Shown one piece after another: positions 1 to 64,000 of a stretch of 64,000 nt of DNA. This DNA is from Candidatus Zixiibacteriota bacterium (GTDB taxonomy: Bacteria > Electryoneota > B3-LCP). The stretch covers positions 48,837 through 112,836 of the forward strand of contig QZKQ01000033.1 in NCBI GenBank assembly GCA_003599535.1. Reading direction: 5' to 3'. The notes beneath the pieces were generated by a model. It was not told the origin of the DNA and ran no database searches. It worked only from the letters and a program-made list of their open reading frames with translations. The number at the start of each line of letters is the position of its first letter. Within the stretch, counting starts at the first letter, position 1. A program made the position numbers and the translations under genes.

Positions 1-378
1 GAAATGAGCTTCCAGCCCGGCGACGTGACCATCGAGCGCGCGCCGCTGGAAAACTGGGCCGCGTCCAGCGAAGAAGGTCTGACAGTGGCCCTGGACCTGA
101 ACATGACGGAAGAACTGCTGGACGAAGGCCGGGCCCGGGAGCTGGTGCACCTCATCCAGAACCTGCGTCGCGCCGCCGACCTGGAAGTCACCGACCGTAT
201 TCGGATCCACTACCAGACGGAATCGGAAATGGATCGCGCCGTGCAGGCCCACCGCAACTGGATCCAGACCGAGACTCTCGCGGTTGAACTGACGGCGGAC
301 GGTTACAAGAATTTAGGCGCTTCCAAACCTGAGAAAATTGACCGCTTCGACGTATATCTTACAATTGAACGAGTCTGA
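1..378 (+). CDS. ileS: isoleucyl-tRNA synthetase, C-terminal fragment (gene begins upstream of window)
   Basis: Frame-1 ORF is open from nt 1 to the stop at 376-378. The tail (..LDEGRARELVHLIQNLRRAADLEVTDRIRIHY..) looks like the IleRS C-terminus. lspA lies downstream, as in the classical ileS-lspA arrangement. Confidence 0.8.
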   Translation, partial: EMSFQPGDVTIERAPLENWAASSEEGLTVALDLNMTEELLDEGRARELVHLIQNLRRAADLEVTDRIRIHYQTESEMDRAVQAHRNWIQTETLAVELTADGYKNLGASKPEKIDRFDVYLTIERV

Positions 379-458
379 AGCGGCGCCGAAACACACTATT
401 GCCGGACCCCGGATCCACCCTGCTATTGGATGAACACCCGAATTTAATGGAGAAAGCG

Positions 459-872
459 ATGCCCAAGAATACAGCCAAAAAGCCCGTTCTGTTCAGCAAG
501 GACGACCTTCCCTACTTCGAAAAACTCATCCTCGTGAAGCGGGAGGAACTGCTGAAGGAACTGGGATACTTGAAGGAGAACTCCCTGGAACAGTCCTTCA
601 CCGACTACACCGGAGAAATCTCTACCTACTCCTATCACATGGCGGACCAGGGAACCGCGGCCCAGGAACGGGAGAAAGCATTCCTGTTCGCCTCGCGGGA
701 AGGCAAGTACCTGTCCTACCTGGACCGGGCCCTGGAGCGGATCAAGGCTGGGACGTACGGTTTCTGCCAGGAATGCGGCCAGCCCATTGCCAAGGCACGC
801 CTGGAAGCTGTGCCCACCGCCCGCATGTGCATCAACTGCAAGGCCAAGCAGGAAGAGTCCGGAACTCCCTGA
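459..872 (+). CDS. DksA/TraR-family C4 zinc-finger protein
   Basis: Lies within ORF 399-872. C-terminal four-Cys finger CQECGQPI...CINC. Start set at ATG 459 because GGAG lies 6 nt upstream; ATG 447 is an alternative. Confidence 0.8.
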   Translation: MPKNTAKKPVLFSKDDLPYFEKLILVKREELLKELGYLKENSLEQSFTDYTGEISTYSYHMADQGTAAQEREKAFLFASREGKYLSYLDRALERIKAGTYGFCQECGQPIAKARLEAVPTARMCINCKAKQEESGTP

Positions 873-906
873 TCCGGATCATTGCGGTAATACCTCGGGA
901 GTTCCG

Positions 907-1422
907 TTGAAACGCATCGTCACGTTGTTCTGGCCCGCGTTCCTGGTGCTGCTTCTGGATCAGATCACCAAGCTGAGCATTCGTCTAAGCCTGGCGCCGG
1001 GGGAATCCATCCCGGTGCTGGGGCCGGATTTCTTCCTGCTGACGCACGTCAGAAACACCGGAGTGGCCTTCGGATTGCAGCCGGGAGGCATCGTGTTCCT
1101 GGCCCTGTTCAATGCCGCCGCCTCTCTGGGACTGATATACCTGCTGCTGCGCTCCAGCCGCCAAACCACCGCCGAATCGCCCCGCCTGGTGCAGTTCGCC
1201 CTGGCGCTGATCCTGGGGGGCGCCTTGGGCAACCTGATAGACCGCGTGGCTTTCGGCCGCGTCACCGACTTTCTGGACTTCGACTTCCCCAACTTCATCA
1301 TGACCCGCTGGCCGGTGTTCAACATTGCCGATTCCGCGGTGCTCATCGGAGTAACCTTGTGGAGCTTCTACCTGCTGTTTGCGCCCCAACGCAAGCCGAG
1401 GGAAGACGCTTCGCAGGCCTGA
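907..1422 (+). CDS. lspA: lipoprotein signal peptidase II
   Basis: LspA motifs LLLDQITK, NTGVAFG, LGNLIDR and FNIADS. The ORF-track start at 787 overlaps the upstream gene. TTG 907 preceded by GGGAG is the likely start. Confidence 0.88.
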   Translation: MKRIVTLFWPAFLVLLLDQITKLSIRLSLAPGESIPVLGPDFFLLTHVRNTGVAFGLQPGGIVFLALFNAAASLGLIYLLLRSSRQTTAESPRLVQFALALILGGALGNLIDRVAFGRVTDFLDFDFPNFIMTRWPVFNIADSAVLIGVTLWSFYLLFAPQRKPREDASQA

Positions 1423-1501
1423 GCCCGGGCCTGTCCGGGTCCCGCCGCAGGGACCGGAAACAGATGCGCGGGAGAGACTTGGCGCGACCGGAGGCATCTT
1501 C

Positions 1502-1975
1502 ATGCCGTTCCAGGAACTCACCGCTCAATACGGCATTTACGCGGTCACCTTTCTCGTCTGCCTGGCCAGCGGAGTGGTGCCCGTCCTGAACGCCGAAGCC
1601 TACCTGATCTTCGCTTCCGCCGTGTCCCCTCCCGCCGCTATCCTCCCCCTTATCCTGCTCGCCACCATGGGTCAGATGTCGGCCAAGGCCGCGCTGTACA
1701 CCACCGGATTGGGCGTGGTCAAGCTACCCCTGCGCAACCACGCCGAACGCATGGAGCGCGTCCGGCGGAAGTTCGAGCGCTGGAAGGGCCGCACCAACAC
1801 CTTCGTGTTTCTCAGCGCCCTGACCGGGTTTCCCCCCTTCTACACCGTCAGTATGCTGGCCGGTGCGATTCGCATAAGCTTCAACCGCTTTATGGTCTTC
1901 GGGTTCGTGGGCCGCTTCTTACGGTTCGCGGCCTGCGTGCTGGGCCCGCAAATCGTGGCCTGGTGGATGAAATGA
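1502..1975 (+). CDS. YqaA/DedA-like (VTT/SNARE-associated domain) membrane protein
   Basis: Hydrophobic 157-aa product starting MPFQELTAQYGIYAVTFLVCLASGVVPVLNAEAYL. Start ATG 1502 inside ORF 1379-1975. Overlaps the PLD gene by 13 nt. Confidence 0.55.
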   Translation: MPFQELTAQYGIYAVTFLVCLASGVVPVLNAEAYLIFASAVSPPAAILPLILLATMGQMSAKAALYTTGLGVVKLPLRNHAERMERVRRKFERWKGRTNTFVFLSALTGFPPFYTVSMLAGAIRISFNRFMVFGFVGRFLRFAACVLGPQIVAWWMK

Positions 1976-3069
1976 ACGCCCGTCTGCTGGTAGACGCCCC
2001 GGAATTCATGGATCACTTGGAAGCGGACCTCCGCGCCGCCCGGGATCGCGCCTACATTCAGGCCATGACCTTCGAAGCCGACGCCGCCGGCCGGCGCCTG
2101 GCCGAGGCGCTGCTGGCCTGCCCGGCGCGGGACCGGCGCCTGCTGGTGGATTCCTTCATCCGCTACAAGATCAGCGACCGCTTTCTGTTCACCCCTGCCG
2201 GCCGGCTGAACCGGCCGCTGCGCCGGGAAGCGCGGGATACCCTCGCCCTGCTGGAACGCCTGCGGGCGGCGGGCGTAGACGTGCGCTTCACCAACACCGA
2301 CCGCCCTCTCCCCGTCCGCTTCCTGACCTGCAACCACAAGAAAATGGCCGTCCTGGATGGTCACGCGGCCTACTTCGGCGGGATCAACTTCAGCGACCAC
2401 AACTTCGCCTGGCACGACATGATGATCCGCCTGGAAGATGCCGCGGCGGCGGACTTCCTGGCCGGCGACTTCCTGGCTACGTGGGCAGGACGCACCGGCT
2501 GCCGCCGGGGACAGTTCGACGGGGTGGAGATCCACCTCCTGGACGGGCGCGGCAACGAGGCGGCTTTCGCGCCGCTCTTCGAGCGGCTGCGCGAGGCCCG
2601 GCGGGAAGTGTGGGTGGAGAGCGCCTACCTGACCTTTCCCTTCTTCGATCCCCTGCGGGACCTGCGCCGCCGGGGCGTGGCTGTCACCCTGATCACCCCT
2701 CGGGACAACAACAAGCGCTGGGTGGGGCATTACATTCGTTGGGAAGCGACCCGCTCGGGAGTGGACCTGAGGCTCTACTGCGGGCGAATGCTGCACCTGA
2801 AAGCCATGTTGATTGACGGCGACTGCCTGGTGGCGGGGTCGTCCAACTTCGATTACCTGAGCTACCGCACGCAGCCGGAAATCGTGGCGGTGGTCACGCA
2901 TCCCGGGGTGGTGGCCGACTTCCGCCGCCGGGTAATCGAGCGGGACCTGGCCTGCTGCGAAAACGGTGGGATCGAATTCTCCTGGCGGGGCCGGACGGTC
3001 CACTGGGGGATTCAATCCGTGGGGCGGGCGGTGACGGGATGGGGAAAGGGATCCGGGGCGCGTGAATGA
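1963..3069 (+). CDS. phospholipase D-family protein (cardiolipin/phosphatidylserine synthase-like)
   Basis: Two HKD motifs: NHKKMAVLDG..GGINFSD and LHLKAMLIDG..GSSNFD. Confidence 0.85.
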   Translation: MDEMNARLLVDAPEFMDHLEADLRAARDRAYIQAMTFEADAAGRRLAEALLACPARDRRLLVDSFIRYKISDRFLFTPAGRLNRPLRREARDTLALLERLRAAGVDVRFTNTDRPLPVRFLTCNHKKMAVLDGHAAYFGGINFSDHNFAWHDMMIRLEDAAAADFLAGDFLATWAGRTGCRRGQFDGVEIHLLDGRGNEAAFAPLFERLREARREVWVESAYLTFPFFDPLRDLRRRGVAVTLITPRDNNKRWVGHYIRWEATRSGVDLRLYCGRMLHLKAMLIDGDCLVAGSSNFDYLSYRTQPEIVAVVTHPGVVADFRRRVIERDLACCENGGIEFSWRGRTVHWGIQSVGRAVTGWGKGSGARE

Positions 3070-3101
3070 CAGTCAAGAATCCGTCGTGAGATGGACAAAT
3101 G

Positions 3102-3216
3102 CCTATCCCACCTCCCATCTTTCCATCTTCTAATTTTTCTTTTTCCTTTTTCCCTTTTCCAATTTCTTTCCCTTCCCTCTCCCCCACCCTCCTGTTATTC
3201 TCCTCACATTTCCCCC
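3102..3216 (+). repeat. about 115-nt polypyrimidine (CT-rich) low-complexity tract
   Basis: cctatcccacctcccatctttccatcttctaatttttctttttcc...ctcccccaccctcc. Almost purine-free on the plus strand. It is the complement of the purine-rich heptamer-type tracts seen in other spacers. Confidence 0.8.
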
Positions 3217-3311
3217 GCCGGATATTGCAATCCATTGATTTTTCTTGCATTCGCCGGATACGGAAACCATACCCCGCGGAATATGCGTATAATGCCCGAA
3301 TCAGGAAGCAC

Positions 3312-3340
3312 TTGATTCGGGTGTTGATTTGTATTACATT
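3312..3340 (+). promoter_or_regulatory. sigma70-like promoter upstream of kbl (TTGATT-17-TACATT)
   Basis: -35 TTGATT at 3312-3317, 17-nt spacer, -10 TACATT at 3335-3340, 48 nt before ATG 3389. Overlaps the CCCGAAT..ATTCGGG hairpin at 3295-3321. Confidence 0.45.
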
Positions 3341-3388
3341 AATAGGATTTCACTTCGGTATTTCCCCCTTCTCGTTATAGGGTTCACA

Positions 3389-4576
3389 ATGTACGCGAAA
3401 CTGAAAGACTTGCTGACTCAGGAACTGGACGCCTTCCGGGCTTCCGGGCTATACAAGGAAGAACGGGTCATCGAATCGCCCCAGGGGCCCCGGATTACGG
3501 TCAAGGGACGGCCCCTGCTGAACTTTTGCGCCAACAACTACCTGGGGTTGTCCTCCCACCCCAAAGTCATCGAAGCCGCCCACAAGGCGCTGGACGAGTG
3601 GGGTTACGGCATGTCCAGCGTACGCTTCATCTGCGGCACCCAGGAGATTCACAAGCAGCTCGAGCGCAAGGTGGCGGACTTCCTGCGCCAGGACGACGCC
3701 ATCCTCTACGCCGCCTGCTTCGACGCCAACGGCGGGGTGTTCGAACCATTCATGTCGGAAGACTGCGCCATCATCACCGACGCGCTGAACCACGCCTCCA
3801 TCATTGACGGGGTGCGCCTGACCAAGGCCCAGCGGCTGATCTACCAGCACGCCGACATGAATGACCTGGAAAACAAGCTGAAGCAGTCCCGGGACGCCAT
3901 GTTCCGCATGATCGTCACCGACGGGGTTTTCTCCATGGACGGCGACATCGCCCACCTGAAGGAGATCTGCATGCTGTCGGAATGGTACGAGGCCATCGTC
4001 ATGGTGGACGATTCCCACGCCACCGGGTTCATCGGGCCGACCGGGCGCGGCACCCCGGAATACTGGGATGTGGAGAGCAAGGTGGACGTCATCACCACCA
4101 CCTTCGGCAAGGCGCTGGGAGGCGCTTCCGGGGGCGCCACGGTGGGGCACCGGGAGATGATCGACATGCTGCGGCAGCGCAGCCGGCCCTACCTGTTTTC
4201 CAATACGCTGGCTCCGGCCGTCGTGGGCGCAACCCTGGCGGTCCTGGATCTGCTCTCGGAATCGGACGACCTGCGCAAGAAGCTGCAGCTTAACACCAAA
4301 TACTTCCGCGACGGCATGGCCCGCCTGGGCTTCGACATCCGGCCGGGAGTGCACCCGATTGTACCGATCATGCTCTACGAAGCCAAGGCGGCGGTGGAAC
4401 TGGCCTCCCGGCTGCTGGACGAGGGGATCTACGTTATCGCCTTCTCCTACCCGGTGGTGCCCAAGGGCCAGGCGCGCATCCGGGTGCAGATCTCGGCGGC
4501 GCACGAACAGGACCACTTGGACCGGGCGCTGGAAGCGTTCGGCAAGGTGGGAAGGGAACTGGGAGTGATCGGATAG
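3389..4576 (+). CDS. kbl: 2-amino-3-ketobutyrate CoA ligase (glycine C-acetyltransferase)
   Basis: N-terminus [42 protein letters not shown] and the alpha-oxoamine synthase PLP fold are typical of Kbl. Start ATG 3389 inside ORF 3329-4576. Confidence 0.9.
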
Positions 4577-4975
4577 CTTTCGCCTCGGGGGACTTGCCTT
4601 CTCCTCGCTTCAGAATCGCAGATTTTCGCTGACTTATCTGATTATGCAGATAACGTTGCCGCCAGGATTGAAGCGGGAATTCTTGCGCCGCTCCCGAAAA
4701 GAAGGAGGCGAAGTTATCTTGTGCAGATTGGTTAAGAGGTTAGAGTAGCGATTCCTGGCGGCGATGCTCTTTTGTCAGAATCACGGATTAAACGGTAGTA
4801 ACGGATTAAACGGATATGGTTCGACCCCGCTGGGTCGTGATGGAGGAGAGAGCCTTGTCTCCACCCTTGGGGGTGGCTACCCATGTTAATCCCCTTCGGG
4901 GATGGAATCTTCTGGCTCCTGGCTCCTGACTCCTGTTCTTCTGCCTTTTGACTCCCGAATTTTGGATTCTTTACC
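4577..4975 (-). repeat. modular hairpin-rich intergenic mosaic, copy A (inverted orientation)
   Basis: The reverse complement carries the same module order as copies C/D/G. Modules: heptamer tract CAGGAGTCAGGAGCCAGGAGCCAGAAG (4909-4950), CCCCGAAGGGG hairpin, AATCCGT repeats ending ..GTGATTCTGAC (4775-4789), GCCGCCAGGA/TCCTGGCGGC stem (4658-4762), and a second ATCTGCGATTCTGA-like end (4610-4623). Confidence 0.8.
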
Positions 4976-5680
4976 ATGCCACTGGTAGAACTGCGCGACG
5001 TTTATAAGACCTTCCAGAACGGGGTCGCTCCGGTGCCCGCGGTGCAGGGCGTCAGCCTGGCGCTGGAGCGGGGCGAATTCGCCGCTCTGGCCGGACCTTC
5101 GGGATCGGGCAAGACCACCGTGTTGAACCTGATCGGCGGCCTGGACCGGCCCACCGAAGGGCGGCTGTTTTTCGACGGCCGGGACATTTCCGAGCTCCCC
5201 GAGACGGAACGCACTCAACTGCGCCGCCGGCGCATCGGCTTCATTTTCCAGACCTTCAGCCTGATCCCGGTGCTGTCGTCGGTGGAAAACGTGGAGTTGT
5301 CCCTGGCCCTGCTGGGGTTCACCACCACCGACATGCGCCGGATGTCCCTGGAAATCCTCGAACATGTCGGATTGAAGGGGCTGGAAAACCGCCGCCCGGC
5401 GCAGCTTTCCGGCGGCCAGCAGCAGCGGGTGGCCATCGCTAGGGCGCTGGTCAAGGACCCCGAGATCGTTCTGGCCGACGAGCCCACCGCCAACTTGGAT
5501 CATGACACCGGCGCGGAGATCCTGGACTTGATGGCTGATCTGAACCGCACCCAGGGCACCACCTTCCTGTTCTCCACCCACGATCCCAAGGTCATGGAGC
5601 GCGCCCGCCGGTTGATTCTCCTGGACGACGGGCGCGTAGTGTCCGACCGGACGGTTCCTTCCCGCGGCGAAGGCACATGA
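4976..5680 (+). CDS. ABC transporter ATP-binding protein (LolD/MacB-type)
   Basis: Walker A GPSGSGKTT, signature LSGGQQQRVAIARAL, Walker B IVLADEPTANLD. Confidence 0.9.
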   Translation: MPLVELRDVYKTFQNGVAPVPAVQGVSLALERGEFAALAGPSGSGKTTVLNLIGGLDRPTEGRLFFDGRDISELPETERTQLRRRRIGFIFQTFSLIPVLSSVENVELSLALLGFTTTDMRRMSLEILEHVGLKGLENRRPAQLSGGQQQRVAIARALVKDPEIVLADEPTANLDHDTGAEILDLMADLNRTQGTTFLFSTHDPKVMERARRLILLDDGRVVSDRTVPSRGEGT

Positions 5681-6954
5681 GAGGCGACTGGATCTTCGCC
5701 GCGCGGCTGGCTTTCCGCAGCCTGGGACGCAACCGCAAGCGCAGCGCCATCACCCTGGCGGCGGTCGGCCTGTCGGTGGCCTTCCTGTTTCTCGAGCTGG
5801 GTTTTGTGGCCGGCCTGGAAGAGCAGTCGGTCAACACCCTGATTGACCAGGATTACGGCCACCTGAAGATCGTGCCGCCGGATTACGACCCCATGGAGCC
5901 GGTTTACGACAGCCTGCTGGCGGTGGACGATTTTCCCCCGTCCCTGCTGGACCTGCCCGGGGTGACCGCGGCGGCCCCCCGTCTGAAGTTTCCCTCCCTG
6001 GTGTCCGACGGCCTGGACCAGTTCCCCACCCTGGGGTATGGTCTCGACCTGGAGCGCGACGTGGAGGTATTCGCCCTGGATCAGACGCCGCTGATTGGGC
6101 GATTCTGGGCTCCGGGCGAGCGGGGGATCGTCATCGGCGGCGGGGTAGCGGAAACCTTCCGCCTGGACCCGGATTCCGTGGCCGCGGGCGGGGTTTTCCT
6201 GACGCTGGTGGGGCGCAGCGCGGCGGGCGCCTATGGGGCCTTCGACCTGCCGGTGCTGGGGGTCATCCGCACCGGTTACCCGCCCATTGACCGCAGCGGC
6301 GTGCTGGCCCCCCTGGAGCTGGCCCAGGAGCTGCTGGCGGCGCCGGGCCTGGTGTCGGAAATCACTCTGCGGATGGAGAGCGTATCCAGCGGTGACACGG
6401 ATCGTCTGCAGGCGGCCCAAAAGGCGTTGCAGGTGCGGTTGTCCCAAGCCGGCTTGCAGGCCGAAGTCTGGACTTGGCGGGAGCTGGCGGCCGACTACCT
6501 GGCCATCCTGAACGTGCGCAAGGTGTCGTCCAACATCGCCTCGTTGTTCTTCGTGTTGATCGCGGTCATGGGAGTGGCCAATTCCGTACTGATCGCGGCC
6601 TTTGAACGGACCAAGGAGGTGGGCATGCTGCGGGCCCTGGGCATGCGCTCCACGGAAATCATGTGGCAGTTCCTGTACGAAGGGGCGGTGTTGGGGCTGG
6701 TGGGGGGAATGATCGGGGGCGCCCTGGGCGGAGCGGCCGTGCTCTACCTGCAGCAGGTGGGCCTGAACCTGACCGCGCTGTACGGGGACATCGAGTTGGC
6801 CCTGCCCATCAAGGACGTGCTGTACGCCCATTTCCGGCTGGACCATTTGCTGGCCATGATCGCCGGCGCCACCCTGCTGTCGGCCCTGGCGGCGTACTTC
6901 CCCGCCCGGCGCACGGCGAAGCTGAATCCCGCGGACGCGCTAAGGGCGAAGTAA
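5677..6954 (+). CDS. ABC transporter permease, FtsX/MacB (LolC/E-like) family
   Basis: ATGA overlap with the ATPase gene. N-terminal TM, large periplasmic domain, and a C-terminal FtsX-type 3-TM bundle (..RTKEVGMLRALGM..). Confidence 0.85.
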   Translation: MRGDWIFAARLAFRSLGRNRKRSAITLAAVGLSVAFLFLELGFVAGLEEQSVNTLIDQDYGHLKIVPPDYDPMEPVYDSLLAVDDFPPSLLDLPGVTAAAPRLKFPSLVSDGLDQFPTLGYGLDLERDVEVFALDQTPLIGRFWAPGERGIVIGGGVAETFRLDPDSVAAGGVFLTLVGRSAAGAYGAFDLPVLGVIRTGYPPIDRSGVLAPLELAQELLAAPGLVSEITLRMESVSSGDTDRLQAAQKALQVRLSQAGLQAEVWTWRELAADYLAILNVRKVSSNIASLFFVLIAVMGVANSVLIAAFERTKEVGMLRALGMRSTEIMWQFLYEGAVLGLVGGMIGGALGGAAVLYLQQVGLNLTALYGDIELALPIKDVLYAHFRLDHLLAMIAGATLLSALAAYFPARRTAKLNPADALRAK

Positions 6955-6996
6955 AAAAATGAAAAGTGACAAAGTGCCTGCTTGCGTCAATTCCCC

Positions 6997-7038
6997 CGCC
7001 TCTCGCATCTCGGATCTCGCCTCTCGGATCGCGCATCT
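6997..7038 (+). repeat. heptanucleotide-periodic tract (CGNNTCT)x6
   Basis: cgcctct cgcatct cggatct cgcctct cggatcg cgcatct. A related tract lies at about 29400-29470. Confidence 0.75.
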
Positions 7039-7454
7039 TGAAAAAAAACTCCCCCCGCCCCAACCACCTGGAACGAGGGGATGCACCGAGATGAGCATCG
7101 CGAACCAACCACGCTATCAAATTACTCTTCTCCGGTGACGGTGTCAAGCCCTATTTGGGCTATTCTGGCCGGCGCCGTATTCCGCTTGGAGCGGCGCTGC
7201 CGGTTTCTTGCTTTGCCCGGTCTCAGGATACGGAAACCGGAAGTGCCGGGAAAGCGCTTCCGCCGGTTGCATCCCTTTCGCCCCGCCAAACAGGGATCCC
7301 GCCGCCCGGCAGCATTGTTTAACCATTGAATTCATCTTTCTTCCCGCCTCGCGCTAGGTCCCTGCAGCCATCGCTCGCAGTTTCCTTCAAGCCCTTTTCA
7401 GGGGCCCTTTCCGCAAGGCCGCGCCCGGGGGAGTAAAACCCCGAAAAAACCGTC

Positions 7455-8432
7455 ATGCATCAAGCCGAGTATTACCACCTCGAATCCTCCCGCCTGGTCT
7501 GCGACCTCTGCCCCCACGGCTGCAAGCTGCGGGAGGGGCAGGCGGGCGTCTGCCGGGTCCGGCGCCGCCAAGGCAACCGGCTGGAGGTGGACAACTACGC
7601 CCAGGTCGCTTCCCTGGCCCTGGACCCCATCGAGAAGAAGCCGCTGTACCACTTCCGCCCCGGATCGCTGATCCTGTCGGCTGGAGCCAACGGCTGCAAC
7701 CTGAAGTGCGCCTTCTGCCAGAACGCCGAAATCTCCCAAGGCAGCGTGCCCACCCGCCACCTGCCCGTGGAAGCGCTGGTGGAAGCGGCCGGAACCCGCG
7801 GTTCCATCGGAGTGGCCTTCACCTACAGCGAACCGCTGATGTGGTACGAGTACATCCTGGAGGCCGCCGCCGAACTGAAACGCCGGGACTATGCCGTGGT
7901 GCTGGTCACCAACGGCTACCTGTCGGAAGCTCCCTTCCGCCGCCTGCTGCCCCTGGTGGACGCCCTGAACGTGGACCTGAAGTCGCCGTCCCGCGATTTC
8001 TACCGCAAGCTGTGCAAGGCCGACCTGGAACCGGTGCAGCGTAACATCCGCCTGGCGCACGAAGCGGGGGTACACGTGGAAATCGCCCACCTGGTGGTCA
8101 CCGGCTGGAACGACAACGACGAATCCATCCAGCGTACGGCCGCCTGGATCGCCTCCGTCAGCGACGAGATTCCGTTGCATCTTTCGCGCTACTTCCCGCA
8201 TTACCGGTACGCGGAGCCGCCCACCTCGGAGGCCTTCCTGTTTCACGCTCTGGATTTAGCCCGGCGGGAACTGAAGTTCGCGTACCTGGGTAACATTGCG
8301 GGAGGCGGCAGCGACACGCTGTGCCCGGATTGCGGCGCGATAGTCATCGAGAGGCGCGCTTACCGCACCCGGGTCCTGAATCTGCGGGACGGGGCCTGCG
8401 CCCGCTGCGGCCGCTCACTGCCCGTGCGGTAG
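7455..8432 (+). CDS. AmmeMemoRadiSam-system-type radical SAM enzyme (PFL-activase-like)
   Basis: CNLKCAFCQN radical-SAM cluster preceded by CDLCPHGCKL..GVC. The N-terminus MHQAEYYH..LxDxxVxCxLCPHxC pattern is typical of this family. Confidence 0.75.
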   Translation: MHQAEYYHLESSRLVCDLCPHGCKLREGQAGVCRVRRRQGNRLEVDNYAQVASLALDPIEKKPLYHFRPGSLILSAGANGCNLKCAFCQNAEISQGSVPTRHLPVEALVEAAGTRGSIGVAFTYSEPLMWYEYILEAAAELKRRDYAVVLVTNGYLSEAPFRRLLPLVDALNVDLKSPSRDFYRKLCKADLEPVQRNIRLAHEAGVHVEIAHLVVTGWNDNDESIQRTAAWIASVSDEIPLHLSRYFPHYRYAEPPTSEAFLFHALDLARRELKFAYLGNIAGGGSDTLCPDCGAIVIERRAYRTRVLNLRDGACARCGRSLPVR

Positions 8433-8451
8433 CGAATCGCGCATTGCTTCC

Positions 8452-8480
8452 TTGCATCTTCCCCGCCGCTGTTGTACATT
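8452..8480 (+). promoter_or_regulatory. sigma70-like promoter (TTGCAT-17-TACATT)
   Basis: -35 at 8452-8457, -10 at 8475-8480, 28 nt before GTG 8508. Confidence 0.4.
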
Positions 8481-8507
8481 TAACCCGTTCTGTGGAGATA
8501 CCAGCCG

Positions 8508-9740
8508 GTGCATTCCACCATCTTGAAAATTCTGCTTCCCACGGTGTTGCTGGGGGGACTGATCCTGTCGGGCTGTACCCAGAAGGATACCGCCGTCGGC
8601 TCAGGACTGGCTCCGGGGCTGAATGATCTGTACCCCCAGGAGAAGATCATCTACCCGGAAGCGACCGCCTTCTACCAGGTGCTGTCCACCACCGGAACCA
8701 GCCCCTACCTGTACCTGGGAAAGGCCCAGGGGTACAGTTCCGACGCCCTGGTAAGGTTTTCCCCCGATTCCAGCGTCCTGCCTGACAGCTTCGCGGTAGA
8801 CAGCCTGAAGGTCCGGCTGTTCCTGGACAGCGTCGTCACCACCGGTACGGAACCGCTTCCGGTGGCGGTGCATTTCGTCAACCGGGCGCAGGAATGGACC
8901 GAAATCGGGGCCACCTGGAACACCCTGGATTCCCTGGAGCTGGACGGCTCCTTCACCACGTTCGAAATCGCCGCCACCCTGCCCGAAGACAGCTCCTACA
9001 GCTTCGCCTTGCCCGACAGCATCCTCGAGGCATGGGAATGGGTGGGCAACGGCGACAAGACGCTGCACTTCAACAACGGCCTGCTGCTGATGGCGCAGGG
9101 GGACGGCGATCACCTGGTCCGGCTGCGCTCTTCGGAACATGCCGGGATCAGCAAGCGGCCGCAGTTGGAGATGTACCTCACCATCTTCGATTCCACTGAC
9201 AGCCTGGGCGCCACGGCGGTGGACACCATGCTGGTACTCTACGCCACGGCGGACGCCTTTCTGGCGCAGGACAGCACCGAGCTGGACACCTCCTATCTCT
9301 ATCTCGGCAACGGCGCCGCCTACCGGAGCCTTTTCCGGTTTGACCTGGAAGACGCATTCGACACCTTCGGGACGGGCCTGCACCGCGCCGAACTGGTGCT
9401 GCACGCCGACACTACCCATCCTCTGAAATTCGACCAGATCACCAGCGCCTTCTACCTGACCATGGAAGACACCTCCTGGCTGGTGGATCCCGCCGCCGCG
9501 CCCATCGCGCCTAACAATTTCCCCGTGTTCGCGCCCTACGATGCGGAAAACGGCGTATTGACCCTGACCATGACCGCCCAGGTGGCGGACTGGATCGCCG
9601 AACCCGAAACCAATCTTGGCTTCCTGGTCCGGTCATCCAACGAGAATCACAACATTTCACGCGCAGTGTTCTACGGAACGGAAGCGGATTCCTCCCTGCG
9701 GCCGTATCTGCGGGTGGTTTACCTGGAGAATGAGCCATGA
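8508..9740 (+). CDS. lipoprotein of unknown function (two beta-sandwich-like halves, DNRLRE-like pattern?)
   Basis: Signal peptide with lipobox LILSGC. Repeated pattern ..LVRFSP..LKVRLFL.. and ..LFRFDL..AELVLH... GTG start. Confidence 0.6.
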   Translation: MHSTILKILLPTVLLGGLILSGCTQKDTAVGSGLAPGLNDLYPQEKIIYPEATAFYQVLSTTGTSPYLYLGKAQGYSSDALVRFSPDSSVLPDSFAVDSLKVRLFLDSVVTTGTEPLPVAVHFVNRAQEWTEIGATWNTLDSLELDGSFTTFEIAATLPEDSSYSFALPDSILEAWEWVGNGDKTLHFNNGLLLMAQGDGDHLVRLRSSEHAGISKRPQLEMYLTIFDSTDSLGATAVDTMLVLYATADAFLAQDSTELDTSYLYLGNGAAYRSLFRFDLEDAFDTFGTGLHRAELVLHADTTHPLKFDQITSAFYLTMEDTSWLVDPAAAPIAPNNFPVFAPYDAENGVLTLTMTAQVADWIAEPETNLGFLVRSSNENHNISRAVFYGTEADSSLRPYLRVVYLENEP

Positions 9741-10957
9741 TCCGCCGGGTGCTGTTCATCTGTTTACTGGGAAGCGCGCTGGCGGCGACCGGCAGCGCTT
9801 ACGCGGCGGGATCCCTGTTTTCCGGCCTGGGATACGGGATCATCGAGGATTTCACCACCTCCCGGGGCATCGGCATGGGTAACGCCGGCCTGGCCCTGCG
9901 GGATTCGACCGCCCTGAACTTCGCCAACCCGGCGCTGCTGGCCGACCTGCGGCGCGTGCACCTGTCGGTGGGCGGTTACGCCGCCCGGCAGTGGATCAAG
10001 GATACGCAGGCCAGCGACGTGGACGACTGGGCGCAGGTGGAATTCTTCGGCTTGGGCATTCCCCTGGCGCGCGGTTTGGCCGTCGGGTTGACCATGTCGC
10101 CCTATAGCCGGGTGGATTTCGAGTACGCCTGGGAAGACGACCTGCCCAACCTGCCTACCAGCTTTCAGACCTACCAGGGTTCGGGAGGATTGACTCGCGC
10201 GGCCCTGCAGGCCGCCTGGGCGCCCGGCTCCTGGGGACAGATCGGTGTGGCGGGATCGGCCATCTGGGGCGAGGTCGAGGAGGTCCGCGGCAGCTACATC
10301 AGCGAACCCGGGTACCAGGACCTGGAATTCGTCACTTCCAAGCAGTGGCTGGCGTTTTCCGGCCGGGTGGGCCTGTTGCTGACCCCTTCGCCGAAGCTCA
10401 ACATCGCCGCCACCTACGAACCGGAAGTGCCGGTTGACCTGAATCAGGAATACTCCATCAGCAACCAGGACACCCTGGTGACCAGCGAGGCGGAATTCCG
10501 TCTGGCCGCCCGTTACGGCCTGGGCGCTTCCTGGCAGGTGTCCCCCCAGTGGTTGACCGCGGCGCAGGTCTTCTACGGCGCCTGGGACGGCATTTCCGAC
10601 CTGCCGGTCAACTCCGCCAACTACCAGAATTCGCTCGAACTTGCTGTGGGCGCGGAATGGGCCCCGGGCGCTCCCGACGCCGACCGCTTTATGAACCGGT
10701 TGTCCTACCGCTTCGGCGCGCGCCGGGAATCAAGCTACCTGCTGGCGGACGGCGACCCGGTGGAAGCGTACTTCGGCACCGCCGGAATCAGCTATCCCTT
10801 CCACGGCGGCCGCGACCGGCTGGATCTGTCGCTGGAACTCGGCCGGCGGGGCAGCCTGTCGGCCAACACTGCGGAAGAAACGGTGCTGCGCTTCCGCCTG
10901 GGCCTGAACCTGGGCGAAACCTGGTTCCAGCGGACCAAGCCCGACTGGCAGAAATAG
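9737..10957 (+). CDS. putative outer-membrane beta-barrel protein (FadL/PorV-like N-terminal motif)
   Basis: ATGA overlap with the lipoprotein gene. Signal peptide ..ATGSAYA. GIGMGNAGLALRDSTALNFANPALLA resembles the FadL-family N-terminal motif. Alternating beta-strand pattern throughout. Confidence 0.5.
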   Translation: MIRRVLFICLLGSALAATGSAYAAGSLFSGLGYGIIEDFTTSRGIGMGNAGLALRDSTALNFANPALLADLRRVHLSVGGYAARQWIKDTQASDVDDWAQVEFFGLGIPLARGLAVGLTMSPYSRVDFEYAWEDDLPNLPTSFQTYQGSGGLTRAALQAAWAPGSWGQIGVAGSAIWGEVEEVRGSYISEPGYQDLEFVTSKQWLAFSGRVGLLLTPSPKLNIAATYEPEVPVDLNQEYSISNQDTLVTSEAEFRLAARYGLGASWQVSPQWLTAAQVFYGAWDGISDLPVNSANYQNSLELAVGAEWAPGAPDADRFMNRLSYRFGARRESSYLLADGDPVEAYFGTAGISYPFHGGRDRLDLSLELGRRGSLSANTAEETVLRFRLGLNLGETWFQRTKPDWQK

Positions 10958-11039
10958 CGCTGAGTATAAAGACGGTTCCGCCGCCGGGACCGTCCCGGCC
11001 CCGGCGCCAACTCCACGATTCCACGCCTTGGATCTTCCC

Positions 11040-11480
11040 ATGCGCCTCTCTCTGGCTTGCGACCATGCCGGCTTCGCCTTGAAGGAGCAGTTGAAAGCGC
11101 ACCTCCTGGACCACGGGCACGAGGTCCTTGACCGGGGGTGCTTCGATGAGGCCTCCGTGGATTACCCCGATCACGGCGTGCTGGCCGCCCGGGACGTGGC
11201 CGACGGCCTGGCGGACCGGGCGGTGCTGGTGTGCGGGTCGGGGATCGGCATGAGCATTGTAGCCAATAAAGTGCGCGGCGTCCGGGCCGCGCTTTGTTTT
11301 TCCCCGGAACTGGCGGAGATGAGCCGCCGCCACAACGACGCCAACGTCCTGGCCCTGGGCGCCCGCTTCACCGACCCGGACACCGCCCGGCGCATCCTGG
11401 ACGTCTGGCTGGACACCCCTTTCGAAGGCGGCCGCCACCAACGCCGCGTGGACAAGATCTCCGGCCTGGGCGATTATTAA
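11040..11480 (+). CDS. rpiB: ribose-5-phosphate isomerase B
   Basis: MRLSLACDHAGFALKEQL.., GSGIGMSIVANKVRGVRAA and ..ANVLALGAR.. are canonical RpiB/LacAB motifs. Confidence 0.9.
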   Translation: MRLSLACDHAGFALKEQLKAHLLDHGHEVLDRGCFDEASVDYPDHGVLAARDVADGLADRAVLVCGSGIGMSIVANKVRGVRAALCFSPELAEMSRRHNDANVLALGARFTDPDTARRILDVWLDTPFEGGRHQRRVDKISGLGDY

Positions 11481-11618
11481 AGAGGATTCGCGCGTTTCGT
11501 TTCCCCGGGCGCCAATCCGGAGAGCAATTCCAGGCAAAGGTGTTAGTCCTGATTAAATTCCTGCCGAATATTCCGTATCACTCGTAAAGCCTCCTCCATA
11601 TTACCCTGTGGAGATTTC

Positions 11619-12698
11619 ATGCCGGAGGACAACGAGAAGTACCGCGAACGCGTCATCGTTGATATCAGCACAATCGCCGTATTCAAGCTGCTGCTCTTCT
11701 TCCTGGTTATTGTTTTCCTCTATTTCATCCGGGAAGTGGTGGGGATCGTGTTCGCTTCCCTGGTATTTTCCCTGGCCCTGAATCCCTGGGTCAACTGGCT
11801 CCAGGCCCAGCGCATGCCCCGCATTCTGGCGATCTTCAGCATCTATCTGCTGATCCTTTCCGCCTTCACCCTGGCCCTGGTCCTGATCATTCCCCCCGTG
11901 GCCCAGCAAGTGGCCGATATCGCCGCCAAGTTCCCGGCATATTATCAGCAGGTGCTGGAGGCGATTCAGGATCTGCGGCTGTTCCGCGACCTGGATCTCG
12001 AACAGCAACTGGAAACCGGCCTGGGACGGGTGGGCGAACTGGCCAGCACCGCCGCGCCGGGCGTGGTCAGCATCCTGATGACGGTGTTCGGCGGAGTCTT
12101 CTCCCTGATCCTGATCCTGGTGCTGACACTGTACTTCATCCTGGAAGAGGCGGGATTCAAGCGCCTGGTCCGCAATGTGGCGCCGCGCCGCCACCGGGCC
12201 TACGTGTCCGGGCTGGTGGATCGCATGGAAAGCCGCATGAGTCTCTGGCTGCGCGGCCAGATCCTGCTCTCCTTAAGCATCTTCGTTTTGACCTTCATCA
12301 GCCTGGAAGTGGCCGGCATAAATTACGCCTTATTGATCGCTTTCATCGCGGGATTGTTTGAAATCATCCCCTTCCTGGGCCCCATCCTGGCAGGCATTCC
12401 GGCGGTGTTCTTCGCCCTGGCACAGTCGCCCGGCAAGGCGGTCCTGGTGGTGGTCATCTTCGTCATCGTCCAGCAGTTGGAAAATCACGTGCTGACGCCC
12501 AAAGTCCTGGGCGGATCGGTGCACATGAACCCGCTGGTGGTCATCGTCGTGGTGCTGGTCGGCGCCCAGTTGGGAGGCGTCCTGGGCATCCTGCTGTCGG
12601 TGCCGGTAGCCAGCGCACTGTCCATCCTGCTGCGCGACATTCTGGAAGCACGGGATGAGGCGACCACCAACGAAACCCCAGAGACGGCGCCGAAATAG
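11619..12698 (+). CDS. AI-2E family transporter (PerM/UPF0118)
   Basis: Membrane protein with 7-8 TM segments. Conserved C-terminal half ..EIIPFLGPILAGIPAV..QQLENHVLTPKVLG... Confidence 0.85.
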   Translation: MPEDNEKYRERVIVDISTIAVFKLLLFFLVIVFLYFIREVVGIVFASLVFSLALNPWVNWLQAQRMPRILAIFSIYLLILSAFTLALVLIIPPVAQQVADIAAKFPAYYQQVLEAIQDLRLFRDLDLEQQLETGLGRVGELASTAAPGVVSILMTVFGGVFSLILILVLTLYFILEEAGFKRLVRNVAPRRHRAYVSGLVDRMESRMSLWLRGQILLSLSIFVLTFISLEVAGINYALLIAFIAGLFEIIPFLGPILAGIPAVFFALAQSPGKAVLVVVIFVIVQQLENHVLTPKVLGGSVHMNPLVVIVVVLVGAQLGGVLGILLSVPVASALSILLRDILEARDEATTNETPETAPK

Positions 12699-12804
12699 CC
12701 TGCCGCTCATGGCCTTCGCTGCCGCCGGGAACAGGAAGGCCGGAAGTGACCAACCGCACAGCGAAAATATCTCACCTGCCATAGATTAACCCCTGGAGAC
12801 CGCC

Positions 12805-14094
12805 ATGAAAAGTTTAGCCGAAGTGGATCCTGAAATTAAAGACGTCATCCGCGGCGAACTGCACCGGCAGAGCTTCACGCTGGAAATGATCGCTTCGGAA
12901 AACTTTACCTCCCGCGCCGTCCTGGAAGCCATGGGATCGGTGCTGACCAACAAGTACGCCGAAGGCTACCCCCACAAGCGCTATTACGGCGGCTGCGAAT
13001 ACGTGGATACAGCCGAAGAACTGGCCCGGGAACGCGCCTGCCGGCTGTTCAAGTGCCGCTGGGCCAACGTACAGCCCCACGCCGGATCGCAGGCCAACAT
13101 GGCGGTTTACATGGCCCTGCTCCAGCCCGGCGATACCGTCATGGGTATGAATCTGTCCCACGGCGGCCACTTGACTCACGGCAGTCCGGTGAACTTCTCC
13201 GGCCGGCTGTACAAGATCATCCCCTACGGCGTGGGCGAGAAGACCGGCACCATTGATTTCGACCAGGTGCGGCAGCTGGCGCACGAACACAAGCCGAAGA
13301 TGATCATGACCGGCGCCTCGGCCTACCCGCGGATTATAGACTTCGCCCGCTTCCGGCAGATCGCCGACGAAGTGGGGGCCTACCTGGTGGCCGACATCGC
13401 CCACATCGCCGGGATGGTGGCCACCGACCTGCACCCCTCCCCCATCCCCCACTGCCACATGGTTACCACCACCACGCACAAGACCCTGCGAGGGCCGCGC
13501 GGCGGGGCCATCATGTCCGACTTCGAGGGCGGGGAAATCCTGCTCTCCGGCATGCCCAAGCCCAAGACCCTGACCGAAGCGGTGGATTCGCTGACCTTCC
13601 CCGGCATACAGGGCGGGCCGCTGATGCACGTCATCGCGGCCAAGGCGGTGGCCTTCAAGGAAGCGCTGCAGCCGGAATACACGGCCTACTGCGAGCAGAT
13701 CCTGAAGAACGCCCAGGCGCTGGCCGAAACTCTGGCCGGAGAAGGCTTCAACCTGGTGTCCGGCGGCACCGACAACCACCTGATGCTGGTGGACCTGCGC
13801 AACATGGACATCACCGGCAAGGACGCCGAAGCCGCCCTGGAAAAAGCCGGCATCACCGTGAACAAGAACACCGTACCTTTCGAAACCCGCAGCCCCTTTG
13901 TCACCTCCGGCATCCGCATCGGCACGCCGGCGCTGACCACCCGGGGCATGAAGGAAGCCGAAATGCGCACCATCGGCAAGTGGATCTCCCGGGTGATCCA
14001 TCATGCCGCCGACGAGAAAGTCATCGCCGAGGTCAAATCCCAGGTCGAAGAGCTGTGCAAGGGGTTCGTGATTTACGGGGATTTGATGGATTAG
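12805..14094 (+). CDS. glyA: serine hydroxymethyltransferase
   Basis: Full-length SHMT with the PLP-lysine motif [14 protein letters not shown]. Confidence 0.95.
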
Positions 14095-14115
14095 GGGCTG
14101 GGGGCTGGGGGCTGG
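14094..14115 (+). repeat. (GGGGCTG)x3 heptamer tract abutting the glyA stop codon
   Basis: ggggctg ggggctg ggggctg starts at the last base of the TAG stop. Confidence 0.85.
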
Positions 14116-14298
14116 AAAACCCCGACTGTTTCGTCAAGTCTTAGCCGCTGAGATTAGAGTCTGACCGGGAAGTGGTGAACGAAAATAAGCCTTCCTCGAC
14201 GGCGGCGTGACCTGACGCGGGGAAAAACCCTGCAAACAACGGAAAGTTAAGCATCAGTAAAATACGGGGGCGAGGCGAGGTATGTCTCGCCCTCTTGC

Positions 14299-14320
14299 GC
14301 ACCCGAATAAATTCGGGTGC
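14299..14320. repeat. 22-nt palindrome GCACCCGAAT-AA-ATTCGGGTGC
   Basis: 10-bp arms, 2-nt centre. Identical copy at 37389-37410. Near-identical copies at 23403-23424, 37499-37520 and 28601-28621. Confidence 0.9.
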
Positions 14321-14436
14321 TCCACGGTAGCAGGAAGTCGCTGAAAGCGACTGCCGAATGGCCAACGGTGACCCGGCGGCAATTAACAGATCAAAGGACT
14401 GCTCCTGCGTCTCTGCGTCTCTGCGAGAAACAAATC

Positions 14437-15024
14437 ATGGCTGATCCGGATAAACAAGGTTGCTTCTGGCCCACGCGCAGCGCCCTGCTGCAGGCCTACC
14501 ACGATACTGAGTGGGGCGTGCCACTGCACAACGACCGTACCTTGTTCGAGTACCTGGTGCTGGGCGGCGCCCAGGCGGGGTTGAACTGGGAGATCATCCT
14601 GAAGCGGCGCGAAGGCTACCGCCGGGCGTTCGACCATTTCGACCTCGCCAGGGTGGCGGCCTACGACGACGCCGACTTCGCCCGGCTGCTGGCGGACTCC
14701 GGCATCATCCGCAACCGGGCCAAGATCAGTTCGGCCATCCACAATGCCGGGAAGGTTATCGAAGTGCAGCAGGAATTCGGCTCCTTCGACCGCTACGTGT
14801 GGCAGTTCACCGGCGGGGTGACCATCCACCACCGTTGGACGGAAGAGGCGCAGATTCCCGCCACCTCGCCGGAATCCGACGCCCTGAGCCGGGATATGAT
14901 CCGGCGGGGGTTCAAGTTCGCCGGCTCGACCATCTGCTACGCCTTCATGCAGGCGGTGGGGATGGTGAACGATCACCTGGTGGGATGCCGTAGGTGGGCG
15001 GAATTGGGCGGGGATCAGAAATAA
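14437..15024 (+). CDS. tag: DNA-3-methyladenine glycosylase I
   Basis: ..CFWP..YHDTEWGVPLHNDRTLFEYLVLGGAQAGLNWEIILKRREGYRRAF.. is the Tag signature. Start ATG 14437 inside ORF 14317-15024. Confidence 0.9.
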   Translation: MADPDKQGCFWPTRSALLQAYHDTEWGVPLHNDRTLFEYLVLGGAQAGLNWEIILKRREGYRRAFDHFDLARVAAYDDADFARLLADSGIIRNRAKISSAIHNAGKVIEVQQEFGSFDRYVWQFTGGVTIHHRWTEEAQIPATSPESDALSRDMIRRGFKFAGSTICYAFMQAVGMVNDHLVGCRRWAELGGDQK

Positions 15025-15082
15025 TCCGTGCTCCACTCGTAGACGCTGCCATATCCTTAACTCATAGCCGCAAATTTCCGCC

Positions 15083-15949
15083 ATGTCCCTGGCCGCCCGA
15101 CGCTTTGATCCTTCCGCCTTCCTGGTTCTGACCCGGCCGGGCAACGTGGCTCTGACCGCGCTGTCGGTGGGGGTGGCGGGGGCCATTTCCAGCCCGGATT
15201 GGCCCGCCCGCGGCGGGGATCTACTGACGGCCATGGCCGCCGCCGCGCTGGTGGCCGCCGGCGGCAATGCCTACAACGACTGGCGCGACCGCGACCTGGA
15301 CCGCCTGCAGAAACCCCACCGGCCGCTGCCCGCCGGGAGGGTATCCCCGGGCGCGGCGCTGCTGCTGGCGCAATCTTGCCTGATCGCCGGCCTCATTCTG
15401 GCGGGGTGGGTGAATCCGGCCGCGCAGGGCGTGGCCCTGGCCGCCGGGATCACGCTGATCCTGTACAGCCGCTACTGGAAGGGCGTGCCCCTGGCGGGGA
15501 ACCTGGCCGTGGCCTTCGTGGCCGGGCTGGCCTTCGTCTTCGGCGGACTGGCGGTGGGCGAACCGGGCAACGCCCTGTGGGCCGCGGCGCTGGCCTTCGG
15601 CTTTCACCTGGGGCGGGAGATCATCAAGGATATGGAGGACGTGCCGGGAGATTCCGCCGCCGGGGTGGGAACTCTGCCGGTGCGCTATGGATTGCCCGCG
15701 GCGCGCGGCGCCGTCCTGTTGGTCTTCACCCTGCTGGCAGTCCTGTTGCCGTTACCGTATTACTTGGGAAACTACCGGTCGGCCTACCTGGCGGTGGCGT
15801 TGGCCGGCGTGCTCCCGGTACTGATCCTGGCTGCGGCGCTGGCTTGGCGGTGGTCCCGCCCGGAAGACCTGCACCGGCTGGGAGTCTTGCTGAAATGGGA
15901 TATGCTGGCAGGCCTGGGGGCGCTTTACCTGGGCCGGCCCGGAGGATGA
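15083..15949 (+). CDS. UbiA-family prenyltransferase
   Basis: Polytopic membrane protein with the Asp-rich motif NAYNDWRDRDLD followed by KPHRPLPAG. 288 aa. Confidence 0.8.
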   Translation: MSLAARRFDPSAFLVLTRPGNVALTALSVGVAGAISSPDWPARGGDLLTAMAAAALVAAGGNAYNDWRDRDLDRLQKPHRPLPAGRVSPGAALLLAQSCLIAGLILAGWVNPAAQGVALAAGITLILYSRYWKGVPLAGNLAVAFVAGLAFVFGGLAVGEPGNALWAAALAFGFHLGREIIKDMEDVPGDSAAGVGTLPVRYGLPAARGAVLLVFTLLAVLLPLPYYLGNYRSAYLAVALAGVLPVLILAAALAWRWSRPEDLHRLGVLLKWDMLAGLGALYLGRPGG

Positions 15950-15960
15950 GGATAATCTGC

Positions 15961-16563
15961 ATGGCGGACGCCATCGCCGAATTCTGGCGCCGGGCCGGCG
16001 TCAGCGAACCGTTGATTCTGGCTTCCAGTTCGCCGCGGCGGGCGGACCTGCTGCGCGCCGTCGGCTGCCCCTTCGAAGTGGTTCCGCCGGACTATGACGA
16101 AGGCAGCTACGGACCCTGGGACGGCGGGGAACATCTACGTTCCCTGGCTGTTGAAAAAGCGGAAAGAGTCCGCGCCCTGCGCCGCGGACGGACGGTGCTG
16201 GCGGCCGATACCGTGGTGCTGGTGGACAACCGGGTGCTGGGCAAACCGGCGGATCCGGTGGAAGCCGCCGCCATGCTGTCGCTGCTCTCCGGCCGCGAGC
16301 ACGAGGTCTGGACCGCCCTCTGCTACTTCCCGCCCGGCGGCGGACCCGCCCGCCAGGCTGCCGTCTCCACCCGGGTAACGTTCCGCGCGCTGAGCGCCGG
16401 GGAGATCGCGGCCTACGTCGCCACCGGCGAACCGCTGGACAAGGCCGGCGCCTACGGCATTCAGGGACTGGGCGGCTTATGGATTTCCCGTATCGAAGGA
16501 TGTTATTTCAACGTGGTCGGACTCCCGTTGTCAGCCCTATGGGACCTCGTGCAGTCCCGGTAG
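15961..16563 (+). CDS. maf: Maf-like nucleoside triphosphate pyrophosphatase (septum formation protein)
   Basis: LILASSSPRRADLL, ADTVV and GAYGIQG motifs. This is the real gene within the long artefactual ORF 15199-16563. ATG 15946 (ATGA overlap with ubiA) is an alternative start. Confidence 0.88.
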   Translation: MADAIAEFWRRAGVSEPLILASSSPRRADLLRAVGCPFEVVPPDYDEGSYGPWDGGEHLRSLAVEKAERVRALRRGRTVLAADTVVLVDNRVLGKPADPVEAAAMLSLLSGREHEVWTALCYFPPGGGPARQAAVSTRVTFRALSAGEIAAYVATGEPLDKAGAYGIQGLGGLWISRIEGCYFNVVGLPLSALWDLVQSR

Positions 16564-16575
16564 AGGTCGCTACGC

Positions 16576-17523
16576 ATGCCAAATTCATACGACGACATCA
16601 AAAAATTCGGGCAGGAGTTGATCCAGGCCCGGGAGCAACGAGGGATGTCCCTGGAGCAGATTTCGGACATCACCAAGGTGCACGAACGCTACCTCCGGGC
16701 CATGGAAGAGGGCCACTGGGATCTGCTCCCCCGGCCCTACATGGAATCCTTCCTGCACGCTTATGCCGAAGCCGTGGGGATGAACATCCCCAAGGTGATG
16801 CAGGAGTTCCATGACCTGATGCCGGGCGAGACCCGTCCTCCGGGCCGGGAACGCCTGGAGCCGGAGACGCCGGAAGAGGCCGCGGCGGACCGGCCGCCTC
16901 ACCGTCGGAGCCGGACCTGGTATATCCTGGGCGGCCTGGTGGTGCTGATCGTGGCCGCGGCCCTCATCGCCTACTTCGCCTGGAAGCCGGACCTGCAAAC
17001 ACTGCCGGTGCACCAGGTGCAGGGCGGGCGGATGATCGCGCCGACGGACACCCTGCAGCCCTTCCATCCCGACAGTGCGGCGCGAGCTGATTCCCTGCTG
17101 CCGGATACCCTCCGGCCCGACACCACCGTCATTGACACCGGGGCCACCCTGCAGGTGCCGGCCGACCCGAGGCTGTCGAATATTGCCGGCATGAACCTGG
17201 TGGCCCGGGCCTTCCAGCCCTGCTGGTTGCGCGCCACGCTGGACAATGCCGAGGTCCAGGAAGTCCTGCTGCAGGCCGGCGACAGCATCGCCTGGAAGGC
17301 CTCCGACGAGGTGATGATGGTCATCGGCAACGCCGGCGGCGTGCACCTGGAAATGGACGGGGAAGACTTGGGCGTCCTGGGGCCGGAAGGCAAGGTCGTC
17401 ACCGTGGTCATCACCCCCGACGGCATACAATCCCAGAGAATGGGCAAGGAAAAACTGACTCCCCCCATGGGTCCGGAATCCCTTCCGGATACCACCCGGG
17501 TCAACCAGGCCTCCAATACGTGA
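16576..17523 (+). CDS. rodZ: RodZ-like cytoskeleton protein (HTH + TM + DUF4115-like domain)
   Basis: N-terminal Cro/C1-type HTH (GQELIQAREQRGMSLEQISDITKV), single TM (WYILGGLVVLIVAAALIAYF) and a beta-rich C-terminus. GTGA overlap with ispG reproduces the known rodZ-ispG synteny. Confidence 0.75.
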   Translation: MPNSYDDIKKFGQELIQAREQRGMSLEQISDITKVHERYLRAMEEGHWDLLPRPYMESFLHAYAEAVGMNIPKVMQEFHDLMPGETRPPGRERLEPETPEEAAADRPPHRRSRTWYILGGLVVLIVAAALIAYFAWKPDLQTLPVHQVQGGRMIAPTDTLQPFHPDSAARADSLLPDTLRPDTTVIDTGATLQVPADPRLSNIAGMNLVARAFQPCWLRATLDNAEVQEVLLQAGDSIAWKASDEVMMVIGNAGGVHLEMDGEDLGVLGPEGKVVTVVITPDGIQSQRMGKEKLTPPMGPESLPDTTRVNQASNT

Positions 17524-18581
17524 TCCTGAGAAAACCGACCCGCCGTGTAGAGATCCGGGGGCTGGGGCTGGGCGGCTTCGAGCCGGTCCGGCTGCAGTCC
17601 ATGACCTGCACGGCGACCACAGATATCCCCGCCACCCTGGACCAGATCCGCCGCCTCGAAGCAGCCGGCTGCGAACTGGTGCGCCTGGCCATTCCCGACC
17701 ATGAGGCGGCCGCCGCCTTCGCTCAAATTCGCCGCCAGACCGACCTGCCCCTGGTGGCCGACATCCACTTCGATTACCGCCTGGCCCTGGAAGCGCTCCG
17801 GGCCGGCGCCGACAAGATCCGCCTGAATCCGGGCAACATCGGCGGGGAAGAGCGCGCCCTGACCGTGGCCCGCGAAGCCGCCGCCCGGGGCGTACCGATC
17901 CGCATCGGGGTCAATTCCGGGTCGGTGGAGAAGGACCTGCTGGCCAAGTACGGCGAACCGACTCCGCAGGCCCTGGTGGAATCGGCTCTGCGCCACGTGG
18001 ACCTGCTGTCCGCCGTGCCGGACCTCCAGCTTGTGCTCTCTCTGAAAGCCTCCGACGTGCTCACCACCATCGAAGCCTACCGCGCCGTTTCCGCGCAGAC
18101 CGACCTCCCCCTGCACCTGGGCGTAACCGAAGCCGGCACCCCCTTCACCGGGGCCATCCGCTCGGCGGTGGGCATCGGCACCCTGCTGGCGGAAGGCCTC
18201 GGCGACACCCTGCGCGTGTCCCTGACCGGCGACGTGGTCGAAGAGATCAAAGTGGGGTGGGAAATCCTGCGCTCGCTGGGGCTGCGCCGCCGCGGCGTGG
18301 AGCTGATCAGTTGCCCCACCTGCGGCCGCACCGAAGTGGACCTGGTGGGCATCGCCGTGCGGGTGGAAAAGGCGCTGGAGGACATCCAGCAGCCGCTGCG
18401 GGTGGCGGTGATGGGCTGCGCCGTTAACGGCCCGGGGGAAGCCCGCGGCGCCGACGTGGGGGTGGCCTGCGGCAAGGGCAAGGGGTTGATCTTCGTGCGG
18501 GGGGAGACCGTCCGAGCCGTCCCTGAAGAGCGCATCGTGGAAGAGCTGGTGGCGGAGGTGAGGAAATTTCTGGAGGGGTAA
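17520..18581 (+). CDS. ispG: 4-hydroxy-3-methylbut-2-en-1-yl diphosphate synthase
   Basis: Full-length GcpE/IspG (..RLQSMT..IRLNPGNIG..CPTCGR..VMGCAVNGPGE..). GTG start. Confidence 0.95.
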   Translation: MILRKPTRRVEIRGLGLGGFEPVRLQSMTCTATTDIPATLDQIRRLEAAGCELVRLAIPDHEAAAAFAQIRRQTDLPLVADIHFDYRLALEALRAGADKIRLNPGNIGGEERALTVAREAAARGVPIRIGVNSGSVEKDLLAKYGEPTPQALVESALRHVDLLSAVPDLQLVLSLKASDVLTTIEAYRAVSAQTDLPLHLGVTEAGTPFTGAIRSAVGIGTLLAEGLGDTLRVSLTGDVVEEIKVGWEILRSLGLRRRGVELISCPTCGRTEVDLVGIAVRVEKALEDIQQPLRVAVMGCAVNGPGEARGADVGVACGKGKGLIFVRGETVRAVPEERIVEELVAEVRKFLEG

Positions 18582-19154
18582 ATATTCACCACAGAGACAC
18601 GGAGAATAGAATCCAGAAGCCAGAATACAGGAGTCAGGAGCCAGAAGCTAGGAGAATCCGAGGGTGGAATGGGTGTTCCTGCCTGACGGAGGGCCGATGC
18701 CTCAGTGGCGCAAGCGTCCCCGCTTGCGGTTATCTGCGGCCAGCCACGAAGTGGTCACTGCGTGACAGAAACGCCGGCCTTACTGATCTAATCTTTGAGG
18801 GCATTGCATTGGGATGGCCATCTGCCGGCGGACGGATTGTGGCCACATGAATCCCCGCGTAGGGGCGGGGCTTAGCTTACCCCTTCGGGGACCCCGTCCG
18901 CGACTCCCCAGGAGTCGAATAATAGTAACATCGGGCGCCAGCCCGGGGTGGAGGCGACCTCGTCAATCCTCCCGACTCTGCCACGCAGTCCTGGGCGAGA
19001 CTCGTCCCGCGCCATAACACCAATACGACCACAATCCTCGGTTGACGAAAAGCCATCCATATACGATGAGCTCAACCCGATTCCCCACCGGGCTGTAACC
19101 TTTGTGAGAATGACAAACAGAGCCAGCAGCCAACAGCCAGCAGCCAGGAGCCAT
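18582..19154 (+). repeat. modular hairpin-rich intergenic mosaic, copy B
   Basis: Starts 1 nt after the ispG stop with ATTCACCACAGAGACACGG plus the heptamer tract 18589-18658. Also carries the GGCCATC..GATTGTGGCC module, the CGCAAGCG-TCCC-CGCTTGCG hairpin (18709-18728, also at 41494-41513), GTAGGGGCGGGGC words, and ends in the (AGCCARC)n tract 19121-19152. Confidence 0.75.
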
Positions 19155-19580
19155 ATGCAAGCACTTCAACACTCCGACGGCTACCTGATCCGTCTGGAAC
19201 GCGGCGAAGAGGTCACCGCCACGCTGACCGCTTTCCTGGAAGAGAAGGGCATCCACGCCGGGACCGTCATGGGCCTGGGCGGCATCGGCGACGCCGAACT
19301 GGGCTTCTACGACCTGCCCAACAAGACCTACCTGCGCCGCCAGGTCCCCGGCAACCTGGAACTGGTGCACTACTCCGGCAACATCACCCTGGTGGACGGC
19401 AAACCCTTCATCCACGCCCACGCAGTGGTATCCGGGGCGGACTACCAGGCGCTCTCCGGGCACTTCTTCAGCGCCAACGTCGTCATCACCGGCGAATTCA
19501 TCCTGCGACCTGCGCAGTGGGAAGTATCCCGCACGCTGGACGAATTCACCGGCCTGAAACTGATGGATCTCCCGAAGTGA
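19155..19580 (+). CDS. PPC (DUF296) domain protein, putative DNA-binding
   Basis: ..LELVHYSGNITLVDGKPFIHAHAVVSGADYQALSGHFFSANVVITGEFIL.. fits the PPC/DUF296 pattern. Start ATG 19155; ATG 19110 would translate the heptamer tract. Confidence 0.65.
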   Translation: MQALQHSDGYLIRLERGEEVTATLTAFLEEKGIHAGTVMGLGGIGDAELGFYDLPNKTYLRRQVPGNLELVHYSGNITLVDGKPFIHAHAVVSGADYQALSGHFFSANVVITGEFILRPAQWEVSRTLDEFTGLKLMDLPK

Positions 19581-20293
19581 ACTTCCCCACCTCCCGCCAG
19601 ACCGGCCGGGGCGACTTCTACGTGGACCCCCGCCCCCTGGCCGACCCGCCCGCCCGGGTGACCATTTCCGTGGCCGGCAACATCGGGTCGGGCAAGACCA
19701 CGCTGACCCAGCGCATCGGCGAGCTGCTGACCTTCAAGGCCTTCCTGGAACCGGTGGCCGCCAATCCTTACCTGGAAGATTTTTATCTCGAACCGCGCCG
19801 CTGGAGCTTTCCCCTGCAGGTGGTCTTCCTGTCGCAGAAGCTGAAGCTGATGCAGGAACTGCAGGCCAGCCCCCACCACCGCGTGCTGGACCGCACCCTG
19901 CAGGAGGACGCCGAGATCTTCGCCGCCACCCAGTTTCAGGCCGGGTACATGGACGAGCGCGACTGGCAAGCGTACTGGGATCTCTACCAGGCCGTGGAAC
20001 CGTCCATCCTGCTGCCTGATTTGGTGCTCTACCTGCAGGCGGACGTGGATTTCCTGCTTTACCGCATCCGCCGGCGCGAACGTGCGGCGGAAAAACCCCT
20101 CGCCCAGGACTACCTGGAACGGCTGAACCAGGCCTACGACCGCTGGATCGAATCCATAGCCGGTCGCACCCGGGTGCTGAAAATCCGGGCGCTGGATTAC
20201 GAGAGCGGCCCCGACTGGAAGCGGCTGGACTTCCTGGTGCGGGATATCGAACGGATGCTGGCGCGGACGATCCCGTTCCATTTCGGAAAGTAA
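19577..20293 (+). CDS. deoxynucleoside kinase
   Basis: P-loop VAGNIGSGKTTL followed by ..FLEPVAANPYLEDFY..WSFPLQVVFL.. typical of dNK/dCK/dGK. GTG 19577 overlaps the upstream stop (GTGA). GTG 19622 is an alternative. Confidence 0.82.
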   Translation: MNFPTSRQTGRGDFYVDPRPLADPPARVTISVAGNIGSGKTTLTQRIGELLTFKAFLEPVAANPYLEDFYLEPRRWSFPLQVVFLSQKLKLMQELQASPHHRVLDRTLQEDAEIFAATQFQAGYMDERDWQAYWDLYQAVEPSILLPDLVLYLQADVDFLLYRIRRRERAAEKPLAQDYLERLNQAYDRWIESIAGRTRVLKIRALDYESGPDWKRLDFLVRDIERMLARTIPFHFGK

Positions 20294-20730
20294 AATTCAC
20301 CGCAAAGACGCAGAGAACGCAGAGAAAATAGGATCCAGAAGCCGGCAGTCAGAAGAATAGGAGTCAGGAGTCAGGAGTCCGGAGATTCGGACGGCCATCC
20401 GTCAGCCGACGGATCGTGGCCCACACCCCGCAGGGGTGGTCCTTTAGTAGCCGTAGGTTTCAACCTACGGAGAAGGGGAATCCCATACCTCCTTTTCTAC
20501 AACCCTGAAGGGGTTGACCATAATCCGTTCAATCCGTTCCATCTGTTTCATCTGCGATTCTGACGTGGGGCCGCCAGGAATCGCTTCGCTTTCCCTAAGG
20601 GACCACTGCGTGGCAATCCTGGCGGTAACGAGGAATATTTCTCTGTAAGCCGTAGAGCACCCGCTTCAGCGGGTAGCATGATAGTAGCCCAGGAATTCAT
20701 TCCTGGGTGGGTTGCCAACCGCCACCTCCC
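20294..20730 (+). repeat. modular hairpin-rich intergenic mosaic, copy C (most complete)
   Basis: Module order: heptamer tract 20294-20385; GGCCATCCGTCAGCCGACGGATCGTGGCC; CACCCCGCAGGGGTG; CCGTAGGTTTCAACCTACGG; CCCTGAAGGGG; AATCCGT repeats ending ATCTGCGATTCTGAC (20550-20564); GCCGCCAGGA..TCCTGGCGG stem (20570-20625); ACCCGC-TTCA-GCGGGT; CCCAGGAAT-TC-ATTCCTGGG (20688-20707). Confidence 0.85.
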
Positions 20731-21912
20731 ATGACCGCTTCCACCCGCAAAACTCTGAATATCGCCCTGCTGGTCGTTCTGGCCGGATTCCTGGTGCACT
20801 ACAGCCTCTTCTCCATGCGGGAATACGCCGACTTCAAGCCGCTGTACCGGTCCGGGGAGCGGTTCCTCTGGGGGCGGGACCTGTACAACTTCGCCGACGG
20901 CCATTTTCTGTTCAAGTATGCCCCCTTCGCCGGAGCCATGTTCGCGCCGCTGGCGGCGCTGCCCTGGGCGTTGGCGTCGGTCATCTGGGTGACCGGCGCG
21001 TGGGCGCTGCTGGGAGTTACCTACGTGCAATCCCGCCGCTGGATCATGGGCCGCGAAACGCTGCCGCTGTGGGTGGGGCTGCTGGTGTTCCTGGGAGTGT
21101 CCAAGTTCACCTTGGCGGAAGTGCGGCTGGGGCAGGTGAACTATCCCCTGCTGTTCTTCGCGCTGGCGGCCATCATCAGCCTGGGGAAATCCTGGGAAGG
21201 CTGGGGGGGCGCCCTGCTGGCGGTGGCGACGCTTTTCAAGCCTCCCCTGGCGCTGCTGCTGGTAGTGGCCCTGTGGCGCCGCCGTCCCAAGTTCGTCCTG
21301 GGCTTTGCCGTGGGGTTGACGGCCGGACTTTTGCTTCCGATCCTGCGTTATGGCTGGATTGGTACTCTGGACCTGTACCGGGGCTGGTGGGAGGTGATGT
21401 GGGTGTCCTCGCCGGGGCAGATGGAAAGCGAAGTCAACCAGTCGCTGCCCGGAGCCCTGACGCGCTGGCTGGTGCATAACCCCTATGGATCGTCCTTTGC
21501 CACCCTGCCGCCGGAGGCGCCCATGATCATCACCGGGATCATTTTCGCGCTCTACCTGGCGCTGGCCTGGTGGATGGAACTGCGCTCGCGCACCAACCCG
21601 GAATTGGCCCCCGTGGCGCCGGTGCTGCTGCTGACCGGCACGGTGCTGTTCAATCCCCTGGGCTGGGTGCAGAACTACATCTTTCTGGCGCCGGCCCTGA
21701 TCCTGGCTTTTCGCTACGTCTTGCTGGAACGGGGGCGCGGCCGGACGCGGGTGGCGCTGGTGGCGCTGTTCTTCCTGGCGGCGGTGCTGCCCAACTACGA
21801 GATGATGGGCCGGCACCTGCACAATCACTACCTGGCGCAGTCATGGATTTTCCTGGGGGTGGCGGCGCTGATGGCCGCGCTCGTGGTTCCTTTACGTTAT
21901 CGCCATGCATGA
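20731..21912 (+). CDS. GT87/DUF2029-like polyprenol-dependent glycosyltransferase (membrane)
   Basis: About 11 TM segments. The N-terminal region ..DFKPLYRSGERFLWGRDLYNFADGHFLFKYAPFAGAMFAPL.. resembles DUF2029 mannosyltransferase-like proteins. Start ATG 20731. Confidence 0.65.
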   Translation: MTASTRKTLNIALLVVLAGFLVHYSLFSMREYADFKPLYRSGERFLWGRDLYNFADGHFLFKYAPFAGAMFAPLAALPWALASVIWVTGAWALLGVTYVQSRRWIMGRETLPLWVGLLVFLGVSKFTLAEVRLGQVNYPLLFFALAAIISLGKSWEGWGGALLAVATLFKPPLALLLVVALWRRRPKFVLGFAVGLTAGLLLPILRYGWIGTLDLYRGWWEVMWVSSPGQMESEVNQSLPGALTRWLVHNPYGSSFATLPPEAPMIITGIIFALYLALAWWMELRSRTNPELAPVAPVLLLTGTVLFNPLGWVQNYIFLAPALILAFRYVLLERGRGRTRVALVALFFLAAVLPNYEMMGRHLHNHYLAQSWIFLGVAALMAALVVPLRYRHA

Positions 21913-22207
21913 TGGCGCGGGGGTTAAATTCGTCAGCGCCGAGCTGGACATGCTGGAAACCGAGCCCGGCGGCCGGCCGGTACGCTTCCGCTATGAAGGC
22001 GCCGAGCACCGTGTGGAGGAGATTGTGCGGGAATGGCAGGACTACGGCTTTTCGGCGGCGGCCTTCCGGCGCGATTGGCGCACCCGGCGGCATCGCAACT
22101 ACTACGAAATCCGCACCGACCGGGGTCTGCATGGGCAGGTGTACTTTGACCGGGGAGTCAAACCCAGCAGCCCGCGGGCGTGGGTGCTGCTGGAAGTGTA
22201 TGAATAG
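21905..22207 (+). CDS. hypothetical protein (100 aa)
   Basis: ORF overlapping the GT87-like gene by 8 nt. Host-like composition. No motif recognised. Confidence 0.4.
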   Translation: MHDGAGVKFVSAELDMLETEPGGRPVRFRYEGAEHRVEEIVREWQDYGFSAAAFRRDWRTRRHRNYYEIRTDRGLHGQVYFDRGVKPSSPRAWVLLEVYE

Positions 22208-22256
22208 GGCTCTCGGCTGTCGGCTCTCGGCTCTCGGCTCTCGGCTATTAGCTCCT
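22208..22256 (+). repeat. (GGCTCTC)n heptamer tract, left inverted arm of the four-helix-bundle cassette
   Basis: ggctctc ggctgtc ggctctc ggctctc ggctctc ggctatt agctcct. Reverse-complementary to 22701-22731. Confidence 0.85.
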
Positions 22257-22305
22257 GGATACTGATAATTAATGCAGACATCAAATAATATCTTCGGAGG
22301 ATACA

Positions 22306-22695
22306 ATGGGCGATTATCGAAAGCTCGAAGTATGGCAATTGAGCCATGCTCTGGTGTTGGATATTTATAAAGTCACCTCTTCATATCCCAATCATGAAAT
22401 GTTTGGCTTGACCAGTCAAACTCGACGCGCCGCCATCTCGATTGCTGCGAATATTGTCGAAGGATGCGGCCGGGGGCGTGATGGCGAAATGTCCAGGTTT
22501 CTGATTATTTCTCTGGGGTCAGCCACCGAATTGGAATATCATCTCCTGGTGGCAAAGGATGTAGGTTATCTTCCCAACACGGAATATGATCGCCTGTCTG
22601 AATGCTTGAGCCGCATACTGCGCATGTTGAACACGTTTACGCAACGCGTAAGGAATAGCTTTGAAGCATCTAACAAAAAGATTGCAGCACGGTAA
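22306..22695 (+). CDS. four-helix-bundle protein (23S rRNA intervening-sequence protein family)
   Basis: MGDYRKLEVWQLSHALVLDIYKVTSSYPNHEMFGLTSQTRRAAISIAANIVEG.. matches the family signature. GC about 42% on a sampled line, against about 65% in flanking genes. Confidence 0.9.
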   Translation: MGDYRKLEVWQLSHALVLDIYKVTSSYPNHEMFGLTSQTRRAAISIAANIVEGCGRGRDGEMSRFLIISLGSATELEYHLLVAKDVGYLPNTEYDRLSECLSRILRMLNTFTQRVRNSFEASNKKIAAR

Positions 22696-22700
22696 CCGAT

Positions 22701-22731
22701 AGCTGAGAGCCGACAGCCGAGAGCCGAGAGC
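22701..22731 (+). repeat. (AGCCGAG)n heptamer tract, right inverted arm of the four-helix-bundle cassette
   Basis: agctgag agccgac agccgag agccgag agc. Pairs with 22208-22256 with about 3 mismatches in 28 nt. Confidence 0.85.
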
Positions 22732-22735
22732 GTTC

Positions 22736-22764
22736 TTGACTTCCGTCAAGAAAATCCGTACATT
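22736..22764 (+). promoter_or_regulatory. sigma70-like promoter (TTGACT-17-TACATT)
   Basis: -35 at 22736-22741, -10 at 22759-22764, 45 nt before ATG 22810. Confidence 0.45.
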
Positions 22765-22809
22765 ATATGCCTCCCGCGTGTTGACCCGCGTCATCAACCG
22801 GAGCCTCCC

Positions 22810-23295
22810 ATGAAGCGATATGAAGCCCCGCGCAAGGAATTGATCGAAGGCGTGGCGGTCAAGGATCTGAAGATCATCCCTGACGAGCGCGGCCGGCTGA
22901 TGGAAATCCTGCGCTCGGACGACCCCCTGTTCGTCAAGTTCGGCCAGGTGTACATGACCACCAACTACCCCGGCGTAGTCAAGGCCTGGCACTACCACAA
23001 GCAGCAGGTGGACCACGTGGCCTGCGTCAAGGGGATGATCAAGCTGGTCATGTTCGACGACCGCGAAGGCAGCCCCACCCGGGGGATCCTCAACGAATTC
23101 TTCCTGGGCGAGCATAACCCCAAGCTGGTGCGCATCCCTTCGGGGGTGTGGCACGGCTGGAAGGGGGTCAGCGAGACCGAGGCGCTGATCGTCAACACCA
23201 CCACCGAGCTGTACGACCCGGCCAATCCGGACGAATACCGGCTCCCCTTCGACACGGACAAGATCCCTTACGACTGGGCGATACGGATGGGGTGA
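22810..23295 (+). CDS. RmlC-like cupin (dTDP-4-dehydrorhamnose 3,5-epimerase-related sugar epimerase)
   Basis: ..IIPDERGRLMEILRSDD..GQVYMTTNYPGVVKAWHYHKQQVDHVACVKG.. is the small epimerase-like cupin pattern. Confidence 0.75.
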   Translation: MKRYEAPRKELIEGVAVKDLKIIPDERGRLMEILRSDDPLFVKFGQVYMTTNYPGVVKAWHYHKQQVDHVACVKGMIKLVMFDDREGSPTRGILNEFFLGEHNPKLVRIPSGVWHGWKGVSETEALIVNTTTELYDPANPDEYRLPFDTDKIPYDWAIRMG

Positions 23296-23424
23296 CCCCG
23301 GAATAAATTCCGGGGCTCTCCCGTAAAACCAAGTCACTGAAGTGACTGGCGATGTTTCGAAATCACGGCAGTCTCTTTAGAGACTTTCAATCCTAAAAGA
23401 GAGCACCCGAATTCATTCGGGTGC
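23296..23424 (+). repeat. about 130-nt four-hairpin composite element (copy J) upstream of gcvPB
   Basis: CCCCGGAAT-AA-ATTCCGGGG (23296-23315), AGTCAC-TGAA-GTGACT, AGTCTCT-TT-AGAGACT (23370-23385), GCACCCGAAT-TC-ATTCGGGTGC (23403-23424). Collinear with 37389-37520. Confidence 0.85.
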
Positions 23425-23514
23425 CAAGACCGGCGATCATCAACACTTGAAACCATCTCTGACCAGTTTCCGTTTAATATCAACCCGCATTTCCCCATAA
23501 ACCTTCGATGACCC

Positions 23515-24969
23515 ATGTACGACAAACTCATCTTCGATCTGTCCAAACCCGGCAAGACCGGCGTCTCTCTGCCCCAGACAGACGTTCCGCACCGCGATAA
23601 TCTGATCCCGGACCAATTGCGCCGCAAGGAACCCATTGGGCTGCCCGAAGTCAGCGAACCGGAAGTGATGCGCCATTTCCACAACCTCTCGATCAAGAAC
23701 CACCACATTGACAAGGGCTTCTACCCCTTGGGATCGTGTACCATGAAGTACAATCCCAAGATCAACGAAGTCACCGCGCGGCTGTCCGGCCTGGCCGACC
23801 TGCACCCCTTGCAGCCGGCCGAACAGGTCCAGGGGGCGCTGCGGCTGCTGGTGGAACTGGGCGAGGCGCTGCTGGAAGTATCCGGCATGGACGGCGTCAC
23901 CCTGCAGCCCGCCGCCGGGGCTCACGGCGAACTGACCGGCCTGCTCCTGATGCGCGCCTACCATGAATCCCAGGGGCACCCGCGCCGCAAGGTCATCATC
24001 CCCGACAGCGCCCACGGCACCAACCCGGCCTCCATCATCACCGCCGGCTACGAGGTGGTGCAGATCCCTTCCAATGCCGACGGGCTAATTGACGTCCAGG
24101 CTCTGAAGAACGTGCTGGACACCGAAGTCGCCGCCATGATGATCACCAACCCCAACACCTTGGGAATGTTTGAATCCAACATCCTGGAGGTGGCGGAACT
24201 GGTCCACAACGCCGGCGGGCTGCTGTACATGGACGGCGCCAACCTGAACGCCATGCTGGGCATCACCCGCCCGGGCGACATGAACTTCGACGTGGTGCAC
24301 ATCAACCTGCACAAGACCTTCTCGACGCCACACGGCGGCGGCGGCCCCGGAGCCGGCCCCGTGGCGGTCAAGCAGCACCTGGTCCCCTTCCTGCCCGGCC
24401 CCCTGCCGGTCAAGGATGGCGATAAGTACCACTGGCAGGAACCCGGGCCGCAGTCCATCGGCCGGGTGGGGAGCTTCTACGGCAACTTCGGCGTGCTGGT
24501 GCGGGCCTACACCTACATCCTGATGATGGGCGCCGAAGGCCTGCGCCAGGTCAGCGAACGCGCGGTCATCAACGCCAATTATCTGCGCGCCCTGCTGGAA
24601 CCGCACTACGAGCTGCCCTACAAGCGCCGCAGCCTGCACGAAGTGGTGTTCTCCGGCGACGGCCTGAAGCCCTACGGCGTCAAGACCACCGACGTGGCCA
24701 AGCGCCTGCTGGACTACGGCTATCACGCGCCCACCATTTACTTCCCGCTGATCGTTCATGAGGCGCTGATGATTGAGCCGACCGAGACGGAATCCAAGGA
24801 GACCCTGGACGCCTTCGCGCAGGCCATGATCAACATCGCGGAAGAGGCTCGGACCAACCCCGAGCTGCTGCACCGCGCGCCGATTGCGACTCCGGTGGGC
24901 CGCCTGGACGAGGCCGGCGCCGCTCGCGCTCTGAACGTCGTCTACAAGCCGGAAGCCGAGCAGAAATAG
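23515..24969 (+). CDS. gcvPB: glycine dehydrogenase (aminomethyl-transferring) subunit 2
   Basis: Full-length GcvPB with the PLP-lysine region [18 protein letters not shown]. No gcvPA/T/H adjacent. Confidence 0.95.
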
Positions 24970-25009
24970 CTTCTCCAGCCTGACATTGGATTACTTGGCA
25001 GCACCATCA

Positions 25010-25041
25010 CGGCGGGGGAAGCGATTCCCCCGCCGGCGTTT
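25010..25041 (+). terminator. possible rho-independent terminator after gcvPB
   Basis: CGGCGGGGGAA-gcga-TTCCCCCGCCG (11-bp stem) followed by GCGTTTGG. The T-tract is weak. Confidence 0.4.
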
Positions 25042-25442
25042 GGGGCCGGGATGGCAGAACCGGAAGTACTGCACATAAGTATAAGAGTAGTCAGGAGCCG
25101 GGAGTCAGGAGCCAGAAGTCTCGGAGGCATAGCACCCCTGGAGAACGTAACCTGTCCTCTCCTCTTTTCCCGAACGACATCCGCGAAATCTGTCAGATCT
25201 GAGCCAATCTGCGATTCAGAAAAGAGTAAAATTTCCGTGGAATCCGTGTGATCCGCTCGATCCGTGATTCTGACCATTTCCTGACCGTGAGATTGCTTCG
25301 GCCCGCCCTTTGGTGGTCTATTCTGACGGATGATGACAACCTCCAGGTCACAGACTCGTTCAGGCTTTATCTCCGGCGGGCCTCGCAATGACACTGCGAT
25401 TCGGGCGGAGTCAAGCCCCCCTACGCGAGCAGTCACCAGCGA

Positions 25443-25529
25443 GTAGGTTGGGTTAGCGAAGCGTAACCCAACAATTTGTTAAAGTGACCGCGGTGTTGGG
25501 TTACGCCCTGGCGGGCTAACCCAACCTAC
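25443..25529. repeat. 87-nt two-tier perfect hairpin
   Basis: Outer stem GTAGGTTGGGTTAGC/GCTAACCCAACCTAC (15 bp). Inner stem GTAACCCAACA/TGTTGGGTTAC (11 bp). 5/10-nt internal loop containing GCGAAGC. 20-nt apical loop. Confidence 0.9.
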
Positions 25530-25569
25530 CCAGCCAACAGCCAACAGCCAATAGCCAGCAGCCAATCCC

Positions 25570-28509
25570 ATGCCTCGCCGTTTCACCACACCGACCCTGC
25601 CTCTTGACCTGCTCCAGGACCTGTGCCTGGACCGCTGCGTCGCCTTGGGGCTCACCGCCACCGGGCCGGACCTGGAGTCCGACCGCGTGGTGGAAGTGGC
25701 CGCGATGCGCCTGGTGGAAGGCCGGGAGACGGAGTCTTACCACACGCTGCTGCGCCTTTCCGGCCGGAGGCCTCCCGACTGGGAGCAGACCACGGGACTA
25801 AGCGAGAAGGACCTGGCCGGCGCCCCTCGCCCGGCCGAGGCGCTGAAGGGGTTGCTCGAATTTATCGGCGAAGACCCGCTGGTGGGGCACGACCTGGTCC
25901 GCACCCTGGGCTTCCTGAAGGAGGCATTGCGCCGCGAGGGGCTGGACGACTTCGCTCTGGACCGCAAGGCCGCCGACACCGACCTGCTGGCCCGCGTGTT
26001 TCTTCCGACCCTGCCGTCGAGATCGCTGCCCGCCCTGGCGGATTACTTCAACCTGGGCGGGGAGGACTGCCTCCGGGCGCTGTCCCAGGCTCGCGCCTGC
26101 GCTCATATCCTGCTGCACGAACTATCCTACTTCATTCGCGTAGACCTGAAGGCCGTCGACCTGCTGCGCCGCGCCGCCGAAGGGCTGCGCCATCCCTCCG
26201 CCTGGATCTTCGGAGCCTGGCACGGCTACCTGATGCGTTCCGCCGCGCTGGAAGGCCGCTTCAAGCCCTACCAGATCCCCTTCCTGAAGGACAACGTCAT
26301 CGGCCGGCTGGCCTATCGCTTCGGCAAGGAGTTGGAGGAGGCGGATCCCGAAGCTCTGCCGGAGGCGATGAACGGAGCCCTGGTGGAGCAGTTTTTCTCC
26401 GGGCAGGGACGGCTGTCGCAGGCTCTGCCCGGGTTCGAATGCCGCCCCCAACAGGAGGAGATGGCTCAAGCCTGCGGCGAGATCTTCAACGCGGGCGGCG
26501 TCCTGGCGGTGGAAGCCGGCACCGGGGTGGGCAAATCGCTGGCCTACCTGGTGCCCTCCATCCTGTGGGCCGCGGCCAACCGCCACCGCGCCGAACGCGT
26601 GATCGTGTCCACCAATACCATCAACCTTCAGGAACAGCTTTTCCACAAGGACCTGCCTCTCCTGGTGGAGGCCTTACCGGAAGCCTTTTCCGCCGTATTA
26701 CTGAAAGGGCGGGGCAACTACCTGTGCCGCGGCCGCTGGGAGACGCTGGTCACCGAACACCCCCTGCGCCTGGGGCAGCCGGAACGCCTGGCCCTGCTTT
26801 CCCTGGCGCTGTGGGCCGGGCAAACTCGCACTGGGGACGTCACCGAGGTGGCCGCCTTCGACGGGGAGGGGTCCGACGCCCTGTGGGCGCGGCTGGCGTC
26901 CGAGCCGGGAAGTTGCCGGGGCAAGCGCTGCCAGGAACGGGGGCGCTGCTTCTACGCCAAGGCCCGCGCCGCCGCCCAGCGCACCGACGTTGTGGTGGTC
27001 AACCATGCCCTGCTGCTGTCCGACCTGGCCGCTGACCGGGCTCCCATCGGTCCCTACCGCGCCCTGGTGGTGGACGAAGCCCACCACCTGGAACGCGCCG
27101 CCGCCCAGCACCTGGGCCGGGAATTGAACTACTGGCAGTTCCGCGTCTGGACCGGGCGCATGTACGAGGTGGAAGGCCTGGCCACCGGTCTGCTGGCGCG
27201 GATCATGGTCAAGGCTTCGACCGCCGCCGACAGCCATCCCGCTCTGCCGGGAATCCTGAACGCCTTGCAGGAGGCGGGCGCCCGGGTGGTGGAACTGCGC
27301 CGCGTCGCCCTGGATTTCTTCCAGAACCTGACCGCCGCTGTGCGCGGCCATCTGGGCGACCGGGACAACGGCTACACCCCCAAGCTGCGCCTGCGTGACC
27401 CGGCCGGCTTCCTGCAGGTCGGCCCCCTGGCGCAGGTGCCGCTGCTCACGGTCATGATGGAGCTGGAAAAGCTCTTCGCCAGGCTGACCGCGGGGCTGGG
27501 GGAGATTCCCCTGGCAATCCTGCCCAAGGTGGAGGACTGGCGCGAGGAACTGGGCGCCGCCCTGGACGAGCTGCGATCCCTGCGCGAGACGTTCGTCTTC
27601 TACTTCATGCCGCCCGACGGCGATTGGGTCTACTGGACGGAACTGCCCCGCCGCCGCGATCAGTCCGCGCTGCTCTATGCCGCGCCGCTGAACGTGGCCG
27701 ACATCCTGCGCGACCAGCTCTTCGCGCCCCTGCGCACCGCCGTGCTGACCTCCGCGACGCTGACCGTGGCGGATCGCTTCCACTACTACCTGCGCAAGGT
27801 AGGGCTGGCCGGCCGCGACGACGTCCGCAGCCACAAGCTGGGCAGTCCCTTCGATTTTTCCCGGCAGATGCGCCTGGGCCTGCCCGCGTTCCTGCCATCA
27901 CCCCGGCAGCCGGAATTCGAGGAGCGTTTCATCGAAATGCTGCGGGACCTGGTCAAGCGCATCCCCCGGGGAACGCTGGGGCTGTTCACTTCGCACCGGG
28001 CGCTGAAGACGGCAGGCAAGGCGCTGGACCGGGAGATCCCCGCCCGCAGCCTGCTGGTGCAGGGCGCCGGCGGCAACCGCGACCAGCTCCTGCGCCGCTT
28101 CCGCGACGAACCGGGATCGGTGCTGTTGGGCACCGACAGCTTCTGGGAAGGCATTGACGTGGTGGGTGAAGCCCTGGAACTGCTGCTGGTCTCCAAGCTG
28201 CCCTTCGAAGTGCCGTCCGAACCGCTGGTGGAAGCCCGCCTGGAACGCCTGGAAGCCGAGGGGCGCGATCCCTTCATGTACTACACTGTGCCGGAGGCCA
28301 TCATTCGGTTGCGGCAGGGGGTGGGCCGGCTAATCCGCTCCAAGAGCGACCGCGGCGCCGCCATCATCTGCGATTCGCGCCTGACGCAGTCCCGCTACGG
28401 CCGGGCCTTCCTGGAATCCCTGCCCGCGCCGGTGACGGTGTACGAAACCTATGAAGCCATGATCCGGGACCTGGAGGCGTTCTTCGCGCCGGTGACTGTC
28501 CCGGATTAG
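25570..28509 (+). CDS. dinG: DnaQ-like 3'-5' exonuclease fused to DinG/Rad3-family ATP-dependent helicase
   Basis: N-terminal exonuclease-like domain (..ATGPDLESDRVVEVAAMRL..), helicase motif I AGTGVGKS, DEAH box VVDEAHHLE, and C-terminal helicase motifs (..GTDSFWEGIDV.., ..GRLIRS..). 979 aa. Confidence 0.85.
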   Translation: MPRRFTTPTLPLDLLQDLCLDRCVALGLTATGPDLESDRVVEVAAMRLVEGRETESYHTLLRLSGRRPPDWEQTTGLSEKDLAGAPRPAEALKGLLEFIGEDPLVGHDLVRTLGFLKEALRREGLDDFALDRKAADTDLLARVFLPTLPSRSLPALADYFNLGGEDCLRALSQARACAHILLHELSYFIRVDLKAVDLLRRAAEGLRHPSAWIFGAWHGYLMRSAALEGRFKPYQIPFLKDNVIGRLAYRFGKELEEADPEALPEAMNGALVEQFFSGQGRLSQALPGFECRPQQEEMAQACGEIFNAGGVLAVEAGTGVGKSLAYLVPSILWAAANRHRAERVIVSTNTINLQEQLFHKDLPLLVEALPEAFSAVLLKGRGNYLCRGRWETLVTEHPLRLGQPERLALLSLALWAGQTRTGDVTEVAAFDGEGSDALWARLASEPGSCRGKRCQERGRCFYAKARAAAQRTDVVVVNHALLLSDLAADRAPIGPYRALVVDEAHHLERAAAQHLGRELNYWQFRVWTGRMYEVEGLATGLLARIMVKASTAADSHPALPGILNALQEAGARVVELRRVALDFFQNLTAAVRGHLGDRDNGYTPKLRLRDPAGFLQVGPLAQVPLLTVMMELEKLFARLTAGLGEIPLAILPKVEDWREELGAALDELRSLRETFVFYFMPPDGDWVYWTELPRRRDQSALLYAAPLNVADILRDQLFAPLRTAVLTSATLTVADRFHYYLRKVGLAGRDDVRSHKLGSPFDFSRQMRLGLPAFLPSPRQPEFEERFIEMLRDLVKRIPRGTLGLFTSHRALKTAGKALDREIPARSLLVQGAGGNRDQLLRRFRDEPGSVLLGTDSFWEGIDVVGEALELLLVSKLPFEVPSEPLVEARLERLEAEGRDPFMYYTVPEAIIRLRQGVGRLIRSKSDRGAAIICDSRLTQSRYGRAFLESLPAPVTVYETYEAMIRDLEAFFAPVTVPD

Positions 28510-28569
28510 TCTGAAGCCCCCTATTCCGAACCCTGCCGCGCAGTGGTCTCTGAAGAAGTGTTGGGCTAC

Positions 28570-28621
28570 AGTGGTTTTAACCACTTGATTGTGCAAGAGA
28601 GCACCCGAATTTATTCGGTTG
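28570..28621 (+). repeat. short hairpin composite (copy L) upstream of the epimerase gene
   Basis: AGTGGTT-TT-AACCACT (28570-28585) then AGAGAGCACCCGAAT-TT-ATTCGGTTG (28601-28621), a degenerate member of the 22-nt palindrome family. Confidence 0.75.
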
Positions 28622-28641
28622 TCAAATCGCGGAGGTCCTGA

Positions 28642-29046
28642 ATGAAAAAACTCGACCATATCGCCATCGCCGTCCCTGACCTGGACGCCGCCGAAAGGAT
28701 CTGGCGGGAAGCGCTGCAGTTGGAATGGAAGGGTTGGGAGGAAGTCCCCGAACAGAAGGTGCTGACCAGCATCTTCCGCGCGGGGGTGACGCGCCTGGAA
28801 CTGATCACGCCCACGGCGGAAGATTCCCCCATCACCGGCTTCCTGGAGCGGCGCGGGCCGGGGCTGCACCATATCTGCTTTGAGGTGGACGACCTCGAGG
28901 CTGAAATGGAACGCCTGAAGGAGCAGGGCATCCGTCTGCTGAACGAGGCCCCGCGCGCCGGCGTGGGCGGATCCCGGGTTGTCTTTCTGCATCCCAAGGA
29001 CACCGGCGGAGTGCTGGTGGAGGTGATGGAGAAGAAGAAGGGGTAA
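28642..29046 (+). CDS. mce: methylmalonyl-CoA epimerase (VOC/glyoxalase fold)
   Basis: LDHIAIAV.., ..GPGLHHICFEVDD.. and ..FLHPKDTGGVLVEV.. are typical of MCE. Confidence 0.82.
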   Translation: MKKLDHIAIAVPDLDAAERIWREALQLEWKGWEEVPEQKVLTSIFRAGVTRLELITPTAEDSPITGFLERRGPGLHHICFEVDDLEAEMERLKEQGIRLLNEAPRAGVGGSRVVFLHPKDTGGVLVEVMEKKKG

Positions 29047-29080
29047 GTGATAAGTGTAAAGTTGTGAGTCATAACTATGA

Positions 29081-29245
29081 AGGGAGCGAGGCTTCGCGCC
29101 CGGGTCGCCCCAGCGCGAGGGGTGGGTGGAAGCCGGGTCGCATAAAGTCATCTTTGATGGGTCGGGCCTGCCTTCGGGCGTCTACCTGCTGCGGCTGGAA
29201 GCGGGGGACTTCACCCGGGTGCAGAAGCTCGTTCTGCTGAAATAG
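29081..29245 (+). pseudogene. orphan remnant of a T9SS C-terminal sorting domain
   Basis: Frame open only from 29081. Translates ..EAGSHKVIFDGSGLPSGVYLLRLEAGDFTRVQKLVLLK*, the last ~35-40 residues of a T9SS CTD. No start codon, signal peptide or passenger domain. Confidence 0.7.
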
Positions 29246-29638
29246 TCGTTGGTCGTTAGTAGGGGCGGCCCGGCGTGGCCGCCTCTTCTCTGTCGGTAGG
29301 ATAGGCGCTTGTCCGTCTCCCGACGGATTCCTGCCGGTCAGTGCCATGGCCCCGCCCCTACGCGTGTTTTTTTCCAGCACCAGGCACTGCGCATCAAGAC
29401 ACTCGTACCTCGCATCTGTCTTCTTTCATTTCGTCTCTCGGATCTAATTTCTCGCGTCCCGGATCCCGCTTCGACCCTTCCGGAACCCCGCCGTCCCCCG
29501 TGAAGTACTCTGCTAAAGCGCCCATTTTTACCTTGCTTTTGGCCTTCGCCGGGCGTATCTTTATTCTGACGGCCTCGCGCGTTGAACCGCTCGCCACAAA
29601 CCGCAGTCTCCCGCATACCATGACAGCCCTCAAAACCC

Positions 29639-29667
29639 TTGACCTGACCGGGCCAAAATAGTATATT
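29639..29667 (+). promoter_or_regulatory. sigma70-like promoter upstream of miaB (TTGACC-17-TATATT)
   Basis: -35 at 29639-29644, -10 at 29662-29667, about 70 nt before ATG 29739. Confidence 0.5.
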
Positions 29668-29738
29668 ATCTGCACATTGGGTCAACGGGACGGGAGCGGC
29701 TGCGCGGCTGTCCGTACCGATGACATGGCGTACCCGAC

Positions 29739-31061
29739 ATGATGACTGATCACCCCACAGTATTCCTGCACACCTACGGCTGCCAGATGAACGTCTACGA
29801 CAGTGAACTGGTCGGCAGCCTGTTGACCACCGACGGTTTCCGCCTGGTGTCGCATCCCGAAGCGGCCCAGGTGATCCTGATAAACACCTGCGCGGTCCGC
29901 GACCACGCCGAACAGCGCGTCCTGGGGCGTCTGAACGCCCTGGGCACTCTGAAACGCCGCCGGCCCGGCCTCCTGATCGGCGTGCTGGGCTGCATGGCCC
30001 AGCGGCTGGGCGAGGAGCTGAAGAACCGGGCTCCGGCCGTGGACCTGGTCCTGGGGCCCGACGCCTACCGCCGGCTGCCCGGCCTGCTGCGGGAACGCTT
30101 GGTGAGCGGGGCAACCGCGGCTTTCTGCGCCGGCGACCCCGGCGAAACCTACGGCGACGTGGCGCCCGCGCGCGGCGAGGGGGTCAATGCCTTCGTCGCC
30201 ATCATGCGCGGCTGCAACAACTTCTGCACCTACTGCATCGTCCCCTATGCCCGGGGCCGGGAGCGCAGCCGCCCCCCCGGGGAGCTGCTGGACGAAATTC
30301 GCCGGGCGGTGGAAAACGGCTTCCACGAAATCACCCTGCTGGGGCAGAATGTCAATTCCTACCGCTGGGATGAGACCGACTTCTCCGCCCTGCTGGACCG
30401 CGTGGCCCAAATTCCCGGCCTGCGGCGGTTGCGCTTCATGACTTCGCACCCCCGCGACCTGGGCGAGCGGCTGATCGAGCGGCTGGCCGGAGGCGGCGCC
30501 ATCTGCCCGTCACTGCACCTGCCCGCCCAGTCGGGGTCGGACCGGGTGCTGGAACAGATGAACCGGGGCTACACCCGCGCCCAGTACCTGGACAAGGTCC
30601 GCCGCCTGCGGGAACGGGTCCCCGGCCTGGCTCTGACCACCGACCTGCTCTGCGGCTTCCCCACGGAGAGCGAGGCGGATTTCGAGGCCACCCTGGAACT
30701 GATGCGCGAGGCGGCCTTCGACGACGCGTTCACCTTCAAGTATTCCCCCCGCCCGGGGACCCGGGCGGCGAAGATGAAGGACGACGTCCCCGAAGCCGTC
30801 AAACTGCAGCGGCTGGAACGGATGATCGCCCTGGCCCGGGAACAGGCCGACGCCTCGCGGCAACGGCTGCTCGGAGAAACCGCCGAAGTGCTGCTGGAGC
30901 ATCCCAGCCCCCGGGATGAGTCGGAATGGACCGGCCGGACCCGGTGCGGCCGGGTGGCCCTGGCGCCGGGGTCGTTCCAGCGCGGCGCGGAGGTCCGCAT
31001 TCGGGTGGAGGCCATTCGAGGCTTCTCCCTGTGGGGGAAGCCGGCAGCACCTAATACATGA
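29739..31061 (+). CDS. miaB: tRNA-2-methylthio-N6-dimethylallyladenosine synthase
   Basis: MTTase N-domain (..TYGCQMNVYDSE..), radical-SAM CNNFCTYCIVPYARG, C-terminal TRAM domain. Confidence 0.95.
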   Translation: MMTDHPTVFLHTYGCQMNVYDSELVGSLLTTDGFRLVSHPEAAQVILINTCAVRDHAEQRVLGRLNALGTLKRRRPGLLIGVLGCMAQRLGEELKNRAPAVDLVLGPDAYRRLPGLLRERLVSGATAAFCAGDPGETYGDVAPARGEGVNAFVAIMRGCNNFCTYCIVPYARGRERSRPPGELLDEIRRAVENGFHEITLLGQNVNSYRWDETDFSALLDRVAQIPGLRRLRFMTSHPRDLGERLIERLAGGGAICPSLHLPAQSGSDRVLEQMNRGYTRAQYLDKVRRLRERVPGLALTTDLLCGFPTESEADFEATLELMREAAFDDAFTFKYSPRPGTRAAKMKDDVPEAVKLQRLERMIALAREQADASRQRLLGETAEVLLEHPSPRDESEWTGRTRCGRVALAPGSFQRGAEVRIRVEAIRGFSLWGKPAAPNT

Positions 31062-31086
31062 TCTGTACCGCCCTTGGGAGGTCCCC

Positions 31087-31446
31087 ATGTGGGTCATTCG
31101 CTGGATTTTAATCACCATTCTGCTCCTGGCCCTGGTCGGATTCATGGGCCAGAACCAGGATGAACTGGTAGACATCCGCTTCTTCGCCTGGGAGTCGCCC
31201 GATATTGAGCTGGCCTACGCCCTGTTCATCGCCTTCGTGGCGGGCGTCTTCGTCCACCTGCTGTTTTCGGTGGTGCGCCAGTTCCAGCTCCAGGCCGAAA
31301 TCGGCCGCCTGAAGCGTCAGATCCGCAAGCTCCATGAAGAGGTGGAATCGCTACGCAATCTGGCCATCGAAGAAGATCTCTATCCCCCCAACATTACGGA
31401 CACTCCCGGCAGCGGGTATCCCCAGCCGGAAGACGGCTCCCGGTAA
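31087..31446 (+). CDS. lapA: LapA-family (DUF1049) lipopolysaccharide assembly protein
   Basis: Two TM helices followed by a coiled coil (..QLQAEIGRLKRQIRKLHEEVESLRN..). Immediately upstream of the lapB-like gene. Start ATG 31087 with GGAGG upstream. Confidence 0.7.
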   Translation: MWVIRWILITILLLALVGFMGQNQDELVDIRFFAWESPDIELAYALFIAFVAGVFVHLLFSVVRQFQLQAEIGRLKRQIRKLHEEVESLRNLAIEEDLYPPNITDTPGSGYPQPEDGSR

Positions 31447-31475
31447 CCTGAAGCCATCAACGTAGGAACACGCGC

Positions 31476-32615
31476 ATGGAATGGACCGTACCCCTTCTCC
31501 TGGCTGCCCTGATCATCCTGGCCGGCGTCTACTACTACCTCAAGGTGTATCAGCCGGTCAAACCGGTGGAGCGCTATTCGCCCTACGCCCTGGGGCTGAA
31601 CTACATCATCGCCGGCGAGCCGGAAAAGGCGCGGGAAAAACTGATGGAAGCAGTGCGCAAGGATTCCGAGAATTTCGACGCGTATCTGAAGCTGGGAACC
31701 CTGCTGCGCGACAAAGGCCAGGTGGTGCCGGCCATCAAGGTGCACCAGAGCCTGACGGTGCGTTCCGACCTGAAAGCCGCCGAGCGCATCGAAGTGCTGC
31801 GGGAGCTGGCGCTGGACTATGAGACCGCCGGAGCGTTGCGCCGCGCCGCGGAATTCGCCGACAAGATTCTGGCCCTGGCCTCCGACCACCGCTGGGCGCT
31901 GAACTTCCGCCTGCGCCTGGCCGAAAAGCTGCAGGATTGGGGCAGCGCGTTCGATTTCGCCCGGCGGCTGAACCTGCTGAACGGAGCCAAGGATCAGTCC
32001 AAGCTGGCCCTCTACCGGGTGGAGGAAGGCCGCGCGCTGATGGACCAGGGTAAGGGCAAGGACGGCCGCCTGAAATGCCGGGAAGCCCTGAAGCTGGACC
32101 GCAGTTGCGCTCACGCCTACCTCACGCTGGCGCAATCCTACAACATGGAAGGCCGGGAAGAGGACGCGGTCAAGGAGTTGCGCTGCCTGCTGGATACCAA
32201 TGCGGAGCAGGGTTACCTGGCCTACGATATGCTGGAGAACCTCTACTTCTCCCTGGGGCGGTTCGGCGACCTGGAAAAGCTCTACCGGCAGATCATCGAG
32301 AAGCGCCCCGACGACCTGCACGCTTCGCAGGCCCTGGCCCGCTTCCTGCGCAAGAAGGGCGAAGTAGACCGGGCGCTGACGGTCTGCCAGGTGGCCCTGG
32401 AACGCAACCCCGACGACCTCTGGTCGCGGCGCTTCATGATTCGCACCCTGCTGGAGACCAACCGCACCAACGAAATCGGGCCGCTGACCCTGGAGATTCT
32501 CGACCGGGTCATGGAAGACCGCACCCGTTACACCTGCTCCGTCTGCGGGTACCGCACGGATCAGCCGCTGTGGCGCTGTCCCCGCTGTTCGGCCCTGGGC
32601 GCTTTCAATTTGTAG
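31476..32615 (+). CDS. lapB: LapB/YciM-like TPR protein with C-terminal rubredoxin-type zinc finger
   Basis: N-terminal TM, TPR repeats, C-terminal CSVCGYRTDQPLWRCPRCSALGAF. Confidence 0.8.
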   Translation: MEWTVPLLLAALIILAGVYYYLKVYQPVKPVERYSPYALGLNYIIAGEPEKAREKLMEAVRKDSENFDAYLKLGTLLRDKGQVVPAIKVHQSLTVRSDLKAAERIEVLRELALDYETAGALRRAAEFADKILALASDHRWALNFRLRLAEKLQDWGSAFDFARRLNLLNGAKDQSKLALYRVEEGRALMDQGKGKDGRLKCREALKLDRSCAHAYLTLAQSYNMEGREEDAVKELRCLLDTNAEQGYLAYDMLENLYFSLGRFGDLEKLYRQIIEKRPDDLHASQALARFLRKKGEVDRALTVCQVALERNPDDLWSRRFMIRTLLETNRTNEIGPLTLEILDRVMEDRTRYTCSVCGYRTDQPLWRCPRCSALGAFNL

Positions 32616-32690
32616 CGGCGTGATCCGATGCTTTCCCCCTCCCGCGTCCAGTTACATGTATTCTCCTTCGCTGACAGGCATTACCCATAG

Positions 32691-32936
32691 ATGATCCGGA
32701 AAGTTGTGATATTCGTTATCGGTTCCACCGTGGTTCTCTTCGGAGTGGCGTTGTTGGTGCTGCCGGGCCCGGCGTTCATTGTGATCCCCGCGGGTCTGGC
32801 GATTCTGGCCACGGAATTTCTCTGGGCCAGAAAAATTCTCCACGGCATGAAGAACCAAGCCTCCCGGGTCGCCGGGAGTTTCTGGAAAAGGAAACCTCCG
32901 GAAACCGAACCTCCCCATGGGAAATCCGAATCCTGA
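32691..32936 (+). CDS. PGPGW-domain small membrane protein
   Basis: ..LLVLPGPAFIVIPAGLAILATEFLWARK.. matches the PGPGW transmembrane motif. Confidence 0.6.
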   Translation: MIRKVVIFVIGSTVVLFGVALLVLPGPAFIVIPAGLAILATEFLWARKILHGMKNQASRVAGSFWKRKPPETEPPHGKSES

Positions 32937-33654
32937 GGGCCGGCGGCCGGGGCTCCCGGCCCTGGCTCTGGCCCTGGCCCTGGCGGCGGCCGGGCCGTCG
33001 CCGCTCCCGGCGCAGACGAATGCGGAAAAGCCGTTTCGCGGCCTGGAGGCCTATGACCGGGGCGACCTGGACCAGGTCCGCACTCTCCTGGCCGGCAACA
33101 CCCTGGATCCCGCCGAGGCGGAATACCTGCACGCCGCGCTGGTCACTTCCGGGGACGAGGCCATGGAAATGTACCGCCAGGTGGTGCTGAAGTACCCGGA
33201 ATCCCCGCTCAGCTCCCGGGCCATGGACCGCGTCCGGCAGTACCATTACGCCCTGGGCCTCTACGCCAAGGCGGAGGAGCTGGCCGGCACTCTCCCGCAC
33301 TACCGGCCCCCGGAGAAAAAGCTGAGTCCGCCGGGGACAGCCCCGGCCGCCCTGGTTCCGGCGTCGGCCCGTACTGCAGAACCCGTCGCCGCCCCGGCCG
33401 TCCGCACGGCTCCCGCCACCGGGTACTCCCTGCAGGTGGGGGCCTTCTCCCTGGAGGCCAACGCGCGCAAGCTGGCTTCCAGCCTGGAAGCAGCCGGTTT
33501 CACCGTCCAGGTGCTGGACGCCGCCCACATGCACAACCGCCTGCACATGGTTCGGGTCACCGGATTTGACACTGAGCAGGACGCCCGGACCGCAGCGGCC
33601 GAACTGCAGCGCCGTTTCCAACTGCAACCCCTTCTGGTCCCCGATAATCCGTAG
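32917..33654 (+). CDS. SPOR-domain protein (peptidoglycan-binding) with TPR-like N-terminal part
   Basis: Signal-like N-terminus. C-terminal YSLQVGAFSLEANARKLASSLEAAGF..VRVTGFDTEQDARTAAAEL is a SPOR repeat. Confidence 0.72.
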   Translation: MGNPNPEGRRPGLPALALALALAAAGPSPLPAQTNAEKPFRGLEAYDRGDLDQVRTLLAGNTLDPAEAEYLHAALVTSGDEAMEMYRQVVLKYPESPLSSRAMDRVRQYHYALGLYAKAEELAGTLPHYRPPEKKLSPPGTAPAALVPASARTAEPVAAPAVRTAPATGYSLQVGAFSLEANARKLASSLEAAGFTVQVLDAAHMHNRLHMVRVTGFDTEQDARTAAAELQRRFQLQPLLVPDNP

Positions 33655-33661
33655 AGGCGCC

Positions 33662-36172
33662 ATGGGACATGCCTACCGCTTCTTGTTTGCCGGCTTGATG
33701 CTCGCCCTGTCCGCCCTGCCCGCCCGGGCTGTGGTGGACCTGAATTCCGCCCCTCTTGACCAGATCCAATCGTTACCTTTAAGCCCGGAGCAGGCCCGGG
33801 CGATCTGGGAGCGGGTGTACTACCAGGGGCCCCTGGGGAGTCTCTACGATCTCTTCGATCTGCCCGGCTTCGACACCCCCACGGTGGAAGCCCTGCGTCC
33901 CCTGGTGCGGGTGGAACCCCCGGTTTCCGGCGACCTGCGCGCCGCACGCCGGGAACGGCTCTCCCGGCGCCTCAGCGACCTGGGCACCGATGAAGGCTCC
34001 GGGGCCGCCTGGTCGGACGCCTGGTTCGACCGGCTGGTGGATCCCCTGAACGTCAACCGGGCCTCCGCCGAAGAGATGGCGGGACTGGAAAACCTCTCCC
34101 CGGTGGACGCGGTGGCCATCTACAACCAGGTCAGGTCTCAGGGCGAGCTGAAGAGCGTGCGCGAGCTGCGCACCGTCCCGGGGCTGTCCCGCTTCGGCTA
34201 CTATTCCGCCCGGGATTACCTGGTGTTCGAGGACGCGGCGGAGATCCGCGCCCTGCACGGGTCCTACCAGTTCCGCGCCTACAATATCCCCTACTTCCAG
34301 GATGAAGAAGACGTCATCCCCGCTGAAGCCCTGCGAAGTCCCGAACCGGATCTGACCCACAAGCTGCGCCTGAACTACGGCCGGCAGTGGCGCTTCGGCC
34401 TGTCCTATCACCGCAATTTCGGCGAACCGGATGCCTACTTCAATCCCGGCGCCGGATTCCAGATCCCCGAAGTAAAAGCCTACCTGGGGCTGGAAGATCG
34501 TCCTCTCGGTCCCGTGAAACTGGAGCGCGCTTACCTGGGCAATTTCCACGTGTCCGTGGGGCAGGGGTTGATCGTGGAGACGGGCGATTACTTCACGCCG
34601 CGCTATTCCGGCTACGATTTCGCCCAGCGGCCGTACGGCGTGATTGGGGACTTGTCGCGCACCCGGGAATACGGCTTCCGCGGTGTGGCGGCGCAGGCTG
34701 CGTGGAAGAAGCTCTCGGTCCTGGGCTTCGTGTCCCTGGACGAGAAGGACGCCGTGGTCAATCCCGACGGCTCCTTCAGCTATCTGGTCTCCCTGACGCC
34801 CCGGCAGGACTTCGACCTCTACCCCGCCGCCCTGGCCGATCCGGAAGACAGCAGCAGTTGGGTGGACCCCTATCCCGGTACGCAGAGCCCGCTGGAGGCG
34901 GTCAAGGAATTCGCCGCCGGCACCAACCTGCAGTACCGTTTCGCCCCGGGGTCGCACGTGGGCGTGACCTACTTCGAGACCCTGTACGATCGGGAGCTGC
35001 ACCCCGACATCTACGCCCTGGTGGATTCGGCCGAATACGACGAGATCAACGACGACTACGCCAACGCGGAAATCCTGAACTCCTACTCGTCCCTGGCGCG
35101 GTCGTCCATCTGGGGTCCGGCGCAGTCGCTGCGGCGCATCTACGGCCTGGAAGGACGCTGGGTGGTCAATAACCTGGCCTTCCAGGGGGAAGTGGCTGAA
35201 CTGGAGGTGGACGGGTCGCCCTTCAAGTTCGGCGACGACCCCAAGGCCATGGTCTTTTCTGCCTTCGCCCAGTGGAACAGCGTGAATCTGCTGGCTCTCT
35301 ACCGCCACTACGACGTGGCCTACGACAACCCCTACAATCGCGGCTTCGCCAACTACTCCCGCTACAAGGGCACCATTTTCGAAGATTACTACTACCTGAA
35401 CGATCCGACGTTGGGATCGCTCTACACCAACGCCGCCGCGCCCCAGGCCGAGGACGGAGTGTTCCTGAAATCGCGGGTGCAGTGGAGCCGCCAGGTGACT
35501 TCACAGGTGGAACTGGACAACTGGACCCGCCTGGCCGACGGGCAGGACTACCACCGCTGGGTGGTGAAACTCTACTACCGGCCGGTCTACCCGGTACAGT
35601 TCAACCTGCGGCAGAAGTTCCAGGCCCGCGCGGCGCTGAATCCGTTCGACAAGCAGTACTACGACAGCCGGGAAAGCCGCCTGACCCTGCGCCTGCTGCT
35701 GTCCCGCCGCGACCGGGTGGAACTGTTCTACGCCGCGGGGTACACCCAGTGGCCGCCCCGCCCGCGCTTCAGCGGCGACCCTGCGCCCACCGGGAATTAC
35801 ACCTCCATCGGCAACAACGCCGTGCACAACGAGGCGCTGGGAATCACCCTGGAACACCACTTCAGCAACCGCTTGCAGGCTTCCGCCTTCTGGGGGATGT
35901 ACCAGGGCTTCCTGTGGACCTTCGAGGACACCGATTTCATCATCCTGGACGGGGAAGCGACCCGCGCCTGGTTCGCCCTGGCCTCGCGGCTTTCCGACCA
36001 GATTTCCGTGCGCCTGAAGTACGCCTTCGAAGACGGCCTGCCGGTGACCAACGTCCAGGCCCGCGATAACAACGAGTGGCCTGTCCAGCAGCCGGTCGGC
36101 CAGCCCACCTCCGCCTGGAACGTGACCGACCACACTGATTCCTTCCGGGTGCAGGTGGATTGGTATTTTTAA
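33662..36172 (+). CDS. helix-hairpin-helix (ComEA-like) motif protein fused to a large predicted outer-membrane beta-barrel
   Basis: Signal peptide MGHAYRFLFAGLMLALSALPARA. HhH-like motifs VDLNSAPLDQIQSLPLSPEQARAI and VNRASAEEMAGLENLSPVDAVAIYNQV. About 600 aa of amphipathic beta-strand pattern ending ..FRVQVDWYF (terminal aromatic OMP signal). Confidence 0.62.
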   Translation: MGHAYRFLFAGLMLALSALPARAVVDLNSAPLDQIQSLPLSPEQARAIWERVYYQGPLGSLYDLFDLPGFDTPTVEALRPLVRVEPPVSGDLRAARRERLSRRLSDLGTDEGSGAAWSDAWFDRLVDPLNVNRASAEEMAGLENLSPVDAVAIYNQVRSQGELKSVRELRTVPGLSRFGYYSARDYLVFEDAAEIRALHGSYQFRAYNIPYFQDEEDVIPAEALRSPEPDLTHKLRLNYGRQWRFGLSYHRNFGEPDAYFNPGAGFQIPEVKAYLGLEDRPLGPVKLERAYLGNFHVSVGQGLIVETGDYFTPRYSGYDFAQRPYGVIGDLSRTREYGFRGVAAQAAWKKLSVLGFVSLDEKDAVVNPDGSFSYLVSLTPRQDFDLYPAALADPEDSSSWVDPYPGTQSPLEAVKEFAAGTNLQYRFAPGSHVGVTYFETLYDRELHPDIYALVDSAEYDEINDDYANAEILNSYSSLARSSIWGPAQSLRRIYGLEGRWVVNNLAFQGEVAELEVDGSPFKFGDDPKAMVFSAFAQWNSVNLLALYRHYDVAYDNPYNRGFANYSRYKGTIFEDYYYLNDPTLGSLYTNAAAPQAEDGVFLKSRVQWSRQVTSQVELDNWTRLADGQDYHRWVVKLYYRPVYPVQFNLRQKFQARAALNPFDKQYYDSRESRLTLRLLLSRRDRVELFYAAGYTQWPPRPRFSGDPAPTGNYTSIGNNAVHNEALGITLEHHFSNRLQASAFWGMYQGFLWTFEDTDFIILDGEATRAWFALASRLSDQISVRLKYAFEDGLPVTNVQARDNNEWPVQQPVGQPTSAWNVTDHTDSFRVQVDWYF

Positions 36173-36598
36173 GCAAGAATCCAGAAGCCAGAATACAGGA
36201 GCCAGGAGGTCCGGAGGGTGGGATAGGCATTCTTGCCTGTCGGAGGGCAATCCGTCTCCTGACGGATCGTGGCCAACACCCCGAAGGGGTGATCTTTTTG
36301 TAGCCGTAGGTTTCAACCTACGGAGAGGATCAGCCTCCTCCCCTTCTCGACCCCGTAGGGGTCGAACCATGTAATCCGCGTAACCTGCTAAATCGTTGAA
36401 AATCTGCGATTCTGACGGGGAGAGGAAGCGACCCCCGCCGCCAGGAATCGCCACTTAAGGGCGGGCTTAAGTCCCACTTCGCTCCAATCCTGGCGGCAAC
36501 GTGAAGCACCCGGCACACTCTGGATCCCATGGTTCGCTGGGAGGACATCGCCGAGAACCGAGAGCCGAGAGCCAACAGCCAAGCGCCAACAGCCATAC
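36173..36598 (+). repeat. modular hairpin-rich intergenic mosaic, copy D
   Basis: Same module order as copy C: heptamers AATCCAGAAGCCAGAATACAGGAGCCAGGAG, GATCGTGGCC module, CACCCCGAAGGGGTG, CCGTAGGTTTCAACCTACGG, GACCCCGTAGGGGTC, ATCTGCGATTCTGAC (36402-36416), GCCGCCAGGA/TCCTGGCGGC (36437-36497), (AGCCRAS)n 36556-36594. Confidence 0.85.
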
Positions 36599-37360
36599 AT
36601 GACCACCCTGCAACTGCAAACCCATATCGTCTACGGTCCGGTACGATCCCGGCGCCTGGGGAAATCCCTGGGCGTCAACCTGAGCCCCATTCCCTACAAG
36701 CTGTGCCCGTATAACTGCGTCTACTGCCAGTACGGCTGGACCCGGGTGCTATCCACCGAAGCGGAACCTTACCTCGACGACTTTCCCCGCGTGGACGAGC
36801 TGTCCCGAGCTCTGGAAGAATTCCCCGCATCCCTGGACGACCTGGACCACATCACCTTCTCGGGCAACGGGGAAGCCACGCTGCACCCCGACTTCAACCG
36901 GGCTGTGGACCTCGTCACGGACTTCCGCGACCGCCGCGCCCCGCGCGCCCGGACGGCCATCCTGTCCAATGCCGCCCTGGTGGACCGGCCGGAGGTGCGC
37001 CATGCCCTGATGCGGCTCGACCGCCGCATCATGAAGCTGGACGCCGGCGACGAAACCACCTGGAAGCGCCTCAACCGCGCACCGGCCCGTATCACCTTTC
37101 CCGCCCTGGTGGAAGGCCTGCAAGCGCTGAAAGATTACGAGATTCAGGCCCTCTTCCTGGACGGTCCCTTCAGCAACAGCACGCCCCCGGCGGTGGAAGC
37201 CTGGGTCCGGCTGGCGGCGGAACTGAAGCCGCTGCGGGCGCAGATCTACACCCTGGACCGAGTTCCCGCCGACGCCACGCTCCTGCCGGTGTCCCCCCAG
37301 CGGCTGCTGGAAATCCGCGACTTGGCCCGGGCGGCGGGGTTGGAAGTAGAGGTGTACTGA
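36599..37360 (+). CDS. radical SAM protein (function unknown)
   Basis: CPYNCVYCQYG CxxxCxxC cluster near the N-terminus. About 250-aa single-domain enzyme. Confidence 0.75.
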   Translation: MTTLQLQTHIVYGPVRSRRLGKSLGVNLSPIPYKLCPYNCVYCQYGWTRVLSTEAEPYLDDFPRVDELSRALEEFPASLDDLDHITFSGNGEATLHPDFNRAVDLVTDFRDRRAPRARTAILSNAALVDRPEVRHALMRLDRRIMKLDAGDETTWKRLNRAPARITFPALVEGLQALKDYEIQALFLDGPFSNSTPPAVEAWVRLAAELKPLRAQIYTLDRVPADATLLPVSPQRLLEIRDLARAAGLEVEVY

Positions 37361-37388
37361 AGCTGGGCAGAATTCAGCGTCCGCCGTC

Positions 37389-37520
37389 GCACCCGAATAA
37401 ATTCGGGTGCTCTCTGAAAGCCAAGTAATTGAAACCACTAAAGCCAGTGGTCTTGAATCACTATATTTCAGTCTCTTTAGAGACTTTATTCCTATGGAGC
37501 ACTCGAATTTATTCGGGTGT
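37389..37520 (+). repeat. about 130-nt four-hairpin composite element (copy K) upstream of ltaE
   Basis: GCACCCGAAT-AA-ATTCGGGTGC (37389-37410), CCACT-AAAGCC-AGTGG, AGTCTCT-TT-AGAGACT (37470-37485), GCACTCGAAT-TT-ATTCGGGTGT (37499-37520). Collinear with 23296-23424. Confidence 0.85.
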
Positions 37521-37538
37521 CATCACCGGACCCATGCC

Positions 37539-38573
37539 ATGAAACCCATCGACCTGCGTTCCGATACCGTGACCCGCCCCACGCCCGCCATGCGCGAAGC
37601 CATGGCCCGGGCCGAAGTGGGCGACGACGTTTTCGGGGAAGATCCCACCGTCAACCGGCTGCAGGAGACCACGGCCGCGCTGCTGGGCAAGGAAGCCGCC
37701 CTGTACGTGCCCTCCGGCACCATGGCCAACCAGTTGGCCGTGAAATCTCACACCCAGGCCGGCGACGAGGTCATCCTGGAAGCCAATTCCCACGTCTTCA
37801 ACTATGAATCCGGCGGGCCGGCGGTGCTGTCGGCCGTGCAGATCAATCCGCTGCCGGGGGTGCGCGGCGTGTTCACCGCCGAACAGGTGGAAGCCGCCAT
37901 CCGCCCCACCGACCACCACTTCGCCCAGACCCGGCTGGTGGTCATCGAGAACACCCACAACCGCGCCGGCGGCGCCATCTTCCCGGTCGAGGAGATGCGC
38001 CGCATCCGCGAGACGGCCGACCGCCGCGGCCTGGCCCTCCACCTGGACGGGGCGCGCCTGTGGAACGCCTCGGCCGCCACCGGGCTGGCCCTGCGCGCCT
38101 GGGCGGATCTGGCCGATTCCGTCTCCTGCTGCTTCTCGAAGGGCCTGGGTGCGCCGGTGGGTTCCTGCCTCGCCGGGACGAAGGCGTTCATTGACCGCGC
38201 CCACCGCTTCCGCAAGGTGTTCGGCGGCGGCATGCGCCAGGCGGGCATTCTGGCCGCAGCGGCGCTATACGCGGTTGAAAACCACCGCGCCCGGCTGGCC
38301 GACGACCACGCCCACGCCAGGCTGCTGGCCGAAACCATTTCCGCCCTGCCCGGCGCCCTCCTCGACCCGGCCCACGTGCAGACCAACATCCTGATCGTGG
38401 AACTGGGCCCCGAAGCCCCTTTCGATGCGAAGGAACTGGTTCGGCGCCTGAAGGACTCGGGAGTATTGTGCCTGGACACCGCCCCGCGAAAAATCCGCCT
38501 GGTGACTCACCTGGACGTTTCCCGCGAGCAGGTGCTGGATGCCTGCGAGCGGATTCGCCAGGTGTGGAAATAG
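37539..38573 (+). CDS. ltaE: low-specificity L-threonine aldolase
   Basis: [34 protein letters not shown].. is the canonical LtaE N-terminus. Start ATG 37539 inside ORF 37407-38573. Confidence 0.9.
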
Positions 38574-38852
38574 GATTAGCCACAGATTGCACAGATAAAA
38601 GCTATTTCTCGCAAAGACGCAAATACATCTCCACGCAAAGGGCGCAAAGAAGGGGTTAGGGGTCGGGGGGGATTAGAGGTTGGGAGATAGCGCGTAGAGG
38701 CGGGGCTTGCCCCCGCCCGGTTGGGGATCAGAGTGTAAGGCGGACTAAACGGCAGAGCACCAACCTCTCCCTGCCACTATCCTCGATCCGCCGCGCAGTC
38801 CGCCGGGTACTGGCGTAGGGTTGCGTAGAGGCCCGGAAATAGTTTTCCACCC
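38574..38852. repeat. intergenic mosaic, copy E (variant module set)
   Basis: Heptamer-like words CCACAGATTGCACAGATAAAAGC..CGCAAAGACGCAAAT..GGGGTTAGGGGTCGGGGGGG. GGCGGGGCTTGCCCCCGCC hairpin. GGCGGACT..AGTCCGCC stem (38739-38804), homologous in inverted orientation to 41400-41467. Confidence 0.7.
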
Positions 38853-39623
38853 ATGAATACCCAACAGAGCATCGCCTACACCCTGGGCGCCACCCCGGAA
38901 GTCATGCCCTACCTGGGGCGGCTCCTGGCGGACCTGCAGGCGCTGGGATCGTCTCCCAGCCTGATCGTGGATCTGCTCCGCCCCCTGGGCCTGCCCCCGG
39001 ACAGCCGCGTCCTGGACCTGGGGTGCGGCAAGGGCGCTGTGGCCCTGGAAATCGCCCAGAGGCTGGGCTTTCAGGTAGAGGGAGTGGACGGCTTCAGGCC
39101 GTTCATTCAGGCGGCGCGGCGGCGGGCCAAGCGGTTGAGGCTGTCCGGTCTCTGCCGGTTTGAATGCGCCGACCTGCGGGACGTGTTCCGCCGGCCGGAA
39201 ACATACGACGTGATCGTCCTGGCCGCCATCGGGCCGGTGCTGGGGGACATGGCGCAGACCGTGGGGACGCTGCGGCAGAGAGTGCGTCCCGGCGGGTACC
39301 TGGTGCTGGATGACGGCTTCCTGGATCCGGGCGAAGGCACCGTACCGGACAGCTACACGGCCTATCTTCCCTACCGGGAAACGGTAGCACAGATGACTTC
39401 CTTCGGCGACCGGGTGATCCACGAACGGATCTTTTCGCCGGACGAGATCCGCGCCACCAACGCCGCGATATACGCGAAAATCCGCCGCCGCGCCGCGAGC
39501 ATCATCCGCCGCCACCCGGCAGCGGCAGAGGCCATCCAGGAATACCTCCGCGGCCAGGAAGATGAGAACCTGGCCCTGGAAACCCGGGTGCGGTCGGCGC
39601 TGTGGGTGGTGAAAATAAAGTAA
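38853..39623 (+). CDS. class I SAM-dependent methyltransferase
   Basis: Motif I VLDLGCGKGAVALEIA, motif post-I ..GVD.., motif II ..YDVIVLAA... Confidence 0.8.
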   Translation: MNTQQSIAYTLGATPEVMPYLGRLLADLQALGSSPSLIVDLLRPLGLPPDSRVLDLGCGKGAVALEIAQRLGFQVEGVDGFRPFIQAARRRAKRLRLSGLCRFECADLRDVFRRPETYDVIVLAAIGPVLGDMAQTVGTLRQRVRPGGYLVLDDGFLDPGEGTVPDSYTAYLPYRETVAQMTSFGDRVIHERIFSPDEIRATNAAIYAKIRRRAASIIRRHPAAAEAIQEYLRGQEDENLALETRVRSALWVVKIK

Positions 39624-39935
39624 AGACCCTCACCTCCGTTTTAGCGTTGTCAGAATCGCAGATGGAACGGAGGGAACGGATGTTGGTCCACCCCTTCAGG
39701 GTGGCACAGGAGGGTGGGGTATCCTTCTCCGGGGGTTACCACGCAGTGGTCCCTTCGGGAAAACACCCCGGCTACTAAAAGACCACCCTTCCAGGGTGAA
39801 GGCCACGATCCTTCGGTAGACAGATGGCCTTCCCAATCTCCTGGCTCCTGACTCCTATTCTTGTGCCTTTTGTATTCTTTTCTTCGTTCATCTGTGTCCA
39901 TCTGTGTGATCTGTGGCTTCCCAACTCATCCCCTC
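39624..39935 (-). repeat. modular hairpin-rich intergenic mosaic, copy F (inverted); left arm of the inverted pair around the YhaM-like gene
   Basis: The reverse complement of 39649-39788 aligns with 41059-41200 with about 8 differences in 142 nt. Outer end GTCAGAATCGCAGAT (39649-39663). Heptamers CTCCTGGCTCCTGACTCCTATTCTTGTGCC face the gene. Confidence 0.88.
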
Positions 39936-39947
39936 ATGGAGCCTCCC

Positions 39948-40949
39948 ATGTCCTCCGCCCTCACCGACAAATTCCTTCGAGAGCTGGCCGAAAACGAGCG
40001 TTTCGCCGGGTTCGTGGTACTGCGCAGCATCCATGTGCGCCAGAAGAAGGATGGGTCCCCCTTCCTGACCCTCGAATTCGGCGACCGGTCGGGCCGCATG
40101 CCCGGCAAGCTGTGGGATCACGTGGAAGAGTACCGCAAGATCCTGGAACCGGGCAAGATCGTCAAGCTGCTGGGCAGCGTAACCACCTACCAGGATCAGA
40201 AGGAGATCCAGATCGAGCGGCTGCGGCTGACCACGCCCGAAGATCCCGTGGACCGTTCCCGCCTGATTGCCGTCAGCGAACGCCCGGTCGAGGAGATGCG
40301 CCGCCACCTGCGCCGGTTGATCGAAGCGGTGGTTCAGCCCGGGTTACGCTCCTTCCTGCGCCGCTTCTTTGACGACCCCGCCATCGCCGGCCCCTGGCTG
40401 GAAGCGCCCGCCGGAAAGCTCTGGCACCACTGCTACCTGGGCGGCCTGGCCGAACATTCCCTGAATATGGCGGAAATCCTGCTGAAGGTGGCGGAACTGT
40501 ACCCCCACGCGGATAAGGACCTGCTCATCGCCGGCGCCCTGCTGCACGACGTGGGCAAAATCGAGGAGCTGTCCTGGGACACGGACATTGACTACACCGA
40601 TCGCGGCCGGCTGGTGGGGCACATCGTTCTGGGGCAGGAAATCCTGCTGCGCCACCGCCAGGACGGCGAAATGCCGGAAGAGACCTGGAACTGCCTCCTG
40701 CACCTGCTGCTGGCCCACCAGGGCAACGGCGAACAGGGGTCGCCGGTGAAGCCGCAGACCCTGGAAGCCATCCTGCTGTACTACGCCGACGAAATGGATT
40801 CCAAGGCCAACGCCTTCAACCGCATCATCCAGCGCGCGCGGGAACAGGGCGACCGCTGGTCGGAATATATCAAGCTGATGGAACGCTTCCTGTACGCCGG
40901 ATCAAAGCCGCAGGAGGGGGGGGAGGTCAAGGAAGGGGATCTGTTTTAG
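39948..40949 (+). CDS. YhaM-like 3'-5' exoribonuclease (OB-fold + HD domain)
   Basis: N-terminal OB-fold (..VVLRSIHVRQKKDGSPFLTLEFGDRSGRMPGKLWD..) and HD domain (..LLHDVGKIEE.., ..LLAHQGNGE..). ATG 39948 has GGAG 6 nt upstream. ATG 39936 is an alternative. Confidence 0.8.
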   Translation: MSSALTDKFLRELAENERFAGFVVLRSIHVRQKKDGSPFLTLEFGDRSGRMPGKLWDHVEEYRKILEPGKIVKLLGSVTTYQDQKEIQIERLRLTTPEDPVDRSRLIAVSERPVEEMRRHLRRLIEAVVQPGLRSFLRRFFDDPAIAGPWLEAPAGKLWHHCYLGGLAEHSLNMAEILLKVAELYPHADKDLLIAGALLHDVGKIEELSWDTDIDYTDRGRLVGHIVLGQEILLRHRQDGEMPEETWNCLLHLLLAHQGNGEQGSPVKPQTLEAILLYYADEMDSKANAFNRIIQRAREQGDRWSEYIKLMERFLYAGSKPQEGGEVKEGDLF

Positions 40950-41608
40950 CCACGGAAATAGAATTCAGAAGCCAGAATTCAGAAGCCAGAAGAAGAATAC
41001 AGGAGCCAGGCGTCAGGAGCCAGGAGCCGGGAGTCAGGAGCCAGAATATCACCCCGCAGGGGTGGTCTTTTAGTAGCCGGGGCGTTTTCCCGAAGGGACC
41101 ACTGCGTGGTAACCCCCGGAGAACGGATTCCCCACCCTCCTGTGCCACCCTGAAGGGGTGGACCATAATCCCCTCCCTCCGTTCTATCTGCGATTCTGAC
41201 CATGAGATTGCTTCGGCCGCTGAAAAAACGCGGCCTCGCAATGACACTGCCGGGCGATGGGCGGAGATTGCTTCGGCCGCTGAAAACCGCGGGCCTCGCA
41301 ATGACACTGCCGGGCGATGGGCGGAGATTGCTTCGGCCGCTGAAAACCGCGGGCCTCGCAATGACACTGTTAGTTAAGCATCAAGCGTCAAGAACCCCCG
41401 GCGGACTGCGCGGCGGGTTAATGAATTGAGCGAAGGATGGGTTCGGCGCTCCGCCGCTTAGTCCGCCCTACAACACTCCCCACATGAAGGTGGCGCAAGC
41501 GTCCCCGCTTGCGATTGTTTCCACCGGCAGAGACGCCGGCGCTATCCTCTTTTACTTATTACTTATTACTTTATACTTCTTTTATCTCTGACTTCAAAGG
41601 AGCTTTTC
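40950..41608 (+). repeat. modular hairpin-rich intergenic mosaic, copy G; right arm of the inverted pair around the YhaM-like gene
   Basis: 12-unit heptamer tract 40961-41044; arm 41059-41200 ending ATCTGCGATTCTGAC; tandem 60-mers 41204-41369; GGCGGACT..AGTCCGCC stem 41400-41467; CGCAAGCG-TCCC-CGCTTGCG 41494-41513; TACTTAT-type heptamers 41550-41590. Confidence 0.88.
41204..41369 (+). repeat. tandem direct repeat, 60-nt unit x 2.8
   Basis: Units 41204-41263, 41264-41323 and 41324-41369 of GAGATTGCTTCGGCCGCTGAAAACCGCGGGCCTCGCAATGACACTGCCGGGCGATGGGCG. Units 2 and 3 are identical. Unit 1 differs in the AAAAAACGCGG loop. Each unit carries an ATTGC..GGCCGC/GCGGCC..GCAAT hairpin. Confidence 0.92.
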
Positions 41609-42658
41609 ATGGATCTGATCTCAACTTTACGCACCCTGAGCCAGGCCTTCGGGCCGCCGGGGTTCGAAGACGAGGTCCGCGCGCTGGTGCGCGACGCCGC
41701 CCAACCGTTGGCCGACCGCCTGGACGAGGACGCCCTGGGCAACCTGACTGCCTGGCGCGACGGCGCCTCGGACAAAATCGTCATGCTGGACGCCCACACC
41801 GACGAGGTGGGACTGATCGTTTCCCATGTCAGCGACAAGGGCTTCCTGCGCTTCGCGCCGCTGGGCGGCTGGGACGGGCGGCTCTTCCCCGGGTCGCGCG
41901 TCACCCTGAAGGGCAAGGACGGCTACGTGCCCGCGGTGGTGGGTTTCCCGCCGCCGCACATCACCACGCCGGAACAACGCAGCAAGGCGCTGCCGCCCGA
42001 AGAGCTGTTCCTGGACGCCGGCATCACCAACCGCGATCAGGCCGCTGAACTGGGTCTGGGGCCGGGCACGCCGGGAGTGCTGGACGGTCCCTTCCACACG
42101 CTGCCGGGCAACCTCATCCTGGGCAAGGCCTTCGACGACCGGTGCGGCTGCGCCGCCGCCCTGAATATCCTGGAAACCCTGCAGGGGAAGGATCTCCCCT
42201 TCACCCTGGCGGTGAATTTCGCCACGGGCGAAGAGCTGGGCCTGCGCGGAGCCAAGGTAGCCGGATACCGCATCGCACCGCAGGTGGCCCTGGTGCTGGA
42301 AACCACCACCGCGGGCGACTTCCCCGGAGTGGCCGAACACCAGTCTCCCTGCCGCATGGGCGGAGGCGTGGCCGTAACCGTGGCCGATCGTACCATGGTG
42401 ACTTCGCCGCGCATGGTGCGCTTCCTGCAGGAAACGGCCCAGGAAGCGGGCCTCCCCTACCAGTTGAAGCAGCCGTTGTTCGGCGGCACCAATGCGGGGG
42501 AAATCCACCTGTCGCGATCCGGGGTGCTGACCGGCGTGCTGGCGGTGCCGGCACGCTACATCCACAGTCCCTCCTCCATCCTGGACACGAACGACTTGGA
42601 CGCCATGATCCGCCTGGCCCTGGCGGCGCTGGAAAGAATGCCGGGGAAGTTGATCTGA
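41609..42658 (+). CDS. M42-family metallopeptidase (glutamyl aminopeptidase/FrvX-like)
   Basis: ..FGPPGFEDEV.., ..MLDAHTDEVGL.., ..GKAFDDRCGC.., ..EELGLRGA... Confidence 0.88.
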   Translation: MDLISTLRTLSQAFGPPGFEDEVRALVRDAAQPLADRLDEDALGNLTAWRDGASDKIVMLDAHTDEVGLIVSHVSDKGFLRFAPLGGWDGRLFPGSRVTLKGKDGYVPAVVGFPPPHITTPEQRSKALPPEELFLDAGITNRDQAAELGLGPGTPGVLDGPFHTLPGNLILGKAFDDRCGCAAALNILETLQGKDLPFTLAVNFATGEELGLRGAKVAGYRIAPQVALVLETTTAGDFPGVAEHQSPCRMGGGVAVTVADRTMVTSPRMVRFLQETAQEAGLPYQLKQPLFGGTNAGEIHLSRSGVLTGVLAVPARYIHSPSSILDTNDLDAMIRLALAALERMPGKLI

Positions 42659-42676
42659 GAGCAAGCTGGCACAGTG

Positions 42677-42705
42677 AAAAATGCCTCCGGGGTGGAGGCA
42701 TTTTT
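42677..42705. terminator. bidirectional rho-independent terminator between convergent genes
   Basis: AAAAATGCCTCC-ggggt-GGAGGCATTTTT. Perfect 12-bp stem with an A-tract and a T-tract. Lies between the M42 gene (+) and the NTF2-like gene (-). Confidence 0.8.
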
Positions 42706-42793
42706 AATTAATGTCTGGAAACAAATCTTCGATATCGGCAAGCAGGGACGCTTACCCTACCCTCATAAGTAGGGCCGTCGTCCCTGCCGGTCC

Positions 42794-43249
42794 TTATTCT
42801 TCCCGCTCCAGCGCCACATTCTCGAACAGCGCCTTCAGGTGGTACTGGAAGCTGGTGATGAGCCAGGCGTTGCCGCGGCGGATCAGCTCGAAATCATAGC
42901 TGCCGATGAAGGTGCGGACTTTGTTGCCGGATTGGGTGGGCTGGTAATGGGTGGCGGTGGCGTAGCAGAACGCGGTAGCCTGGTCGCCGGTGACCTCCAC
43001 AAGGTAATTGCCCGCCTGGTGAAAAACCACCGGTATGGCCCGCAGGCCCTCTTCCCATCCGGCCGCGATCTGCTCCGGAGTCATCGTTTGCGGTTCCCCT
43101 CCGGCCAAGGAAGTCACGTCGAAGTGGACGCTTTTGGCGAAGCAGGCCCTCACGGCGGGCCAGTCGCGGTCGTCCGTGCTGATGAACAGCCGGTTGAGCA
43201 ATTCGATGATGCGGTCCTTGGCAAGCAGGAGAGAAAGGGAAACCGGCAT
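42794..43249 (-). CDS. NTF2-like (SnoaL/DUF4440-type) domain protein
   Basis: 151 aa, ..RLFISTDDRDWPAVRACFA..VHFDVTS.. pattern of the SnoaL-like fold. Confidence 0.65.
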   Translation of the reverse strand: MPVSLSLLLAKDRIIELLNRLFISTDDRDWPAVRACFAKSVHFDVTSLAGGEPQTMTPEQIAAGWEEGLRAIPVVFHQAGNYLVEVTGDQATAFCYATATHYQPTQSGNKVRTFIGSYDFELIRRGNAWLITSFQYHLKALFENVALEREE

Positions 43250-43335
43250 AAAAACCTCCCGGCAATGGTATCAGGCTGAATTTCATTAGTTGGTACGCAG
43301 GAATAAACGATTTCGACAACGCCGCGGAGATGATA

Positions 43336-43361
43336 TAAAAGAGGCGCGATCGCTCGCGCCT
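43336..43361 (-). terminator. rho-independent terminator of the 43418-45346 gene
   Basis: The minus strand reads AGGCGCGA-gcga-TCGCGCCT followed by CTTTTAT, about 60 nt after the stop codon. Confidence 0.65.
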
Positions 43362-43417
43362 TGGTACTTTACCGGCAGAAATGCTTACCCTGCCTACGGC
43401 CGGCAGGGACACCGGTC

Positions 43418-45346
43418 CTACTTGATTAGTACCATCTTCCAACTGAGCGTCTGTCCTGCCGTCTGCAGGCGGTAGAGGTACATTCCTGAAGCCAATCCCG
43501 ACCCGTCGAAGGTTGCCCGGTGAGTCCCCGCTTCCCGCCAGCCGTCCACCAGGGTGGCAACTTCCCGCCCGGCGGTATCGTAAACCTTCAGGCTGACGCG
43601 GCTGAAGGCGGTAAGCTGATAACGGATCGCCGTCGCGGGATTGAAGGGATTGGGGTGGTTGCCCATTAAGGAGGTCGCCTGGCGTAAGGCCGTTCCCGGC
43701 AGCTCGAAGCTCCGGCTGACCTCCCCGTCGGACAGGGTAGCGATGACCGGGCCGCCGGTTCCGTCTCCCGCTGTCGCCGATTTTTCAAAGGTGAAGCTGT
43801 CGAAGCTTTCAATTCCCATGGGGTGTTCGCCCACATAGGCCGTGACGGTGTAGGTTCCGGCCATGGCCGTGCCGGGCAGAGTTAACCCCAGCACGCGAGC
43901 CAGGGTACCGCCGGCCGGCAGGTACAGGTCTTCCCGCAGCACCATGGGAACGACCTGGCTGTCGGGCTGCTGCAGGGTGTACCAGGCGTCGTACAGGTTG
44001 AAGTAGTCGGGGGAGTTGGTGATGGCCAGGCCGAATTCCACCGTGCCTCCGGCGGGCGGCAGGACGATGGGGCTGCCGAACGGCGTCAGGCTGATGGTGC
44101 AGGTGCCCTGCGGCTGGTTCTGGTCGAAGTAGTGGGCGCCCACGTCGGCGAGGGTGCTGTCGGGGTCCGGCGAAGCCAGGGGGCTGCCGGTGTCAATGCA
44201 GGGGCTGTAGGGCATCAGGTTGAAATTGATCCCGCCGACGAAACAGGGGTTGGCGTCGAAATTCCCCGCCCCCGGATACATACCCTCCACGTCGCTGTAG
44301 GTCAGGACCAGGCTGCTGCCGGTTTCGACGTAGATCCCGAAGATGTTGTTGCGCAGGATGTTGTTGCGTCCGAAGGGATGGGAATTCTGCCACACCCGCA
44401 ACCCGTGGGCCCCGTTCCACATAATGGTACAGTTGTCAATCAACGGAGAGCTCTGGTTGTAGCAACTGACGGCCACGTTACCGTTCAGGCAGAGTTCCGC
44501 GTACATCACTTCGGGACTGGAGAAGTTCCGGCAGTAGAGTCCTGAGCCGGACATTCCGACAGACATGTTCTCGCTGATGGCGCCGTAGTGGATTGCGGGC
44601 GAACTGTGATCCAGCAGAATTCCTCCTCCGTTGGCGGTCTCGGCGGCATTGTGGTGAATGAAGTTGTTCTCGAACAGGCCGTGGGTGTAGGTGCAGTGAA
44701 TGCCGCCGCCGTTATCCGCCCGGTTGTTCCAGATGATGTTGTCATGCAGGTAGGGGTTGGCGCAATCGTCCAGGAACAGGCCGCCGCCGTCGCTTTCGCA
44801 GAAGTTCTGGGTGATGACGCAATGGTCAATTTCCGCGTTGCACTTGCGCAGGTAAACACCCCCGCCCTTGACGTCGGCGTTATTCTGTTTGATGGTGCAA
44901 TAGCGCAAAACCAGCATGCAACTGTCGGCGTGGATGCCGCCGCCGCGGCTGTCCGGCTGACCGACGGTGCCCTGGGCGTGGCCCCGTTCGATGGTGCAGT
45001 AGACCAGCTCGGAGGTACCCTGTGATTGCAGGAAGCGGAGCCCCGCCCAGGAGCCGGCCGAGCCGACGGCGTAGGACATCAGGATCATCTCCTGCTCGGT
45101 GCCCAACGCCCTCAGGACGCCGTGCACCAGAAAGCGGTAGTGGCCGGTGAAGCACACCTCCACGCCCGGCTGAATGACCAGGCTGTCACCGGCGGGCACG
45201 TCAATGTCCGACACCACCAGGTAGGGCGACCCGGCGGCGGTCCAGGCGCCGGTGACGACGCCGGAAACGATGGTATCTGCGCGTAGCGCCGGCACGGTCA
45301 GGATCAGGATCGCCAGCACAGCGCAACCGAAGCGTAGTCTTTTCAT
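43418..45346 (-). CDS. secreted right-handed parallel beta-helix repeat protein with T9SS C-terminal sorting domain
   Basis: Signal peptide MKRLRFGCAVLAILILTVPALRA. PbH1-type repeats (..GGGIHA.., ..GGGVYL.., ..GGGLFL.., ..GGGIHC..). CTD ..HPNPFNPATAIRYQL..VSLKVYDTAGREVATL..SGMYLYRLQ..KMVLIK. Start ATG at 45346. Confidence 0.8.
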   Translation of the reverse strand: MKRLRFGCAVLAILILTVPALRADTIVSGVVTGAWTAAGSPYLVVSDIDVPAGDSLVIQPGVEVCFTGHYRFLVHGVLRALGTEQEMILMSYAVGSAGSWAGLRFLQSQGTSELVYCTIERGHAQGTVGQPDSRGGGIHADSCMLVLRYCTIKQNNADVKGGGVYLRKCNAEIDHCVITQNFCESDGGGLFLDDCANPYLHDNIIWNNRADNGGGIHCTYTHGLFENNFIHHNAAETANGGGILLDHSSPAIHYGAISENMSVGMSGSGLYCRNFSSPEVMYAELCLNGNVAVSCYNQSSPLIDNCTIMWNGAHGLRVWQNSHPFGRNNILRNNIFGIYVETGSSLVLTYSDVEGMYPGAGNFDANPCFVGGINFNLMPYSPCIDTGSPLASPDPDSTLADVGAHYFDQNQPQGTCTISLTPFGSPIVLPPAGGTVEFGLAITNSPDYFNLYDAWYTLQQPDSQVVPMVLREDLYLPAGGTLARVLGLTLPGTAMAGTYTVTAYVGEHPMGIESFDSFTFEKSATAGDGTGGPVIATLSDGEVSRSFELPGTALRQATSLMGNHPNPFNPATAIRYQLTAFSRVSLKVYDTAGREVATLVDGWREAGTHRATFDGSGLASGMYLYRLQTAGQTLSWKMVLIK

Positions 45347-45476
45347 GGTACGTCCTTTGGATGGGAGAGCGGCGCAGATCCGGGGGCCGGAGTGCGCAAA
45401 ACGGGCGAAGAGGCGGACCGGATGATCCGCCCCTTCGGTTACTACCACACCATGGCGAGGGGCATGGAATCGCAGG

Positions 45477-47411
45477 TTACTTCATCAGGGTCATCTTGCC
45501 GACGGAGCGGACCTCGCCCGCCTGCAACACGTACAGGTACAGTCCCGAGGCCAAACCGGAGGCGTCGAAGGTGACTTCGTGCGAACCGGCCGCCCGCCAG
45601 CCGTCCACCAGGTCCGCCACCTGCCGCCCCTGCAGATCATAGACTGCCAGGCGCACCGGGGCGGCCTGGGCCAGGTCGAAGGCGATGGTGGTGGTGGGAT
45701 TGAACGGATCAGGGTAGTTGCCCTTCAAGGCGGTCGCCTGGGGCAGGGCCGTTCCCGGCAGCTCGAAGGTCTCGCTGACTTCGCCGTCGGACAGGGTGAC
45801 CGTGGCCGGACCTTCGGGGAGACCGTCGGTCGCGGACTTTTCGAACGTGAAGCTGTCGAAGTCCTCGATCACCGTGGGATGCTCGCCCGTGTACGCCGTC
45901 ACGGTGTAGGTTCCGGGCATGGTCGTGGAGGAGAGGGTCAGGCTGAGGGTCCGGGACAGGTTGCCTCCGGCCGGCAGGTACAGGTTGGTCCGCAGCACCA
46001 TGGGGATGATCTGGCCGTCCGGCTGCTGCAGGTTGTACCACCCGTCGAACAGGTTGAAGTAGAGCGGCGAATTCATGATGGACAAGCCGAACCATACCGT
46101 GCCCCCGGTGGGCGGCAGGACGATGGGGCTGCCGAACGGAGTCAGGGTAATGGCGCTGGTGCCCTGCGGCTGGTTCTGGTCGAAGTAGTGGGCGCCCATG
46201 TCGGCGATGGTGCCGTCGGGGTCCAGCGGCGCCTGGGGGCTGCCGGCGTCAATGCAGGGGCTGAAGGGCATCAGGTTGAAGTCGTCGCCGTAGGGGTTCA
46301 CGAAGAATGGCTGGACGTTGATGTTGCCGGCCCCGCTCCAGTAGACTTGGATATTGCTGTAGGTCAGGTAAATGCTGCATCCCGAGCTGACGTAGAAGGC
46401 GTAGCTGTTGCCGGTGATGATGTTGTTCCGGCCGAAAGGATTGGAGCTCAGGTAGGTGCGGATGGCGTAGCTGCCGTTGCCGTGGATGGTGTTATTGTCA
46501 ATGGTGGGAGAACAGTTGTCCCCGCAGTAGATGGCGGTGTAGTTGTTGAAGCAGATCTCGTTGTACATCAACAGGGGGCTGGCGAAATGCTGGCAGTACA
46601 CCCCGGCGCCATAGCTGGAGGAGGCGGTATTATGGTTGATCTTGCAGTTCTGTATCAGCGGCGAGCTGTGGTCCAGGAGAATGCCGCCGCCGTTGCTGGA
46701 AGTGGCGGAATTATAGTTGATCACATTGTCCGACAGCACGCCCCCGGTGTAGACCAGGAATAGGCCACCGCCGTTGTCGGCGCTGTTGGAAGTGATCACG
46801 TTGTCGTGAATGTCGGCGTTGTTGGTGTATTCCACGAACATACCGCCGCCGTCGCCGTTACAGGTGTTGTTAGTGATGAGATTGTCATGAATCGCGCCGG
46901 TGATATTATGGGCGAAGATGGCCCCGCCCTTGGTGTCCGCCTTATTCTGATAGAAACGGCAGTTGTGGATGCTGAGCGCGGCGCTGAGGGCGTGCACTCC
47001 GCCCCCCTTGCTGGAGGTCTGGCCCACCTGGCCCTGGGCGTAACCCCACTCGATCACACAGTAGGCCAATTCACTGGAGCCCACGGTATTTTCGAAGAAC
47101 AAACCCGCCCAGGTGTAGTTGGGGTAGGGAAGGTGGTGCGTGAAACGGATGGAATCCGTAGGGGTGCCGACCGCGGTCATGGGGCCGTGAGCGATGAGCT
47201 TGAACTGGCCGGTGAACTTGACTTCCACGCCGGGCTGAATCGTCAGACTCAGGGCCGCGGGAATTTCCACGTCCGCCAGCACCACGTAGGGCGATCCGGC
47301 GGTGGTCCAGGTGCCGCTGACCTGGCCGGCGACGTAGGTGTCGCACAGGGCCGGTTGCGTCCAGAAGGACAACAGGATCAACAGGCTGCCAAGGGGAATG
47401 AGTCGCTTCAT
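45477..47411 (-). CDS. secreted parallel beta-helix repeat protein with T9SS CTD (tandem paralog of 43418-45346)
   Basis: Signal peptide MKRLIPLGSLLILLSFWTQPALC. Collinear with its neighbour along the full length. CTD ..YPDPFNPTTTIAFDL..LAVYDLQGRQVADL..SGLYLYVLQ..KMTLMK. Start ATG at 47411. Confidence 0.8.
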   Translation of the reverse strand: MKRLIPLGSLLILLSFWTQPALCDTYVAGQVSGTWTTAGSPYVVLADVEIPAALSLTIQPGVEVKFTGQFKLIAHGPMTAVGTPTDSIRFTHHLPYPNYTWAGLFFENTVGSSELAYCVIEWGYAQGQVGQTSSKGGGVHALSAALSIHNCRFYQNKADTKGGAIFAHNITGAIHDNLITNNTCNGDGGGMFVEYTNNADIHDNVITSNSADNGGGLFLVYTGGVLSDNVINYNSATSSNGGGILLDHSSPLIQNCKINHNTASSSYGAGVYCQHFASPLLMYNEICFNNYTAIYCGDNCSPTIDNNTIHGNGSYAIRTYLSSNPFGRNNIITGNSYAFYVSSGCSIYLTYSNIQVYWSGAGNINVQPFFVNPYGDDFNLMPFSPCIDAGSPQAPLDPDGTIADMGAHYFDQNQPQGTSAITLTPFGSPIVLPPTGGTVWFGLSIMNSPLYFNLFDGWYNLQQPDGQIIPMVLRTNLYLPAGGNLSRTLSLTLSSTTMPGTYTVTAYTGEHPTVIEDFDSFTFEKSATDGLPEGPATVTLSDGEVSETFELPGTALPQATALKGNYPDPFNPTTTIAFDLAQAAPVRLAVYDLQGRQVADLVDGWRAAGSHEVTFDASGLASGLYLYVLQAGEVRSVGKMTLMK

Positions 47412-47560
47412 GATTGCTCCTCCGATGAGGGTAAGAACTGGATTGAGGGATTCTTTAGTGATCAAGCGAAAACCAGTGGAGGAATAGCATCTCATGCAGC
47501 CATAATGATCGTGGATTACACAATGCTTCCGTCGTAAGCACCGCCGAGACTACCGGCCAT

Positions 47561-49837
47561 TCATTTCAGCAGCAGCATCTTGGCGCTGACCCGGCCCAGA
47601 GGGGTAGTCAGGACCGCCAGGTACAGGCCCGAACTCAAGCTGCGGCCGTCGAAAGTCACGCTGATGATTCCCGCCTGGGCGGGTAGGGAAGCAACGGAAA
47701 TCCGCCGCCCGGCCAGATCATAAATTTCCAACTGCGCCTCGCCTCCGGGCGGCAGGGTGATATCCAGCCGGGCTTCCGCGTTGAAGGGGTTGGGCGACAC
47801 CCGCACGCCCCCTTCCCCCGGGACCGGCAGGCGGTCATCCCCGGCTTCCAGTCCCAGGGGAAGGTCCGTGTTCGTCTCCGGCCAAATGTCATCGCTGTGC
47901 CCGGGGCCTGTCTTCTGGAAATAGAGGTAAGCCAGGTCCGTGACCACATTGGGATAGTCCCCCAGCCGGACGTCGAAGCGATAAAATCCGGGCGGAGCGC
48001 CGCCGGGGACCATCTGGGTGAGGGTCACGAGAAAGGAATCCTGGGGACTCAGGGTGCGGTTCTGGCGCAGCAGCAGCGGCCCCACCACCGCTCCGCTGGG
48101 CATCACGACGGAGGTCCAGGCGTCCACCACGGCGGCCGAGGCCAGTTCGTTGCCCAGGGTGACATACATGGGCAGTTCGCCTCCCGAAGACGGCACCTGG
48201 AGCGGAACTGCGGCGGGATCAATGCGGACGAACACTTGGGGCTGGAAATATCCCGCCGAGTTGGCTCCGCCGGGCGTGGGAGCGCCGGCGGCGCCGTTCA
48301 GGTGCCAGTCGCTGCCGTAGCCGGTATCCAGGGATTGGGCGTTGCGGCCGTAGGTCTGCCCCACCCCGGGCTCGGGAAGGGTGAAGCCGGCCACGTGGTT
48401 GCCTCCCCAGGAGAGCGCATCGGTGATGGAGGTGTTGGTCATGGGGGCCGGCGCCGCGGTGTTGATCAGGGCGCACCCGTCCACGTCGTCATGCAGGGTG
48501 AAAAAACCCGCGCCGGTGAGGACCCGGGCGCCGGTGCCGCCCGTGACTTCAAAATCGGGGCGGAGACCGTAGCGGTTGCGGAAGAGGGATCCGTTGTGCG
48601 CCGCGACCAGGTGCTCGAAGGGGCCCAGCCAACTGGAAGGGGGAAACTGCCAGTGCTCCGGCGCTCCCAGCAGCCCGTTGGTGAACTTGTACCCGCCGAG
48701 GTTGAGCCATTGCGCCGTGGGATTGTACACCTCGACCCACTCCGATCCCTGGGTGAGATCCTGGGGAATGATCATGGCTTCGTTGATCAGGGGGACCTGG
48801 GGGTAGGGATGGATATAAGAGAAGGAGGACTGCCCCGGGTGTGAGGCTTCCCAGTCCAGGTATTCGCTGACCACCTCGCGGCACGTGCTGTAGCGGGCGA
48901 TGAGGTTGTTGCGGGGGGTGTAATGCCCCACGAAATTCGCCTCGATAAAATCCATGAAGGTGCTGATCTGTTGCTGGTAGTAGGGACTGAACAGCCAGAG
49001 ATGGGTCAGGAAACCGAAGGTCCAGACCTTGTAATTCAGCGAGTCGCCCTGCATCATCTCCTGAACCAGCCATTCCTGGTAGCACTGGTTCAGCGCCGCC
49101 TCCATGGCCGGCTCGGTGCAGTTGTAACCGTGGGCTTCGGGATTGCCGATCTGGGCGTAGTGGTCAATGTAGATGAAGGGACTGCTTAAATTCTCTTCCA
49201 GCTCGTGGCCCAGCCGGTTGTCGCTGCCCGGACGGAAGGGGTGGCGGATCAGGCGCCCCAGGTAATCCAGGCCCTTTTCCGACCGGTTGCCCGGGCCGGA
49301 CAGGAACCCGAACTGATTCATGAACTGCCCTTCGTCGCTGCACAGGAAGGGGAAGGCGCACATGGTGAGGTTGGAATCCGTCAATTGGTCCACCCAGTAT
49401 GTCGCATCGTTCCAGATCTGCTGGGTCCAGAGGGGATCATAGTTGGGGATACCGTACCGGCCGGTGGAATCCGTCACGTCCAGCCAGTTGAAGGGGCCCT
49501 GGTAGACCACGCTGTGGGCGTGGGTCCCCAACTCGTGGCCGTCGGCTTCCAGATCGCGGAACAGTTGCTGATCGCCGTAGTGCAGCACCCACTCGGCGAA
49601 ACTGCCGTTCATCAGGATGGTCATCTTGAAGGGGAAGGGGCGGCTGGCGGCTTCCTGCCGAAGCCATTGGAGAAAGGCGATGCGCGCCGCGTACCCCGTG
49701 GAATCGGGCGTCACCGGCTCAACGTGGATGATAAAAGCAATGTTGATGGGGGGTTCATACTGTACCGCACGGCCGGGGGAGCAAAGCGCTCCGACACCAG
49801 CCATTAGCAGAATCATCATCAGACTATATCGTCGCAT
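47561..49837 (-). CDS. secreted multidomain T9SS cargo (polysaccharide-deacetylase-like N-domain, lamin-tail domain, Ig-like module, CTD)
   Basis: Signal peptide MRRYSLMMILLMAGVGALCSPGRA. LTD-like ..INEAMIIPQDLTQGSEWVEVYNPTAQWLNLGGYKF... CTD ..VSPNPFNAEARLDITL..LEIYDLAGRRI..SGLYLAVL..KMLLLK. Start ATG at 49837. Confidence 0.72.
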   Translation of the reverse strand: MRRYSLMMILLMAGVGALCSPGRAVQYEPPINIAFIIHVEPVTPDSTGYAARIAFLQWLRQEAASRPFPFKMTILMNGSFAEWVLHYGDQQLFRDLEADGHELGTHAHSVVYQGPFNWLDVTDSTGRYGIPNYDPLWTQQIWNDATYWVDQLTDSNLTMCAFPFLCSDEGQFMNQFGFLSGPGNRSEKGLDYLGRLIRHPFRPGSDNRLGHELEENLSSPFIYIDHYAQIGNPEAHGYNCTEPAMEAALNQCYQEWLVQEMMQGDSLNYKVWTFGFLTHLWLFSPYYQQQISTFMDFIEANFVGHYTPRNNLIARYSTCREVVSEYLDWEASHPGQSSFSYIHPYPQVPLINEAMIIPQDLTQGSEWVEVYNPTAQWLNLGGYKFTNGLLGAPEHWQFPPSSWLGPFEHLVAAHNGSLFRNRYGLRPDFEVTGGTGARVLTGAGFFTLHDDVDGCALINTAAPAPMTNTSITDALSWGGNHVAGFTLPEPGVGQTYGRNAQSLDTGYGSDWHLNGAAGAPTPGGANSAGYFQPQVFVRIDPAAVPLQVPSSGGELPMYVTLGNELASAAVVDAWTSVVMPSGAVVGPLLLRQNRTLSPQDSFLVTLTQMVPGGAPPGFYRFDVRLGDYPNVVTDLAYLYFQKTGPGHSDDIWPETNTDLPLGLEAGDDRLPVPGEGGVRVSPNPFNAEARLDITLPPGGEAQLEIYDLAGRRISVASLPAQAGIISVTFDGRSLSSGLYLAVLTTPLGRVSAKMLLLK

Positions 49838-49969
49838 CCCGTATTTCTCCGGAAAAAAGATGGTGAGGTGTCCATTTGCACGCACCCTCACGCTGCCTGG
49901 TGATACGAAGCGAACCGTGCGGGTGGTATCCCGTGGCGGACTGCGCCCGAGACTCGGTCAGGCGGGGAC

Positions 49970-49999
49970 AATATAGGAAGTTTCCCCCAGGCAAATCAA
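49970..49999 (-). promoter_or_regulatory. sigma70-like promoter for the 47561-49837 gene (TTGATT-18-TATATT on minus strand)
   Basis: The minus strand reads TTGATT tgcctgggggaaacttcc TATATT, with an AT-rich UP-like tract immediately upstream (50000-50100). Confidence 0.4.
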
Positions 50000-50126
50000 G
50001 CGCAATTTTTTGCATATTATGCATTCCGTTGCATTTATATGTGATTATTGAGTTTGTGAATATTATTATTTTATATTTGCTTCATCCGGCGATAAACTCA
50101 CCCATGATATGCCTTTCGTCTGGTAG

Positions 50127-50381
50127 GGCGCTTCAGCCAACGGCGAGACCGTCATCCCCCTGGAGCTGCCGCAACGCTCGCAAGTGAAGATCGAGCTGTT
50201 CAACGTGCGCGGGCAGTCCCTGGGTGTCATTCATGACGGAATCGAAAACGCCGGTTGGCCCAAGATCCGCTACGATGCCTCAGCCCTGTCCTCCGGAGTA
50301 TACTTCTACCGAGTTATGGTGGAAGGGCTAGAGCGCAGCGGCAAGCACCAGAATACCGGAAAAATGCTCTTGCTGAAGTGA
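50127..50381 (+). pseudogene. orphan T9SS C-terminal sorting domain without passenger
   Basis: Frame open only from 50127. Translates ..NGETVIPLELPQRSQVKIELFNVRGQSLGVIHDGIENAGWPKIRYDASALSSGVYFYRVMVEG..GKMLLLK*, a complete CTD. No signal peptide or upstream domain. Preceded by about 25% GC DNA. Confidence 0.7.
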
Positions 50382-50444
50382 GATGACGTGATTATATTGG
50401 GAGGGCGGAGATTTCCCCGCCCTCCCTTCTGCTTGGAGACGACC

Positions 50445-52502
50445 ATGAGATGGCTGATGATACTATTGGGGTTATTGCCGATCCTGGCCACCGCCCAGGA
50501 TTTCACCTTTGAGTTGCAGCCGGAAGCGTTTCCCGTTGAGATAGAGGGCTGGGAACTCTTCCAACCATGGGCAGGCGGCTTGAACACCACCACGCCGGAA
50601 TGTTGCGACCTGGATGGAGATGGCGATCTGGATTATCTCAGTGGTGGTTCTGGTGATTACTACTACGCCTACTTCACAAATATCGGGACGGAAACAGATC
50701 CGGATTTTCAATATCTCACCCACCAACTGGATTCCCTGCGGGCCATGGATGTGGATCTGGTGGATATGGATCATGACGGGGATCAGGATGCGGTCATGAG
50801 TGGCCTATGCTATCGCAACCTGGGCTCATCCAACCAATACAATTTTGCCGCTGTAGCGGATACCCTCTACGACCCTGCCGGCAACCAACTTATCTGCCCA
50901 CGCACCGCGGCGGTGGACATTGATGCCGATGGGGATTATGACATCTTGGCGGGGCAGATGAATGGCACCCTGCGCTTCTATCAAAATATGGGCTCCCCCG
51001 AAATTTACCTTTTTCAGCGCGGTGTTGGCAATTGGCAGAACATTCAAGTCTGGCCTGATCCCTATCACTACACCGATCCCTGCTTTGCCGATCTGGATGG
51101 CGATGGCGACCTGGACCTGCTGGTGGGGGCGGGGGACGGCACGCTCTCCTACTACCGCAACGACGGCACCCCCCAGAATGCGGCCATGACATTGGTATCC
51201 AGCAGCTACCTGAACCTGGACGTGCAGTTTGACGCCTCGCCGGAACTGGCCGACATCGACTCTGACGGGGATCTGGACTTATTCGTGGGCCGCAGTCCCG
51301 CCGGAGGCCAGGATCGCACCCCGGGCGATGTGTACTTCTTCCGCAATGAAGGTACGACTCAAAACCCCGCTTTCCAGTGGGTCACCACCAACTACCTGAC
51401 CTGGGATAACGGCGCCGAAGCCCGACCCCGGCTGGTGGACATTGACACCGACGGTGATCCTGATCTGTTCTCCCCCATCGGCGGCCGCCTCTTTTTCTAC
51501 CGCAACCAAGGCAGCGCACCATCCCCCCGCTTCGTCTTCGAGACCGACACTTTCCAGAATATCGCGGTCTTTGATAATGAACCCTGGTTTGTGGATCTGG
51601 ACGGGGATGGGGACTACGACCTGTTGGCCGGGGAAAGCGCCTTCCCGCCGCCCGGACCGGGCTTGCACCTGTATCTCAACCAAGGCACGCCCCAGGAACC
51701 AGATTTTGTCCTGTATAGCGATGATCTTCTGCCCGGCTGCTTCAACGATGAAATTGTGCTTAGTCCCTGGACAGCCGATATAGATGCCGATGGAGATCAA
51801 GACCTGTTCGTCAGCACCGGACGATTGTGGTACTTTGAGAATGTCGGCACTTCCGCGCACTTCCGGTTTGAACTGGACAGCAACAACTGGCAGAATATCG
51901 GCGCGCCCAATTACGGGTTGGCCTGGGGCTGCTTCTGGGATATCGATGGGGATCTGGATCTAGATCTGTTCATCAACAGCGAGAATTACGGCTGGTTTCC
52001 CTGGGAGAAGAACCTGACCTTCTACCGCAACACCGGCACGGCGCAGAATGCCGTGATGGTGCTGGAGGACGATGACCTCTTCCCGGAGCTGATGATCTGG
52101 CAGGCAGCGCCCTTTCTCTATGATATGGACTTAGATGGGGATGGGGATCTGTTTGTGGGAGACGAGTGGGGCGGGATCCGTTACTTCGAGAACACCACCG
52201 GGGACACGGCCTACAGCCCCTACACCAAACCCCGCCCGCAGCGGGTGATGGATTTGTCGCTGTCACCCCAACCCGGCAACCCCACCACGGCCATCTCCTT
52301 CCAACTGCCCTACGCTCAGGAGGTGGACTTGGCGGTGTACAATCTCCTGGGGGCAAGGGTGGCGACACTGGCCTCGGGGAGGATGAACGCGGGGAGCTAT
52401 TCCCTGCCGTGGGCCTCCGACGGGTACGCCTCCGGGATCTACTTCGTGCGGCTGACCACCCCCACCGAAACCCTCACCCGGAAGCTGGTGATCCTGCAGT
52501 AA
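50445..52502 (+). CDS. FG-GAP/VCBS repeat protein with T9SS CTD
   Basis: Signal peptide MRWLMILLGLLPILATAQ. At least 10 repeats of D(L/I/M)DGDGD(L/Y/Q)D(L/Y)L-type calcium-binding loops (..DLDGDGDLDLLVGAGDGTLSYYRNDG..). CTD ..PQPGNPTTAISFQLP..VDLAVYNLLGARVATL..SGIYFVRL..KLVILQ. Confidence 0.85.
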   Translation: MRWLMILLGLLPILATAQDFTFELQPEAFPVEIEGWELFQPWAGGLNTTTPECCDLDGDGDLDYLSGGSGDYYYAYFTNIGTETDPDFQYLTHQLDSLRAMDVDLVDMDHDGDQDAVMSGLCYRNLGSSNQYNFAAVADTLYDPAGNQLICPRTAAVDIDADGDYDILAGQMNGTLRFYQNMGSPEIYLFQRGVGNWQNIQVWPDPYHYTDPCFADLDGDGDLDLLVGAGDGTLSYYRNDGTPQNAAMTLVSSSYLNLDVQFDASPELADIDSDGDLDLFVGRSPAGGQDRTPGDVYFFRNEGTTQNPAFQWVTTNYLTWDNGAEARPRLVDIDTDGDPDLFSPIGGRLFFYRNQGSAPSPRFVFETDTFQNIAVFDNEPWFVDLDGDGDYDLLAGESAFPPPGPGLHLYLNQGTPQEPDFVLYSDDLLPGCFNDEIVLSPWTADIDADGDQDLFVSTGRLWYFENVGTSAHFRFELDSNNWQNIGAPNYGLAWGCFWDIDGDLDLDLFINSENYGWFPWEKNLTFYRNTGTAQNAVMVLEDDDLFPELMIWQAAPFLYDMDLDGDGDLFVGDEWGGIRYFENTTGDTAYSPYTKPRPQRVMDLSLSPQPGNPTTAISFQLPYAQEVDLAVYNLLGARVATLASGRMNAGSYSLPWASDGYASGIYFVRLTTPTETLTRKLVILQ

Positions 52503-52618
52503 ACTTCTCTCGCTCGCCCCGTAACTTCCCCCACGAAAAAGCCCCTGAAGGCCCACCATCGCCGGGTGAGATCCGGAGGCCACGCCCGAAATCCGGGAAT
52601 TGCCTGCCTGTACGCGTG

Positions 52619-52671
52619 TGGGCCCAGCAGGATTCGAACCCGCGACCCACGGATTAAAAGTCCGTTGCTCT
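52619..52671 (-). tRNA. 3'-terminal fragment of tRNA-Lys(UUU); 5' acceptor strand and D-arm missing
   Basis: The reverse complement is AGAGCAACGGACTTTTAATCCGTGGGTCGCGGGTTCGAATCCTGCTGGGCCCA. It contains the anticodon arm ACGGA-CTTTTAA-TCCGT, the T-arm GCGGG-TTCGAAT-CCTGC, and the acceptor 3' strand plus discriminator A. Adjacent sequence has no GGGCCCA or GCTC D-stem. Confidence 0.75.
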
Positions 52672-52699
52672 TGTGCGGGAAAAGGGGCAAAATCGGGCG

Positions 52700-52721
52700 T
52701 TTTGCAGTAGTTTTGCAGTAG
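52700..52721 (+). repeat. tandem direct 11-mer TTTTGCAGTAG x2 next to the tRNA fragment
   Basis: ttttgcagtag ttttgcagtag begins 28 nt from the truncated end of the tRNA fragment. Candidate recombinase arm-type sites. Confidence 0.6.
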
Positions 52722-53273
52722 TCGCATGAAAACGGGCCGGACTTGCGTCCGCGTGAGTCCGGTCCGGCCGTTAACGCAACGGTCGCTGGGCCTGCCTGAG
52801 AAATCCCTTGCTCTTTGAAATAGGTTAGCTATCTACACTTTTTCGGCACTATCCTACGCGGGCCGTGCGCCAGGTAGGTATGGCAGCGTTGCGCCGGAAA
52901 ACCGGCAGCAAGCAACTGTGTTTTCGTGAAGGAAGCACTTTCCTGACGGGCGGCGCGGTCGGTGGATGCTGAGCTGGCTTCTCTCATTGAATCAGGCTTC
53001 CCTCGCCCACCTGCTGGGAGAGGTCAACACGTTCCCAGGCTTATAGAGCCTTCCCGACCAGAATGCGCTTGACGCTGCCCCGAAAATATTCTGTCGGGTA
53101 GGGGGGGGTATGTTTCTCCTGAAACCGAAATCCCGAATCCAAGGTGGGGGGCTTTGCCGCCGACGGGAGGTTTTAACTTCGCCCCCTCCCAGAAGCCGGT
53201 CAGGGACGGACTTCAGAATGCTGCCTCAATCAGGAGTGACAAGGGATAAAGATCCAGAAATTGAAGAAATTAC

Positions 53274-53302
53274 TTGACTTTGGGAGAAAGTTGCTCTATA
53301 TT
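53274..53302 (+). promoter_or_regulatory. sigma70-like promoter (TTGACT-17-TATATT)
   Basis: cTTGACTttgggagaaagttgctcTATATTa, 156 nt before ATG 53459. Near-twin of the promoter at 59897-59925. Confidence 0.55.
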
Positions 53303-53458
53303 AGAATTGAGTTCTAACCTGTGGGGGTTAGCGTGCCAGGATCTTCCCAAGCGCTAAGGACATTCCCCTCCCAAAATGGCTGCCCGAAGCCGGAGCGCGG
53401 TGATGCCCCGGAACGGGCGCTTTACGTTTGACCACCCCAAGCTGAAAAGAGACCAACG

Positions 53459-55141
53459 ATGAAGAAGCTGCCGTTACTGCTGATAAGCCTGGTTATACTG
53501 GCTGCCCTAGTAGCCCCCGCCCCCGCCCAAGCCCAGTGGCCTACCACCCCCCGCGAATTCCTCTCTGTGTCCGCTATTCCCGATACCATGGAGGCCTATC
53601 CTTCCATCTTTTCCCTGGCCGGCGGTAGGACCATAATAACCTTTTTTAAAGATGGGGCGGGGCAATGCTATCAGGTCCTAAGCGCGGACGGTTATACGAT
53701 GTTCACCGTGCCCCCTCTGATCGCCACCACCGCAGCCGGTCCCTATTCTTATTCAACCAAAATGCTTCCCACCCCTGATGGTGGGGTTTACGTGGTGTGG
53801 CAGAATATCTATGGCAGCCCTTTCCCCGGCACCTATGCCCAGCGCCTGGATTCCCTGGGCAACCGCCTGTGGGGAGATGCCGGAGTGTTGATCCATCCCG
53901 CGCATTGGAACGATTTCGACATCTGCCCCGATGGCCAGGGCGGGTTCTTCGCCGCCGTCAACACTCTCCCCTTGACCCCCACGATGGACCTGGCGGGGCA
54001 ACACGTTTCCCTGGCCGGGGAGCTGCTGTGGGGCGCCGCCGGCTTGCCTCTGATCACTTATCTTGAGGCGCAGCAGTTTCCCGCCGTCGCCCCTGACGAG
54101 CAGGGAGGTCTCTATGTCATCTGGGAGGACCGCCGCCCCCCCAACCCTGGTTTCGGCCGGATCTTCAGTCAACGCTTCGACGGGCAAGCCCAACCGTTAT
54201 GGGCACCGGCCACGGGAAGAGAGATCTGGCCCGGCAGCGGCTCCTTCCGCCAGATTTTCCCTGACGGGCAGCACGGCTTCATTGTCTACCACGGCGGGGG
54301 GACCAACTGGAACCACTTGGCTCGCTACAGCCCGGAGGGCCGGCTGCGGTGGAGAAACGATGAGGCTGGGGCGGGCGATCCTGCCAAGATGGTGGCCGGG
54401 GAGCCCGGCTACTTCTACTTCGCTTGGGTGGAGCATTTCCATTGGAAGACGATCTACGGCCAGCGCGTGGACTTGCAGGGACGTTTTCACTGGTCGGGGC
54501 CTTCCGGCGGCGCCCAGGTCATCTCGCCACTAGAAGGGGCCTGGCAGATTATCTACCCGGAGCTGGATTGTTTCTACCGGGACAGCAGTTTCTGGGTGGC
54601 GGAGGCTTACAAGGTATCGCATAGCCCCAGCCTGAGGTTTCCTTTCCGAATCTATGTGCAGGCTCTGGATGCCCAAGCTAATCCCCGCTTTGGTTCCCAA
54701 GGACTATATATCTGTTCCCAAGCCTTATCCAGCCACACCGTGGCGAATCTGAGCGCCGCCACTGATGGATCGGATGGCATTGTGACCGTTTGGGCGGATC
54801 GCTTGATAGGATCGGTATCAGAGGAAGATGTGTTCGCCAGTCATACCAATGCCGACGGAAGCTTCGGCATTCCGCCTGCAATGACTGTCGGCGCTTACTC
54901 TGTGCAAATTAAACGGTCTGATTCAGCTAGCATAGTCTATCAGATCAATGCCCCCGGCATCGTGAGTGTAACTCTCTTCGATCTTCTGGGGAGAAAAATC
55001 AATTCTCTACAAGACGGTCTACAAGCGCCTGGCAATCATTCATTATCTCTAAGTCACCTCTCCTTGCCTTCTGGGGTATATATAGTCACGATCAGAGTGG
55101 ATAACCAGATCATCGCCGGTAAGGTTGCACTGATTAAATAA
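53459..55141 (+). CDS. secreted DGxGG-repeat (beta-propeller-like) protein with T9SS CTD
   Basis: Signal peptide ..APAPAQA/QWPTTP. Repeats PDGGVYVVWQN..YAQRLDSLGNRLWG, PDGQGGFFAA, DEQGGLYVIWEDRR..FSQRFDGQAQPLW, ..YGQRVDLQGRFHW. CTD ..VSVTLFDLLGRKINSL..SGVYIVTIRV..KVALIK. Confidence 0.75.
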   Translation: MKKLPLLLISLVILAALVAPAPAQAQWPTTPREFLSVSAIPDTMEAYPSIFSLAGGRTIITFFKDGAGQCYQVLSADGYTMFTVPPLIATTAAGPYSYSTKMLPTPDGGVYVVWQNIYGSPFPGTYAQRLDSLGNRLWGDAGVLIHPAHWNDFDICPDGQGGFFAAVNTLPLTPTMDLAGQHVSLAGELLWGAAGLPLITYLEAQQFPAVAPDEQGGLYVIWEDRRPPNPGFGRIFSQRFDGQAQPLWAPATGREIWPGSGSFRQIFPDGQHGFIVYHGGGTNWNHLARYSPEGRLRWRNDEAGAGDPAKMVAGEPGYFYFAWVEHFHWKTIYGQRVDLQGRFHWSGPSGGAQVISPLEGAWQIIYPELDCFYRDSSFWVAEAYKVSHSPSLRFPFRIYVQALDAQANPRFGSQGLYICSQALSSHTVANLSAATDGSDGIVTVWADRLIGSVSEEDVFASHTNADGSFGIPPAMTVGAYSVQIKRSDSASIVYQINAPGIVSVTLFDLLGRKINSLQDGLQAPGNHSLSLSHLSLPSGVYIVTIRVDNQIIAGKVALIK

Positions 55142-55180
55142 ATTTTCCATGAACTACCAATTTAATGAAGAGAGGTCATC

Positions 55181-58100
55181 ATGCAGCGCTCAATTCTCGC
55201 TAGTGTGCTACTGGCCGCGCTTTTTACCACCTCCATCCAGGCACAACCGATCCCTTGGGAGTATCACCGCATGCCCGGCGGTTCGGAGGAGGAAACCATC
55301 ATTGTGGATGAAACTCTGGGCCAAGAAGCGGTTAAGGGGCTCTGGATAACCGAGAAACAAGGCGGCATGTATTGGACAGAGTGGAATTCGACTTCAAACA
55401 GCTTCGACCCATGCGATGCGAATAGCGAATTTGATGCCCATTATCCCTGGTGCATGGGCGCTGATGTGCATTCTGTTGGAGGAACATATTCCGGGCTGTA
55501 CACCGTAGCCGCCACCTATAATGCGACTCAATGGTATAAACACTTCACAGGAGAACCATCAAATTGGGGCTACGAAAGTAACTTACCCATTCGTTCCAAC
55601 AATCTTTATCGTTGGCATGACGCTCTGCTGGTCGCCGATGGAAGCGGCAACTTTCTTCCCGATCAATACGTCGTCTCCGCCATGCAGGAATGGTCATCGG
55701 CCGCCGCTTCCCTACGTAAAGGCCTATATGTGTGCCGAACAGGTAATTCAACTCCCGTCCTTCTTACAGATTCGGATTACCACTATGATTACCGTTCGTT
55801 TTATCGTGATTTAGACGATGGGAAAGTCTTTTACACGTTTTACAATGCCACTACGCATCCTACTGACCCAAGCTGCGCGTTTCAGAAGTGGACCATGAGC
55901 GGCACTGGGCCATCACTAACTGGGAGTTCTGTCTCAGACTTTGCTTCCGGTTACGTGCTTAAGGAGGTCGGCGATTTCTATCAGTACATTGAGCCGGACC
56001 CGTCACCGGGAGACAACGATGTCCGTCACCAATTCCTGGAAGCCGAATCCAAACCCACTGGAGGCGATTATACTTGGGATGTCTGGCACCGCGAGAAAAT
56101 CGGTTCGACCGGAACTTACACGACGTGGACGAAAATTTTATCGGATTTAGGCAACATTAATGCAATCAGAGGCACGAAGAATGCGGACATCGTGGCCTAT
56201 CGACCGATCGGTGGAGATTATCATATCTACTTGGGTATCGGTCTGCGCGGATTAGTTTTAGTGAAAGGATTGCCGTCATCGACTTGGTCATATACCCTGC
56301 TGAATGGTTCCATCTCCAATGGTTTTCTGTACAGAAGCGGCACCCGCAGCCTGAACTTGCGGCCGCGATCATGGGTGACAGGTAGCAGCCCACCTGATCA
56401 AGTGATCGTAGGTGGGGTTCACGGCGGCCTCCAAGTCGCCAAAATCAGCCTGGCTGGTCCATCGGTTGATAGCTATGTGTCTTTAGATAACTGGGGAGGA
56501 GGGGTACGCGGAACTGCCCAAAAAGCGGGCTCCTATGTCTTTGATGTGGTAGCAAATGGACCAAATTATTACTTTTTCCATGACGCCTTGGGCGTTTTCA
56601 AGGCCGCTACCAGCTCTGATCCGGATGATTGGGTAACATATACTAGGTTAGGACTAAGCACTACCGACCTTACCGCCCGGACTGATTTCAACATCTGCTT
56701 GAGAAACGGGTGTTTTTCTCCTTTTCCCGGGGAGAGCAATATCCTTTATCTGGGAGGCCAAGACAGACAGTACATTAACGGTTTATCTTCAACCACTCAG
56801 CTGCATCGAGGGGGCATGTGGAAACTGGATATTTCAAGTCCCACAAATTCCCTGACGCGGCCTGCAGATATATCGCTTCTGGTGGAAACTGGAAAACTGT
56901 CTGCCATCGTCACAGAAGATGCAGGGGCTGGGGAACCGATCCTGTATTATGCCTCACCAAGTAACTCGAGGAGTGATGATGAATCGTTAAGGGATGAAGG
57001 CCCCTACAACATTTATCGATACAAGCAGGGAAGTCCTTCTACTGTAGAGGATATTTGGGATACTGACGCAATTGAGTATACGGTTTATCACTGGTTAGCT
57101 GGACCTCTAGGCGAGAACATGCATGCCGGCATTTTTTGCCTGGAGGCGCATCCCACCGTCAAGGGGGTCGTATATGGATTAAGTATGCCGGCACCGCCCC
57201 TGGACTGGGATGATCTTTACCAAGGTACAGAAAACGGTGGTGGTTTGGGATATGTCTACCGGTCGGTCGTTGGTCCTCCTGAAGTTTGGACACCAGAACC
57301 GGTAGTGCAGTGTCATAACGCACCAGATTATTTCCAGAATGTGGTAGACATGGTAGCGGAGTACCCTTTATCACCAGCCGGTGCTGACCATCAGAAGGTG
57401 GATATGCTGGTGGCTTGTGCTGCTTTCGAATTATCGCATAAGAGTGAGGACCCATTCCGCTATGGTGGTCTTTTTAAGGTGCACTATGGCGGCAGTGCCT
57501 GGCAAGTAACTGATGTTACTCCCCCCGTAGGCAGTGATTATAGGCTGTCTCCCGCTTCCGGCGCGTTTTCCCATCCGGCAGTTGTGGGGGTGGATAGTGT
57601 GGCGCTGAGTGCATCCAGTAGAATTTATGTTTGTGTGACTAGCGGCGAGGACAACAGCGTTGTCGGGCTTGATGAATGGACCAGCCATGTGTGGTACCAA
57701 CGGGCCGCCGGTATTGCAAACCTTACGGCATCGGGTTGGAGGAAATTCCCCAGCCCCATCCCCTCCATAGCTAATGGCATAATACCGTATACAAACTCCG
57801 CGGGGGAGACCAAGCCGTTGGTGTCATGGGGCCCTGTCATCGTCAACAAGTACCACAACAATGCCATTGATCTCTTTGTGGGAGGTGTTAGCGGCATCCG
57901 GTACACGATGACCACCGGGCCTGTGGATCAGAGCCAGGCTTGGGAAGGGATGGTGATCCTTGATGATAATGTGACCGTAAATAACGGCGCTACCCTGACC
58001 CTGAATCCTGGCTGCCAGATTGTAGCGAACGGCGACTTCGGCATCACCGTGGATTCGGGCTACATCAAGGTGGCCTACCCCGACAGCGACCGGGTGGTGT

Positions 58101-59785
58101 TCACCGCCGCCGAAGGGGTGCGCTGGGAAGGCCTCACCTTCAAGAACATGCACCCCGACAGCACCCCCACGGTCGAGAACCTGGAGATCCGCAACGCCGA
58201 CGTGGGGATCTACATCGACGACAACGCCACCCACTCGGTGCGCCTGACGGTGCAGAACTGCCTCTTCGACGGCAACAGCACCGCCATCGCCGCCTCCCAG
58301 GCCGACCGCCTCCGCATCGCCAACTGCACCATCCGGAATTGCGTCAAGGACAGCGTCGGCAACGGCGACGGGATCTACCTGTTCAATCCCTCCGCCGGCG
58401 TCAACCATATCGTTGAGAACAACGAGATCTACGGCAACGACGGCTGCGGGGTGCGCCTGTCCAGTTGCCCGGCCACGGTGGTCGTGCGCAACAACGCCAT
58501 CCACGACAACCTGGAGCAGAACAGCGCCGGCTACACCACCTGGGCGGGGGTGTACTGCTACAACAGCTCGCCCAAGGTCCTGACTACCGAAGTCAGCGAA
58601 GCGAACGGCTACCCCCTGGCGGCCTTCAACTCGGCGGCGCCCTACCTGTGCCCCGGCCCGGACTCCACCAACCGCTTCGAGCTGACCATGAGCCCGCCGG
58701 ATACCTACGCCGTGATTTTCGCCGACGGCGGCTTCCCGGTGATGAACAACGCCCACAACAACTTCAGCCACGCTGGCAGCGGCAGCGCCCTCCTAATCCG
58801 GGACGTCACCTCATCGCCGCCGCTGCGCACCGTGAAGTACAACTGGTGGGGCGTCTCTTCCCCGGCCACCGACCAGTACAGCCCCACCAGCATAGATTAC
58901 ACCCCCTGCCTGACCAGCGCCGAAGGGTTCCCCACGGGCCTGCCGGCGCGGGGCATCTACACGGAGGATTCCACCGCCTACGGGCTGCTGGCCGACGCGC
59001 TGGCCGCCGCCGAAGTCGAGAACTACGCCCTGGCCTACCAGCTTCTGGTCACGTTAATGGAGACCTATCCCAATGAAGGCGATGCCGTCTGCCAGGCGCT
59101 GCCCCACCTGTACAACAACGGCCTGCTGGCTTCGATTCCAGCAACGACACTCTATGCTTACTTAGACAACCTCTATCTAGAGAATCCCGGCACCCTGGTG
59201 GGCAAGACCGCCCGCAAGGTGCGCAACGACTGCGCCGTGTACCAGGGCAACTACCAGGCGGCGTTGAACGACTACCAGGCGATCATGGCTGACCCTGAGA
59301 CCCTGGCCGATTCGGTGTATGCGGCCATTGACGCCAATCAGGTCAACCTGATCCTTTCCGGCTCGGGGATGCCGGGCATCATGGCGGTCGGACCGTTGAA
59401 CCCCGGCAGCGCCCAGGAGTGCATGAAGCGGGAAGCACAGCTCATGGCCCTGCTGTACGGCAGCGGCGGCCCGGCCGGCCCGGCCTTGCCCCAGAGCTTC
59501 GCCCTGCACCAGAACTTCCCCAACCCCTTCAACCCTGTGACCACCATCCAGTATGACCTGCCGGAGTTGTCCCAGGTGAAGATCACCATCTATAACATGC
59601 TGGGGCAGAAGGTGGTGACGCTGGCGGACGGGCTGCAGACGGCCGGGTACAAGAAGGTGATGTGGGACTCGCAGCGCGCCGGGGTAGTGCTGGCCAGCGG
59701 GATCTACGTCTATCACTTCGAGGCCACGGGAAAAGTCACAGGCAAGACCTTCACCACAGCCAAGAAGATGTTGCTGCTGAAGTAG
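55181..59785 (+). CDS. giant (1534 aa) secreted protein: unknown N-terminal about 920 aa + parallel beta-helix (PbH1) repeats + TPR-like segment + T9SS CTD
   Basis: Signal peptide MQRSILASVLLAALFTTSIQA. Beta-helix repeats from about 58000 (..LEIRNADVGIYID.., ..LFDGNSTAIAA.., ..NNEIYGNDGCGVRL.., ..NNAIHDN..). CTD ..NFPNPFNPVTTIQYDLPELSQVKITIYNMLGQKVVTL..SGIYVYHFE..KKMLLLK. Confidence 0.8.
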   Translation: MQRSILASVLLAALFTTSIQAQPIPWEYHRMPGGSEEETIIVDETLGQEAVKGLWITEKQGGMYWTEWNSTSNSFDPCDANSEFDAHYPWCMGADVHSVGGTYSGLYTVAATYNATQWYKHFTGEPSNWGYESNLPIRSNNLYRWHDALLVADGSGNFLPDQYVVSAMQEWSSAAASLRKGLYVCRTGNSTPVLLTDSDYHYDYRSFYRDLDDGKVFYTFYNATTHPTDPSCAFQKWTMSGTGPSLTGSSVSDFASGYVLKEVGDFYQYIEPDPSPGDNDVRHQFLEAESKPTGGDYTWDVWHREKIGSTGTYTTWTKILSDLGNINAIRGTKNADIVAYRPIGGDYHIYLGIGLRGLVLVKGLPSSTWSYTLLNGSISNGFLYRSGTRSLNLRPRSWVTGSSPPDQVIVGGVHGGLQVAKISLAGPSVDSYVSLDNWGGGVRGTAQKAGSYVFDVVANGPNYYFFHDALGVFKAATSSDPDDWVTYTRLGLSTTDLTARTDFNICLRNGCFSPFPGESNILYLGGQDRQYINGLSSTTQLHRGGMWKLDISSPTNSLTRPADISLLVETGKLSAIVTEDAGAGEPILYYASPSNSRSDDESLRDEGPYNIYRYKQGSPSTVEDIWDTDAIEYTVYHWLAGPLGENMHAGIFCLEAHPTVKGVVYGLSMPAPPLDWDDLYQGTENGGGLGYVYRSVVGPPEVWTPEPVVQCHNAPDYFQNVVDMVAEYPLSPAGADHQKVDMLVACAAFELSHKSEDPFRYGGLFKVHYGGSAWQVTDVTPPVGSDYRLSPASGAFSHPAVVGVDSVALSASSRIYVCVTSGEDNSVVGLDEWTSHVWYQRAAGIANLTASGWRKFPSPIPSIANGIIPYTNSAGETKPLVSWGPVIVNKYHNNAIDLFVGGVSGIRYTMTTGPVDQSQAWEGMVILDDNVTVNNGATLTLNPGCQIVANGDFGITVDSGYIKVAYPDSDRVVFTAAEGVRWEGLTFKNMHPDSTPTVENLEIRNADVGIYIDDNATHSVRLTVQNCLFDGNSTAIAASQADRLRIANCTIRNCVKDSVGNGDGIYLFNPSAGVNHIVENNEIYGNDGCGVRLSSCPATVVVRNNAIHDNLEQNSAGYTTWAGVYCYNSSPKVLTTEVSEANGYPLAAFNSAAPYLCPGPDSTNRFELTMSPPDTYAVIFADGGFPVMNNAHNNFSHAGSGSALLIRDVTSSPPLRTVKYNWWGVSSPATDQYSPTSIDYTPCLTSAEGFPTGLPARGIYTEDSTAYGLLADALAAAEVENYALAYQLLVTLMETYPNEGDAVCQALPHLYNNGLLASIPATTLYAYLDNLYLENPGTLVGKTARKVRNDCAVYQGNYQAALNDYQAIMADPETLADSVYAAIDANQVNLILSGSGMPGIMAVGPLNPGSAQECMKREAQLMALLYGSGGPAGPALPQSFALHQNFPNPFNPVTTIQYDLPELSQVKITIYNMLGQKVVTLADGLQTAGYKKVMWDSQRAGVVLASGIYVYHFEATGKVTGKTFTTAKKMLLLK

Positions 59786-59817
59786 CGCATGAGGCCTTCC
59801 CTGACGGGAGAAATACC

Positions 59818-59847
59818 AGGGGCAGGCCGGTGGACCTGCCCCTTTAT
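59818..59847 (+). terminator. rho-independent terminator after the giant gene
   Basis: AGGGGCAGG-ccggtgga-CCTGCCCCT followed by TTAT. Confidence 0.6.
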
Positions 59848-59896
59848 GCGGGTGCTGTCCATCAATAATCAAAATGCCCCGCTCTGATCATTGTTC

Positions 59897-59925
59897 TTGA
59901 CTTGGGCAGTTTTTGTCAGTATATT
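59897..59925 (+). promoter_or_regulatory. sigma70-like promoter (TTGACT-17-TATATT)
   Basis: cTTGACTtgggcagtttttgtcagTATATTa, 35 nt before ATG 59961. The TTG start at 59913 in the ORF track lies inside this promoter. Confidence 0.55.
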
Positions 59926-59960
59926 ATTTCCGAAACTCCTACCCTGACATGGAGCCTCCC

Positions 59961-61640
59961 ATGCGCACTTTACTTTTGCTGATAATCCTGACCCTGCTGG
60001 CCACTGTGTGGCTGGCCGCCCCCGCCTTCGCCCAGTGGTCCACCACGCCTTATGGCGACCTGACGATTTACGCCGGTCCGTTTTCGTACAATCAGGTTTG
60101 GTTAATCCCGGATCCCTGCCAACTGGGAAACGGCGATTTTCTGGTGTTTTACCAGGTAGCAACCGCCGGCAACACCTATCATGTCTATCTCCAGTTGATT
60201 GATCCTCAAGGCGCCAAGCAGTGGGGCGGGGACGGCATTCCGATCAGCACGGCGGATGATTCCACCCAGTACGGTGGGCACATGATCCCCGACGGGCAGG
60301 GCGGGGCATTTCTGGTCTGGTGGGTGGCGCGCGAGACCGGACCCGACTACGAGCTGTACGGCCAGCATCTCGGACCCGAGGGCCAATTCCTGTGGGATTC
60401 GGCCGGGGTGTTGTTGGTCACGCCGGGACAGGACATCACCTGGTATGAGATAGACCTGTGCGGAGACGGGGAAGGGGGCTTCTACCTGGCCTGGAGCCAG
60501 GAGGAATCGGCCACCTGCTCCAACTCCGATCCCTACCTGCAGCGCTTCGACAGCCTGGGGCAGGCCCTGTGGCCCCAGCCGGCAGCCCTGTGCCTCTATC
60601 CCGACAGGGACCAGGTGGAGCCCAAAGTGTGTCTGCGGGAACGGGGCGGATGCTTCGCCACCTGGTCGGACATGCGCAGCGGGTGGTACTACACCCAGGC
60701 CCGGCAGAAGGTCACCGCCGAGGGCCAGATCCTGTGGGGTCCCACCGGTATCTATCAGAACGATGCCGGCACCGCCCAAGCGCAGTTGCAGGCCCATCCG
60801 GCGGGGGGATTCCTCTATCTCGACGGCGCCTGTATCTATCATTTCGGGGAGGAGGGGCAGATTCTCTGGGAGGTGGAGATCGGCGGCGATATGCCCGGCG
60901 TCTCTGCCAACCAATTTGCCGTATCGCCCAGCGGACGGCTGTACACCCCCTTCTTTTCGGATTACTTCAACACCGGCGACGACGATTGGGACATCTTTGC
61001 CCAGTGCCTGAACTTCAGCGGGGACCATCTCTGGAGCCCCCGGTATCCGCTGCTGGCGCGGGAACCTGGCGATTGGCAAGTGGAGCCACTCATCGCCCTG
61101 ACACCCGACGGCTTCCTTACCGCCTATGAGCAGCCTCGTCATGGATTGTATCACGGCAACATTTTCTTTCAGATCGCCGACAGCCTGGGGCAGCCGCAGT
61201 TGAACCGGCACGGGGCGCCGCTGCGCATCTCGCACCGCGAGAAGCAGTTGAAGGCTCTGATCCCGGATGGCACAGGCGGGGCCATCGCCTTTTGGGAAAA
61301 AACGGGTTCACCCTATACTTTGCACGCCAACCGCATCCTGTCGGATGGGTCGCTGGGGTATCCGGAACCGGCGCCGGCAGTGAAGCGGGAGCAGCAAGAA
61401 ACCGCTGAGCTGTCGGTGGGTGGCAACTTCGTGCAAGTGAAATTACCCCAAGCCGGGGAAGTGAGGGCGGCGCTATATAATCTCCTGGGGCAACAGGTGA
61501 AGCTGATAATGGACGGTGGGCAGGAAGCGGGCCGGCACCATTATACTATAGACACTCGGGGACTGGCCTCGGGAGTGTATTTCGTAAGGTTGCAATATCA
61601 GGGAGAGGTACGCACCACCAAGATCATTCTGTCGCGGTAG
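59961..61640 (+). CDS. secreted DGxGG-repeat protein with T9SS CTD (paralog of 53459-55141)
   Basis: Signal peptide MRTLLLLIILTLLATVWLAAPAFA/QWSTTP. Repeats PDGQGGAFLVWWVARE..YGQHLGPEGQFLW, GDGEGGFYLAWSQEE..YLQRFDSLGQALW, ERGGCFATWSDMR, PDGTGGAIAFWEK. CTD ..VRAALYNLLGQQVKLI..SGVYFVRLQ..KIILSR. GGAG lies 6 nt before ATG 59961. Confidence 0.75.
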   Translation: MRTLLLLIILTLLATVWLAAPAFAQWSTTPYGDLTIYAGPFSYNQVWLIPDPCQLGNGDFLVFYQVATAGNTYHVYLQLIDPQGAKQWGGDGIPISTADDSTQYGGHMIPDGQGGAFLVWWVARETGPDYELYGQHLGPEGQFLWDSAGVLLVTPGQDITWYEIDLCGDGEGGFYLAWSQEESATCSNSDPYLQRFDSLGQALWPQPAALCLYPDRDQVEPKVCLRERGGCFATWSDMRSGWYYTQARQKVTAEGQILWGPTGIYQNDAGTAQAQLQAHPAGGFLYLDGACIYHFGEEGQILWEVEIGGDMPGVSANQFAVSPSGRLYTPFFSDYFNTGDDDWDIFAQCLNFSGDHLWSPRYPLLAREPGDWQVEPLIALTPDGFLTAYEQPRHGLYHGNIFFQIADSLGQPQLNRHGAPLRISHREKQLKALIPDGTGGAIAFWEKTGSPYTLHANRILSDGSLGYPEPAPAVKREQQETAELSVGGNFVQVKLPQAGEVRAALYNLLGQQVKLIMDGGQEAGRHHYTIDTRGLASGVYFVRLQYQGEVRTTKIILSR

Positions 61641-61664
61641 GGAAACCGCGATTGTTTTTATCCG

Positions 61665-62546
61665 ATGGAGGCGATCATGCGAGGCAGGAAATTCCGTTTC
61701 TCCGGGATCCTCTTGGGGATTATTCTGGCCGGATGGCTGGGCTTGGTGCAGCAGGCTTGGGGCACCAATTGGGATCGTATCGTCGCCGAGCGGGAGGGCG
61801 GCGTGATCTGCGACTTCGCCTATTTTAATCACGGCACCGGCCAGGAAGTGCTTTATGCCGTGAGCATGGAGAATGGGGTCTGGTATCGCACCTACGACGC
61901 AACGTATGGCTGGTTGAACTCGGCGGTTTGGTCCTGTCTGTTGCCCGCACGCCAGTGCTACGGGGTGGACGTGCAGCGCATCGGCTCCGGCACCACCAGT
62001 GATTACATTTTGGTGGCCACAGAATTTCACGGCATCTATCGTGGCATCCGCGACGGTTCGGGGACCTACGGCAACTGGATCAACAGAAGACAGCATGGGG
62101 ACAATACGAATGGATATCCTATGCACTGGGAGGATGTGGCCTTCTGGGGGACGACCAGTGCGGACCAGTATTTCGCCATCGGGGATGAACTGTGGGACAG
62201 CTATAAGACCAAGCTGTACCTTTGGAACGCTGCGCCCAGCAATACTTGGTCTGCTGTCCAATATAACGGTAATGCCATTGAAGCCAACAAACTCTACCGG
62301 GACGCCGATGCCTCCTACAGCACCACGTTGTACGCCACCGCGGACAACGCCATCTACCAATCCAATGCCACTTCTTACATTGCAGACTGGACCAACATTA
62401 AATCCAGCTTCACTAGCGATACCTGGTACGGCGTGCACGGCTTCTATCAGGACCCGACCACCCGGACCCTGTATGTCATCGCGGAAACCAACCCCAGCAC
62501 CCACACCTGTGCCGTTTACGACAATGTTCGGGTGACACCATCGTGA
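61665..62546 (+). CDS. secreted hypothetical protein; probably the 5' part of a gene interrupted by a 1-nt indel
   Basis: Signal peptide ..LGLVQQAWG/TNW. The ORF stops at 62544-62546, while the adjacent frame is open from 62417 to the window end. Confidence 0.6.
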   Translation: MEAIMRGRKFRFSGILLGIILAGWLGLVQQAWGTNWDRIVAEREGGVICDFAYFNHGTGQEVLYAVSMENGVWYRTYDATYGWLNSAVWSCLLPARQCYGVDVQRIGSGTTSDYILVATEFHGIYRGIRDGSGTYGNWINRRQHGDNTNGYPMHWEDVAFWGTTSADQYFAIGDELWDSYKTKLYLWNAAPSNTWSAVQYNGNAIEANKLYRDADASYSTTLYATADNAIYQSNATSYIADWTNIKSSFTSDTWYGVHGFYQDPTTRTLYVIAETNPSTHTCAVYDNVRVTPS

Positions 62547-64000
62547 CCTTCACGCCGCCTAGGGAAACCGATGATTTATTTTTCGACGCCCGCGCCAAAC
62601 ATGTCTCCGGATTGGTCGTGTACTATGATGAAACTAATGACAAGTACCATATCTGGATCGGCACCAATGACTACGGTCTTTTGCATTGGTACACCGGTTG
62701 GAGTGACTGGGTGCAGACCGAGGACCCTGGCGAAGGAGTGCGCCCCTGGAAAGCGCGGGCGTTGCTCATGGATCCGATGGAAACCACGGATGTCAGCCTG
62801 TTTTACGGCACGTGGCAGGCTGGCTTGGCTCATTATACCCTTGAATTTTCCTCTGGGGACTGCACTTGGGTAACCCCCATGTGGGGGCTCTACGGCGGCA
62901 ACGGGCCGGGTGGACGCGGCGGATACCTGGACTCCGGGGTTTTGCCCGGAACGGGAGATGTTCTGGGCAGCAGCTATCAACACGGCCTCTACAAGATGGC
63001 ATTATCAGGAAGCGCCTTTTCTGGGATCGGTAATACCAATGGGACCGCCCGGGAAAAATCCAACTGGAGCAAATGCTTCAACGACGTCATCCGCGGCCCG
63101 GAGACCGTCAGCTCGATCTACTACGGCGGCTGCCGCCCCTTCACCCGGTTCGCCTATCCCAGTGGAACCGATTACGCCACCGGGGGCATCTACTATGTGG
63201 ACGCCACTGACAATTGCAATTGGCTCAACGCGGATTGGCACGGCATCCCTAACTTGACTGACCACAAGGCGCCGGACGCCGTGCGTATGGTGAAGGATCC
63301 GGATGGAAGTTTCTATGTGGCCACCGGCGAGTACGGCATCAACTGTTACGGTAGCGGAATCGACCGGCATGTAGTGCGGAGGGCTTACCTAAATGGCGCC
63401 CTTCAGTGGACCAGTGCTGCCAGCTTTGATGTCACAAACTACAGCTTCATCAGCTATTCGGCGCCGCTGGGCATTGATCCATATCCCAACAACAACCCAA
63501 CGAATCACCAGATCGTTGTTGGCATCGGGAATTACTCCAATTGGAATCTTGATGGCGCCTCCCCCCTTGGAATTGGTAGAATCTACGGCCCGGATCCCGA
63601 CAACAGCTATCAGAATGTGAATCCAGTCTTACTGGCTCCCACCGGCAGCCAGAGCTTCTACTCCTTCCATGACGTGGAAGCGATGCCACGACCTTCCACC
63701 CCTTCCAATGACGATTATGTGGTCTTTGCCGCCGAAGCGAATCATTTCCCACCGGGGAAATCGCAGACTTACGTGAAGGAGGGAGGCATCTGGGCTCTTG
63801 AAGTCTATACCGGCACCCCACCCTATACTGCCACGGATGTGACCCCGCCCACCTCCGTGCTTCCCTACGCTTCGGACTATGGATTCGCCAGCCTGCATCA
63901 CGTGAACTATAATAACCGCATGCAGTTGCTAGCCGCCATTGCCCAAGGCTACAGACTGAATAACCCCGATGTAGACATTTATGAGTCCATCTTCCTGATT
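62543..64000 (+). CDS. hypothetical protein, partial (runs off the window end); probably the continuation of 61665-62546
   Basis: Stop-free frame, not in the supplied ORF track because there is no stop within the window. It translates ..VTFTPPRETDDLFFDARAKHVSGLVVYYDETNDKYHIWIGTNDYGLLHWYTGW... The only candidate start is GTG 62543 (GTGA overlap). No signal peptide. Confidence 0.6.
   Translation, partial: MTFTPPRETDDLFFDARAKHVSGLVVYYDETNDKYHIWIGTNDYGLLHWYTGWSDWVQTEDPGEGVRPWKARALLMDPMETTDVSLFYGTWQAGLAHYTLEFSSGDCTWVTPMWGLYGGNGPGGRGGYLDSGVLPGTGDVLGSSYQHGLYKMALSGSAFSGIGNTNGTAREKSNWSKCFNDVIRGPETVSSIYYGGCRPFTRFAYPSGTDYATGGIYYVDATDNCNWLNADWHGIPNLTDHKAPDAVRMVKDPDGSFYVATGEYGINCYGSGIDRHVVRRAYLNGALQWTSAASFDVTNYSFISYSAPLGIDPYPNNNPTNHQIVVGIGNYSNWNLDGASPLGIGRIYGPDPDNSYQNVNPVLLAPTGSQSFYSFHDVEAMPRPSTPSNDDYVVFAAEANHFPPGKSQTYVKEGGIWALEVYTGTPPYTATDVTPPTSVLPYASDYGFASLHHVNYNNRMQLLAAIAQGYRLNNPDVDIYESIFLI

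Follow-up and report, generated by a model that had tools for sequence, protein, structure and literature searches.

Hairpin modules with a conserved stem base and an exchanged top in the gene spacers of a Candidatus Zixiibacteriota bacterium, best explained as nested palindromic repeats

Several gene spacers of the stretch of DNA analyzed here (64,000 nucleotides of contig QZKQ01000033.1, assembly GCA_003599535.1, Candidatus Zixiibacteriota; hereafter the window) carry a short palindromic element, X, in which a conserved 10-bp stem encloses a loop that differs from copy to copy. The best explanation for it is that X is one family of short palindromic modules which, together with tandem heptamer arrays, build lineage-specific mosaic fillers in the gene spacers, and that the combination of a conserved stem with a hypervariable loop arises from the nesting of palindromic repeats and not from a scaffold made for a payload. 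On balance, and with modest confidence, we regard X and the modules around it as nested palindromic repeats of a REP/BIME-like and SDR-like kind that act at the DNA level. A preliminary description of the same DNA had reported X together with a second module of this design, Y, and had read both as a structured recombination site or an RNA scaffold with a variable payload.

The exact 10-mer GCCGCCAGGA was found six times on both strands of the window, against 0.43 ± 0.67 copies expected, and none of 100 shuffles attained this number. Five of the six sites, together with one single-mismatch site, form three inverted pairs, which are the stems of X (arms GCCGCCAGGA/TCCTGGCGGC, 10 bp), while the sixth, at 21773, lies within a gene. 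Stems, coordinates and loop lengths (85, 37, and 41 nt) were thus confirmed as first reported (Table 1). The flanks, too, are conserved as had been claimed: with copy A reverse-complemented, the loop of each of the three copies begins with ATCGC and ends with CAA, and AACG follows the right arm on its outer side; stem and flanks together make up about 32 nt that are near-identical across copies (31/32 between B and C for the arms plus flanks). The inverted ends are perfect over 10 bp in copies A and C, and comprise 9 bp and a G.T pair in copy B and in L081, the single copy from outside the window; in copy B, the right arm has one mismatch (..GGCGGT), and its terminal T gives the G.T pair at the base of the stem. 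With a total size of 57-105 bp, X is intergenic and occurs in both orientations. The sample consists of the three window copies and the one outside copy, and every statistic given for X is a small-sample one.

Table 1 Positions in the window of the X copies, of the other hairpin modules and of the mosaic spacers that hold them
Feature	Position	Strand	Description
X copy A	4658..4762	- (inverted)	arms 4658-4667 and 4753-4762; 85-nt loop with its own inner hairpin
X copy B	20570..20626	+	arms 20570-20579 and 20617-20626; 37-nt loop with K at 20590-20613
X copy C	36437..36497	+	arms 36437-36446 and 36488-36497; 41-nt loop
K	41086..41109	+	TTTCCCGAAGGGACCACTGCGTGG; inside GTAG-tagged hairpin 41073-41122
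K twin	39739-39762	inverted	inside 39726-39775
K variant	18744..18765	+	CCACGAAGTGGTCACTGCGTGA; inside hairpin CGGCC..GCCGG adjoining block W
K, decayed copy	28534..28557	-	inside another GTAG-tagged hairpin
K in the loop of X copy B	20590-20613	+	TTTCCCTAAGGGACCACTGCGTGG
Y copy 1 (Y1)	38739..38804	+	GGCGGACT..AGTCCGCC, GTAA before it; loop in the 50-52 nt range
Y copy 2 (Y2)	41400..41467	- (inverted)	GTAG tag before it on its own strand; collinear with Y1
GTAG hairpin a, simple	20447..20473	+	GTAGCCGTAGGTTTCAACCTACGGAGA; identical copy at 36300-36326
GTAG hairpin b	38694..38717	+	GTAGAGGCGGGGC-TTG-CCCCCGCC
GTAG hairpin b, second copy	18859-18899		same base; 21-nt top holding hairpin CCCCTTCGGGG
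W-adjacent hairpin	41524-41540		CCGGCAG-AGAC-GCCGG, K-free
Module Z	41204..41383	+	2.8-3 tandem 60-nt units, GAGATTGCTTCGGCC..GGCCTCGCAATGACAC; 13-nt top
Module Z, copy	25289-25394		ends as at 41204, about 60-nt unrelated interior
GTTGGGTTA pair	25447 and 25495		loops of 8 and 13 nt
Mosaic spacer A	4577..4975	-	block order as in B; whole mosaic, with heptamer array, inverted together with X
Mosaic spacer B	20294..20706	+	heptamer array, small hairpins, terminator-like hairpin, GTAG hairpin, CCCTGAAGGGGTTGACCAT, AATCCG run, ATCTGCGATTCTGAC, X
Mosaic spacer C	36173..36598	+	block order as in B; heptamer arrays at both ends
Mosaic spacer E	40950..41608	+	Z x3, Y2 and W after ATCTGCGATTCTGAC, in place of X
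Mosaic spacer F	39624-39860	inverted	partial twin of spacer E

The loops had been called unrelated, and as far as three copies can show this is the case. After removal of the shared edge bases, the interiors of A, B, and C stayed at the level of shuffled sequence both in local alignments on either strand (p 0.14-0.87) and in end-anchored global alignments (p 0.15-0.50). In the full alignment of spacers B and C, the blocks neighbouring X are 89-100% identical (an 87-nt stretch at 89%, the GTAG hairpin at 27/27, and ATCTGCGATTCTGACG at 16/16), and as the interiors between such blocks are similar only at chance level, the interior of X was exchanged and not worn down. Loops A and C each have their own, differing inner hairpin (in C, a 7-bp one, ACTTAAG..CTTAAGT), and neither shared anything beyond 9-10-nt words, nor any recognisable repeat module, with the rest of the window. 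The idea that the loops might match other loci, phages, or plasmids held for the first of these: loop B is found again elsewhere in the window, while the viral contigs scanned contained no match to X, and the region of copy A, compared by BLAST with phages and plasmids, gave none either. Loop B is the only one with identifiable content, and it is filled by a house repeat, K, and not by foreign DNA.

The 24-mer of loop B recurs at 41086-41109 and 39739-39762 (96% identical, E 1e-6). K is 24 nt long, consists of two adjacent mini-hairpins and was seen in 5-6 copies. Across five distinct copies, 95% of the cells are paired and two-sided changes occur in 5/8 pairs; these values were reached by 0/500 shuffles, and the signal was abolished when the partners were slid. 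The outer stems around K are of four different kinds, namely X, two kinds of GTAG-tagged hairpin, and the W-adjacent hairpin. From the viewpoint of K, it is the outer stem that is the variable part, and stems and tops combine freely, as nesting produces. A filled and an empty state can be compared in one pair from this one genome, where the W-adjacent hairpin at 18733-18782 corresponds to the K-free version at 41524-41540 plus a 22-25-nt insert, K, flanked by CAG..CAG. In GTAG hairpin a, the copies at 20447 and 36300 read GTAGCCG-TAGGT-TTCA-ACCTA-CGGAGA, and those at 41073 and 39775 read GTAGCCG-GGG-[K]-CCC-CGGAGA, which means that between the simple and the K-bearing hairpins the inner stem was replaced as well, with no clean insertion.

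The genes between 1 and 42 kb lie almost all on the + strand (GC3-based gene map), and according to Pfam those flanking the spacers are housekeeping genes (aminotransferase, ABC transporter, deoxynucleoside kinase, GT87, radical SAM enzymes, threonine aldolase-type lyase, YhaM-type nuclease, M42 peptidase, GcpE, Maf, RodZ, and others). The spacers are long (250-650 nt) and at least five of them contain the same blocks in a conserved order: a tandem heptamer array (AGCCAGG/AGAATCC type), small hairpins including a terminator-like one, a GTAG-tagged hairpin, CCCTGAAGGGGTGGACCAT, an AATCCG-like run, ATCTGCGATTCTGAC, and at the end either X or different hairpin modules (Z, Y, W). Upstream of X, about 70 nt (CCCnnAGGGGTyGAmCCAT, the AATCCG run, and GATTCTGAC) can be aligned among A (reverse-complemented), B, and C, and in the window X always follows GATTCTGAC after a linker of 4-20 nt and never stands outside the mosaic. 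From this aligned upstream stretch and the joint inversion in A, it follows that X closes a larger repeat unit, which is found in either orientation to transcription. As GC skew does not switch over 1-42 kb, both orientations of the mosaic probably also lie on one replichore.

The mosaics are restricted to their lineage. By protein, the closest relative has a YhaM homologue with 75% amino acid identity (P0002, contig L155, GCA_040960625.1) and the same gene order, but its spacers measure 22-242 nt and the corresponding ones of the window 237-659 nt; none of the mosaic modules was found in its orthologous spacers. A relative at 67% (L101) has only a heptamer array in common with the window, in the spacer that lies upstream of the lyase gene. 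It follows that the hairpin mosaics are recent, lineage-specific additions and that the heptamer arrays are older. Judged by its YhaM-type gene, the lineage stands closer to candidate division LCP-89 (65%) than to Zixibacteria-labelled MAGs (about 40%). A scan of metagenome contigs, a collection in which the window's own genome is not included, returned 20 matches to X, 19 of them by chance and one from a true relative, L081 (also L156). Two secreted-protein genes flank the 114-nt spacer in which this only outside copy lies by itself; the contigs bearing the L081 protein are only 2.1-2.5 kb long. The stem is identical to that of the window, and the loop is of K type and alignable to loop B (p 0.0005), with the second mini-hairpin wholly exchanged (CCACTGCGTGG to TGGCTATGCCA) and its pairing retained. 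The two X-bearing genomes differ in G+C content (62% vs. 53%), and the identity of the X stem across them, like the hairpin-preserving changes in K, would also fit selection on an RNA or for protein binding.

In the latter case, the stems would be sites for host proteins, in the way that gyrase, IHF, and Pol I bind to REP/BIME, and would be kept by selection while loops and linkers drift with indels. The conservation is indeed limited to short blocks between variable linkers, and REP/BIME elements are described as binding sites of proteins (PMC2817692, PMC3184786). Drift, however, cannot wipe out an interior of 30-40 nt while blocks 20 nt away stay 89-100% identical, and absence from the nearest relative means that any role in the host would be recent and dispensable, so that we consider this explanation very unlikely.

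Selection on RNA would imply that X, by itself or in combination with K, forms a structured RNA element whose closing stem surrounds a variable domain (a stability or processing signal, or a small RNA). The stem shared by two genomes and the covarying K hairpins would agree with it, as would a G.U-compatible pair that copy B and L081 share on the strand of the flanking genes, and the folds of these two copies, both of which exceed shuffled sequence in stability (z -3.0 and -3.9). Against it, copy A and the mosaic around it are inverted relative to the + strand genes and thus antisense to their neighbours, the strand that folds better is inconsistent (forward for B, reverse for A and C), and X is not conserved at orthologous spacers. 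No match of X, Y, or K to Rfam reached the gathering score in the whole window, and none was obtained at E<=1 in positions 18500-42000, a range that holds X copies B and C, Y, and K and excludes X copy A. X was not called by the terminator scan, and its stem has no T-run behind it. Moreover, compensatory changes in DNA palindromes can arise through templated repair with no RNA function needed (quasipalindrome mutagenesis); as such repair keeps tops self-complementary, covariation is no proof of RNA function here. An RNA element is hence improbable, and the scaffold with a variable payload that had been proposed is not supported: X is a block of a mosaic, lies in both orientations, is missing in the relative, holds the house repeat K in loop B, has loops A and C without a match in phages, plasmids, or viral contigs, and has neither an Rfam match nor a strand-consistent fold.

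Several more specific candidates were considered and rejected. An intrinsic terminator was dismissed for the missing T-run and because the scan of the three spacers called a different hairpin of the mosaic (36277-36291) and not X. There is no RT gene nearby that would suggest a retron or another RT-linked RNA. An ORF-less group II intron found no Rfam match, and the GTAG hairpin is without the domain V bulge; hammerhead and other small ribozymes likewise had no Rfam match and no core motifs.

At the DNA level, X could be a MITE, the 10-15-bp arms of which would be terminal inverted repeats for a classical transposase encoded elsewhere, with the loops as internal remnants or captured bits. Perfect 10-bp inverted ends, conserved sub-terminal bases, a size of 57-105 bp, both orientations, intergenic positions and absence from the relative all suit this, and MITE families whose inverted repeats are also those of a resident IS have been described (PMC3184786). 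Such MITEs and the palindrome-associated elements derived from IS200/IS605 ends (PMC3184786) resemble X in being short, non-coding, lineage-specific, and intergenic, with inverted ends and long hairpins. X differs from them in that it has no target-site duplication, no direct repeat being common to both flanks in any of the four copies, and in that it occupies one fixed place of a larger mosaic (GATTCTGAC and the 4-20-nt linker) and not independent sites. A partner IS was not seen: the ORFs of the window that were scanned yielded no transposase, RAYT/Y1 transposase, or integrase. In 185,579 species-representative genomes (the window's own genome not among them), pattern scans, both two-arm and right-arm-plus-flank, gave no element with X ends, only chance matches in coding DNA, mostly inside ORFs of unrelated taxa. 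Taken together, a MITE is an unlikely identity for X.

Integron attC sites are folded and combine a conserved stem base with a variable centre. The structured recombination site of the preliminary description would be of this kind, a site-specific recombination site that acts as folded single-stranded DNA, and X is alike in overall design, with a conserved stem base and a variable centre of similar length (37-85 nt). The arms of X, however, do not fit the core sites RYYYAAC/GTTRRRY, the neighbours on both sides are housekeeping genes in the order of the relative and not cassettes, no integrase was found among the window ORFs scanned, and loop B is the house repeat K. On these grounds, we consider a site of the attC kind extremely improbable, and this part of the earlier interpretation was abandoned.

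The other module first reported, Y, fared differently. Its 8-bp stems, its coordinates and its loops of 50 and 52 nt were reproduced, but not the replacement of the loop, since the two copies can be aligned. They are collinear and of about equal length, conservation reaches well past the stem (about 21/25 positions on the left and 20/20 on the right), and the sole part without significant similarity is a centre of 22-24 nt. By the standard set in the preliminary description itself, under which alignable copies speak for ordinary divergence, Y looks like two diverged copies of one element of about 75 nt and not like a case of loop replacement.

Elsewhere in the spacers, the design seen in X is common. 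Hairpins with perfect 8-bp bases number 39 in 7.9 kb of spacer, as opposed to 8.3 ± 3.0 in shuffled spacers, and at least six hairpin families in the window keep the base of the stem while the top differs (copies read side by side): X, GTAG hairpins a and b, the W-adjacent hairpin, Z, and the GTTGGGTTA pair. Several of them carry a 5' GTAG tag (the hairpins at 20447, 36300, 41073, 38694, and 18859, and also Y2). The design is thus recurrent, non-random and not explained by neutral spacer drift, as had been maintained, with more families than were first listed. The conserved stem with a variable loop is a general property of the spacers of this genome and not of two modules.

Among known repeats, REP families with one stem and alternative self-complementary loops have been described, as have REP dimers with variable spacers of 20-100 bp (PMC3733652), and REPs are preferred targets for insertion sequences (PMC1525189). 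As described by Di Nocera et al. 2013 (PMC3733652) and Nunvar et al. 2010 (PMC2817692), REP/BIME are, like the modules here, G+C-rich intergenic hairpins arranged in mosaics in both orientations; the families with one stem and alternative self-complementary loops, and the 5' GTAG tags on several hairpins, are further points in common. In the described GTAG/CGTC REP families, stems measure 5-13 bp and loops 2-20 bp (Di Nocera et al. 2013, PMC3733652 Table 1), and while the stems of X and Y (10 and 8 bp) fit, their loops (37, 41, and 85 nt in X, 50 and 52 nt in Y) do not. Such REPs number tens to thousands per genome and are often accompanied by a RAYT (Y1 transposase) gene, and no Y1 transposase was found among the window ORFs scanned. 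X also has no GTAG or CGTC tag, its left flanks being ..CATC, ..TGGG, ..CCCC, and ..GTCA and its opposite-strand flank CGTT in three of the four copies (A, B, and C) and GATA in L081; Y, with GTAG at Y2 and GTAA at Y1, is near to these families, and X is not. Compared with BIMEs, the mosaics have a conserved block order in at least five spacers, but consist of several unrelated unit families, and the regular alternation of orientation that typifies BIMEs was not seen. X is not a REP dimer either, as its arms are not palindromes themselves.

The SDRs of Nostocaceae are reportedly units of 21-27 nt with a shared fold, nested in each other and within tandem heptamer arrays. K, at 24 nt, is within this range, keeps its predicted fold by compensatory changes and is nested in other repeats, and the modules of the mosaics are likewise embedded in, or bounded by, tandem heptamer arrays. 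According to PMC4390886 and PMC5861425, SDR modules insert into the HIP1 palindrome in cyanobacteria, and the SDR work of Elhai et al. 2008 (Genome Res 18:1484) is cited in PMC3116915, PMC5861425, and PMC4390886. Unlike the SDRs, K belongs to another phylum (an uncultured FCB-group lineage), has only 5-6 copies, and its insertion site is no fixed short palindrome such as HIP1; the two are likened by design and not by sequence.

Under the preferred reading of nested palindromic repeats, the design, the nesting, the restriction to the lineage, the two orientations, and the lack of RNA-family, attC, and terminator features are observations; the mobility of the modules, the enzyme involved, and the mode in which tops are replaced are what we infer. 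The modules would act as DNA and keep the base of the stem and a few bases beside it, while the top of the hairpin would be the site of exchange, occupied by K or by some other, unrelated small hairpin. In single-stranded DNA, extruded hairpins might expose their loops as sites where other small palindromic modules are inserted or replaced. The uniform stem bases could stem from copying of a few master forms or from short-patch gene conversion between copies; alternatively, gene conversion may homogenise the shared blocks only. Templated repair within the palindrome would keep the new tops self-complementary. Against this reading weigh the few copies of X, the lack of flanking direct repeats around it, the replaced inner stem in GTAG hairpin a, the missing transposase, RAYT, or integrase among the window ORFs scanned, and loops A and C, in which no repeat module of the window was recognised. 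More tentatively, and as a possibility that we rate as doubtful, K and perhaps other hairpin tops could be an autonomous-looking, very small mobile element that enters or replaces hairpin loops in this uncultured FCB-group lineage, through a process of hairpin-tip exchange of a kind so far described only for the SDRs of Nostocaceae. Such an element would have alternative landing pads in X, the GTAG hairpins, and the W-adjacent hairpin, and these would receive new self-complementary tops with their stem bases intact. For the host, the mosaics are probably mostly neutral padding, although they do hold a terminator-like hairpin.

If this reading is right, the spacers represent ordinary repeat biology in an unusual place, in that a poorly known uncultured lineage has enlarged its gene spacers several-fold with nested palindromic modules. 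Selfish or neutral repeat DNA of this kind is already known; what may be new is a possible very small mobile module, K, outside the cyanobacteria. For annotation, such spacers call for caution, because their stable folds, covariation, and conserved stems mimic structured RNAs. The six families with a kept base and an exchanged top, together with a 24-nt K in four stems, would form a compact natural data set on how very small palindromic modules move and are replaced, a question that has been open since REPs and SDRs were described.

In the forward mosaics (gene-spacer fillers of heptamer arrays and hairpin modules), a terminator-like hairpin, CACCCCGnAGGGGTG, precedes a T-rich run, and the GTAG hairpin, which carries a 5' GTAG tag, comes next. 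CACCCCGnAGGGGTG could terminate transcription of the upstream gene in this orientation, but not in the inverted mosaics of spacers A and F. The conserved mosaic block ..GGGGTTGACCATAATCC.. contains a weak sigma-70-like match (TCTACA-17-CATAAT, 9/12; the promoter type of this lineage may differ), so the mosaic might, very tentatively, carry an outward promoter with X, the hairpin element with conserved 10-bp arms and differing loops, in its leader. In copy B of X, GCGATTC (20555-20561, within the upstream block ATCTGCGATTCTGAC) can pair with GAATCGC (20578-20584), which covers the end of the left arm together with the inner flank, and the same pairing is present in copy C and, as a G.U variant, in copy A. 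As an alternative of 7 bp it would rival the X stem, but it is found only in copies duplicated from one another, which lend it no independent support.

Other features were recorded in the window as well. The CACCCGAATAAATTCGGGTG family consists of perfect palindromes of 22-25 nt each, one copy of which has the compensatory stem variant CCCCGGAATAAATTCCGGGG; in these palindromes conservation lies in the top and variation in the base, whereas X shows the opposite arrangement. A match to Acido-Lenti-1 that stays below the Rfam threshold (26.3 bits vs. a gathering score of 37) falls on the GTAG-tagged hairpin GTAGCCCAGGAATTCATTCCTGGGTGGG, immediately upstream of the GT87 gene. A partial tRNA match (model positions 10-63), barely above its Rfam gathering score (30.6 vs. 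29 bits), adjoins the long non-coding stretch 52691-53458. In what is otherwise spacer, a 36-residue remnant with 53-58% identity was obtained by tblastn with T9SS sorting-domain tails as queries, suggesting the decayed end of a secreted-protein gene.

Coordinates of features in the window and, for the last row, in a contig of a relative (L101)
Feature	Position (strand)	Remark
Terminator-like hairpin CACCCCGnAGGGGTG	36277-36300, also ~20425-20446 and ~41050-41072	one per forward mosaic
Sigma-70-like match	20496-20524	
Palindrome family CACCCGAATAAATTCGGGTG	14298-14322, 23294-23318, 23402-23426, 28600-28624, 37388-37412, 37498-37522	n = 6
Acido-Lenti-1 match	20675-20707 (-)	sub-threshold
Partial tRNA match	52627-52676 (-)	
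T9SS-tail remnant	29117-29224 (-)	
Heptamer array (GGCTCTC)n	22208-22247	one side of PF05635 gene
PF05635 gene	22306-22695	small, AT-rich
Heptamer array (GAGAGCC)n	22699-22731	other side, inverted relative to (GGCTCTC)n
Heptamer array	19118-19153	
Heptamer array (TTCTGGA/TTCTGAA)n	L101, 8495-8560	tandem

The gene coding for a 23S rRNA-intervening-sequence protein (PF05635; Pfam, E 4e-36) lies between two heptamer arrays, and the whole of 22208-22731 looks like an inserted unit, with ends apparently built from the same sort of heptamers as the mosaic boundaries. For the ORF called from 18948 (region concerned: 18948-19160), the PCC domain starts only at residue 79, and therefore its true start is probably further downstream. 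If so, the array at 19118-19153 belongs to the spacer, and mosaic H (18582 to ~19160) would have heptamer arrays at both ends, as do spacers C and G.

The YhaM-type protein has its nearest named homologue in candidate division LCP-89 (65%), and its homologues in MAGs labelled Zixibacteria reach ~40%. In L101, the contig of a relative (67%), the (TTCTGGA/TTCTGAA)n array is located directly upstream of a threonine-aldolase-type gene; within the lineage, therefore, heptamer arrays are more widespread than hairpin modules.

Follow-up and report, generated by a model that had tools for sequence, protein, structure and literature searches.

A probably mobile, REP/BIME-like family of two-hairpin units in intergenic spacers of a relative of candidate division LCP-89

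In E. coli, REPs have been shown to affect the stability of mRNA 3′-ends and the translation of neighbouring genes, and some IS elements use REPs as insertion targets. REP, BIME and REPIN repeats together with their RAYT (TnpA-REP) enzymes have been described as "REPtrons" (Nunvar 2010, PMC2817692; Bertels and Rainey 2011, PMC3116915; Quentin 2018, PMC6006769). In IS200/IS605 elements, the two ends carry different hairpins, both on one strand, and it is the element as a whole that multiplies (PMC6006769). The same survey is the only one that defines the branch of Y1 proteins termed subclass 1.2 and lists it (Table 1) as occurring mainly in Cyanobacteria and Bacteroidetes, with no REPs and generally with no terminal hairpins of the IS200 type.

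A pattern search of the 64-kb stretch of DNA analysed here (the window) located the exact palindrome GCACCCGAAT-NN-ATTCGGGTGC at positions 14299-14320, 23403-23424 and 37389-37410, as well as imperfect copies with two mismatches each at 37499-37520 (GCACTCG...GGGTGT, of the G-U type) and 28601-28622. None of these three exact and two near-exact copies is expected by chance (0 matches in 100 shuffles). The initial annotation had listed four perfect palindromes next to genes of glycine and threonine metabolism, of which three are indeed perfect and the one at 37499-37520 is not, and a degenerate copy before the gene for methylmalonyl-CoA epimerase (mce), which is present. Both outer-stem variants that it had reported were recovered (CCCCGGAATAAATTCCGGGG at 23296-23315 and CCCAGGAATTCATTCCTGGG at 20688-20707), and its gene names all proved right (kbl, 3329-4576; glyA, 12805-14094; tag; gcvPB, 23515-24969; mce, 28642-29046; ltaE, from 37539). 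The palindrome is not a free-standing 22-mer. Shared flanks extend past it and are found in both orientations, and it is the first hairpin (H1) within an oriented unit, about 55 nt long, that comprises two hairpins.

The unit is laid out as H1 (consensus GCACCCGAAT-AA-ATTCGGGTGC), CTC, 10-14 A-rich bases and a second hairpin H2 with the pattern AGTnnnT(G/A)AAnnnACT. A covariance model of the unit, R1, was used to score the window and other loci. In the window it recognised seven units in five spacers (Table 1), all of them intergenic, including three from outside its training set with scores of 34-60 bits. These three are the unit at 14299 (60.5 bits, E=5e-12), for which the RNA fold consists of two local hairpins (z = -4.7), the unit at 28568 (57.6 bits), which ends 19 nt before the start codon of mce, and the divergent unit at 20657 (34.5 bits, E=4e-6), which has a homologue at positions 318-369 of a locus from the MAG DeMMO3_2 (L003). 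The remaining four units form two inverted doublets of about 130 nt, i.e. four-hairpin modules in which two units stand face to face. Such modules measure 105-147 nt, and 14 more were found elsewhere; they often occupy the whole space between two genes of the same strand, and several begin just behind a stop codon and end just ahead of the next start codon, within a few bases in each case. The two units of the module before gcvPB scored 59.1 and 62.6 bits, and those of the module before ltaE, which ends 18 nt upstream of the ltaE start codon, 60.2 and 62.4 bits. The window copies vary in their linkers and for this reason look old, with no sign of recent movement.

Table 1. Hairpin units, modules and the H1-related hairpin in the window (positions are those of the window)
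Feature	Location	Coordinates	Strand	Parts
H1-related long hairpin	upstream of kbl	3291..3326	+	CCCGAAT/ATTCGGG stem with 13 extra central bases; not a full unit
Single unit	glyA/tag spacer	14299..14354	+	H1 14299-14320, CTC flank, H2 AGTCGCTGAAAGCGACT 14336-14352
Unit of a divergent, GTAG-tagged subtype	dNK-like/glycosyltransferase spacer	20657..20708	-	hairpin GCACCCGCTTCAGCGGGT, AGCATGATAGTAG, CCCAGGAATTCATTCCTGGG (20688-20707)
Four-hairpin module	most of the cupin/gcvPB spacer	23295..23424	.	H1 23296-23315 (CCCCGGAAT variant), H2 23332-23347, H3 23370-23385, H4 23403-23424
Single unit	dinG/mce spacer	28568..28622	-	H1 28601-28622 (2 mismatches), H2 AGTGGTTTTAACCACT 28570-28585
Four-hairpin module	radical-SAM/ltaE spacer	37389..37520	.	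H1 37389-37410, imperfect H2 ~37425-37441, H3 37470-37485, H4 37499-37520

A "split" copy of the palindrome had also been proposed upstream of kbl, at 3295-3321. The stem is shared with H1 beyond chance (no pattern match is expected), and the hairpin, of about 16 bp, is stable (-21.9 kcal/mol, z = -5.6); however, with only 6.6 bits and E=8.4 against R1 it was rejected as a member of the unit family and is regarded as a relative of H1.

For the analysis of covariation, 16 modules from the window and from other uncultured FCB-group bacteria were aligned. In 96.3% of the cells the four local hairpins keep their pairing, and compensatory change on both sides is seen at 15 pairs in 56 cells, a value reached by none of 500 shuffles; once the partners are slid, pairing falls to 24-40%. 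Most of this covariation resides in hairpins that lay outside the retrieval, namely H2, H3 and the partner H1. Each of the hairpins is therefore held as a local hairpin by compensatory change, and the stem covariation noted in the initial annotation is not only real but far stronger than could be seen from the window. The alternative in which H1 pairs with H4 and H2 with H3 reaches 81%, which is worse than the shuffles, and a long cruciform or REPIN-type hairpin built from the two halves was accordingly rejected as the conserved structure. A promoter reading of H2 and H3, with TTGAAA as a -35 box, was dropped by eye, as there is no matching -10 box at the right spacing.

As judged by RNA folding, the module before gcvPB (-55.7 kcal/mol, z = -7.2) forms H1 and H4 as local hairpins at its ends, and H2 pairs with H3 in the middle. 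In the minimum-energy fold of the module before ltaE (-60.1 kcal/mol, z = -10.6) H1 pairs with H4, since the two are nearly identical there, and this module could still form a long hairpin from its two halves. In a survey of sequencing runs for transcripts, only one run contained 5% of the words of the window.

The GcvPB protein of the window is 76% identical to that of LCP-89 bacterium B3_LCP (GCA_005223185.1) and at most 66% identical to anything outside that group; the window organism is a relative of candidate division LCP-89, with B3_LCP as its nearest named relative. Exact-sequence look-ups of the GlyA, GcvPB and Mce proteins of the window returned no record. The strict unit pattern matched in four to five of 185,579 species, including 12 contigs of DeMMO3_2, with at least 14 matches in this MAG, and five loci of B3_LCP. 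In 147 kb from these two genomes R1 gave 45 matches, counting full units and weaker matches to H1 only, and it found no unit in 1.31 Mb around glyA from 80 unrelated genomes. The family thus ranges over the window organism, B3_LCP, DeMMO3_2 and a few metagenome populations, that is, a handful of uncultured FCB-group lineages. The recurrence of the bare 18-22-nt palindrome across phyla was rejected as evidence; it is uninformative because any stem of 9-10 bp is expected many times in collections of such size, and several of the matches are plain terminators. In the unrelated genomes represented by loci L002, L006, L008 and L010, for instance, the same stem occurs as an ordinary terminator with T-runs. 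Only Y1-gene adjacency and full-unit matches were hence used as evidence.

Orthologous spacers were compared in four syntenic relatives that keep the gene order of the window (L314-L317; GcvPB 76-83% identical). In none of the four does the cupin/gcvPB spacer, which measures only 44 nt in one case, contain a unit, and the same holds for the dinG/mce spacer; dinG and mce overlap in two of the relatives, and a distance of 57 nt was also seen. An aminotransferase gene that adjoins a doublet in one of these relatives (L316) was rejected as kbl, as it gave no tblastn hit. Units therefore occupy non-orthologous spacers, and the syntenic relatives lack them in the orthologous ones, which represents insertion polymorphism.

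The initial annotation had proposed a search for a RAYT (TnpA-REP) gene. No Y1 gene is present in the 64-kb window; in other loci, an IS200-like Y1 (HUH) gene is indeed tied to H1. Among 135 loci retrieved by H1 alone, 11 contain such a small gene within about 100 nt of H1, and the nine of these genes that were scanned match PF01797 (Y1_Tnp) with E values of 1e-24 to 1e-29. The other 124 loci hold hairpins and no Y1 gene, the hairpins being dispersed and the gene rare. Retrieval by protein gave the reciprocal picture: hairpins with the same stem stand on both sides of the Y1 gene in 27 of 75 loci compared with 0 of 76 glyA controls, and these flanking hairpins are inverted copies of one type. 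In B3_LCP, a Y1_Tnp gene (91 bits) lies between full modules at 2161-2286 and 2707-2832 of locus L304; this bracketing is weak evidence by itself, because the locus was fetched for holding units. The frame of the LCP-89 gene lacks a canonical start codon upstream of the first conserved strand and may be decaying.

The H1-linked Y1 proteins pass the IS200/IS605 model NF033573 (73-87 bits, cut-off 55) and fail the model for REP-associated tyrosine transposases, NF047646 (29-38 bits, cut-off 80). They combine [DE]H[VIL]H, W-Q/A/G and a tyrosine motif YIxNQxEHH (Y---Q--HH), which is not of the YIxxNP type of class 2, with a short core, a small conserved C-terminal tail and low copy number. Judged by these motifs, and not by a tree, they appear to match subclass 1.2. 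Hairpin-flanked members of this subclass were found in Acidobacteriota, Verrucomicrobiota, Ignavibacteria, Calditrichia, Cloacimonadota and LCP-89, the flanks being inverted pairs, and the sequence of H1 recurs beside Y1 genes in lineages of 28-57% G+C. The order of the hairpins depends on the lineage, with H1-H2-gene-H2-H1 in Acidobacteriota and whole modules flanking the gene in LCP-89, which indicates that the modules are not simply gene-deleted copies. The cultured members sampled from Flavobacterium, Chryseobacterium and Hymenobacter are mostly without comparable flanking pairs.

According to the initial annotation, the palindrome might be a shared operator, bound by a dimeric regulator, or belong to a leader RNA, so that kbl, glyA, gcvPB and ltaE are regulated together, and some observations are in line with this idea: three of the five occupied spacers touch glyA, gcvPB or ltaE (the other two being dinG/mce and dNK-like/glycosyltransferase), two units end close to the start codons of ltaE and mce, an H1-related hairpin precedes kbl, and in a metagenome locus (L107) a unit lies about 100 nt before a kbl/bioF-like gene. 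Nevertheless, with 33 eligible spacers in the window the enrichment beside kbl, glyA, gcvPB and ltaE is not significant (hypergeometric P=0.078, uncorrected for the post hoc choice of the category), the glyA copy is located 205 nt downstream of the gene and not upstream, and the spacers before gcvPB and mce carry no unit in the four syntenic relatives. Moreover, the neighbours of units in DeMMO3_2, LCP-89 and metagenome loci are unrelated to this pathway (BadF-type ATPases, an ABC permease, spermidine synthase, HisRS, peptidases and T9SS cargo), and tblastn with the glycine and threonine proteins of the window against 777 kb of hairpin-bearing loci yielded one weak kbl/bioF-like match. Operators do not look like a perfect 10+10 palindrome whose asymmetric flanks are conserved and which is accompanied by another covarying hairpin, and since the stem positions change in a compensatory way, base-specific binding is disfavoured. 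Rfam 15 at gathering score matched only a tRNA fragment in the window and offered no family, the glycine riboswitch included, that covers H1 in 18 related loci. The proposal of a common operator or leader for a threonine/serine/glycine regulon thus did not hold, and we consider it hardly probable at all. An unlikely, though less remote, explanation is that the hairpins are RNA elements selected by the host, such as intercistronic stabilisers, processing sites or U-less terminators, which spread without a dedicated transposase, the link to Y1 genes being incidental, e.g. due to a preference of Y1 elements for such insertion sites. The use of REPs as targets by IS elements would speak for such an incidental link, and the position of the modules in same-strand gaps, the stability of the hairpins as RNA and the G-U type of the mismatches on the sense strand of the three start-proximal window copies likewise fit RNA function. 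However, because the module is a dyad the same hairpins appear on both strands, the two hairpin variants have no fixed polarity relative to the flanking genes, and in other genomes the sense strand shows A-C and G-U mismatches at about equal frequency.

Further, H1 is not followed by a U-run, nor was the T-run of an intrinsic terminator seen in any of 32 units, all 32 of which continue with CTC(N) and the A-rich linker. The occurrence of the same hairpin beside Y1 genes over such a range of G+C content is more easily reconciled with a conserved protein that recognises the hairpin than with local needs of an RNA, and Y1 genes that are flanked on both sides in inverted orientation resemble REPtrons. 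Co-option by the host after insertion would be compatible with a mobile repeat. The modules could also be viewed as conventional MITEs of the Correia/ERIC type, elements with terminal inverted repeats that depend on a DDE transposase acting in trans, and their length, their intergenic position and their ends, which are inverted repeats of each other, are those of MITEs. Yet no target-site duplication is visible at the borders of the 16 modules, single units stand alone (at 14299 and 28568), and what is conserved, through compensatory changes, is the self-complementarity of each of the four hairpins rather than any pairing between terminal repeats. In addition, the only transposase seen next to the modules is a Y1 HUH enzyme, a type that depends on hairpins and leaves no duplications behind, and no DDE partner came to light in the loci inspected. 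This explanation is therefore very improbable.

It is likely that the palindromes are instead the main hairpin of small, non-coding mobile repeats of the REP/BIME type and not an operator, and the family is probably moved by an IS200-like enzyme. Compensatory changes in the four local hairpins, the inverted doublets and the link to a Y1 gene support, and take further, the second and favoured suggestion of the initial annotation, namely selection for a hairpin "as in REP elements". The Y1 enzyme would recognise H1 folded in single-stranded DNA, cut beside it and rejoin it elsewhere, by analogy with RAYT/TnpA-REP and REPs. Copies would persist in spacers because insertions into genes would be lost, and the inserted hairpins would be transcribed within operons and, again by analogy, may affect the stability of mRNA 3′-ends or the translation of neighbours. 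The position beside glyA, gcvPB, ltaE and mce is then a by-product of which spacers were hit, with no regulon involved.

A broader reading, for which we see somewhat less than an even chance, is that the subclass 1.2 Y1 proteins (Y---Q--HH) are the mobilisers of a multi-phylum REP-like class of their own, which would constitute a second and independent domestication from IS200 to REP. The unit of this class would be a CACC-N4-loop-N4-GGTG hairpin together with a small hairpin of the "AACCGTTTTAACGGTT" type, spread over Acidobacteriota, Verrucomicrobiota and many FCB-group lineages. The LCP-89 group would have built such units into four-hairpin modules, the two halves of which are kept different, which prevents a long cruciform. 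Hairpin loops would be the insertion sites of new copies and of other small palindromes.

Taken together, the palindromes before gcvPB, ltaE and mce are best regarded as mobile filler and are no grounds for inferring a glycine/threonine regulon. They place a family resembling REP/BIME repeats in LCP-89 and its relatives, a candidate phylum that has received hardly any study, and the apparent partner of this family belongs to an IS200-like branch of Y1 HUH enzymes. Confirmation of this partnership would enlarge the set of domesticated transposases known to move hairpins, and the covarying stems, the conserved CTC flank and the halves that are kept different would constitute a natural data set on how DNA hairpins are read. 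Given how close the modules come to stop and start codons, a few bases in either case, they may also influence the expression of the flanking housekeeping genes.

The family resembles REP and BIME sequences as short extragenic palindromes that stand singly or as inverted doublets between or after genes, with several stem variants per genome and a hairpin kept by compensatory change. The family may also share the REPtron arrangement, in which repeats flank a low-copy Y1 HUH gene; this is seen in the relative B3_LCP (L304) and, as far as H1 is concerned, at 11 further loci. In contrast to REPs, the main family carries no GTAG/CGTC tag, H1 being bordered on its inner side by GGTGC-TC(N) and having no conserved outer flank, the unit comprises two hairpins, the two halves of a doublet mostly represent distinct stem variants and do not pair, and the partner protein is of the IS200-like class 1 and not a class 2 TnpA-REP, failing NF047646. 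The subtype at 20657-20708 and its DeMMO3_2 homologue, with ATAGTAG directly 5′ of CCCRGGAAT..ATTCCYGGG, appear similar to the GTAG-tagged REPs of Di Nocera et al. 2013 (PMC3733652), from which the six units of the main family differ by the absence of GTAG. With IS200/IS605 elements the family shares the Y1 HUH enzyme, hairpins beside the gene, the absence of target duplication and a match to the NCBI IS200/IS605 model; it differs in that the flanking hairpins are inverted copies of one type and that hairpins are dispersed without the gene. The H1-linked Y1 proteins carry the signature motifs of subclass 1.2 as given in PMC6006769, and the scarcity of flanking pairs in cultured Flavobacterium, Chryseobacterium and Hymenobacter agrees with the description found there. 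Unlike the members of subclass 1.2 described in that survey, many of those analysed here are flanked by inverted hairpin pairs.

A motif search of the window recovered exact copies of the palindrome GCACCCGAAT-NN-ATTCGGGTGC at 14299, 23403 and 37389, together with copies carrying two mismatches at 28601, listed as degenerate in the initial annotation, and at 37499, listed there as perfect. No match was obtained in 100 dinucleotide-preserving shuffles of the window. The core GAAT-NN-ATTC occurred seven times versus 0.68 expected, and this search brought in the stem variants CCCCGGAAT..ATTCCGGGG (23296) and CCCAGGAAT..ATTCCTGGG (20688), which had likewise been described. The names given to kbl, glyA, tag, gcvPB and the genes for methylmalonyl-CoA epimerase and threonine aldolase agree with NCBIfam matches. 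Nearly all genes between 1 and 42 kb lie on the + strand, and the spacers between them are unusually long and repeat-rich.

The palindrome is not a free-standing element, as its flanks show. On one side of each palindrome (hairpin H1) we observed CTC, 10-14 mostly A-rich bases and then a small hairpin, AGTnnnT(G/A)AAnnnACT (H2), whose inner 3 bp vary among copies (CGC/GCG, CAC/GTG, CTC/GAG, GGT/ACC). Such units of ~55 nt lie 0-205 nt past the stop codon of the upstream gene when in + orientation (14299, 23295, 37389), and directly ahead of the next gene when in - orientation (23368-23424, 28568-28622, 37468-37520). Two facing units form a module with four hairpins, H1-H4 (Table). The original palindrome observation is real but incomplete.

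The structure was tested on an alignment of 16 modules. Local pairing in the four hairpins extended to 96.3% of the cells, both sides had changed at 15 of 34 pairs (56 cells), and none of 500 shuffles matched the real alignment on any of five measures. Pairing fell to 24-40% once the partner had been shifted by 1-3 columns. Because every module was fetched via one perfect H1 or H4, the retrieving hairpin of each is biased; most covariation sits in the hairpins that played no part in retrieval, namely H2, H3 and the opposite end hairpin. A long REPIN-type hairpin or cruciform, in which the left half pairs with the right half, reached only 81% pairing, below every shuffle. The two halves mismatch at variable positions in 10-14 of the 16 modules, indicating that they usually carry different stem variants (CCCG, CCAG or CCGG; GAAT or GATT). 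The conserved feature of the modules is four separate hairpins, and purifying selection for pairing acts on these local hairpins.

Among 185,579 species genomes the exact 22-mer occurs at 15 loci, about half of which are ordinary terminators with T-runs. In the MAG 'Calditrichaeota bacterium DeMMO3_2', three contigs among these loci show the full four-hairpin design, one of them repeating it in three consecutive spacers within 8 kb. Scanning metagenome contigs with 18 specified bases of the palindrome yielded at least 120 loci; among the 120 listed, ~20-25 carry the full module, and in the others the hairpin is part of a different repeat mosaic or of a terminator. A covariance model of the unit (R1) was built from 32 half-modules; on its scale, 48 bits or more mark a full unit and ~28-35 bits a bare H1 hairpin. 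With filters off, R1 returned seven units in the window, six at 57-63 bits, two of which had been left out of the training set, and one divergent (Table). No unit was found in 1.31 Mb around glyA from 80 unrelated genomes (best 20 bits, E=0.13). The supposed split copy before kbl, with 13 extra bases at its centre, does have the 7-bp stem in common beyond chance and folds into a long hairpin, but stands outside the unit family (6.6 bits). In all species genomes, a strict unit pattern matched only in DeMMO3_2 (12 contigs), the candidate division LCP-89 bacterium B3_LCP (5 loci), two more MAGs and one odd contig, and 147 kb of loci from these genomes gave 45 R1 matches, comprising full units and weaker H1-only ones. 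Judged by GcvPB, LCP-89, a phylum-rank candidate division of the FCB group, would be the nearest named relative of the window's organism: the protein belongs to a tight homologue group at 75-83% identity, including B3_LCP (76%), and homologues outside it are at most 66% identical (Zixibacteria 65%).

The initial annotation had considered a shared operator or leader of Thr/Ser/Gly genes. Units occupy 5 of the 33 window spacers of at least 55 nt, and three of these five touch kbl, glyA, gcvPB or ltaE; the corresponding enrichment, which carries no penalty for a gene category defined after seeing the data, has a hypergeometric P of 0.078 (0.081 with weighting for spacer length and 0.099 when confined to upstream spacers). 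The gene order UbiA-Maf-RodZ-IspG-PCC-...-cupin-gcvPB-dinG-mce is kept in four relatives (L314-L317; 76-83% GcvPB identity). With filters off, R1 detected no unit in their cupin|gcvPB or dinG|mce spacers, and L316 does hold units at other sites. This absence indicates that the window's gcvPB module and mce unit are lineage-specific insertions. The cupin|gcvPB spacer is 44 nt long in B3_LCP and 155 nt long in L316. Two relatives have overlapping dinG and mce genes, 57 nt separate the two genes in L316, and in L315 gcvPB is not followed by a dinG-mce pair. Elsewhere, the units adjoin genes for BadF-type ATPases, a methyltransferase, an ABC permease, spermidine synthase, isochorismatase, HisRS, M42 and M16 peptidases, DUF362, T9SS cargo and one aminotransferase fragment. 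One kbl/bioF-like match, at 40% identity, was the only tblastn hit of the nine Gly/Thr proteins of the window in 777 kb of hairpin-bearing loci, and the loci of LCP-89 and DeMMO3_2 (147 kb) gave none. With this P value, units missing before the relatives' gcvPB and mce, and unrelated neighbours elsewhere, the regulon reading fails. The REP-like reading is upheld by the covarying local hairpins, by units that are dispersed and polymorphic between relatives, and by the link to a Y1 gene.

For this link, all six-frame ORFs of 135 hairpin-bearing loci were screened with a crude HUH-plus-Y regular expression. Nine ORFs of ~150 aa were recovered, each at most ~100 nt from H1, and all nine are Y1_Tnp (PF01797; E 1e-24 to 1e-29). 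Two more H1-adjacent Y1 genes were obtained by tblastn, and the Y1 gene of locus L161 has H1 on either side. A search for a RAYT gene had been advised; a Y1 gene indeed adjoins H1, but its products score below the cut-off of the REP-associated tyrosine transposase model and above that of the NCBI IS200/IS605 model. By their motifs ([DE]H[VIL]HLL, W[QAG]RGYGAFSVS, YIxNQ[DE]EHH), which are the signature of 'subclass 1.2' (Quentin et al. 2018), these proteins appear to belong to that subclass.

In the reverse direction, 80 loci were fetched by Y1 protein alone, 75 of them usable, from FCB-group lineages, Acidobacteriota, Verrucomicrobiota and Planctomycetota. Under a strict criterion, hairpins of the same stem lie on both sides within 350 nt in 27/75 Y1 loci versus 0/76 glyA control loci, 12 of the 27 being exact inverted copies. 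Many of the fetched Y1 genes stand in the layout CACCnnnn-TTCA-nnnnGGTG ... AACCGTTTTAACGGTT ... gene ... AACCGTTAAAACGGTT ... CACCnnnn-TGAA-nnnnGGTG, with conserved outer flanks TCTCATTNA and TNAATGAGA. Moreover, a B3_LCP locus (L304) holds a Y1_Tnp gene (91 bits; EEHVHLF, WQKGYG, YVLNQAQHH) between full modules at 2161-2286 and 2707-2832 (41-55 bits per unit), a bracketing that is weak alone, since units were the criterion for fetching this locus. Its frame opens just past a TGA (2604-2661) with no ATG, GTG or TTG ahead of the first conserved strand, which a start at the first ATG would delete; the frame may therefore be decaying, and the gene would be either a recent pseudogene or the user of an unusual start. 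The Y1 case rests on these three independent associations combined, and ties the hairpin type physically to a Y1 HUH gene, as in a REPtron.

By analogy with IS200/IS605 TnpA and E. coli TnpA-REP, as treated in PMC6006769 (background), PMC3479197 and PMC8266576, the Y1 enzyme would bind H1 folded in single-stranded DNA and cut at a short flanking sequence, the obvious candidate being the conserved CTC/GAG beside H1, and the element would be rejoined elsewhere without target duplication. Several hairpin loops of relatives contain a further small palindrome (Table); together with the 13 extra bases of the kbl hairpin, this suggests, as a conjecture, that hairpin loops are favoured insertion targets. 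Modules lie inside operon spacers, often at most 15 nt from a stop codon. The effect of E. coli REPs on translation reportedly follows a distance rule. That E. coli REPs regulate translation has been reported (Liang et al. 2015, as cited in PMC5581495).

Features of the window and of the fetched loci (L-numbers)
Feature	Location	Strand	Remarks
Four-hairpin module	23295-23424		~130 nt, two facing units
Four-hairpin module	37389-37520		~130 nt, two facing units
Divergent unit	20657-20708		GTAG tag; R1 34.5 bits; homologue in DeMMO3_2
Nested small palindromes	L297:2985-3030, L302:6835-6865, L304:3830-3850, L313:4075-4100, L316:4345-4375		in H1 or H3 loops; several with GTAGG motif
Further Acido-Lenti-1-type hairpins	L003:1355-1385, L003:285-330, L300:1657-1705		
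GGATG-H1 context	L103, L106, L124, L132, L135, L137, L172, L183, L202		around H1 match
Heptamer tracts/repeat-filled spacers	18608-18654, 19118-19153, 20323-20394, 25086-25128, 25532-25564, 36172-36218, 36533-36595, 40960-41040		
tRNA fragment	52627-52676	-	Rfam; partial, model positions 10-63 of 71; 30.6 bits
Two adjacent tandem paralogue genes	43418-45448, 45477-47495	-	~675 aa each

Several other repeats share these surroundings. The cupin|gcvPB spacer looks like a hot spot for insertions, with the module in the window, a HicB/HicA toxin-antitoxin pair in L314 (4254-4681) and, in L315, a TnpB (Cas12f1-like_TNB) gene (8142-9482) followed by 518 nt of non-coding DNA. An Acido-Lenti-1 RNA match (RF01687, 42.6 bits; L204:946-992) adjoins a module, and the same hairpin, GTCGGGGTC...GACCCCGAC, lies as an insertion between H2 and H3 in one DeMMO3_2 module and neighbours an LCP-89 unit. 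The 'sRNA' of Rfam may itself belong to the mobile hairpins of these spacers. In L134, ~244-nt tandem repeats, each with CACCCGAATGAATTCGGGTG and a conserved tail TTA(A/C)(T/G)ATAATCAGAGCCATCTATATCACCGCGTTGAAACGCGGTGA, flank a Y1 gene on both sides (1560-2100 and downstream of 2577), a composite seen again in ~17 metagenome loci of ~55% G+C. Low-G+C metagenome contigs present the hairpin in the fixed context GGATG-H1-TGG(C/A)(G/C)TG(G/T)...GGGGCT, which matched no Rfam family. Many window spacers contain tandem heptamer tracts of (C)AGGAGC, CAGAAGC and AGCCAAC types, and unit-bearing spacers hold other long repeat families, e.g. 20387-20473 and 36240-36326 (89% identity). The tandem paralogues are 70-79% identical in DNA over several stretches (repeat families D1, D4, D7), and Rfam gave no match in the window besides the tRNA fragment.

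Taken together, the element is a two-hairpin REP unit, with a four-hairpin BIME-like module, of an LCP-89-group bacterium, and it probably belongs to a class of IS200-like Y1 enzymes previously thought to be without such a partner. PMC6006769 (Quentin et al. 2018) describes subclass 1.2 as IS200-like and of low copy number, reports it chiefly from Cyanobacteria and Bacteroidetes, in general lacking terminal IS200 hairpins, and tabulates it as 'REP: no'; a literature search found no later report of REPs for it. In agreement with this published entry, flanking pairs are mostly absent from the Y1 genes of cultured Flavobacterium, Chryseobacterium and Hymenobacter members. Taken by itself, the finding in the window is ordinary; the link to the enzyme extends the published work modestly but genuinely.

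Follow-up and report, generated by a model that had tools for sequence, protein, structure and literature searches.

REP/BIME-like modular hairpin repeats in the intergenic spacers of an uncultured LCP-89-like bacterium

Results

Repeat-filled spacers between housekeeping genes

The window, by which we mean the whole 64-kb stretch of DNA analyzed, belongs to an uncultured candidate division LCP-89-like bacterium (63% G+C) of an FCB-type candidate phylum. Its genes are tightly packed, as the first-pass annotation had remarked, with 4-nt gene overlaps confirmed, and the long gaps between housekeeping genes are packed with non-coding repeats. Eight such spacers had been singled out as covering about 3.7 kb, and their lengths indeed sum to 3,685 nt; the bounds given for spacer 18582-19154 are also right, with a PPC-type gene beginning at 19155. 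All eight are flanked by co-directional plus-strand genes, and the flanking genes (among them IspG, dNK, GT87, GcvP, DinG, a radical SAM enzyme and an M42 peptidase) have no functional theme.

The spacer repeats are genuine and far above chance. With up to two mismatches, the 15-mer ATCTGCGATTCTGAC has eight matches in the window against 0.16 expected, a number reached in none of 100 shuffles. ATCCGTCnnnnGACGGAT was observed six times (0.25 expected) and GCCGCCAGGAATCGC four times (0.43 expected), and there are three exact copies of GGGACCACTGCGTGG. Comparison among 28 spacers (8.4 kb) gave 162 inter-spacer HSPs, against 24 from size-matched coding chunks, and the share of each of the eight spacers that is similar to another spacer is only 20-69%. 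Hairpins with a perfect stem of 6 bp or more number 50 in the same 8.4 kb (stems 6-12 bp, loops 3-12 nt), and spacer 20294-20730 folds more stably than shuffles, with a z-score of -5.4. The motifs listed in the first-pass annotation were all recovered at their positions, give or take 1 nt. For the 15-mer, the sites at 20550-20564, 36402-36416, 41186-41200, 39649-39663 (complemented), 25207-25221 and 25260-25274 stand, and the two complemented variants that had been placed at 4610-4623 and 4775-4789 lie at 4609-4623 and 4774-4788.

A composite element in five spacers

It had been proposed that all eight spacers contain the same modules in the same order. By MAFFT alignment and a module map, this order is colinear in four of them (20294, 36173, 39624, where it is inverted, and 40950) as a composite of about 250-330 nt, and spacer 4577 contains a partial copy, whereas 18582, 24970 and 38574 have other arrangements (Table 1). 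The copies in 4577 and 39624, two of the five, run opposite to their flanking genes. All copies fall within 4.6-41.6 kb of the window, and the module map places none in 42-64 kb.

Table 1 Repeat features located in the window
Feature	Position	Strand	Spacer	Basis
Partial inverted composite copy E	4609..4971	-	4577	alignment, motif counts, module map
Heptamer tract and hairpins: module 8, module-4b-like, module 2, GTAG-GGGCGGGG	18607..18873	+	18582-19154	
(CAGCCAR)n tract up to the PPC gene start codon	19121..19153	+		
Composite copy A, full	20294..20626	+		alignment, motif counts, module map
Two further GTAG-tagged hairpins, GTAG-AGCACCCGCttcaGCGGGT and GTAG-CCCAGGAATtcaTTCCTGGG	20652..20707	+		
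Heptamer tract; nonamer tract between two 15-mer variants; one GAGATTGC...GCAATGAC shell holding ~70 nt cargo	25091..25396	+	24970-25569	
REPIN-like inverted dimer of GTAG-tagged palindromes, tags outward: GTAGGTTGGGTTAGCGAAGCGTAACCCAAC ... GTTGGGTTACGCC..GGCTAACCCAACCTAC	25443..25529	.		
Composite copy B, full; extra GGATAGGCATTCTTGCCTGTC hairpin; module-6 shell with a different inner hairpin	36173..36497	+		
CRCAGA/CGCAAAG tracts, hairpin GTAG-A-GGCGGGGcttgCCCCCGCC, GGCGGACTGCGCGGCGG on the minus strand	38574..38852	+		
Composite copy D, inverted; lacks module 6	39649..39925	-		
Composite copy C; long heptamer tract, lacks modules 2 and 6, module-4b variant, ends at the 15-mer	40951..41200	+		
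60-nt unit x2.8, each unit with shell GAGATTGCTTCG...CTCGCAATGAC and inner hairpin	41204..41369	+		
Inverted pair GGCGGACTGCGCGGCGG / CCGCCGCTTAGTCCGCC, then hairpin GGCGCAAGCGTCCCCGCTTGCG	41400..41513	+		

Copy A opens with a CRCAGAGA tract and a (CAGGAGY)n tract, continues through GGCCATCCGTC..GACGGATCGTGGCC, CACCCCgcaGGGGTG with TCCTTTAGTAG, the GTAG-tagged CCGTAGGTTTCAACCTACGG and then CAACCCtgaaGGGGTTG, and passes through an (AATCCGTTC)n tract and ATCTGCGATTCTGAC into a shell hairpin, GCCGCCAGGAATCGC...AATCCTGGCGG, whose loop holds GGGACCACTGCGTGG. The GGATAGGCATTCTTGCCTGTC hairpin of copy B also occurs in LCP-89 B3_LCP. Copies C and D form an inverted pair around an HD/YhaM-like gene and are 87-95% identical, compared with about 75-89% for other pairs. 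Copy E consists of a heptamer tract, two module-5-like hairpins, a nonamer tract, a 15-mer variant, a module-6 shell (cargo ~80 nt) and another 15-mer variant, and lacks modules 2, 3-tail and 4. A heptamer tract starting 1-10 nt after the upstream stop codon, described earlier as a general feature, is seen only in 36173 and 40950; it does not hold for 18582 and 20294, in both of which a CRCAGAGA-type tract comes first, or for 24970, where the heptamers start 116 nt downstream of the stop. An assembly artefact was rejected, given the 5-25% divergence between copies and a flanking gene order in agreement with that of relatives.

Between copies, the module-5 stem varies as CAACCC/GGGTTG, CGACCC/GGGTCG and CCACCC/GGGTGG. 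Double changes occur in 7 of 26 consensus pairs, and compensatory changes are present in two stems; because there are only five copies, this covariation evidence is thin, and the RNAalifold covariation term is ~0. Terminal inverted repeats were sought within the composite, where the best candidate is 14 nt at 79% and no clear TIR was found, and no target-site duplication is visible at the composite borders; a classical TIR-MITE was rejected on these grounds. A second MITE-like family is present in the window, and it is among the points absent from the first-pass annotation, together with cyanobacterial-STRR-type heptamer tracts, two cosmopolitan modules and shells with exchangeable inner hairpins.

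Tagged, paired and nested hairpins

The remaining repeat-bearing spacers are related to the composite to differing degrees. Spacer 24970 has only the tracts and the 15-mer in common with it, spacer 18582 has an unlike order with modules 3, 5 and 6 absent, and spacer 38574 has no composite hairpins. Elements of 41400..41513 recur at 38788-38804 (minus strand) and 18707-18728, and the shell GAGATTGCTTCG...CTCGCAATGAC is cosmopolitan. In some hairpins an outer shell encloses an inner hairpin that is exchangeable: GGGACCACTGCGTGG takes the place of module 4 in two copies and lies in the loop of module 6 in a third, and the cargo of module 6 and of the GAGATTGC shell measures 12-80 nt.

GTAG tags were located on module 4a (20451, 36304), on the module-4b shell (41075; 39725-39775 on the minus strand), at 20688, at 25447 and its partner, and at 29264, 38699 and 4861 (minus strand), and most composite hairpins (modules 2, 3, 5 and 6) are untagged. 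The tetramer lies directly 5' of hairpins seven times against 1.33 expected, with an uncorrected P of 4×10−4 that fails correction for 256 tetramers and that treats non-independent repeat copies as separate. Besides the inverted dimer at 25443-25529, whose palindrome forms 17 dimers in 63 loci of IMG/VR contigs, further inverted pairs lie at 41400-41467, 23294/23402 and 37388/37498.

Tandem tracts

Heptamer and nonamer tandem tracts border the hairpin arrays, and period-7 arrays were detected by TRF at no fewer than 12 spacer positions. Two Nostoc plasmids have (CAGGAGT)n tracts that align with positions 32-91 of spacer 20294-20730 at 80-81%. Tracts like the (CAGCCAR)n tract upstream of the PPC gene are also found at 25531-25565 and 36550-36595, and (CAGCCAA)n tracts are present on plasmids, those of Thiothrix and Mycetohabitans among them.

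Relatives and wider searches

Synteny is kept with four LCP-89-type contigs (L004, L005, L006 and L201). The orthologous spacers of these relatives lack the elements and range from -4 to 248 nt, most of them below 120 nt (largely 2-116 nt), against 133-659 nt in the window and 279-659 nt for the eight spacers; therefore, the elements are lineage-specific gains. The shorter spacers also fit the earlier suggestion that this is retained or spreading DNA. Parts of the composite do occur in distant relatives, namely a nonamer tract with a 15-mer variant in L200 and two hairpins in L006, and two modules have a cosmopolitan distribution across IMG/VR contigs. The public collections yielded no further instance of the whole composite, a scope that for the source genome ends with the window. 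An exact scan for GGGTGRTCYTTTWGTAGCCG in GTDB species genomes (3 matches) and JGI metagenomes (10 matches) returned only chance or coding matches, the main coding match being one conserved coding motif, taken to be acetyltransferase-like. No candidate emerged when a 66-aa translation from the element was sought among called ORFs, and a full-text literature search for module sequences retrieved only unrelated primers.

No mobility gene, Y1 transposase included, was found among the 40 window ORFs scanned with Pfam or among the called genes in ~96 kb of relatives, and the window has no IS to whose ends an IS200/IS605-derived PATE could be related; the first reading, in which RAYT/TnpA, integrase and reverse transcriptase were missing from the window, is borne out for these 40 ORFs. 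Near the cosmopolitan GTAGGTTGGGTT palindrome, no transposase was evident in two IMG/VR loci inspected. The long ORFs of IMG/VR locus L138 are read as phage structural genes, with palindromes between genes. No Rfam family matched at the gathering threshold, and a permissive search gave a single hairpin, GTAG-CCCAGGAATtcaTTCCTGGG, as a sub-threshold Acido-Lenti-1 (RF01687) match (minus strand, 20675-20707), which scored 26.3 bits where the gathering score is 37. Integron attC sites, CRISPR, retrons and riboswitches were dropped as candidates in view of the syntenic housekeeping neighbors and the lack of a regular spacer-repeat array, a reverse transcriptase and an Rfam match.

Discussion

Origin and spread of the spacer repeats

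With a probability of roughly 0.7, the spacers contain non-coding, non-autonomous repeats of the REP/BIME/NIME kind, which were gained by the LCP-89-type lineage after its split from known relatives and among which the composite was copied as a unit. The building blocks are palindromes of 15-45 nt, some GTAG-tagged and some shells with an exchangeable inner hairpin in the loop, together with two kinds of tandem tract: heptamers, namely (CAGGAGY)n and (CAGCCAA)n, and the nonamers (AATCCGTTC)n, which terminate in ATCTGCGATTCTGAC. One assembly joins a heptamer tract, five hairpins, a nonamer tract and the 15-mer, and this composite of about 250-330 nt would be copied whole into further spacers, in both orientations and with a preference for close ones. 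Presumably, an enzyme whose gene lies elsewhere makes the copies in trans. The likeliest candidate is a HUH/Y1 transposase specific for single-strand DNA, of RAYT or IS200/IS605 type, for which hairpins extruded in such DNA would be the substrate. Tract lengths could then be altered by replication slippage, and modules could be swapped by recombination or gene conversion. After insertion, a probable secondary role of the G+C-rich hairpins, the terminator-like module 3 among them, is to terminate transcription or to protect mRNA 3' ends, and the AGGAG-rich tracts may serve as sites of Shine-Dalgarno type.

The composite might instead be a functional structured RNA in 3' or 5' untranslated regions (a terminator or stabilizer, a processed small RNA, or a ribosome or CsrA-like sponge via CAGGAG) kept by selection, which we regard as improbable. 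In its favor are the fold of 20294-20730, which is 5.4 SD more stable than shuffles (z-score -5.4), the compensatory changes in two stems, and module 3, a 6-bp G+C stem followed by TCTTTT that fits the intrinsic-terminator pattern in three copies. CsrB-type RNAs contain repeated CAGGAxG units, eight of eight spacers lie between co-directional genes, and (CAGCCAR)n tracts adjoin three start codons, one of them giving AGGAG 6 nt before the ATG. However, two of the five copies are inverted, and therefore a sense transcript would carry the complement; other spacers have fold z-scores of only -2.5 and -1.45, and terminator-like sites are not enriched (9 vs. 6.5-7.4 in shuffles). The lack of an Rfam family at threshold, the variation in module content from copy to copy and the fact that the same operons work in relatives with spacers mostly <120 nt also argue against selection for an RNA.

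Two other accounts deserve less credence. Local duplication and gene conversion alone, confined to a ~40-kb stretch with neither transposition nor a genome-wide family, could explain why all copies lie between 4.6 and 41.6 kb, why the two most similar copies are in adjacent spacers, and why no copies turned up in the public collections. It is nevertheless very unlikely, since at least seven separate spacers are involved, next to unrelated syntenic housekeeping genes, in both orientations and with no co-duplicated flanks, and parts of the unit occur in distant relatives. Least probable is that the tracts and palindromes are binding-site arrays for an IHF/HU-type protein, gyrase or a regulator, serving chromosome organization or co-regulation. 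Escherichia coli BIMEs bind IHF, gyrase and Pol I (PMC2817692), and paired MTYCTGA tracts of Geobacter metallireducens have been annotated as putative global-regulator sites (PMC2700814), but the flanking genes here have no common theme, the same genes in relatives lack the sites, and the content of the copies is too variable for a defined operator.

Beyond the spread of non-autonomous repeats within this lineage, one could envisage a cosmopolitan and largely undescribed system of nested mini-palindromes, of which the window would show one local outcome, an idea that is tentative and on balance doubtful. Conserved shells such as GAGATTGCTTCG...CTCGCAATGAC would carry exchangeable inner hairpins and accompany heptamer tracts of STRR type. 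Needing no gene in cis, the system would pass from one hairpin loop to another, across phyla and into phage genomes, and would build lineage-specific composites, the ~270-nt unit among them.

With these repeats, the known range of intergenic mosaics of REP/BIME type and of heptamer tracts of STRR type comes to include an uncultured candidate phylum of the FCB group (LCP-89), where ~3-4 kb of a 64-kb housekeeping region represents recent repeat gain in an otherwise compact genome. Clean filled sites in the window and short orthologous spacers in relatives provide material for studying how such elements spread, and the shell-and-cargo hairpins, together with the recurrence of the same heptamer units from Nostoc through Geobacter to LCP-89, point to a shared mechanism. 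In metagenome bins, such sequences are usually passed over or else mis-called as small ORFs; at a practical level, repeats of this sort can break assemblies and seed spurious gene calls.

Comparison with known repeat systems

STRR heptamer tracts were reportedly described in cyanobacteria by Mazel in 1990, and small dispersed repeats of cyanobacteria are said to have been described by Elhai in 2008. Judged by their sequence, the window tracts are STRR-type heptamer repeats, a known class: both are tandem heptamers in intergenic DNA, sometimes in inverted pairs, the (CAGGAGT)n unit is shared with tracts on Nostoc plasmids, and (CAACAGC)n of the window is one base different from STRR3 (CAACAGT). 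Like the small dispersed repeats, the window also contains very small hairpin repeats nested in other repeats. In contrast to STRR, the host is not a cyanobacterium and the tracts are physically joined to a fixed hairpin series. Intergenic DNA of Nostoc and Xanthomonas is enriched in heptamer repeats (PMC4692102), and G. metallireducens has many unrelated small intergenic repeat families missing from its sister species, including paired tracts of five heptanucleotides MTYCTGA (PMC2700814). MTYCTGA is the complement of TCAGRAK and hence of the TCAGGAG unit of the window, but the Geobacter repeats are read as regulator-binding sites and a multi-hairpin composite is not described there (PMC2700814).

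An unpaired 5' GTAG defines the largest REP super-family (PMC3733652), and GTAG REPs and REPINs are mobilized by RAYT (TnpA-REP) Y1 transposases (PMC3733652; PMC2817692; PMC3116915; PMC3333891). The window resembles these systems in its short extragenic palindromes (20-45 nt, 6-9 bp stems, short loops), some of them with an unpaired GTAG on the 5' side, in its inverted dimers, several families per genome and sites between unidirectional genes, and in sub-families with compensatory stem changes. It differs in that GTAG is found on some modules only, at least 10 hairpin types, each with few local copies, share 64 kb, no RAYT lies in the window, and the fixed-order multi-hairpin unit of ~270 nt is not a REPIN doublet. 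Acido-Lenti-1 resembles the GTAG hairpins read on the other strand, with a CC start, a GG end and then CUA...UA; the match is nonetheless sub-threshold and limited to one hairpin.

Among mosaic elements, pneumococcal BOX elements are built as boxA-boxB-boxC. Like these, the E. coli BIMEs and the neisserial intergenic mosaic elements (dRS3/RS; PMC3733652), the window elements combine a few short modules, some optional or repeated, in a preferred order, fold strongly, and lie in both orientations between or after genes. The sequences are unrelated, however, and heptamer/nonamer tract borders and shells with exchangeable inner hairpins set the window elements apart. An E. coli-type BIME was rejected, as the composite consists of different hairpins in one fixed order instead of alternating copies of one unit. 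The likeness to BIME/REP clusters drawn by the first-pass annotation thus holds for the kind of element (extragenic palindromes, co-directional genes, both orientations, GTAG tags on several hairpins, inverted dimers and mosaic clustering) but not for a strict BIME with alternating Y/Z units. Taken as a whole, the elements look like a new local version of the REP/BIME-type selfish DNA known from many bacteria.

Recurring repeats and module order

That hairpin-rich repeats recur in the gene spacers, as the first-pass annotation had claimed, is borne out by counts. The 15-mer ATCTGCGATTCTGAC has four exact copies, and eight copies with at most two mismatches were found in the window, against 0.16 expected; ATCCGTCnnnnGACGGAT has six matches (0.25 expected) and GCCGCCAGGAATCGC has four (0.43 expected). 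Across 28 spacers, which total 8.4 kb or 13% of the window, 162 inter-spacer HSPs were obtained, whereas size-matched coding chunks yielded 24. The repeat search recovered a direct repeat (20387/36240, 87 nt, 89% identity), as well as inverted repeats of 75-88 nt and 84-95% identity between 39649-39856 and both 41049-41200 and 20366-20453.

Module order was judged by formal MAFFT alignment and a fuzzy module map. Eight spacers had been described as carrying the same modules in the same order, which is only partly right: one colinear composite was found, complete in two spacers, with modules missing in two and partial in a fifth, and the order does not hold in the other three (Table). In sequence, the composite consists of an optional CRCAGAGA-type tract, a (CAGGAGY)n heptamer tract, an optional GGATAGGCATTCTTGCCTGTC hairpin, GGCCATCCGTC-N4-GACGGATCGTGGCC (module 2), CACCCC-gna-GGGGTG followed by TCYTTTWGTAG (module 3), a GTAG-tagged slot bounded by CCG and CGG and filled by TAGGTTTCAACCTA or GGGYGTTTTCCCGAAGGGACCACTGCGTGGTAACCCC (module 4), C[A/G/C]ACCC-loop-GGG[T/C/G]G (module 5), a (AATCCGTTC)n nonamer tract, and an optional shell hairpin GCCGCCAGGAATCGC...AATCCTGGCGGC (module 6). 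The 15-mer ends the nonamer tract and is best read as its degenerate end, because period-9 arrays are listed among the tandem repeats at 20522, 4783 and 25234. The two most similar composite copies (87-95%) form an inverted pair around the HD gene with their heptamer tracts facing it, a layout compatible with copying that favours nearby sites, or with gene conversion. In relatives the HD gene keeps its syntenic place, and it is not cargo.

Table. Repeat-bearing spacers and neighboring genes of the window, with spacer lengths in syntenic relatives
Feature	Coordinates	Strand of composite	Composite content	Window (nt)	Relatives (nt)
Spacer	4577-4975	minus	partial
IspG	17520-18581
Spacer IspG to PPC	18582-19154		some hairpins; order differs	573	23
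PPC-domain gene	19155-19580
Deoxynucleoside kinase (dNK)	19517-20293
Spacer PPC (dNK in window) to GT87	20294-20730		full	437	36
GT87	20731-21912
Spacer GcvP to DinG	24970-25569		only tracts and 15-mer variants; other modules besides	600	88
Spacer DinG to glyoxalase				133	-4
Spacer	36173-36598		full
Radical SAM	36599-37360
Spacer lyase to next gene	38574-38852		no composite hairpins	279	33-88
Methyltransferase (MT)	38853-39623
Spacer MT to HD	39624-39935	minus	without last shell	312	88 (L004 only)
HD/YhaM-like	39948-40949
Spacer HD to M42	40950-41608		without module 2 and last shell	659	22-64
M42 peptidase	41609-42658

Hairpin structure and exchangeable cargo

Fifty perfect hairpins in the spacers have stems of 6 bp or longer. 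The RNA fold of 20294-20730 is 5.4 sd better than shuffles; for the spacers at 36173 and 40950 the figures are only -2.5 and -1.45 sd, thus the signal resides in hairpins formed locally rather than in any global fold. The module-5 stem differs compensatorily among copies (CAACCC/GGGTTG, CGACCC/GGGTCG, CCACCC/GGGTGG), and RNAalifold recorded double changes in 7 of 26 pairs, which, from five sequences, is no more than suggestive.

Shell behavior, a conserved stem with exchangeable inner cargo, is seen in three modules. GGGACCACTGCGTGG occupies the module-4 slot at 41095 and 39739, whereas at 20599 it lies in the loop of module 6. Three different inner sequences occur within module 6, and the cargo of GAGATTGCTTCG...CTCGCAATGAC measures ~20 nt in the 60-nt repeat units of 41204-41369 and ~70 nt at 25289-25396. 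Module 3, with a 6-bp G+C stem and then TCTTTT, was flagged as terminator-like, and (CAGCCAR)n tracts reach three start codons, one of them supplying AGGAG 6 nt 5' of ATG. Secondary effects of such motifs would be plausible.

Genomic setting and comparison with relatives

The window is chromosomal, with 63% G+C and housekeeping genes mostly on the plus strand, including an aminotransferase, an ABC/FtsX transporter, SHMT, UbiA, RodZ, GcvP, a DinG-like helicase, a MiaB-like enzyme, a LapB-like protein and a beta-eliminating lyase; several proteins bear type-9-secretion C-terminal tails. Among 40 ORFs scanned, none matched transposase, integrase or reverse transcriptase families, in agreement with the earlier statement that the window lacks RAYT/TnpA, integrase and reverse transcriptase genes. 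Among named organisms, candidate division LCP-89 bacterium B3_LCP has the nearest relative of the HD protein (65% identity); an unnamed relative comes closer still, at 75%.

Four syntenic contigs of LCP-89-type relatives were compared: L004 (GCA_040960625.1), L005 (JGI 3300045276), L006 (LCP-89 B3_LCP) and L201 (Logan ERR14790950). A fifth related contig, L200 (ENA ERZ27247916), has a GT87 homologue and is not syntenic. The four share the gene orders MiaB-LapA-LapB-PGPGW-SPOR-(HHH)-rSAM-lyase-(MT)-HD-M42 and UbiA-Maf-RodZ-IspG-PPC-GT87-DUF6504-isomerase-GcvP-DinG-glyoxalase. The long spacers are gains in the window's lineage, or losses in all others; none occurs in the syntenic stretch of the nearest relative (HD protein 75% identity). 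Some single modules nevertheless turn up again in distant relatives, although base composition there is very different. L006 (46.5% G+C) has CATCCGTCGGCCGACGGAT and, over 35 nt that include GGATAGGCATTCTTGCCTGTC, a match of 89% identity (E = 8e-7); L200 has, immediately 5' of a start codon, a nonamer tract whose version of the 15-mer agrees at 13 of 15 positions; and L201 has a GTAG-GGGCGGT hairpin in its GcvP-DinG spacer.

Gene content also varies. L201 lacks the dNK gene at the corresponding position, and L005 and L006 lack the methyltransferase gene, in whose place L004 has an unannotated 290-aa gene; dNK and methyltransferase genes each adjoin at least one repeat-filled spacer. At 37407-37536, the lyase ORF is probably called too long (388 aa; orthologues 328-345 aa), and a shorter call would leave an rSAM-lyase spacer of ~175 nt containing the palindrome pair 37388/37498.

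Other repeats and cassettes

A 23S_rRNA_IVP (four-helix-bundle) gene (22306-22695, within 22208-22731) lies in surroundings of ~50% G+C, against 63% for the window. On either side stands a 39-nt heptamer tract, (GGCTCTC)5 and (GAGAGCC)5, the two being inverted relative to each other, and their 87% complementarity could allow a long stem. L201 has a 116-nt spacer at the orthologous place, lacking the cassette, which therefore looks inserted. A second MITE-like family of ~135 nt has two full and two half copies (23294-23426, 37388-37522, 28560-28625, 14298-14322), with the end palindrome GCACCCGAATwwATTCGGGTGC and inner hairpins AGTCACTGAAGTGACT and AGTCTCTTTAGAGACT; its layout recurs with compensated stems in L006 at 7900-8147. 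Two different radical-SAM genes are preceded, 300-450 nt upstream, by pyrimidine-rich short-period tracts CTCGCATCT / CTCGGATCT (6997-7038, 29420-29470), a family separate from the composite tracts. The 50-58 kb block has lower G+C (51-55%), its products include FG-GAP and beta-helix proteins that bear T9SS tails, and it may mark where an acquired island begins or ends. Within it, a minus-strand tRNA fragment (52627-52676; Rfam 30.6 bits, model positions 10-63; no gene by ARAGORN) lies where a non-coding stretch of 956 nt (52503-53458) starts.

Distribution beyond the lineage

A composite-specific 20-mer had only chance or coding matches in GTDB species genomes and JGI metagenome contigs, a translated composite copy had no match in protein space, and in a plasmid collection the heptamer tract was the sole matching part. 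Two modules are cosmopolitan in IMG/VR contigs. GAGATTGCTTCG-N10-40-CTCGCAATGAC was found at at least 120 loci (at least 153 instances), often arrayed and with variable inner hairpins, locus G+C being 36-68% among the matches listed; GTAGGTTGGGTT-N6-16-AACCCAAC was found at 63 loci (G+C 42-72%), 17 of which are inverted dimers with GTAG outermost. Composite-specific hairpins are essentially absent from the 1.47 Mb of loci matched by these modules. One contig, IMGVR_UViG_3300017987_000488, looks like a phage genome, its long ORFs reading as portal, terminase and capsid; GTAGGTTGGGTT...AACCCAAC palindromes lie between these apparent structural genes, thus REP-like hairpins also occur in an apparent virus genome.

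The tracts belong to an already known class. Intergenic heptamer repeats are over-represented in Nostoc and Xanthomonas (Rehm et al., review, PMC4692102), and the G. metallireducens genome paper describes paired tracts of five MTYCTGA heptamers each, complement TCAGRAK (PMC2700814). The unit of (CAGGAGT)n is common to a window tract and tracts on two Nostoc plasmids, and (CAGCCAA)n occurs on Thiothrix, Mycetohabitans, Streptomyces and Aeromonas plasmids. On the Thiothrix subterranea plasmid NZ_CP133216.1, a ~18-unit (CAGCCAA) tract (610-731) ends CAGCC-ATG just 5' of a site-specific DNA methyltransferase gene, one of 14 such places, a layout that would suit phase variation.

Alternative explanations and likeness to known elements

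A dedicated RNA function of the element is weakened by the inversion of two copies, the variable module content, the lack of any Rfam match and the fact that relatives manage without the elements. Purely local duplication is likewise weakened, since there are many separate insertion sites whose flanks are not co-duplicated, and parts are present in distant relatives. For the tracts, a protein-binding array is possible, as has been speculated for the Geobacter heptamer tracts.

In anatomy the elements agree with selfish intergenic DNA of the REP/BIME/NIME kind, and this is most likely what they are. In the description of Di Nocera et al. (PMC3733652), the largest REP super-family is defined by a terminal GTAG that is unpaired and stands beside a 6-13-bp stem; REPs sit between unidirectional genes, are linked to RAYT transposases and frequently form inverted dimers, and families coexist, with sub-families showing compensatory stem changes. 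In the window, GTAG stands directly 5' of module-4 hairpins, CCCAGGAATtcaTTCCTGGG (20688), GGCGGGGcttgCCCCCGCC (38699), GGCGGCC...GGCCGCC (29264) and both halves of the dimer 25443-25529, a five-fold enrichment (7 observed, 1.33 expected; P = 4e-4, uncorrected). Most composite hairpins, however, lack GTAG, so the suggested resemblance to BIME/REP holds in kind but not as strict membership. No terminal inverted repeats or target duplications are visible in the composite. Given the REP-like anatomy and GTAG enrichment, we propose trans-mobilisation by a single-strand-DNA HUH/Y1 enzyme that would be encoded outside the window; slippage may alter tract lengths, and recombination may shuffle modules. 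Of wider interest are the mini-palindromes of shell-and-cargo type, which are cosmopolitan, and the shared heptamer units. The composite itself is a new element variant in an uncultured phylum, of a REP/BIME-type kind already known.
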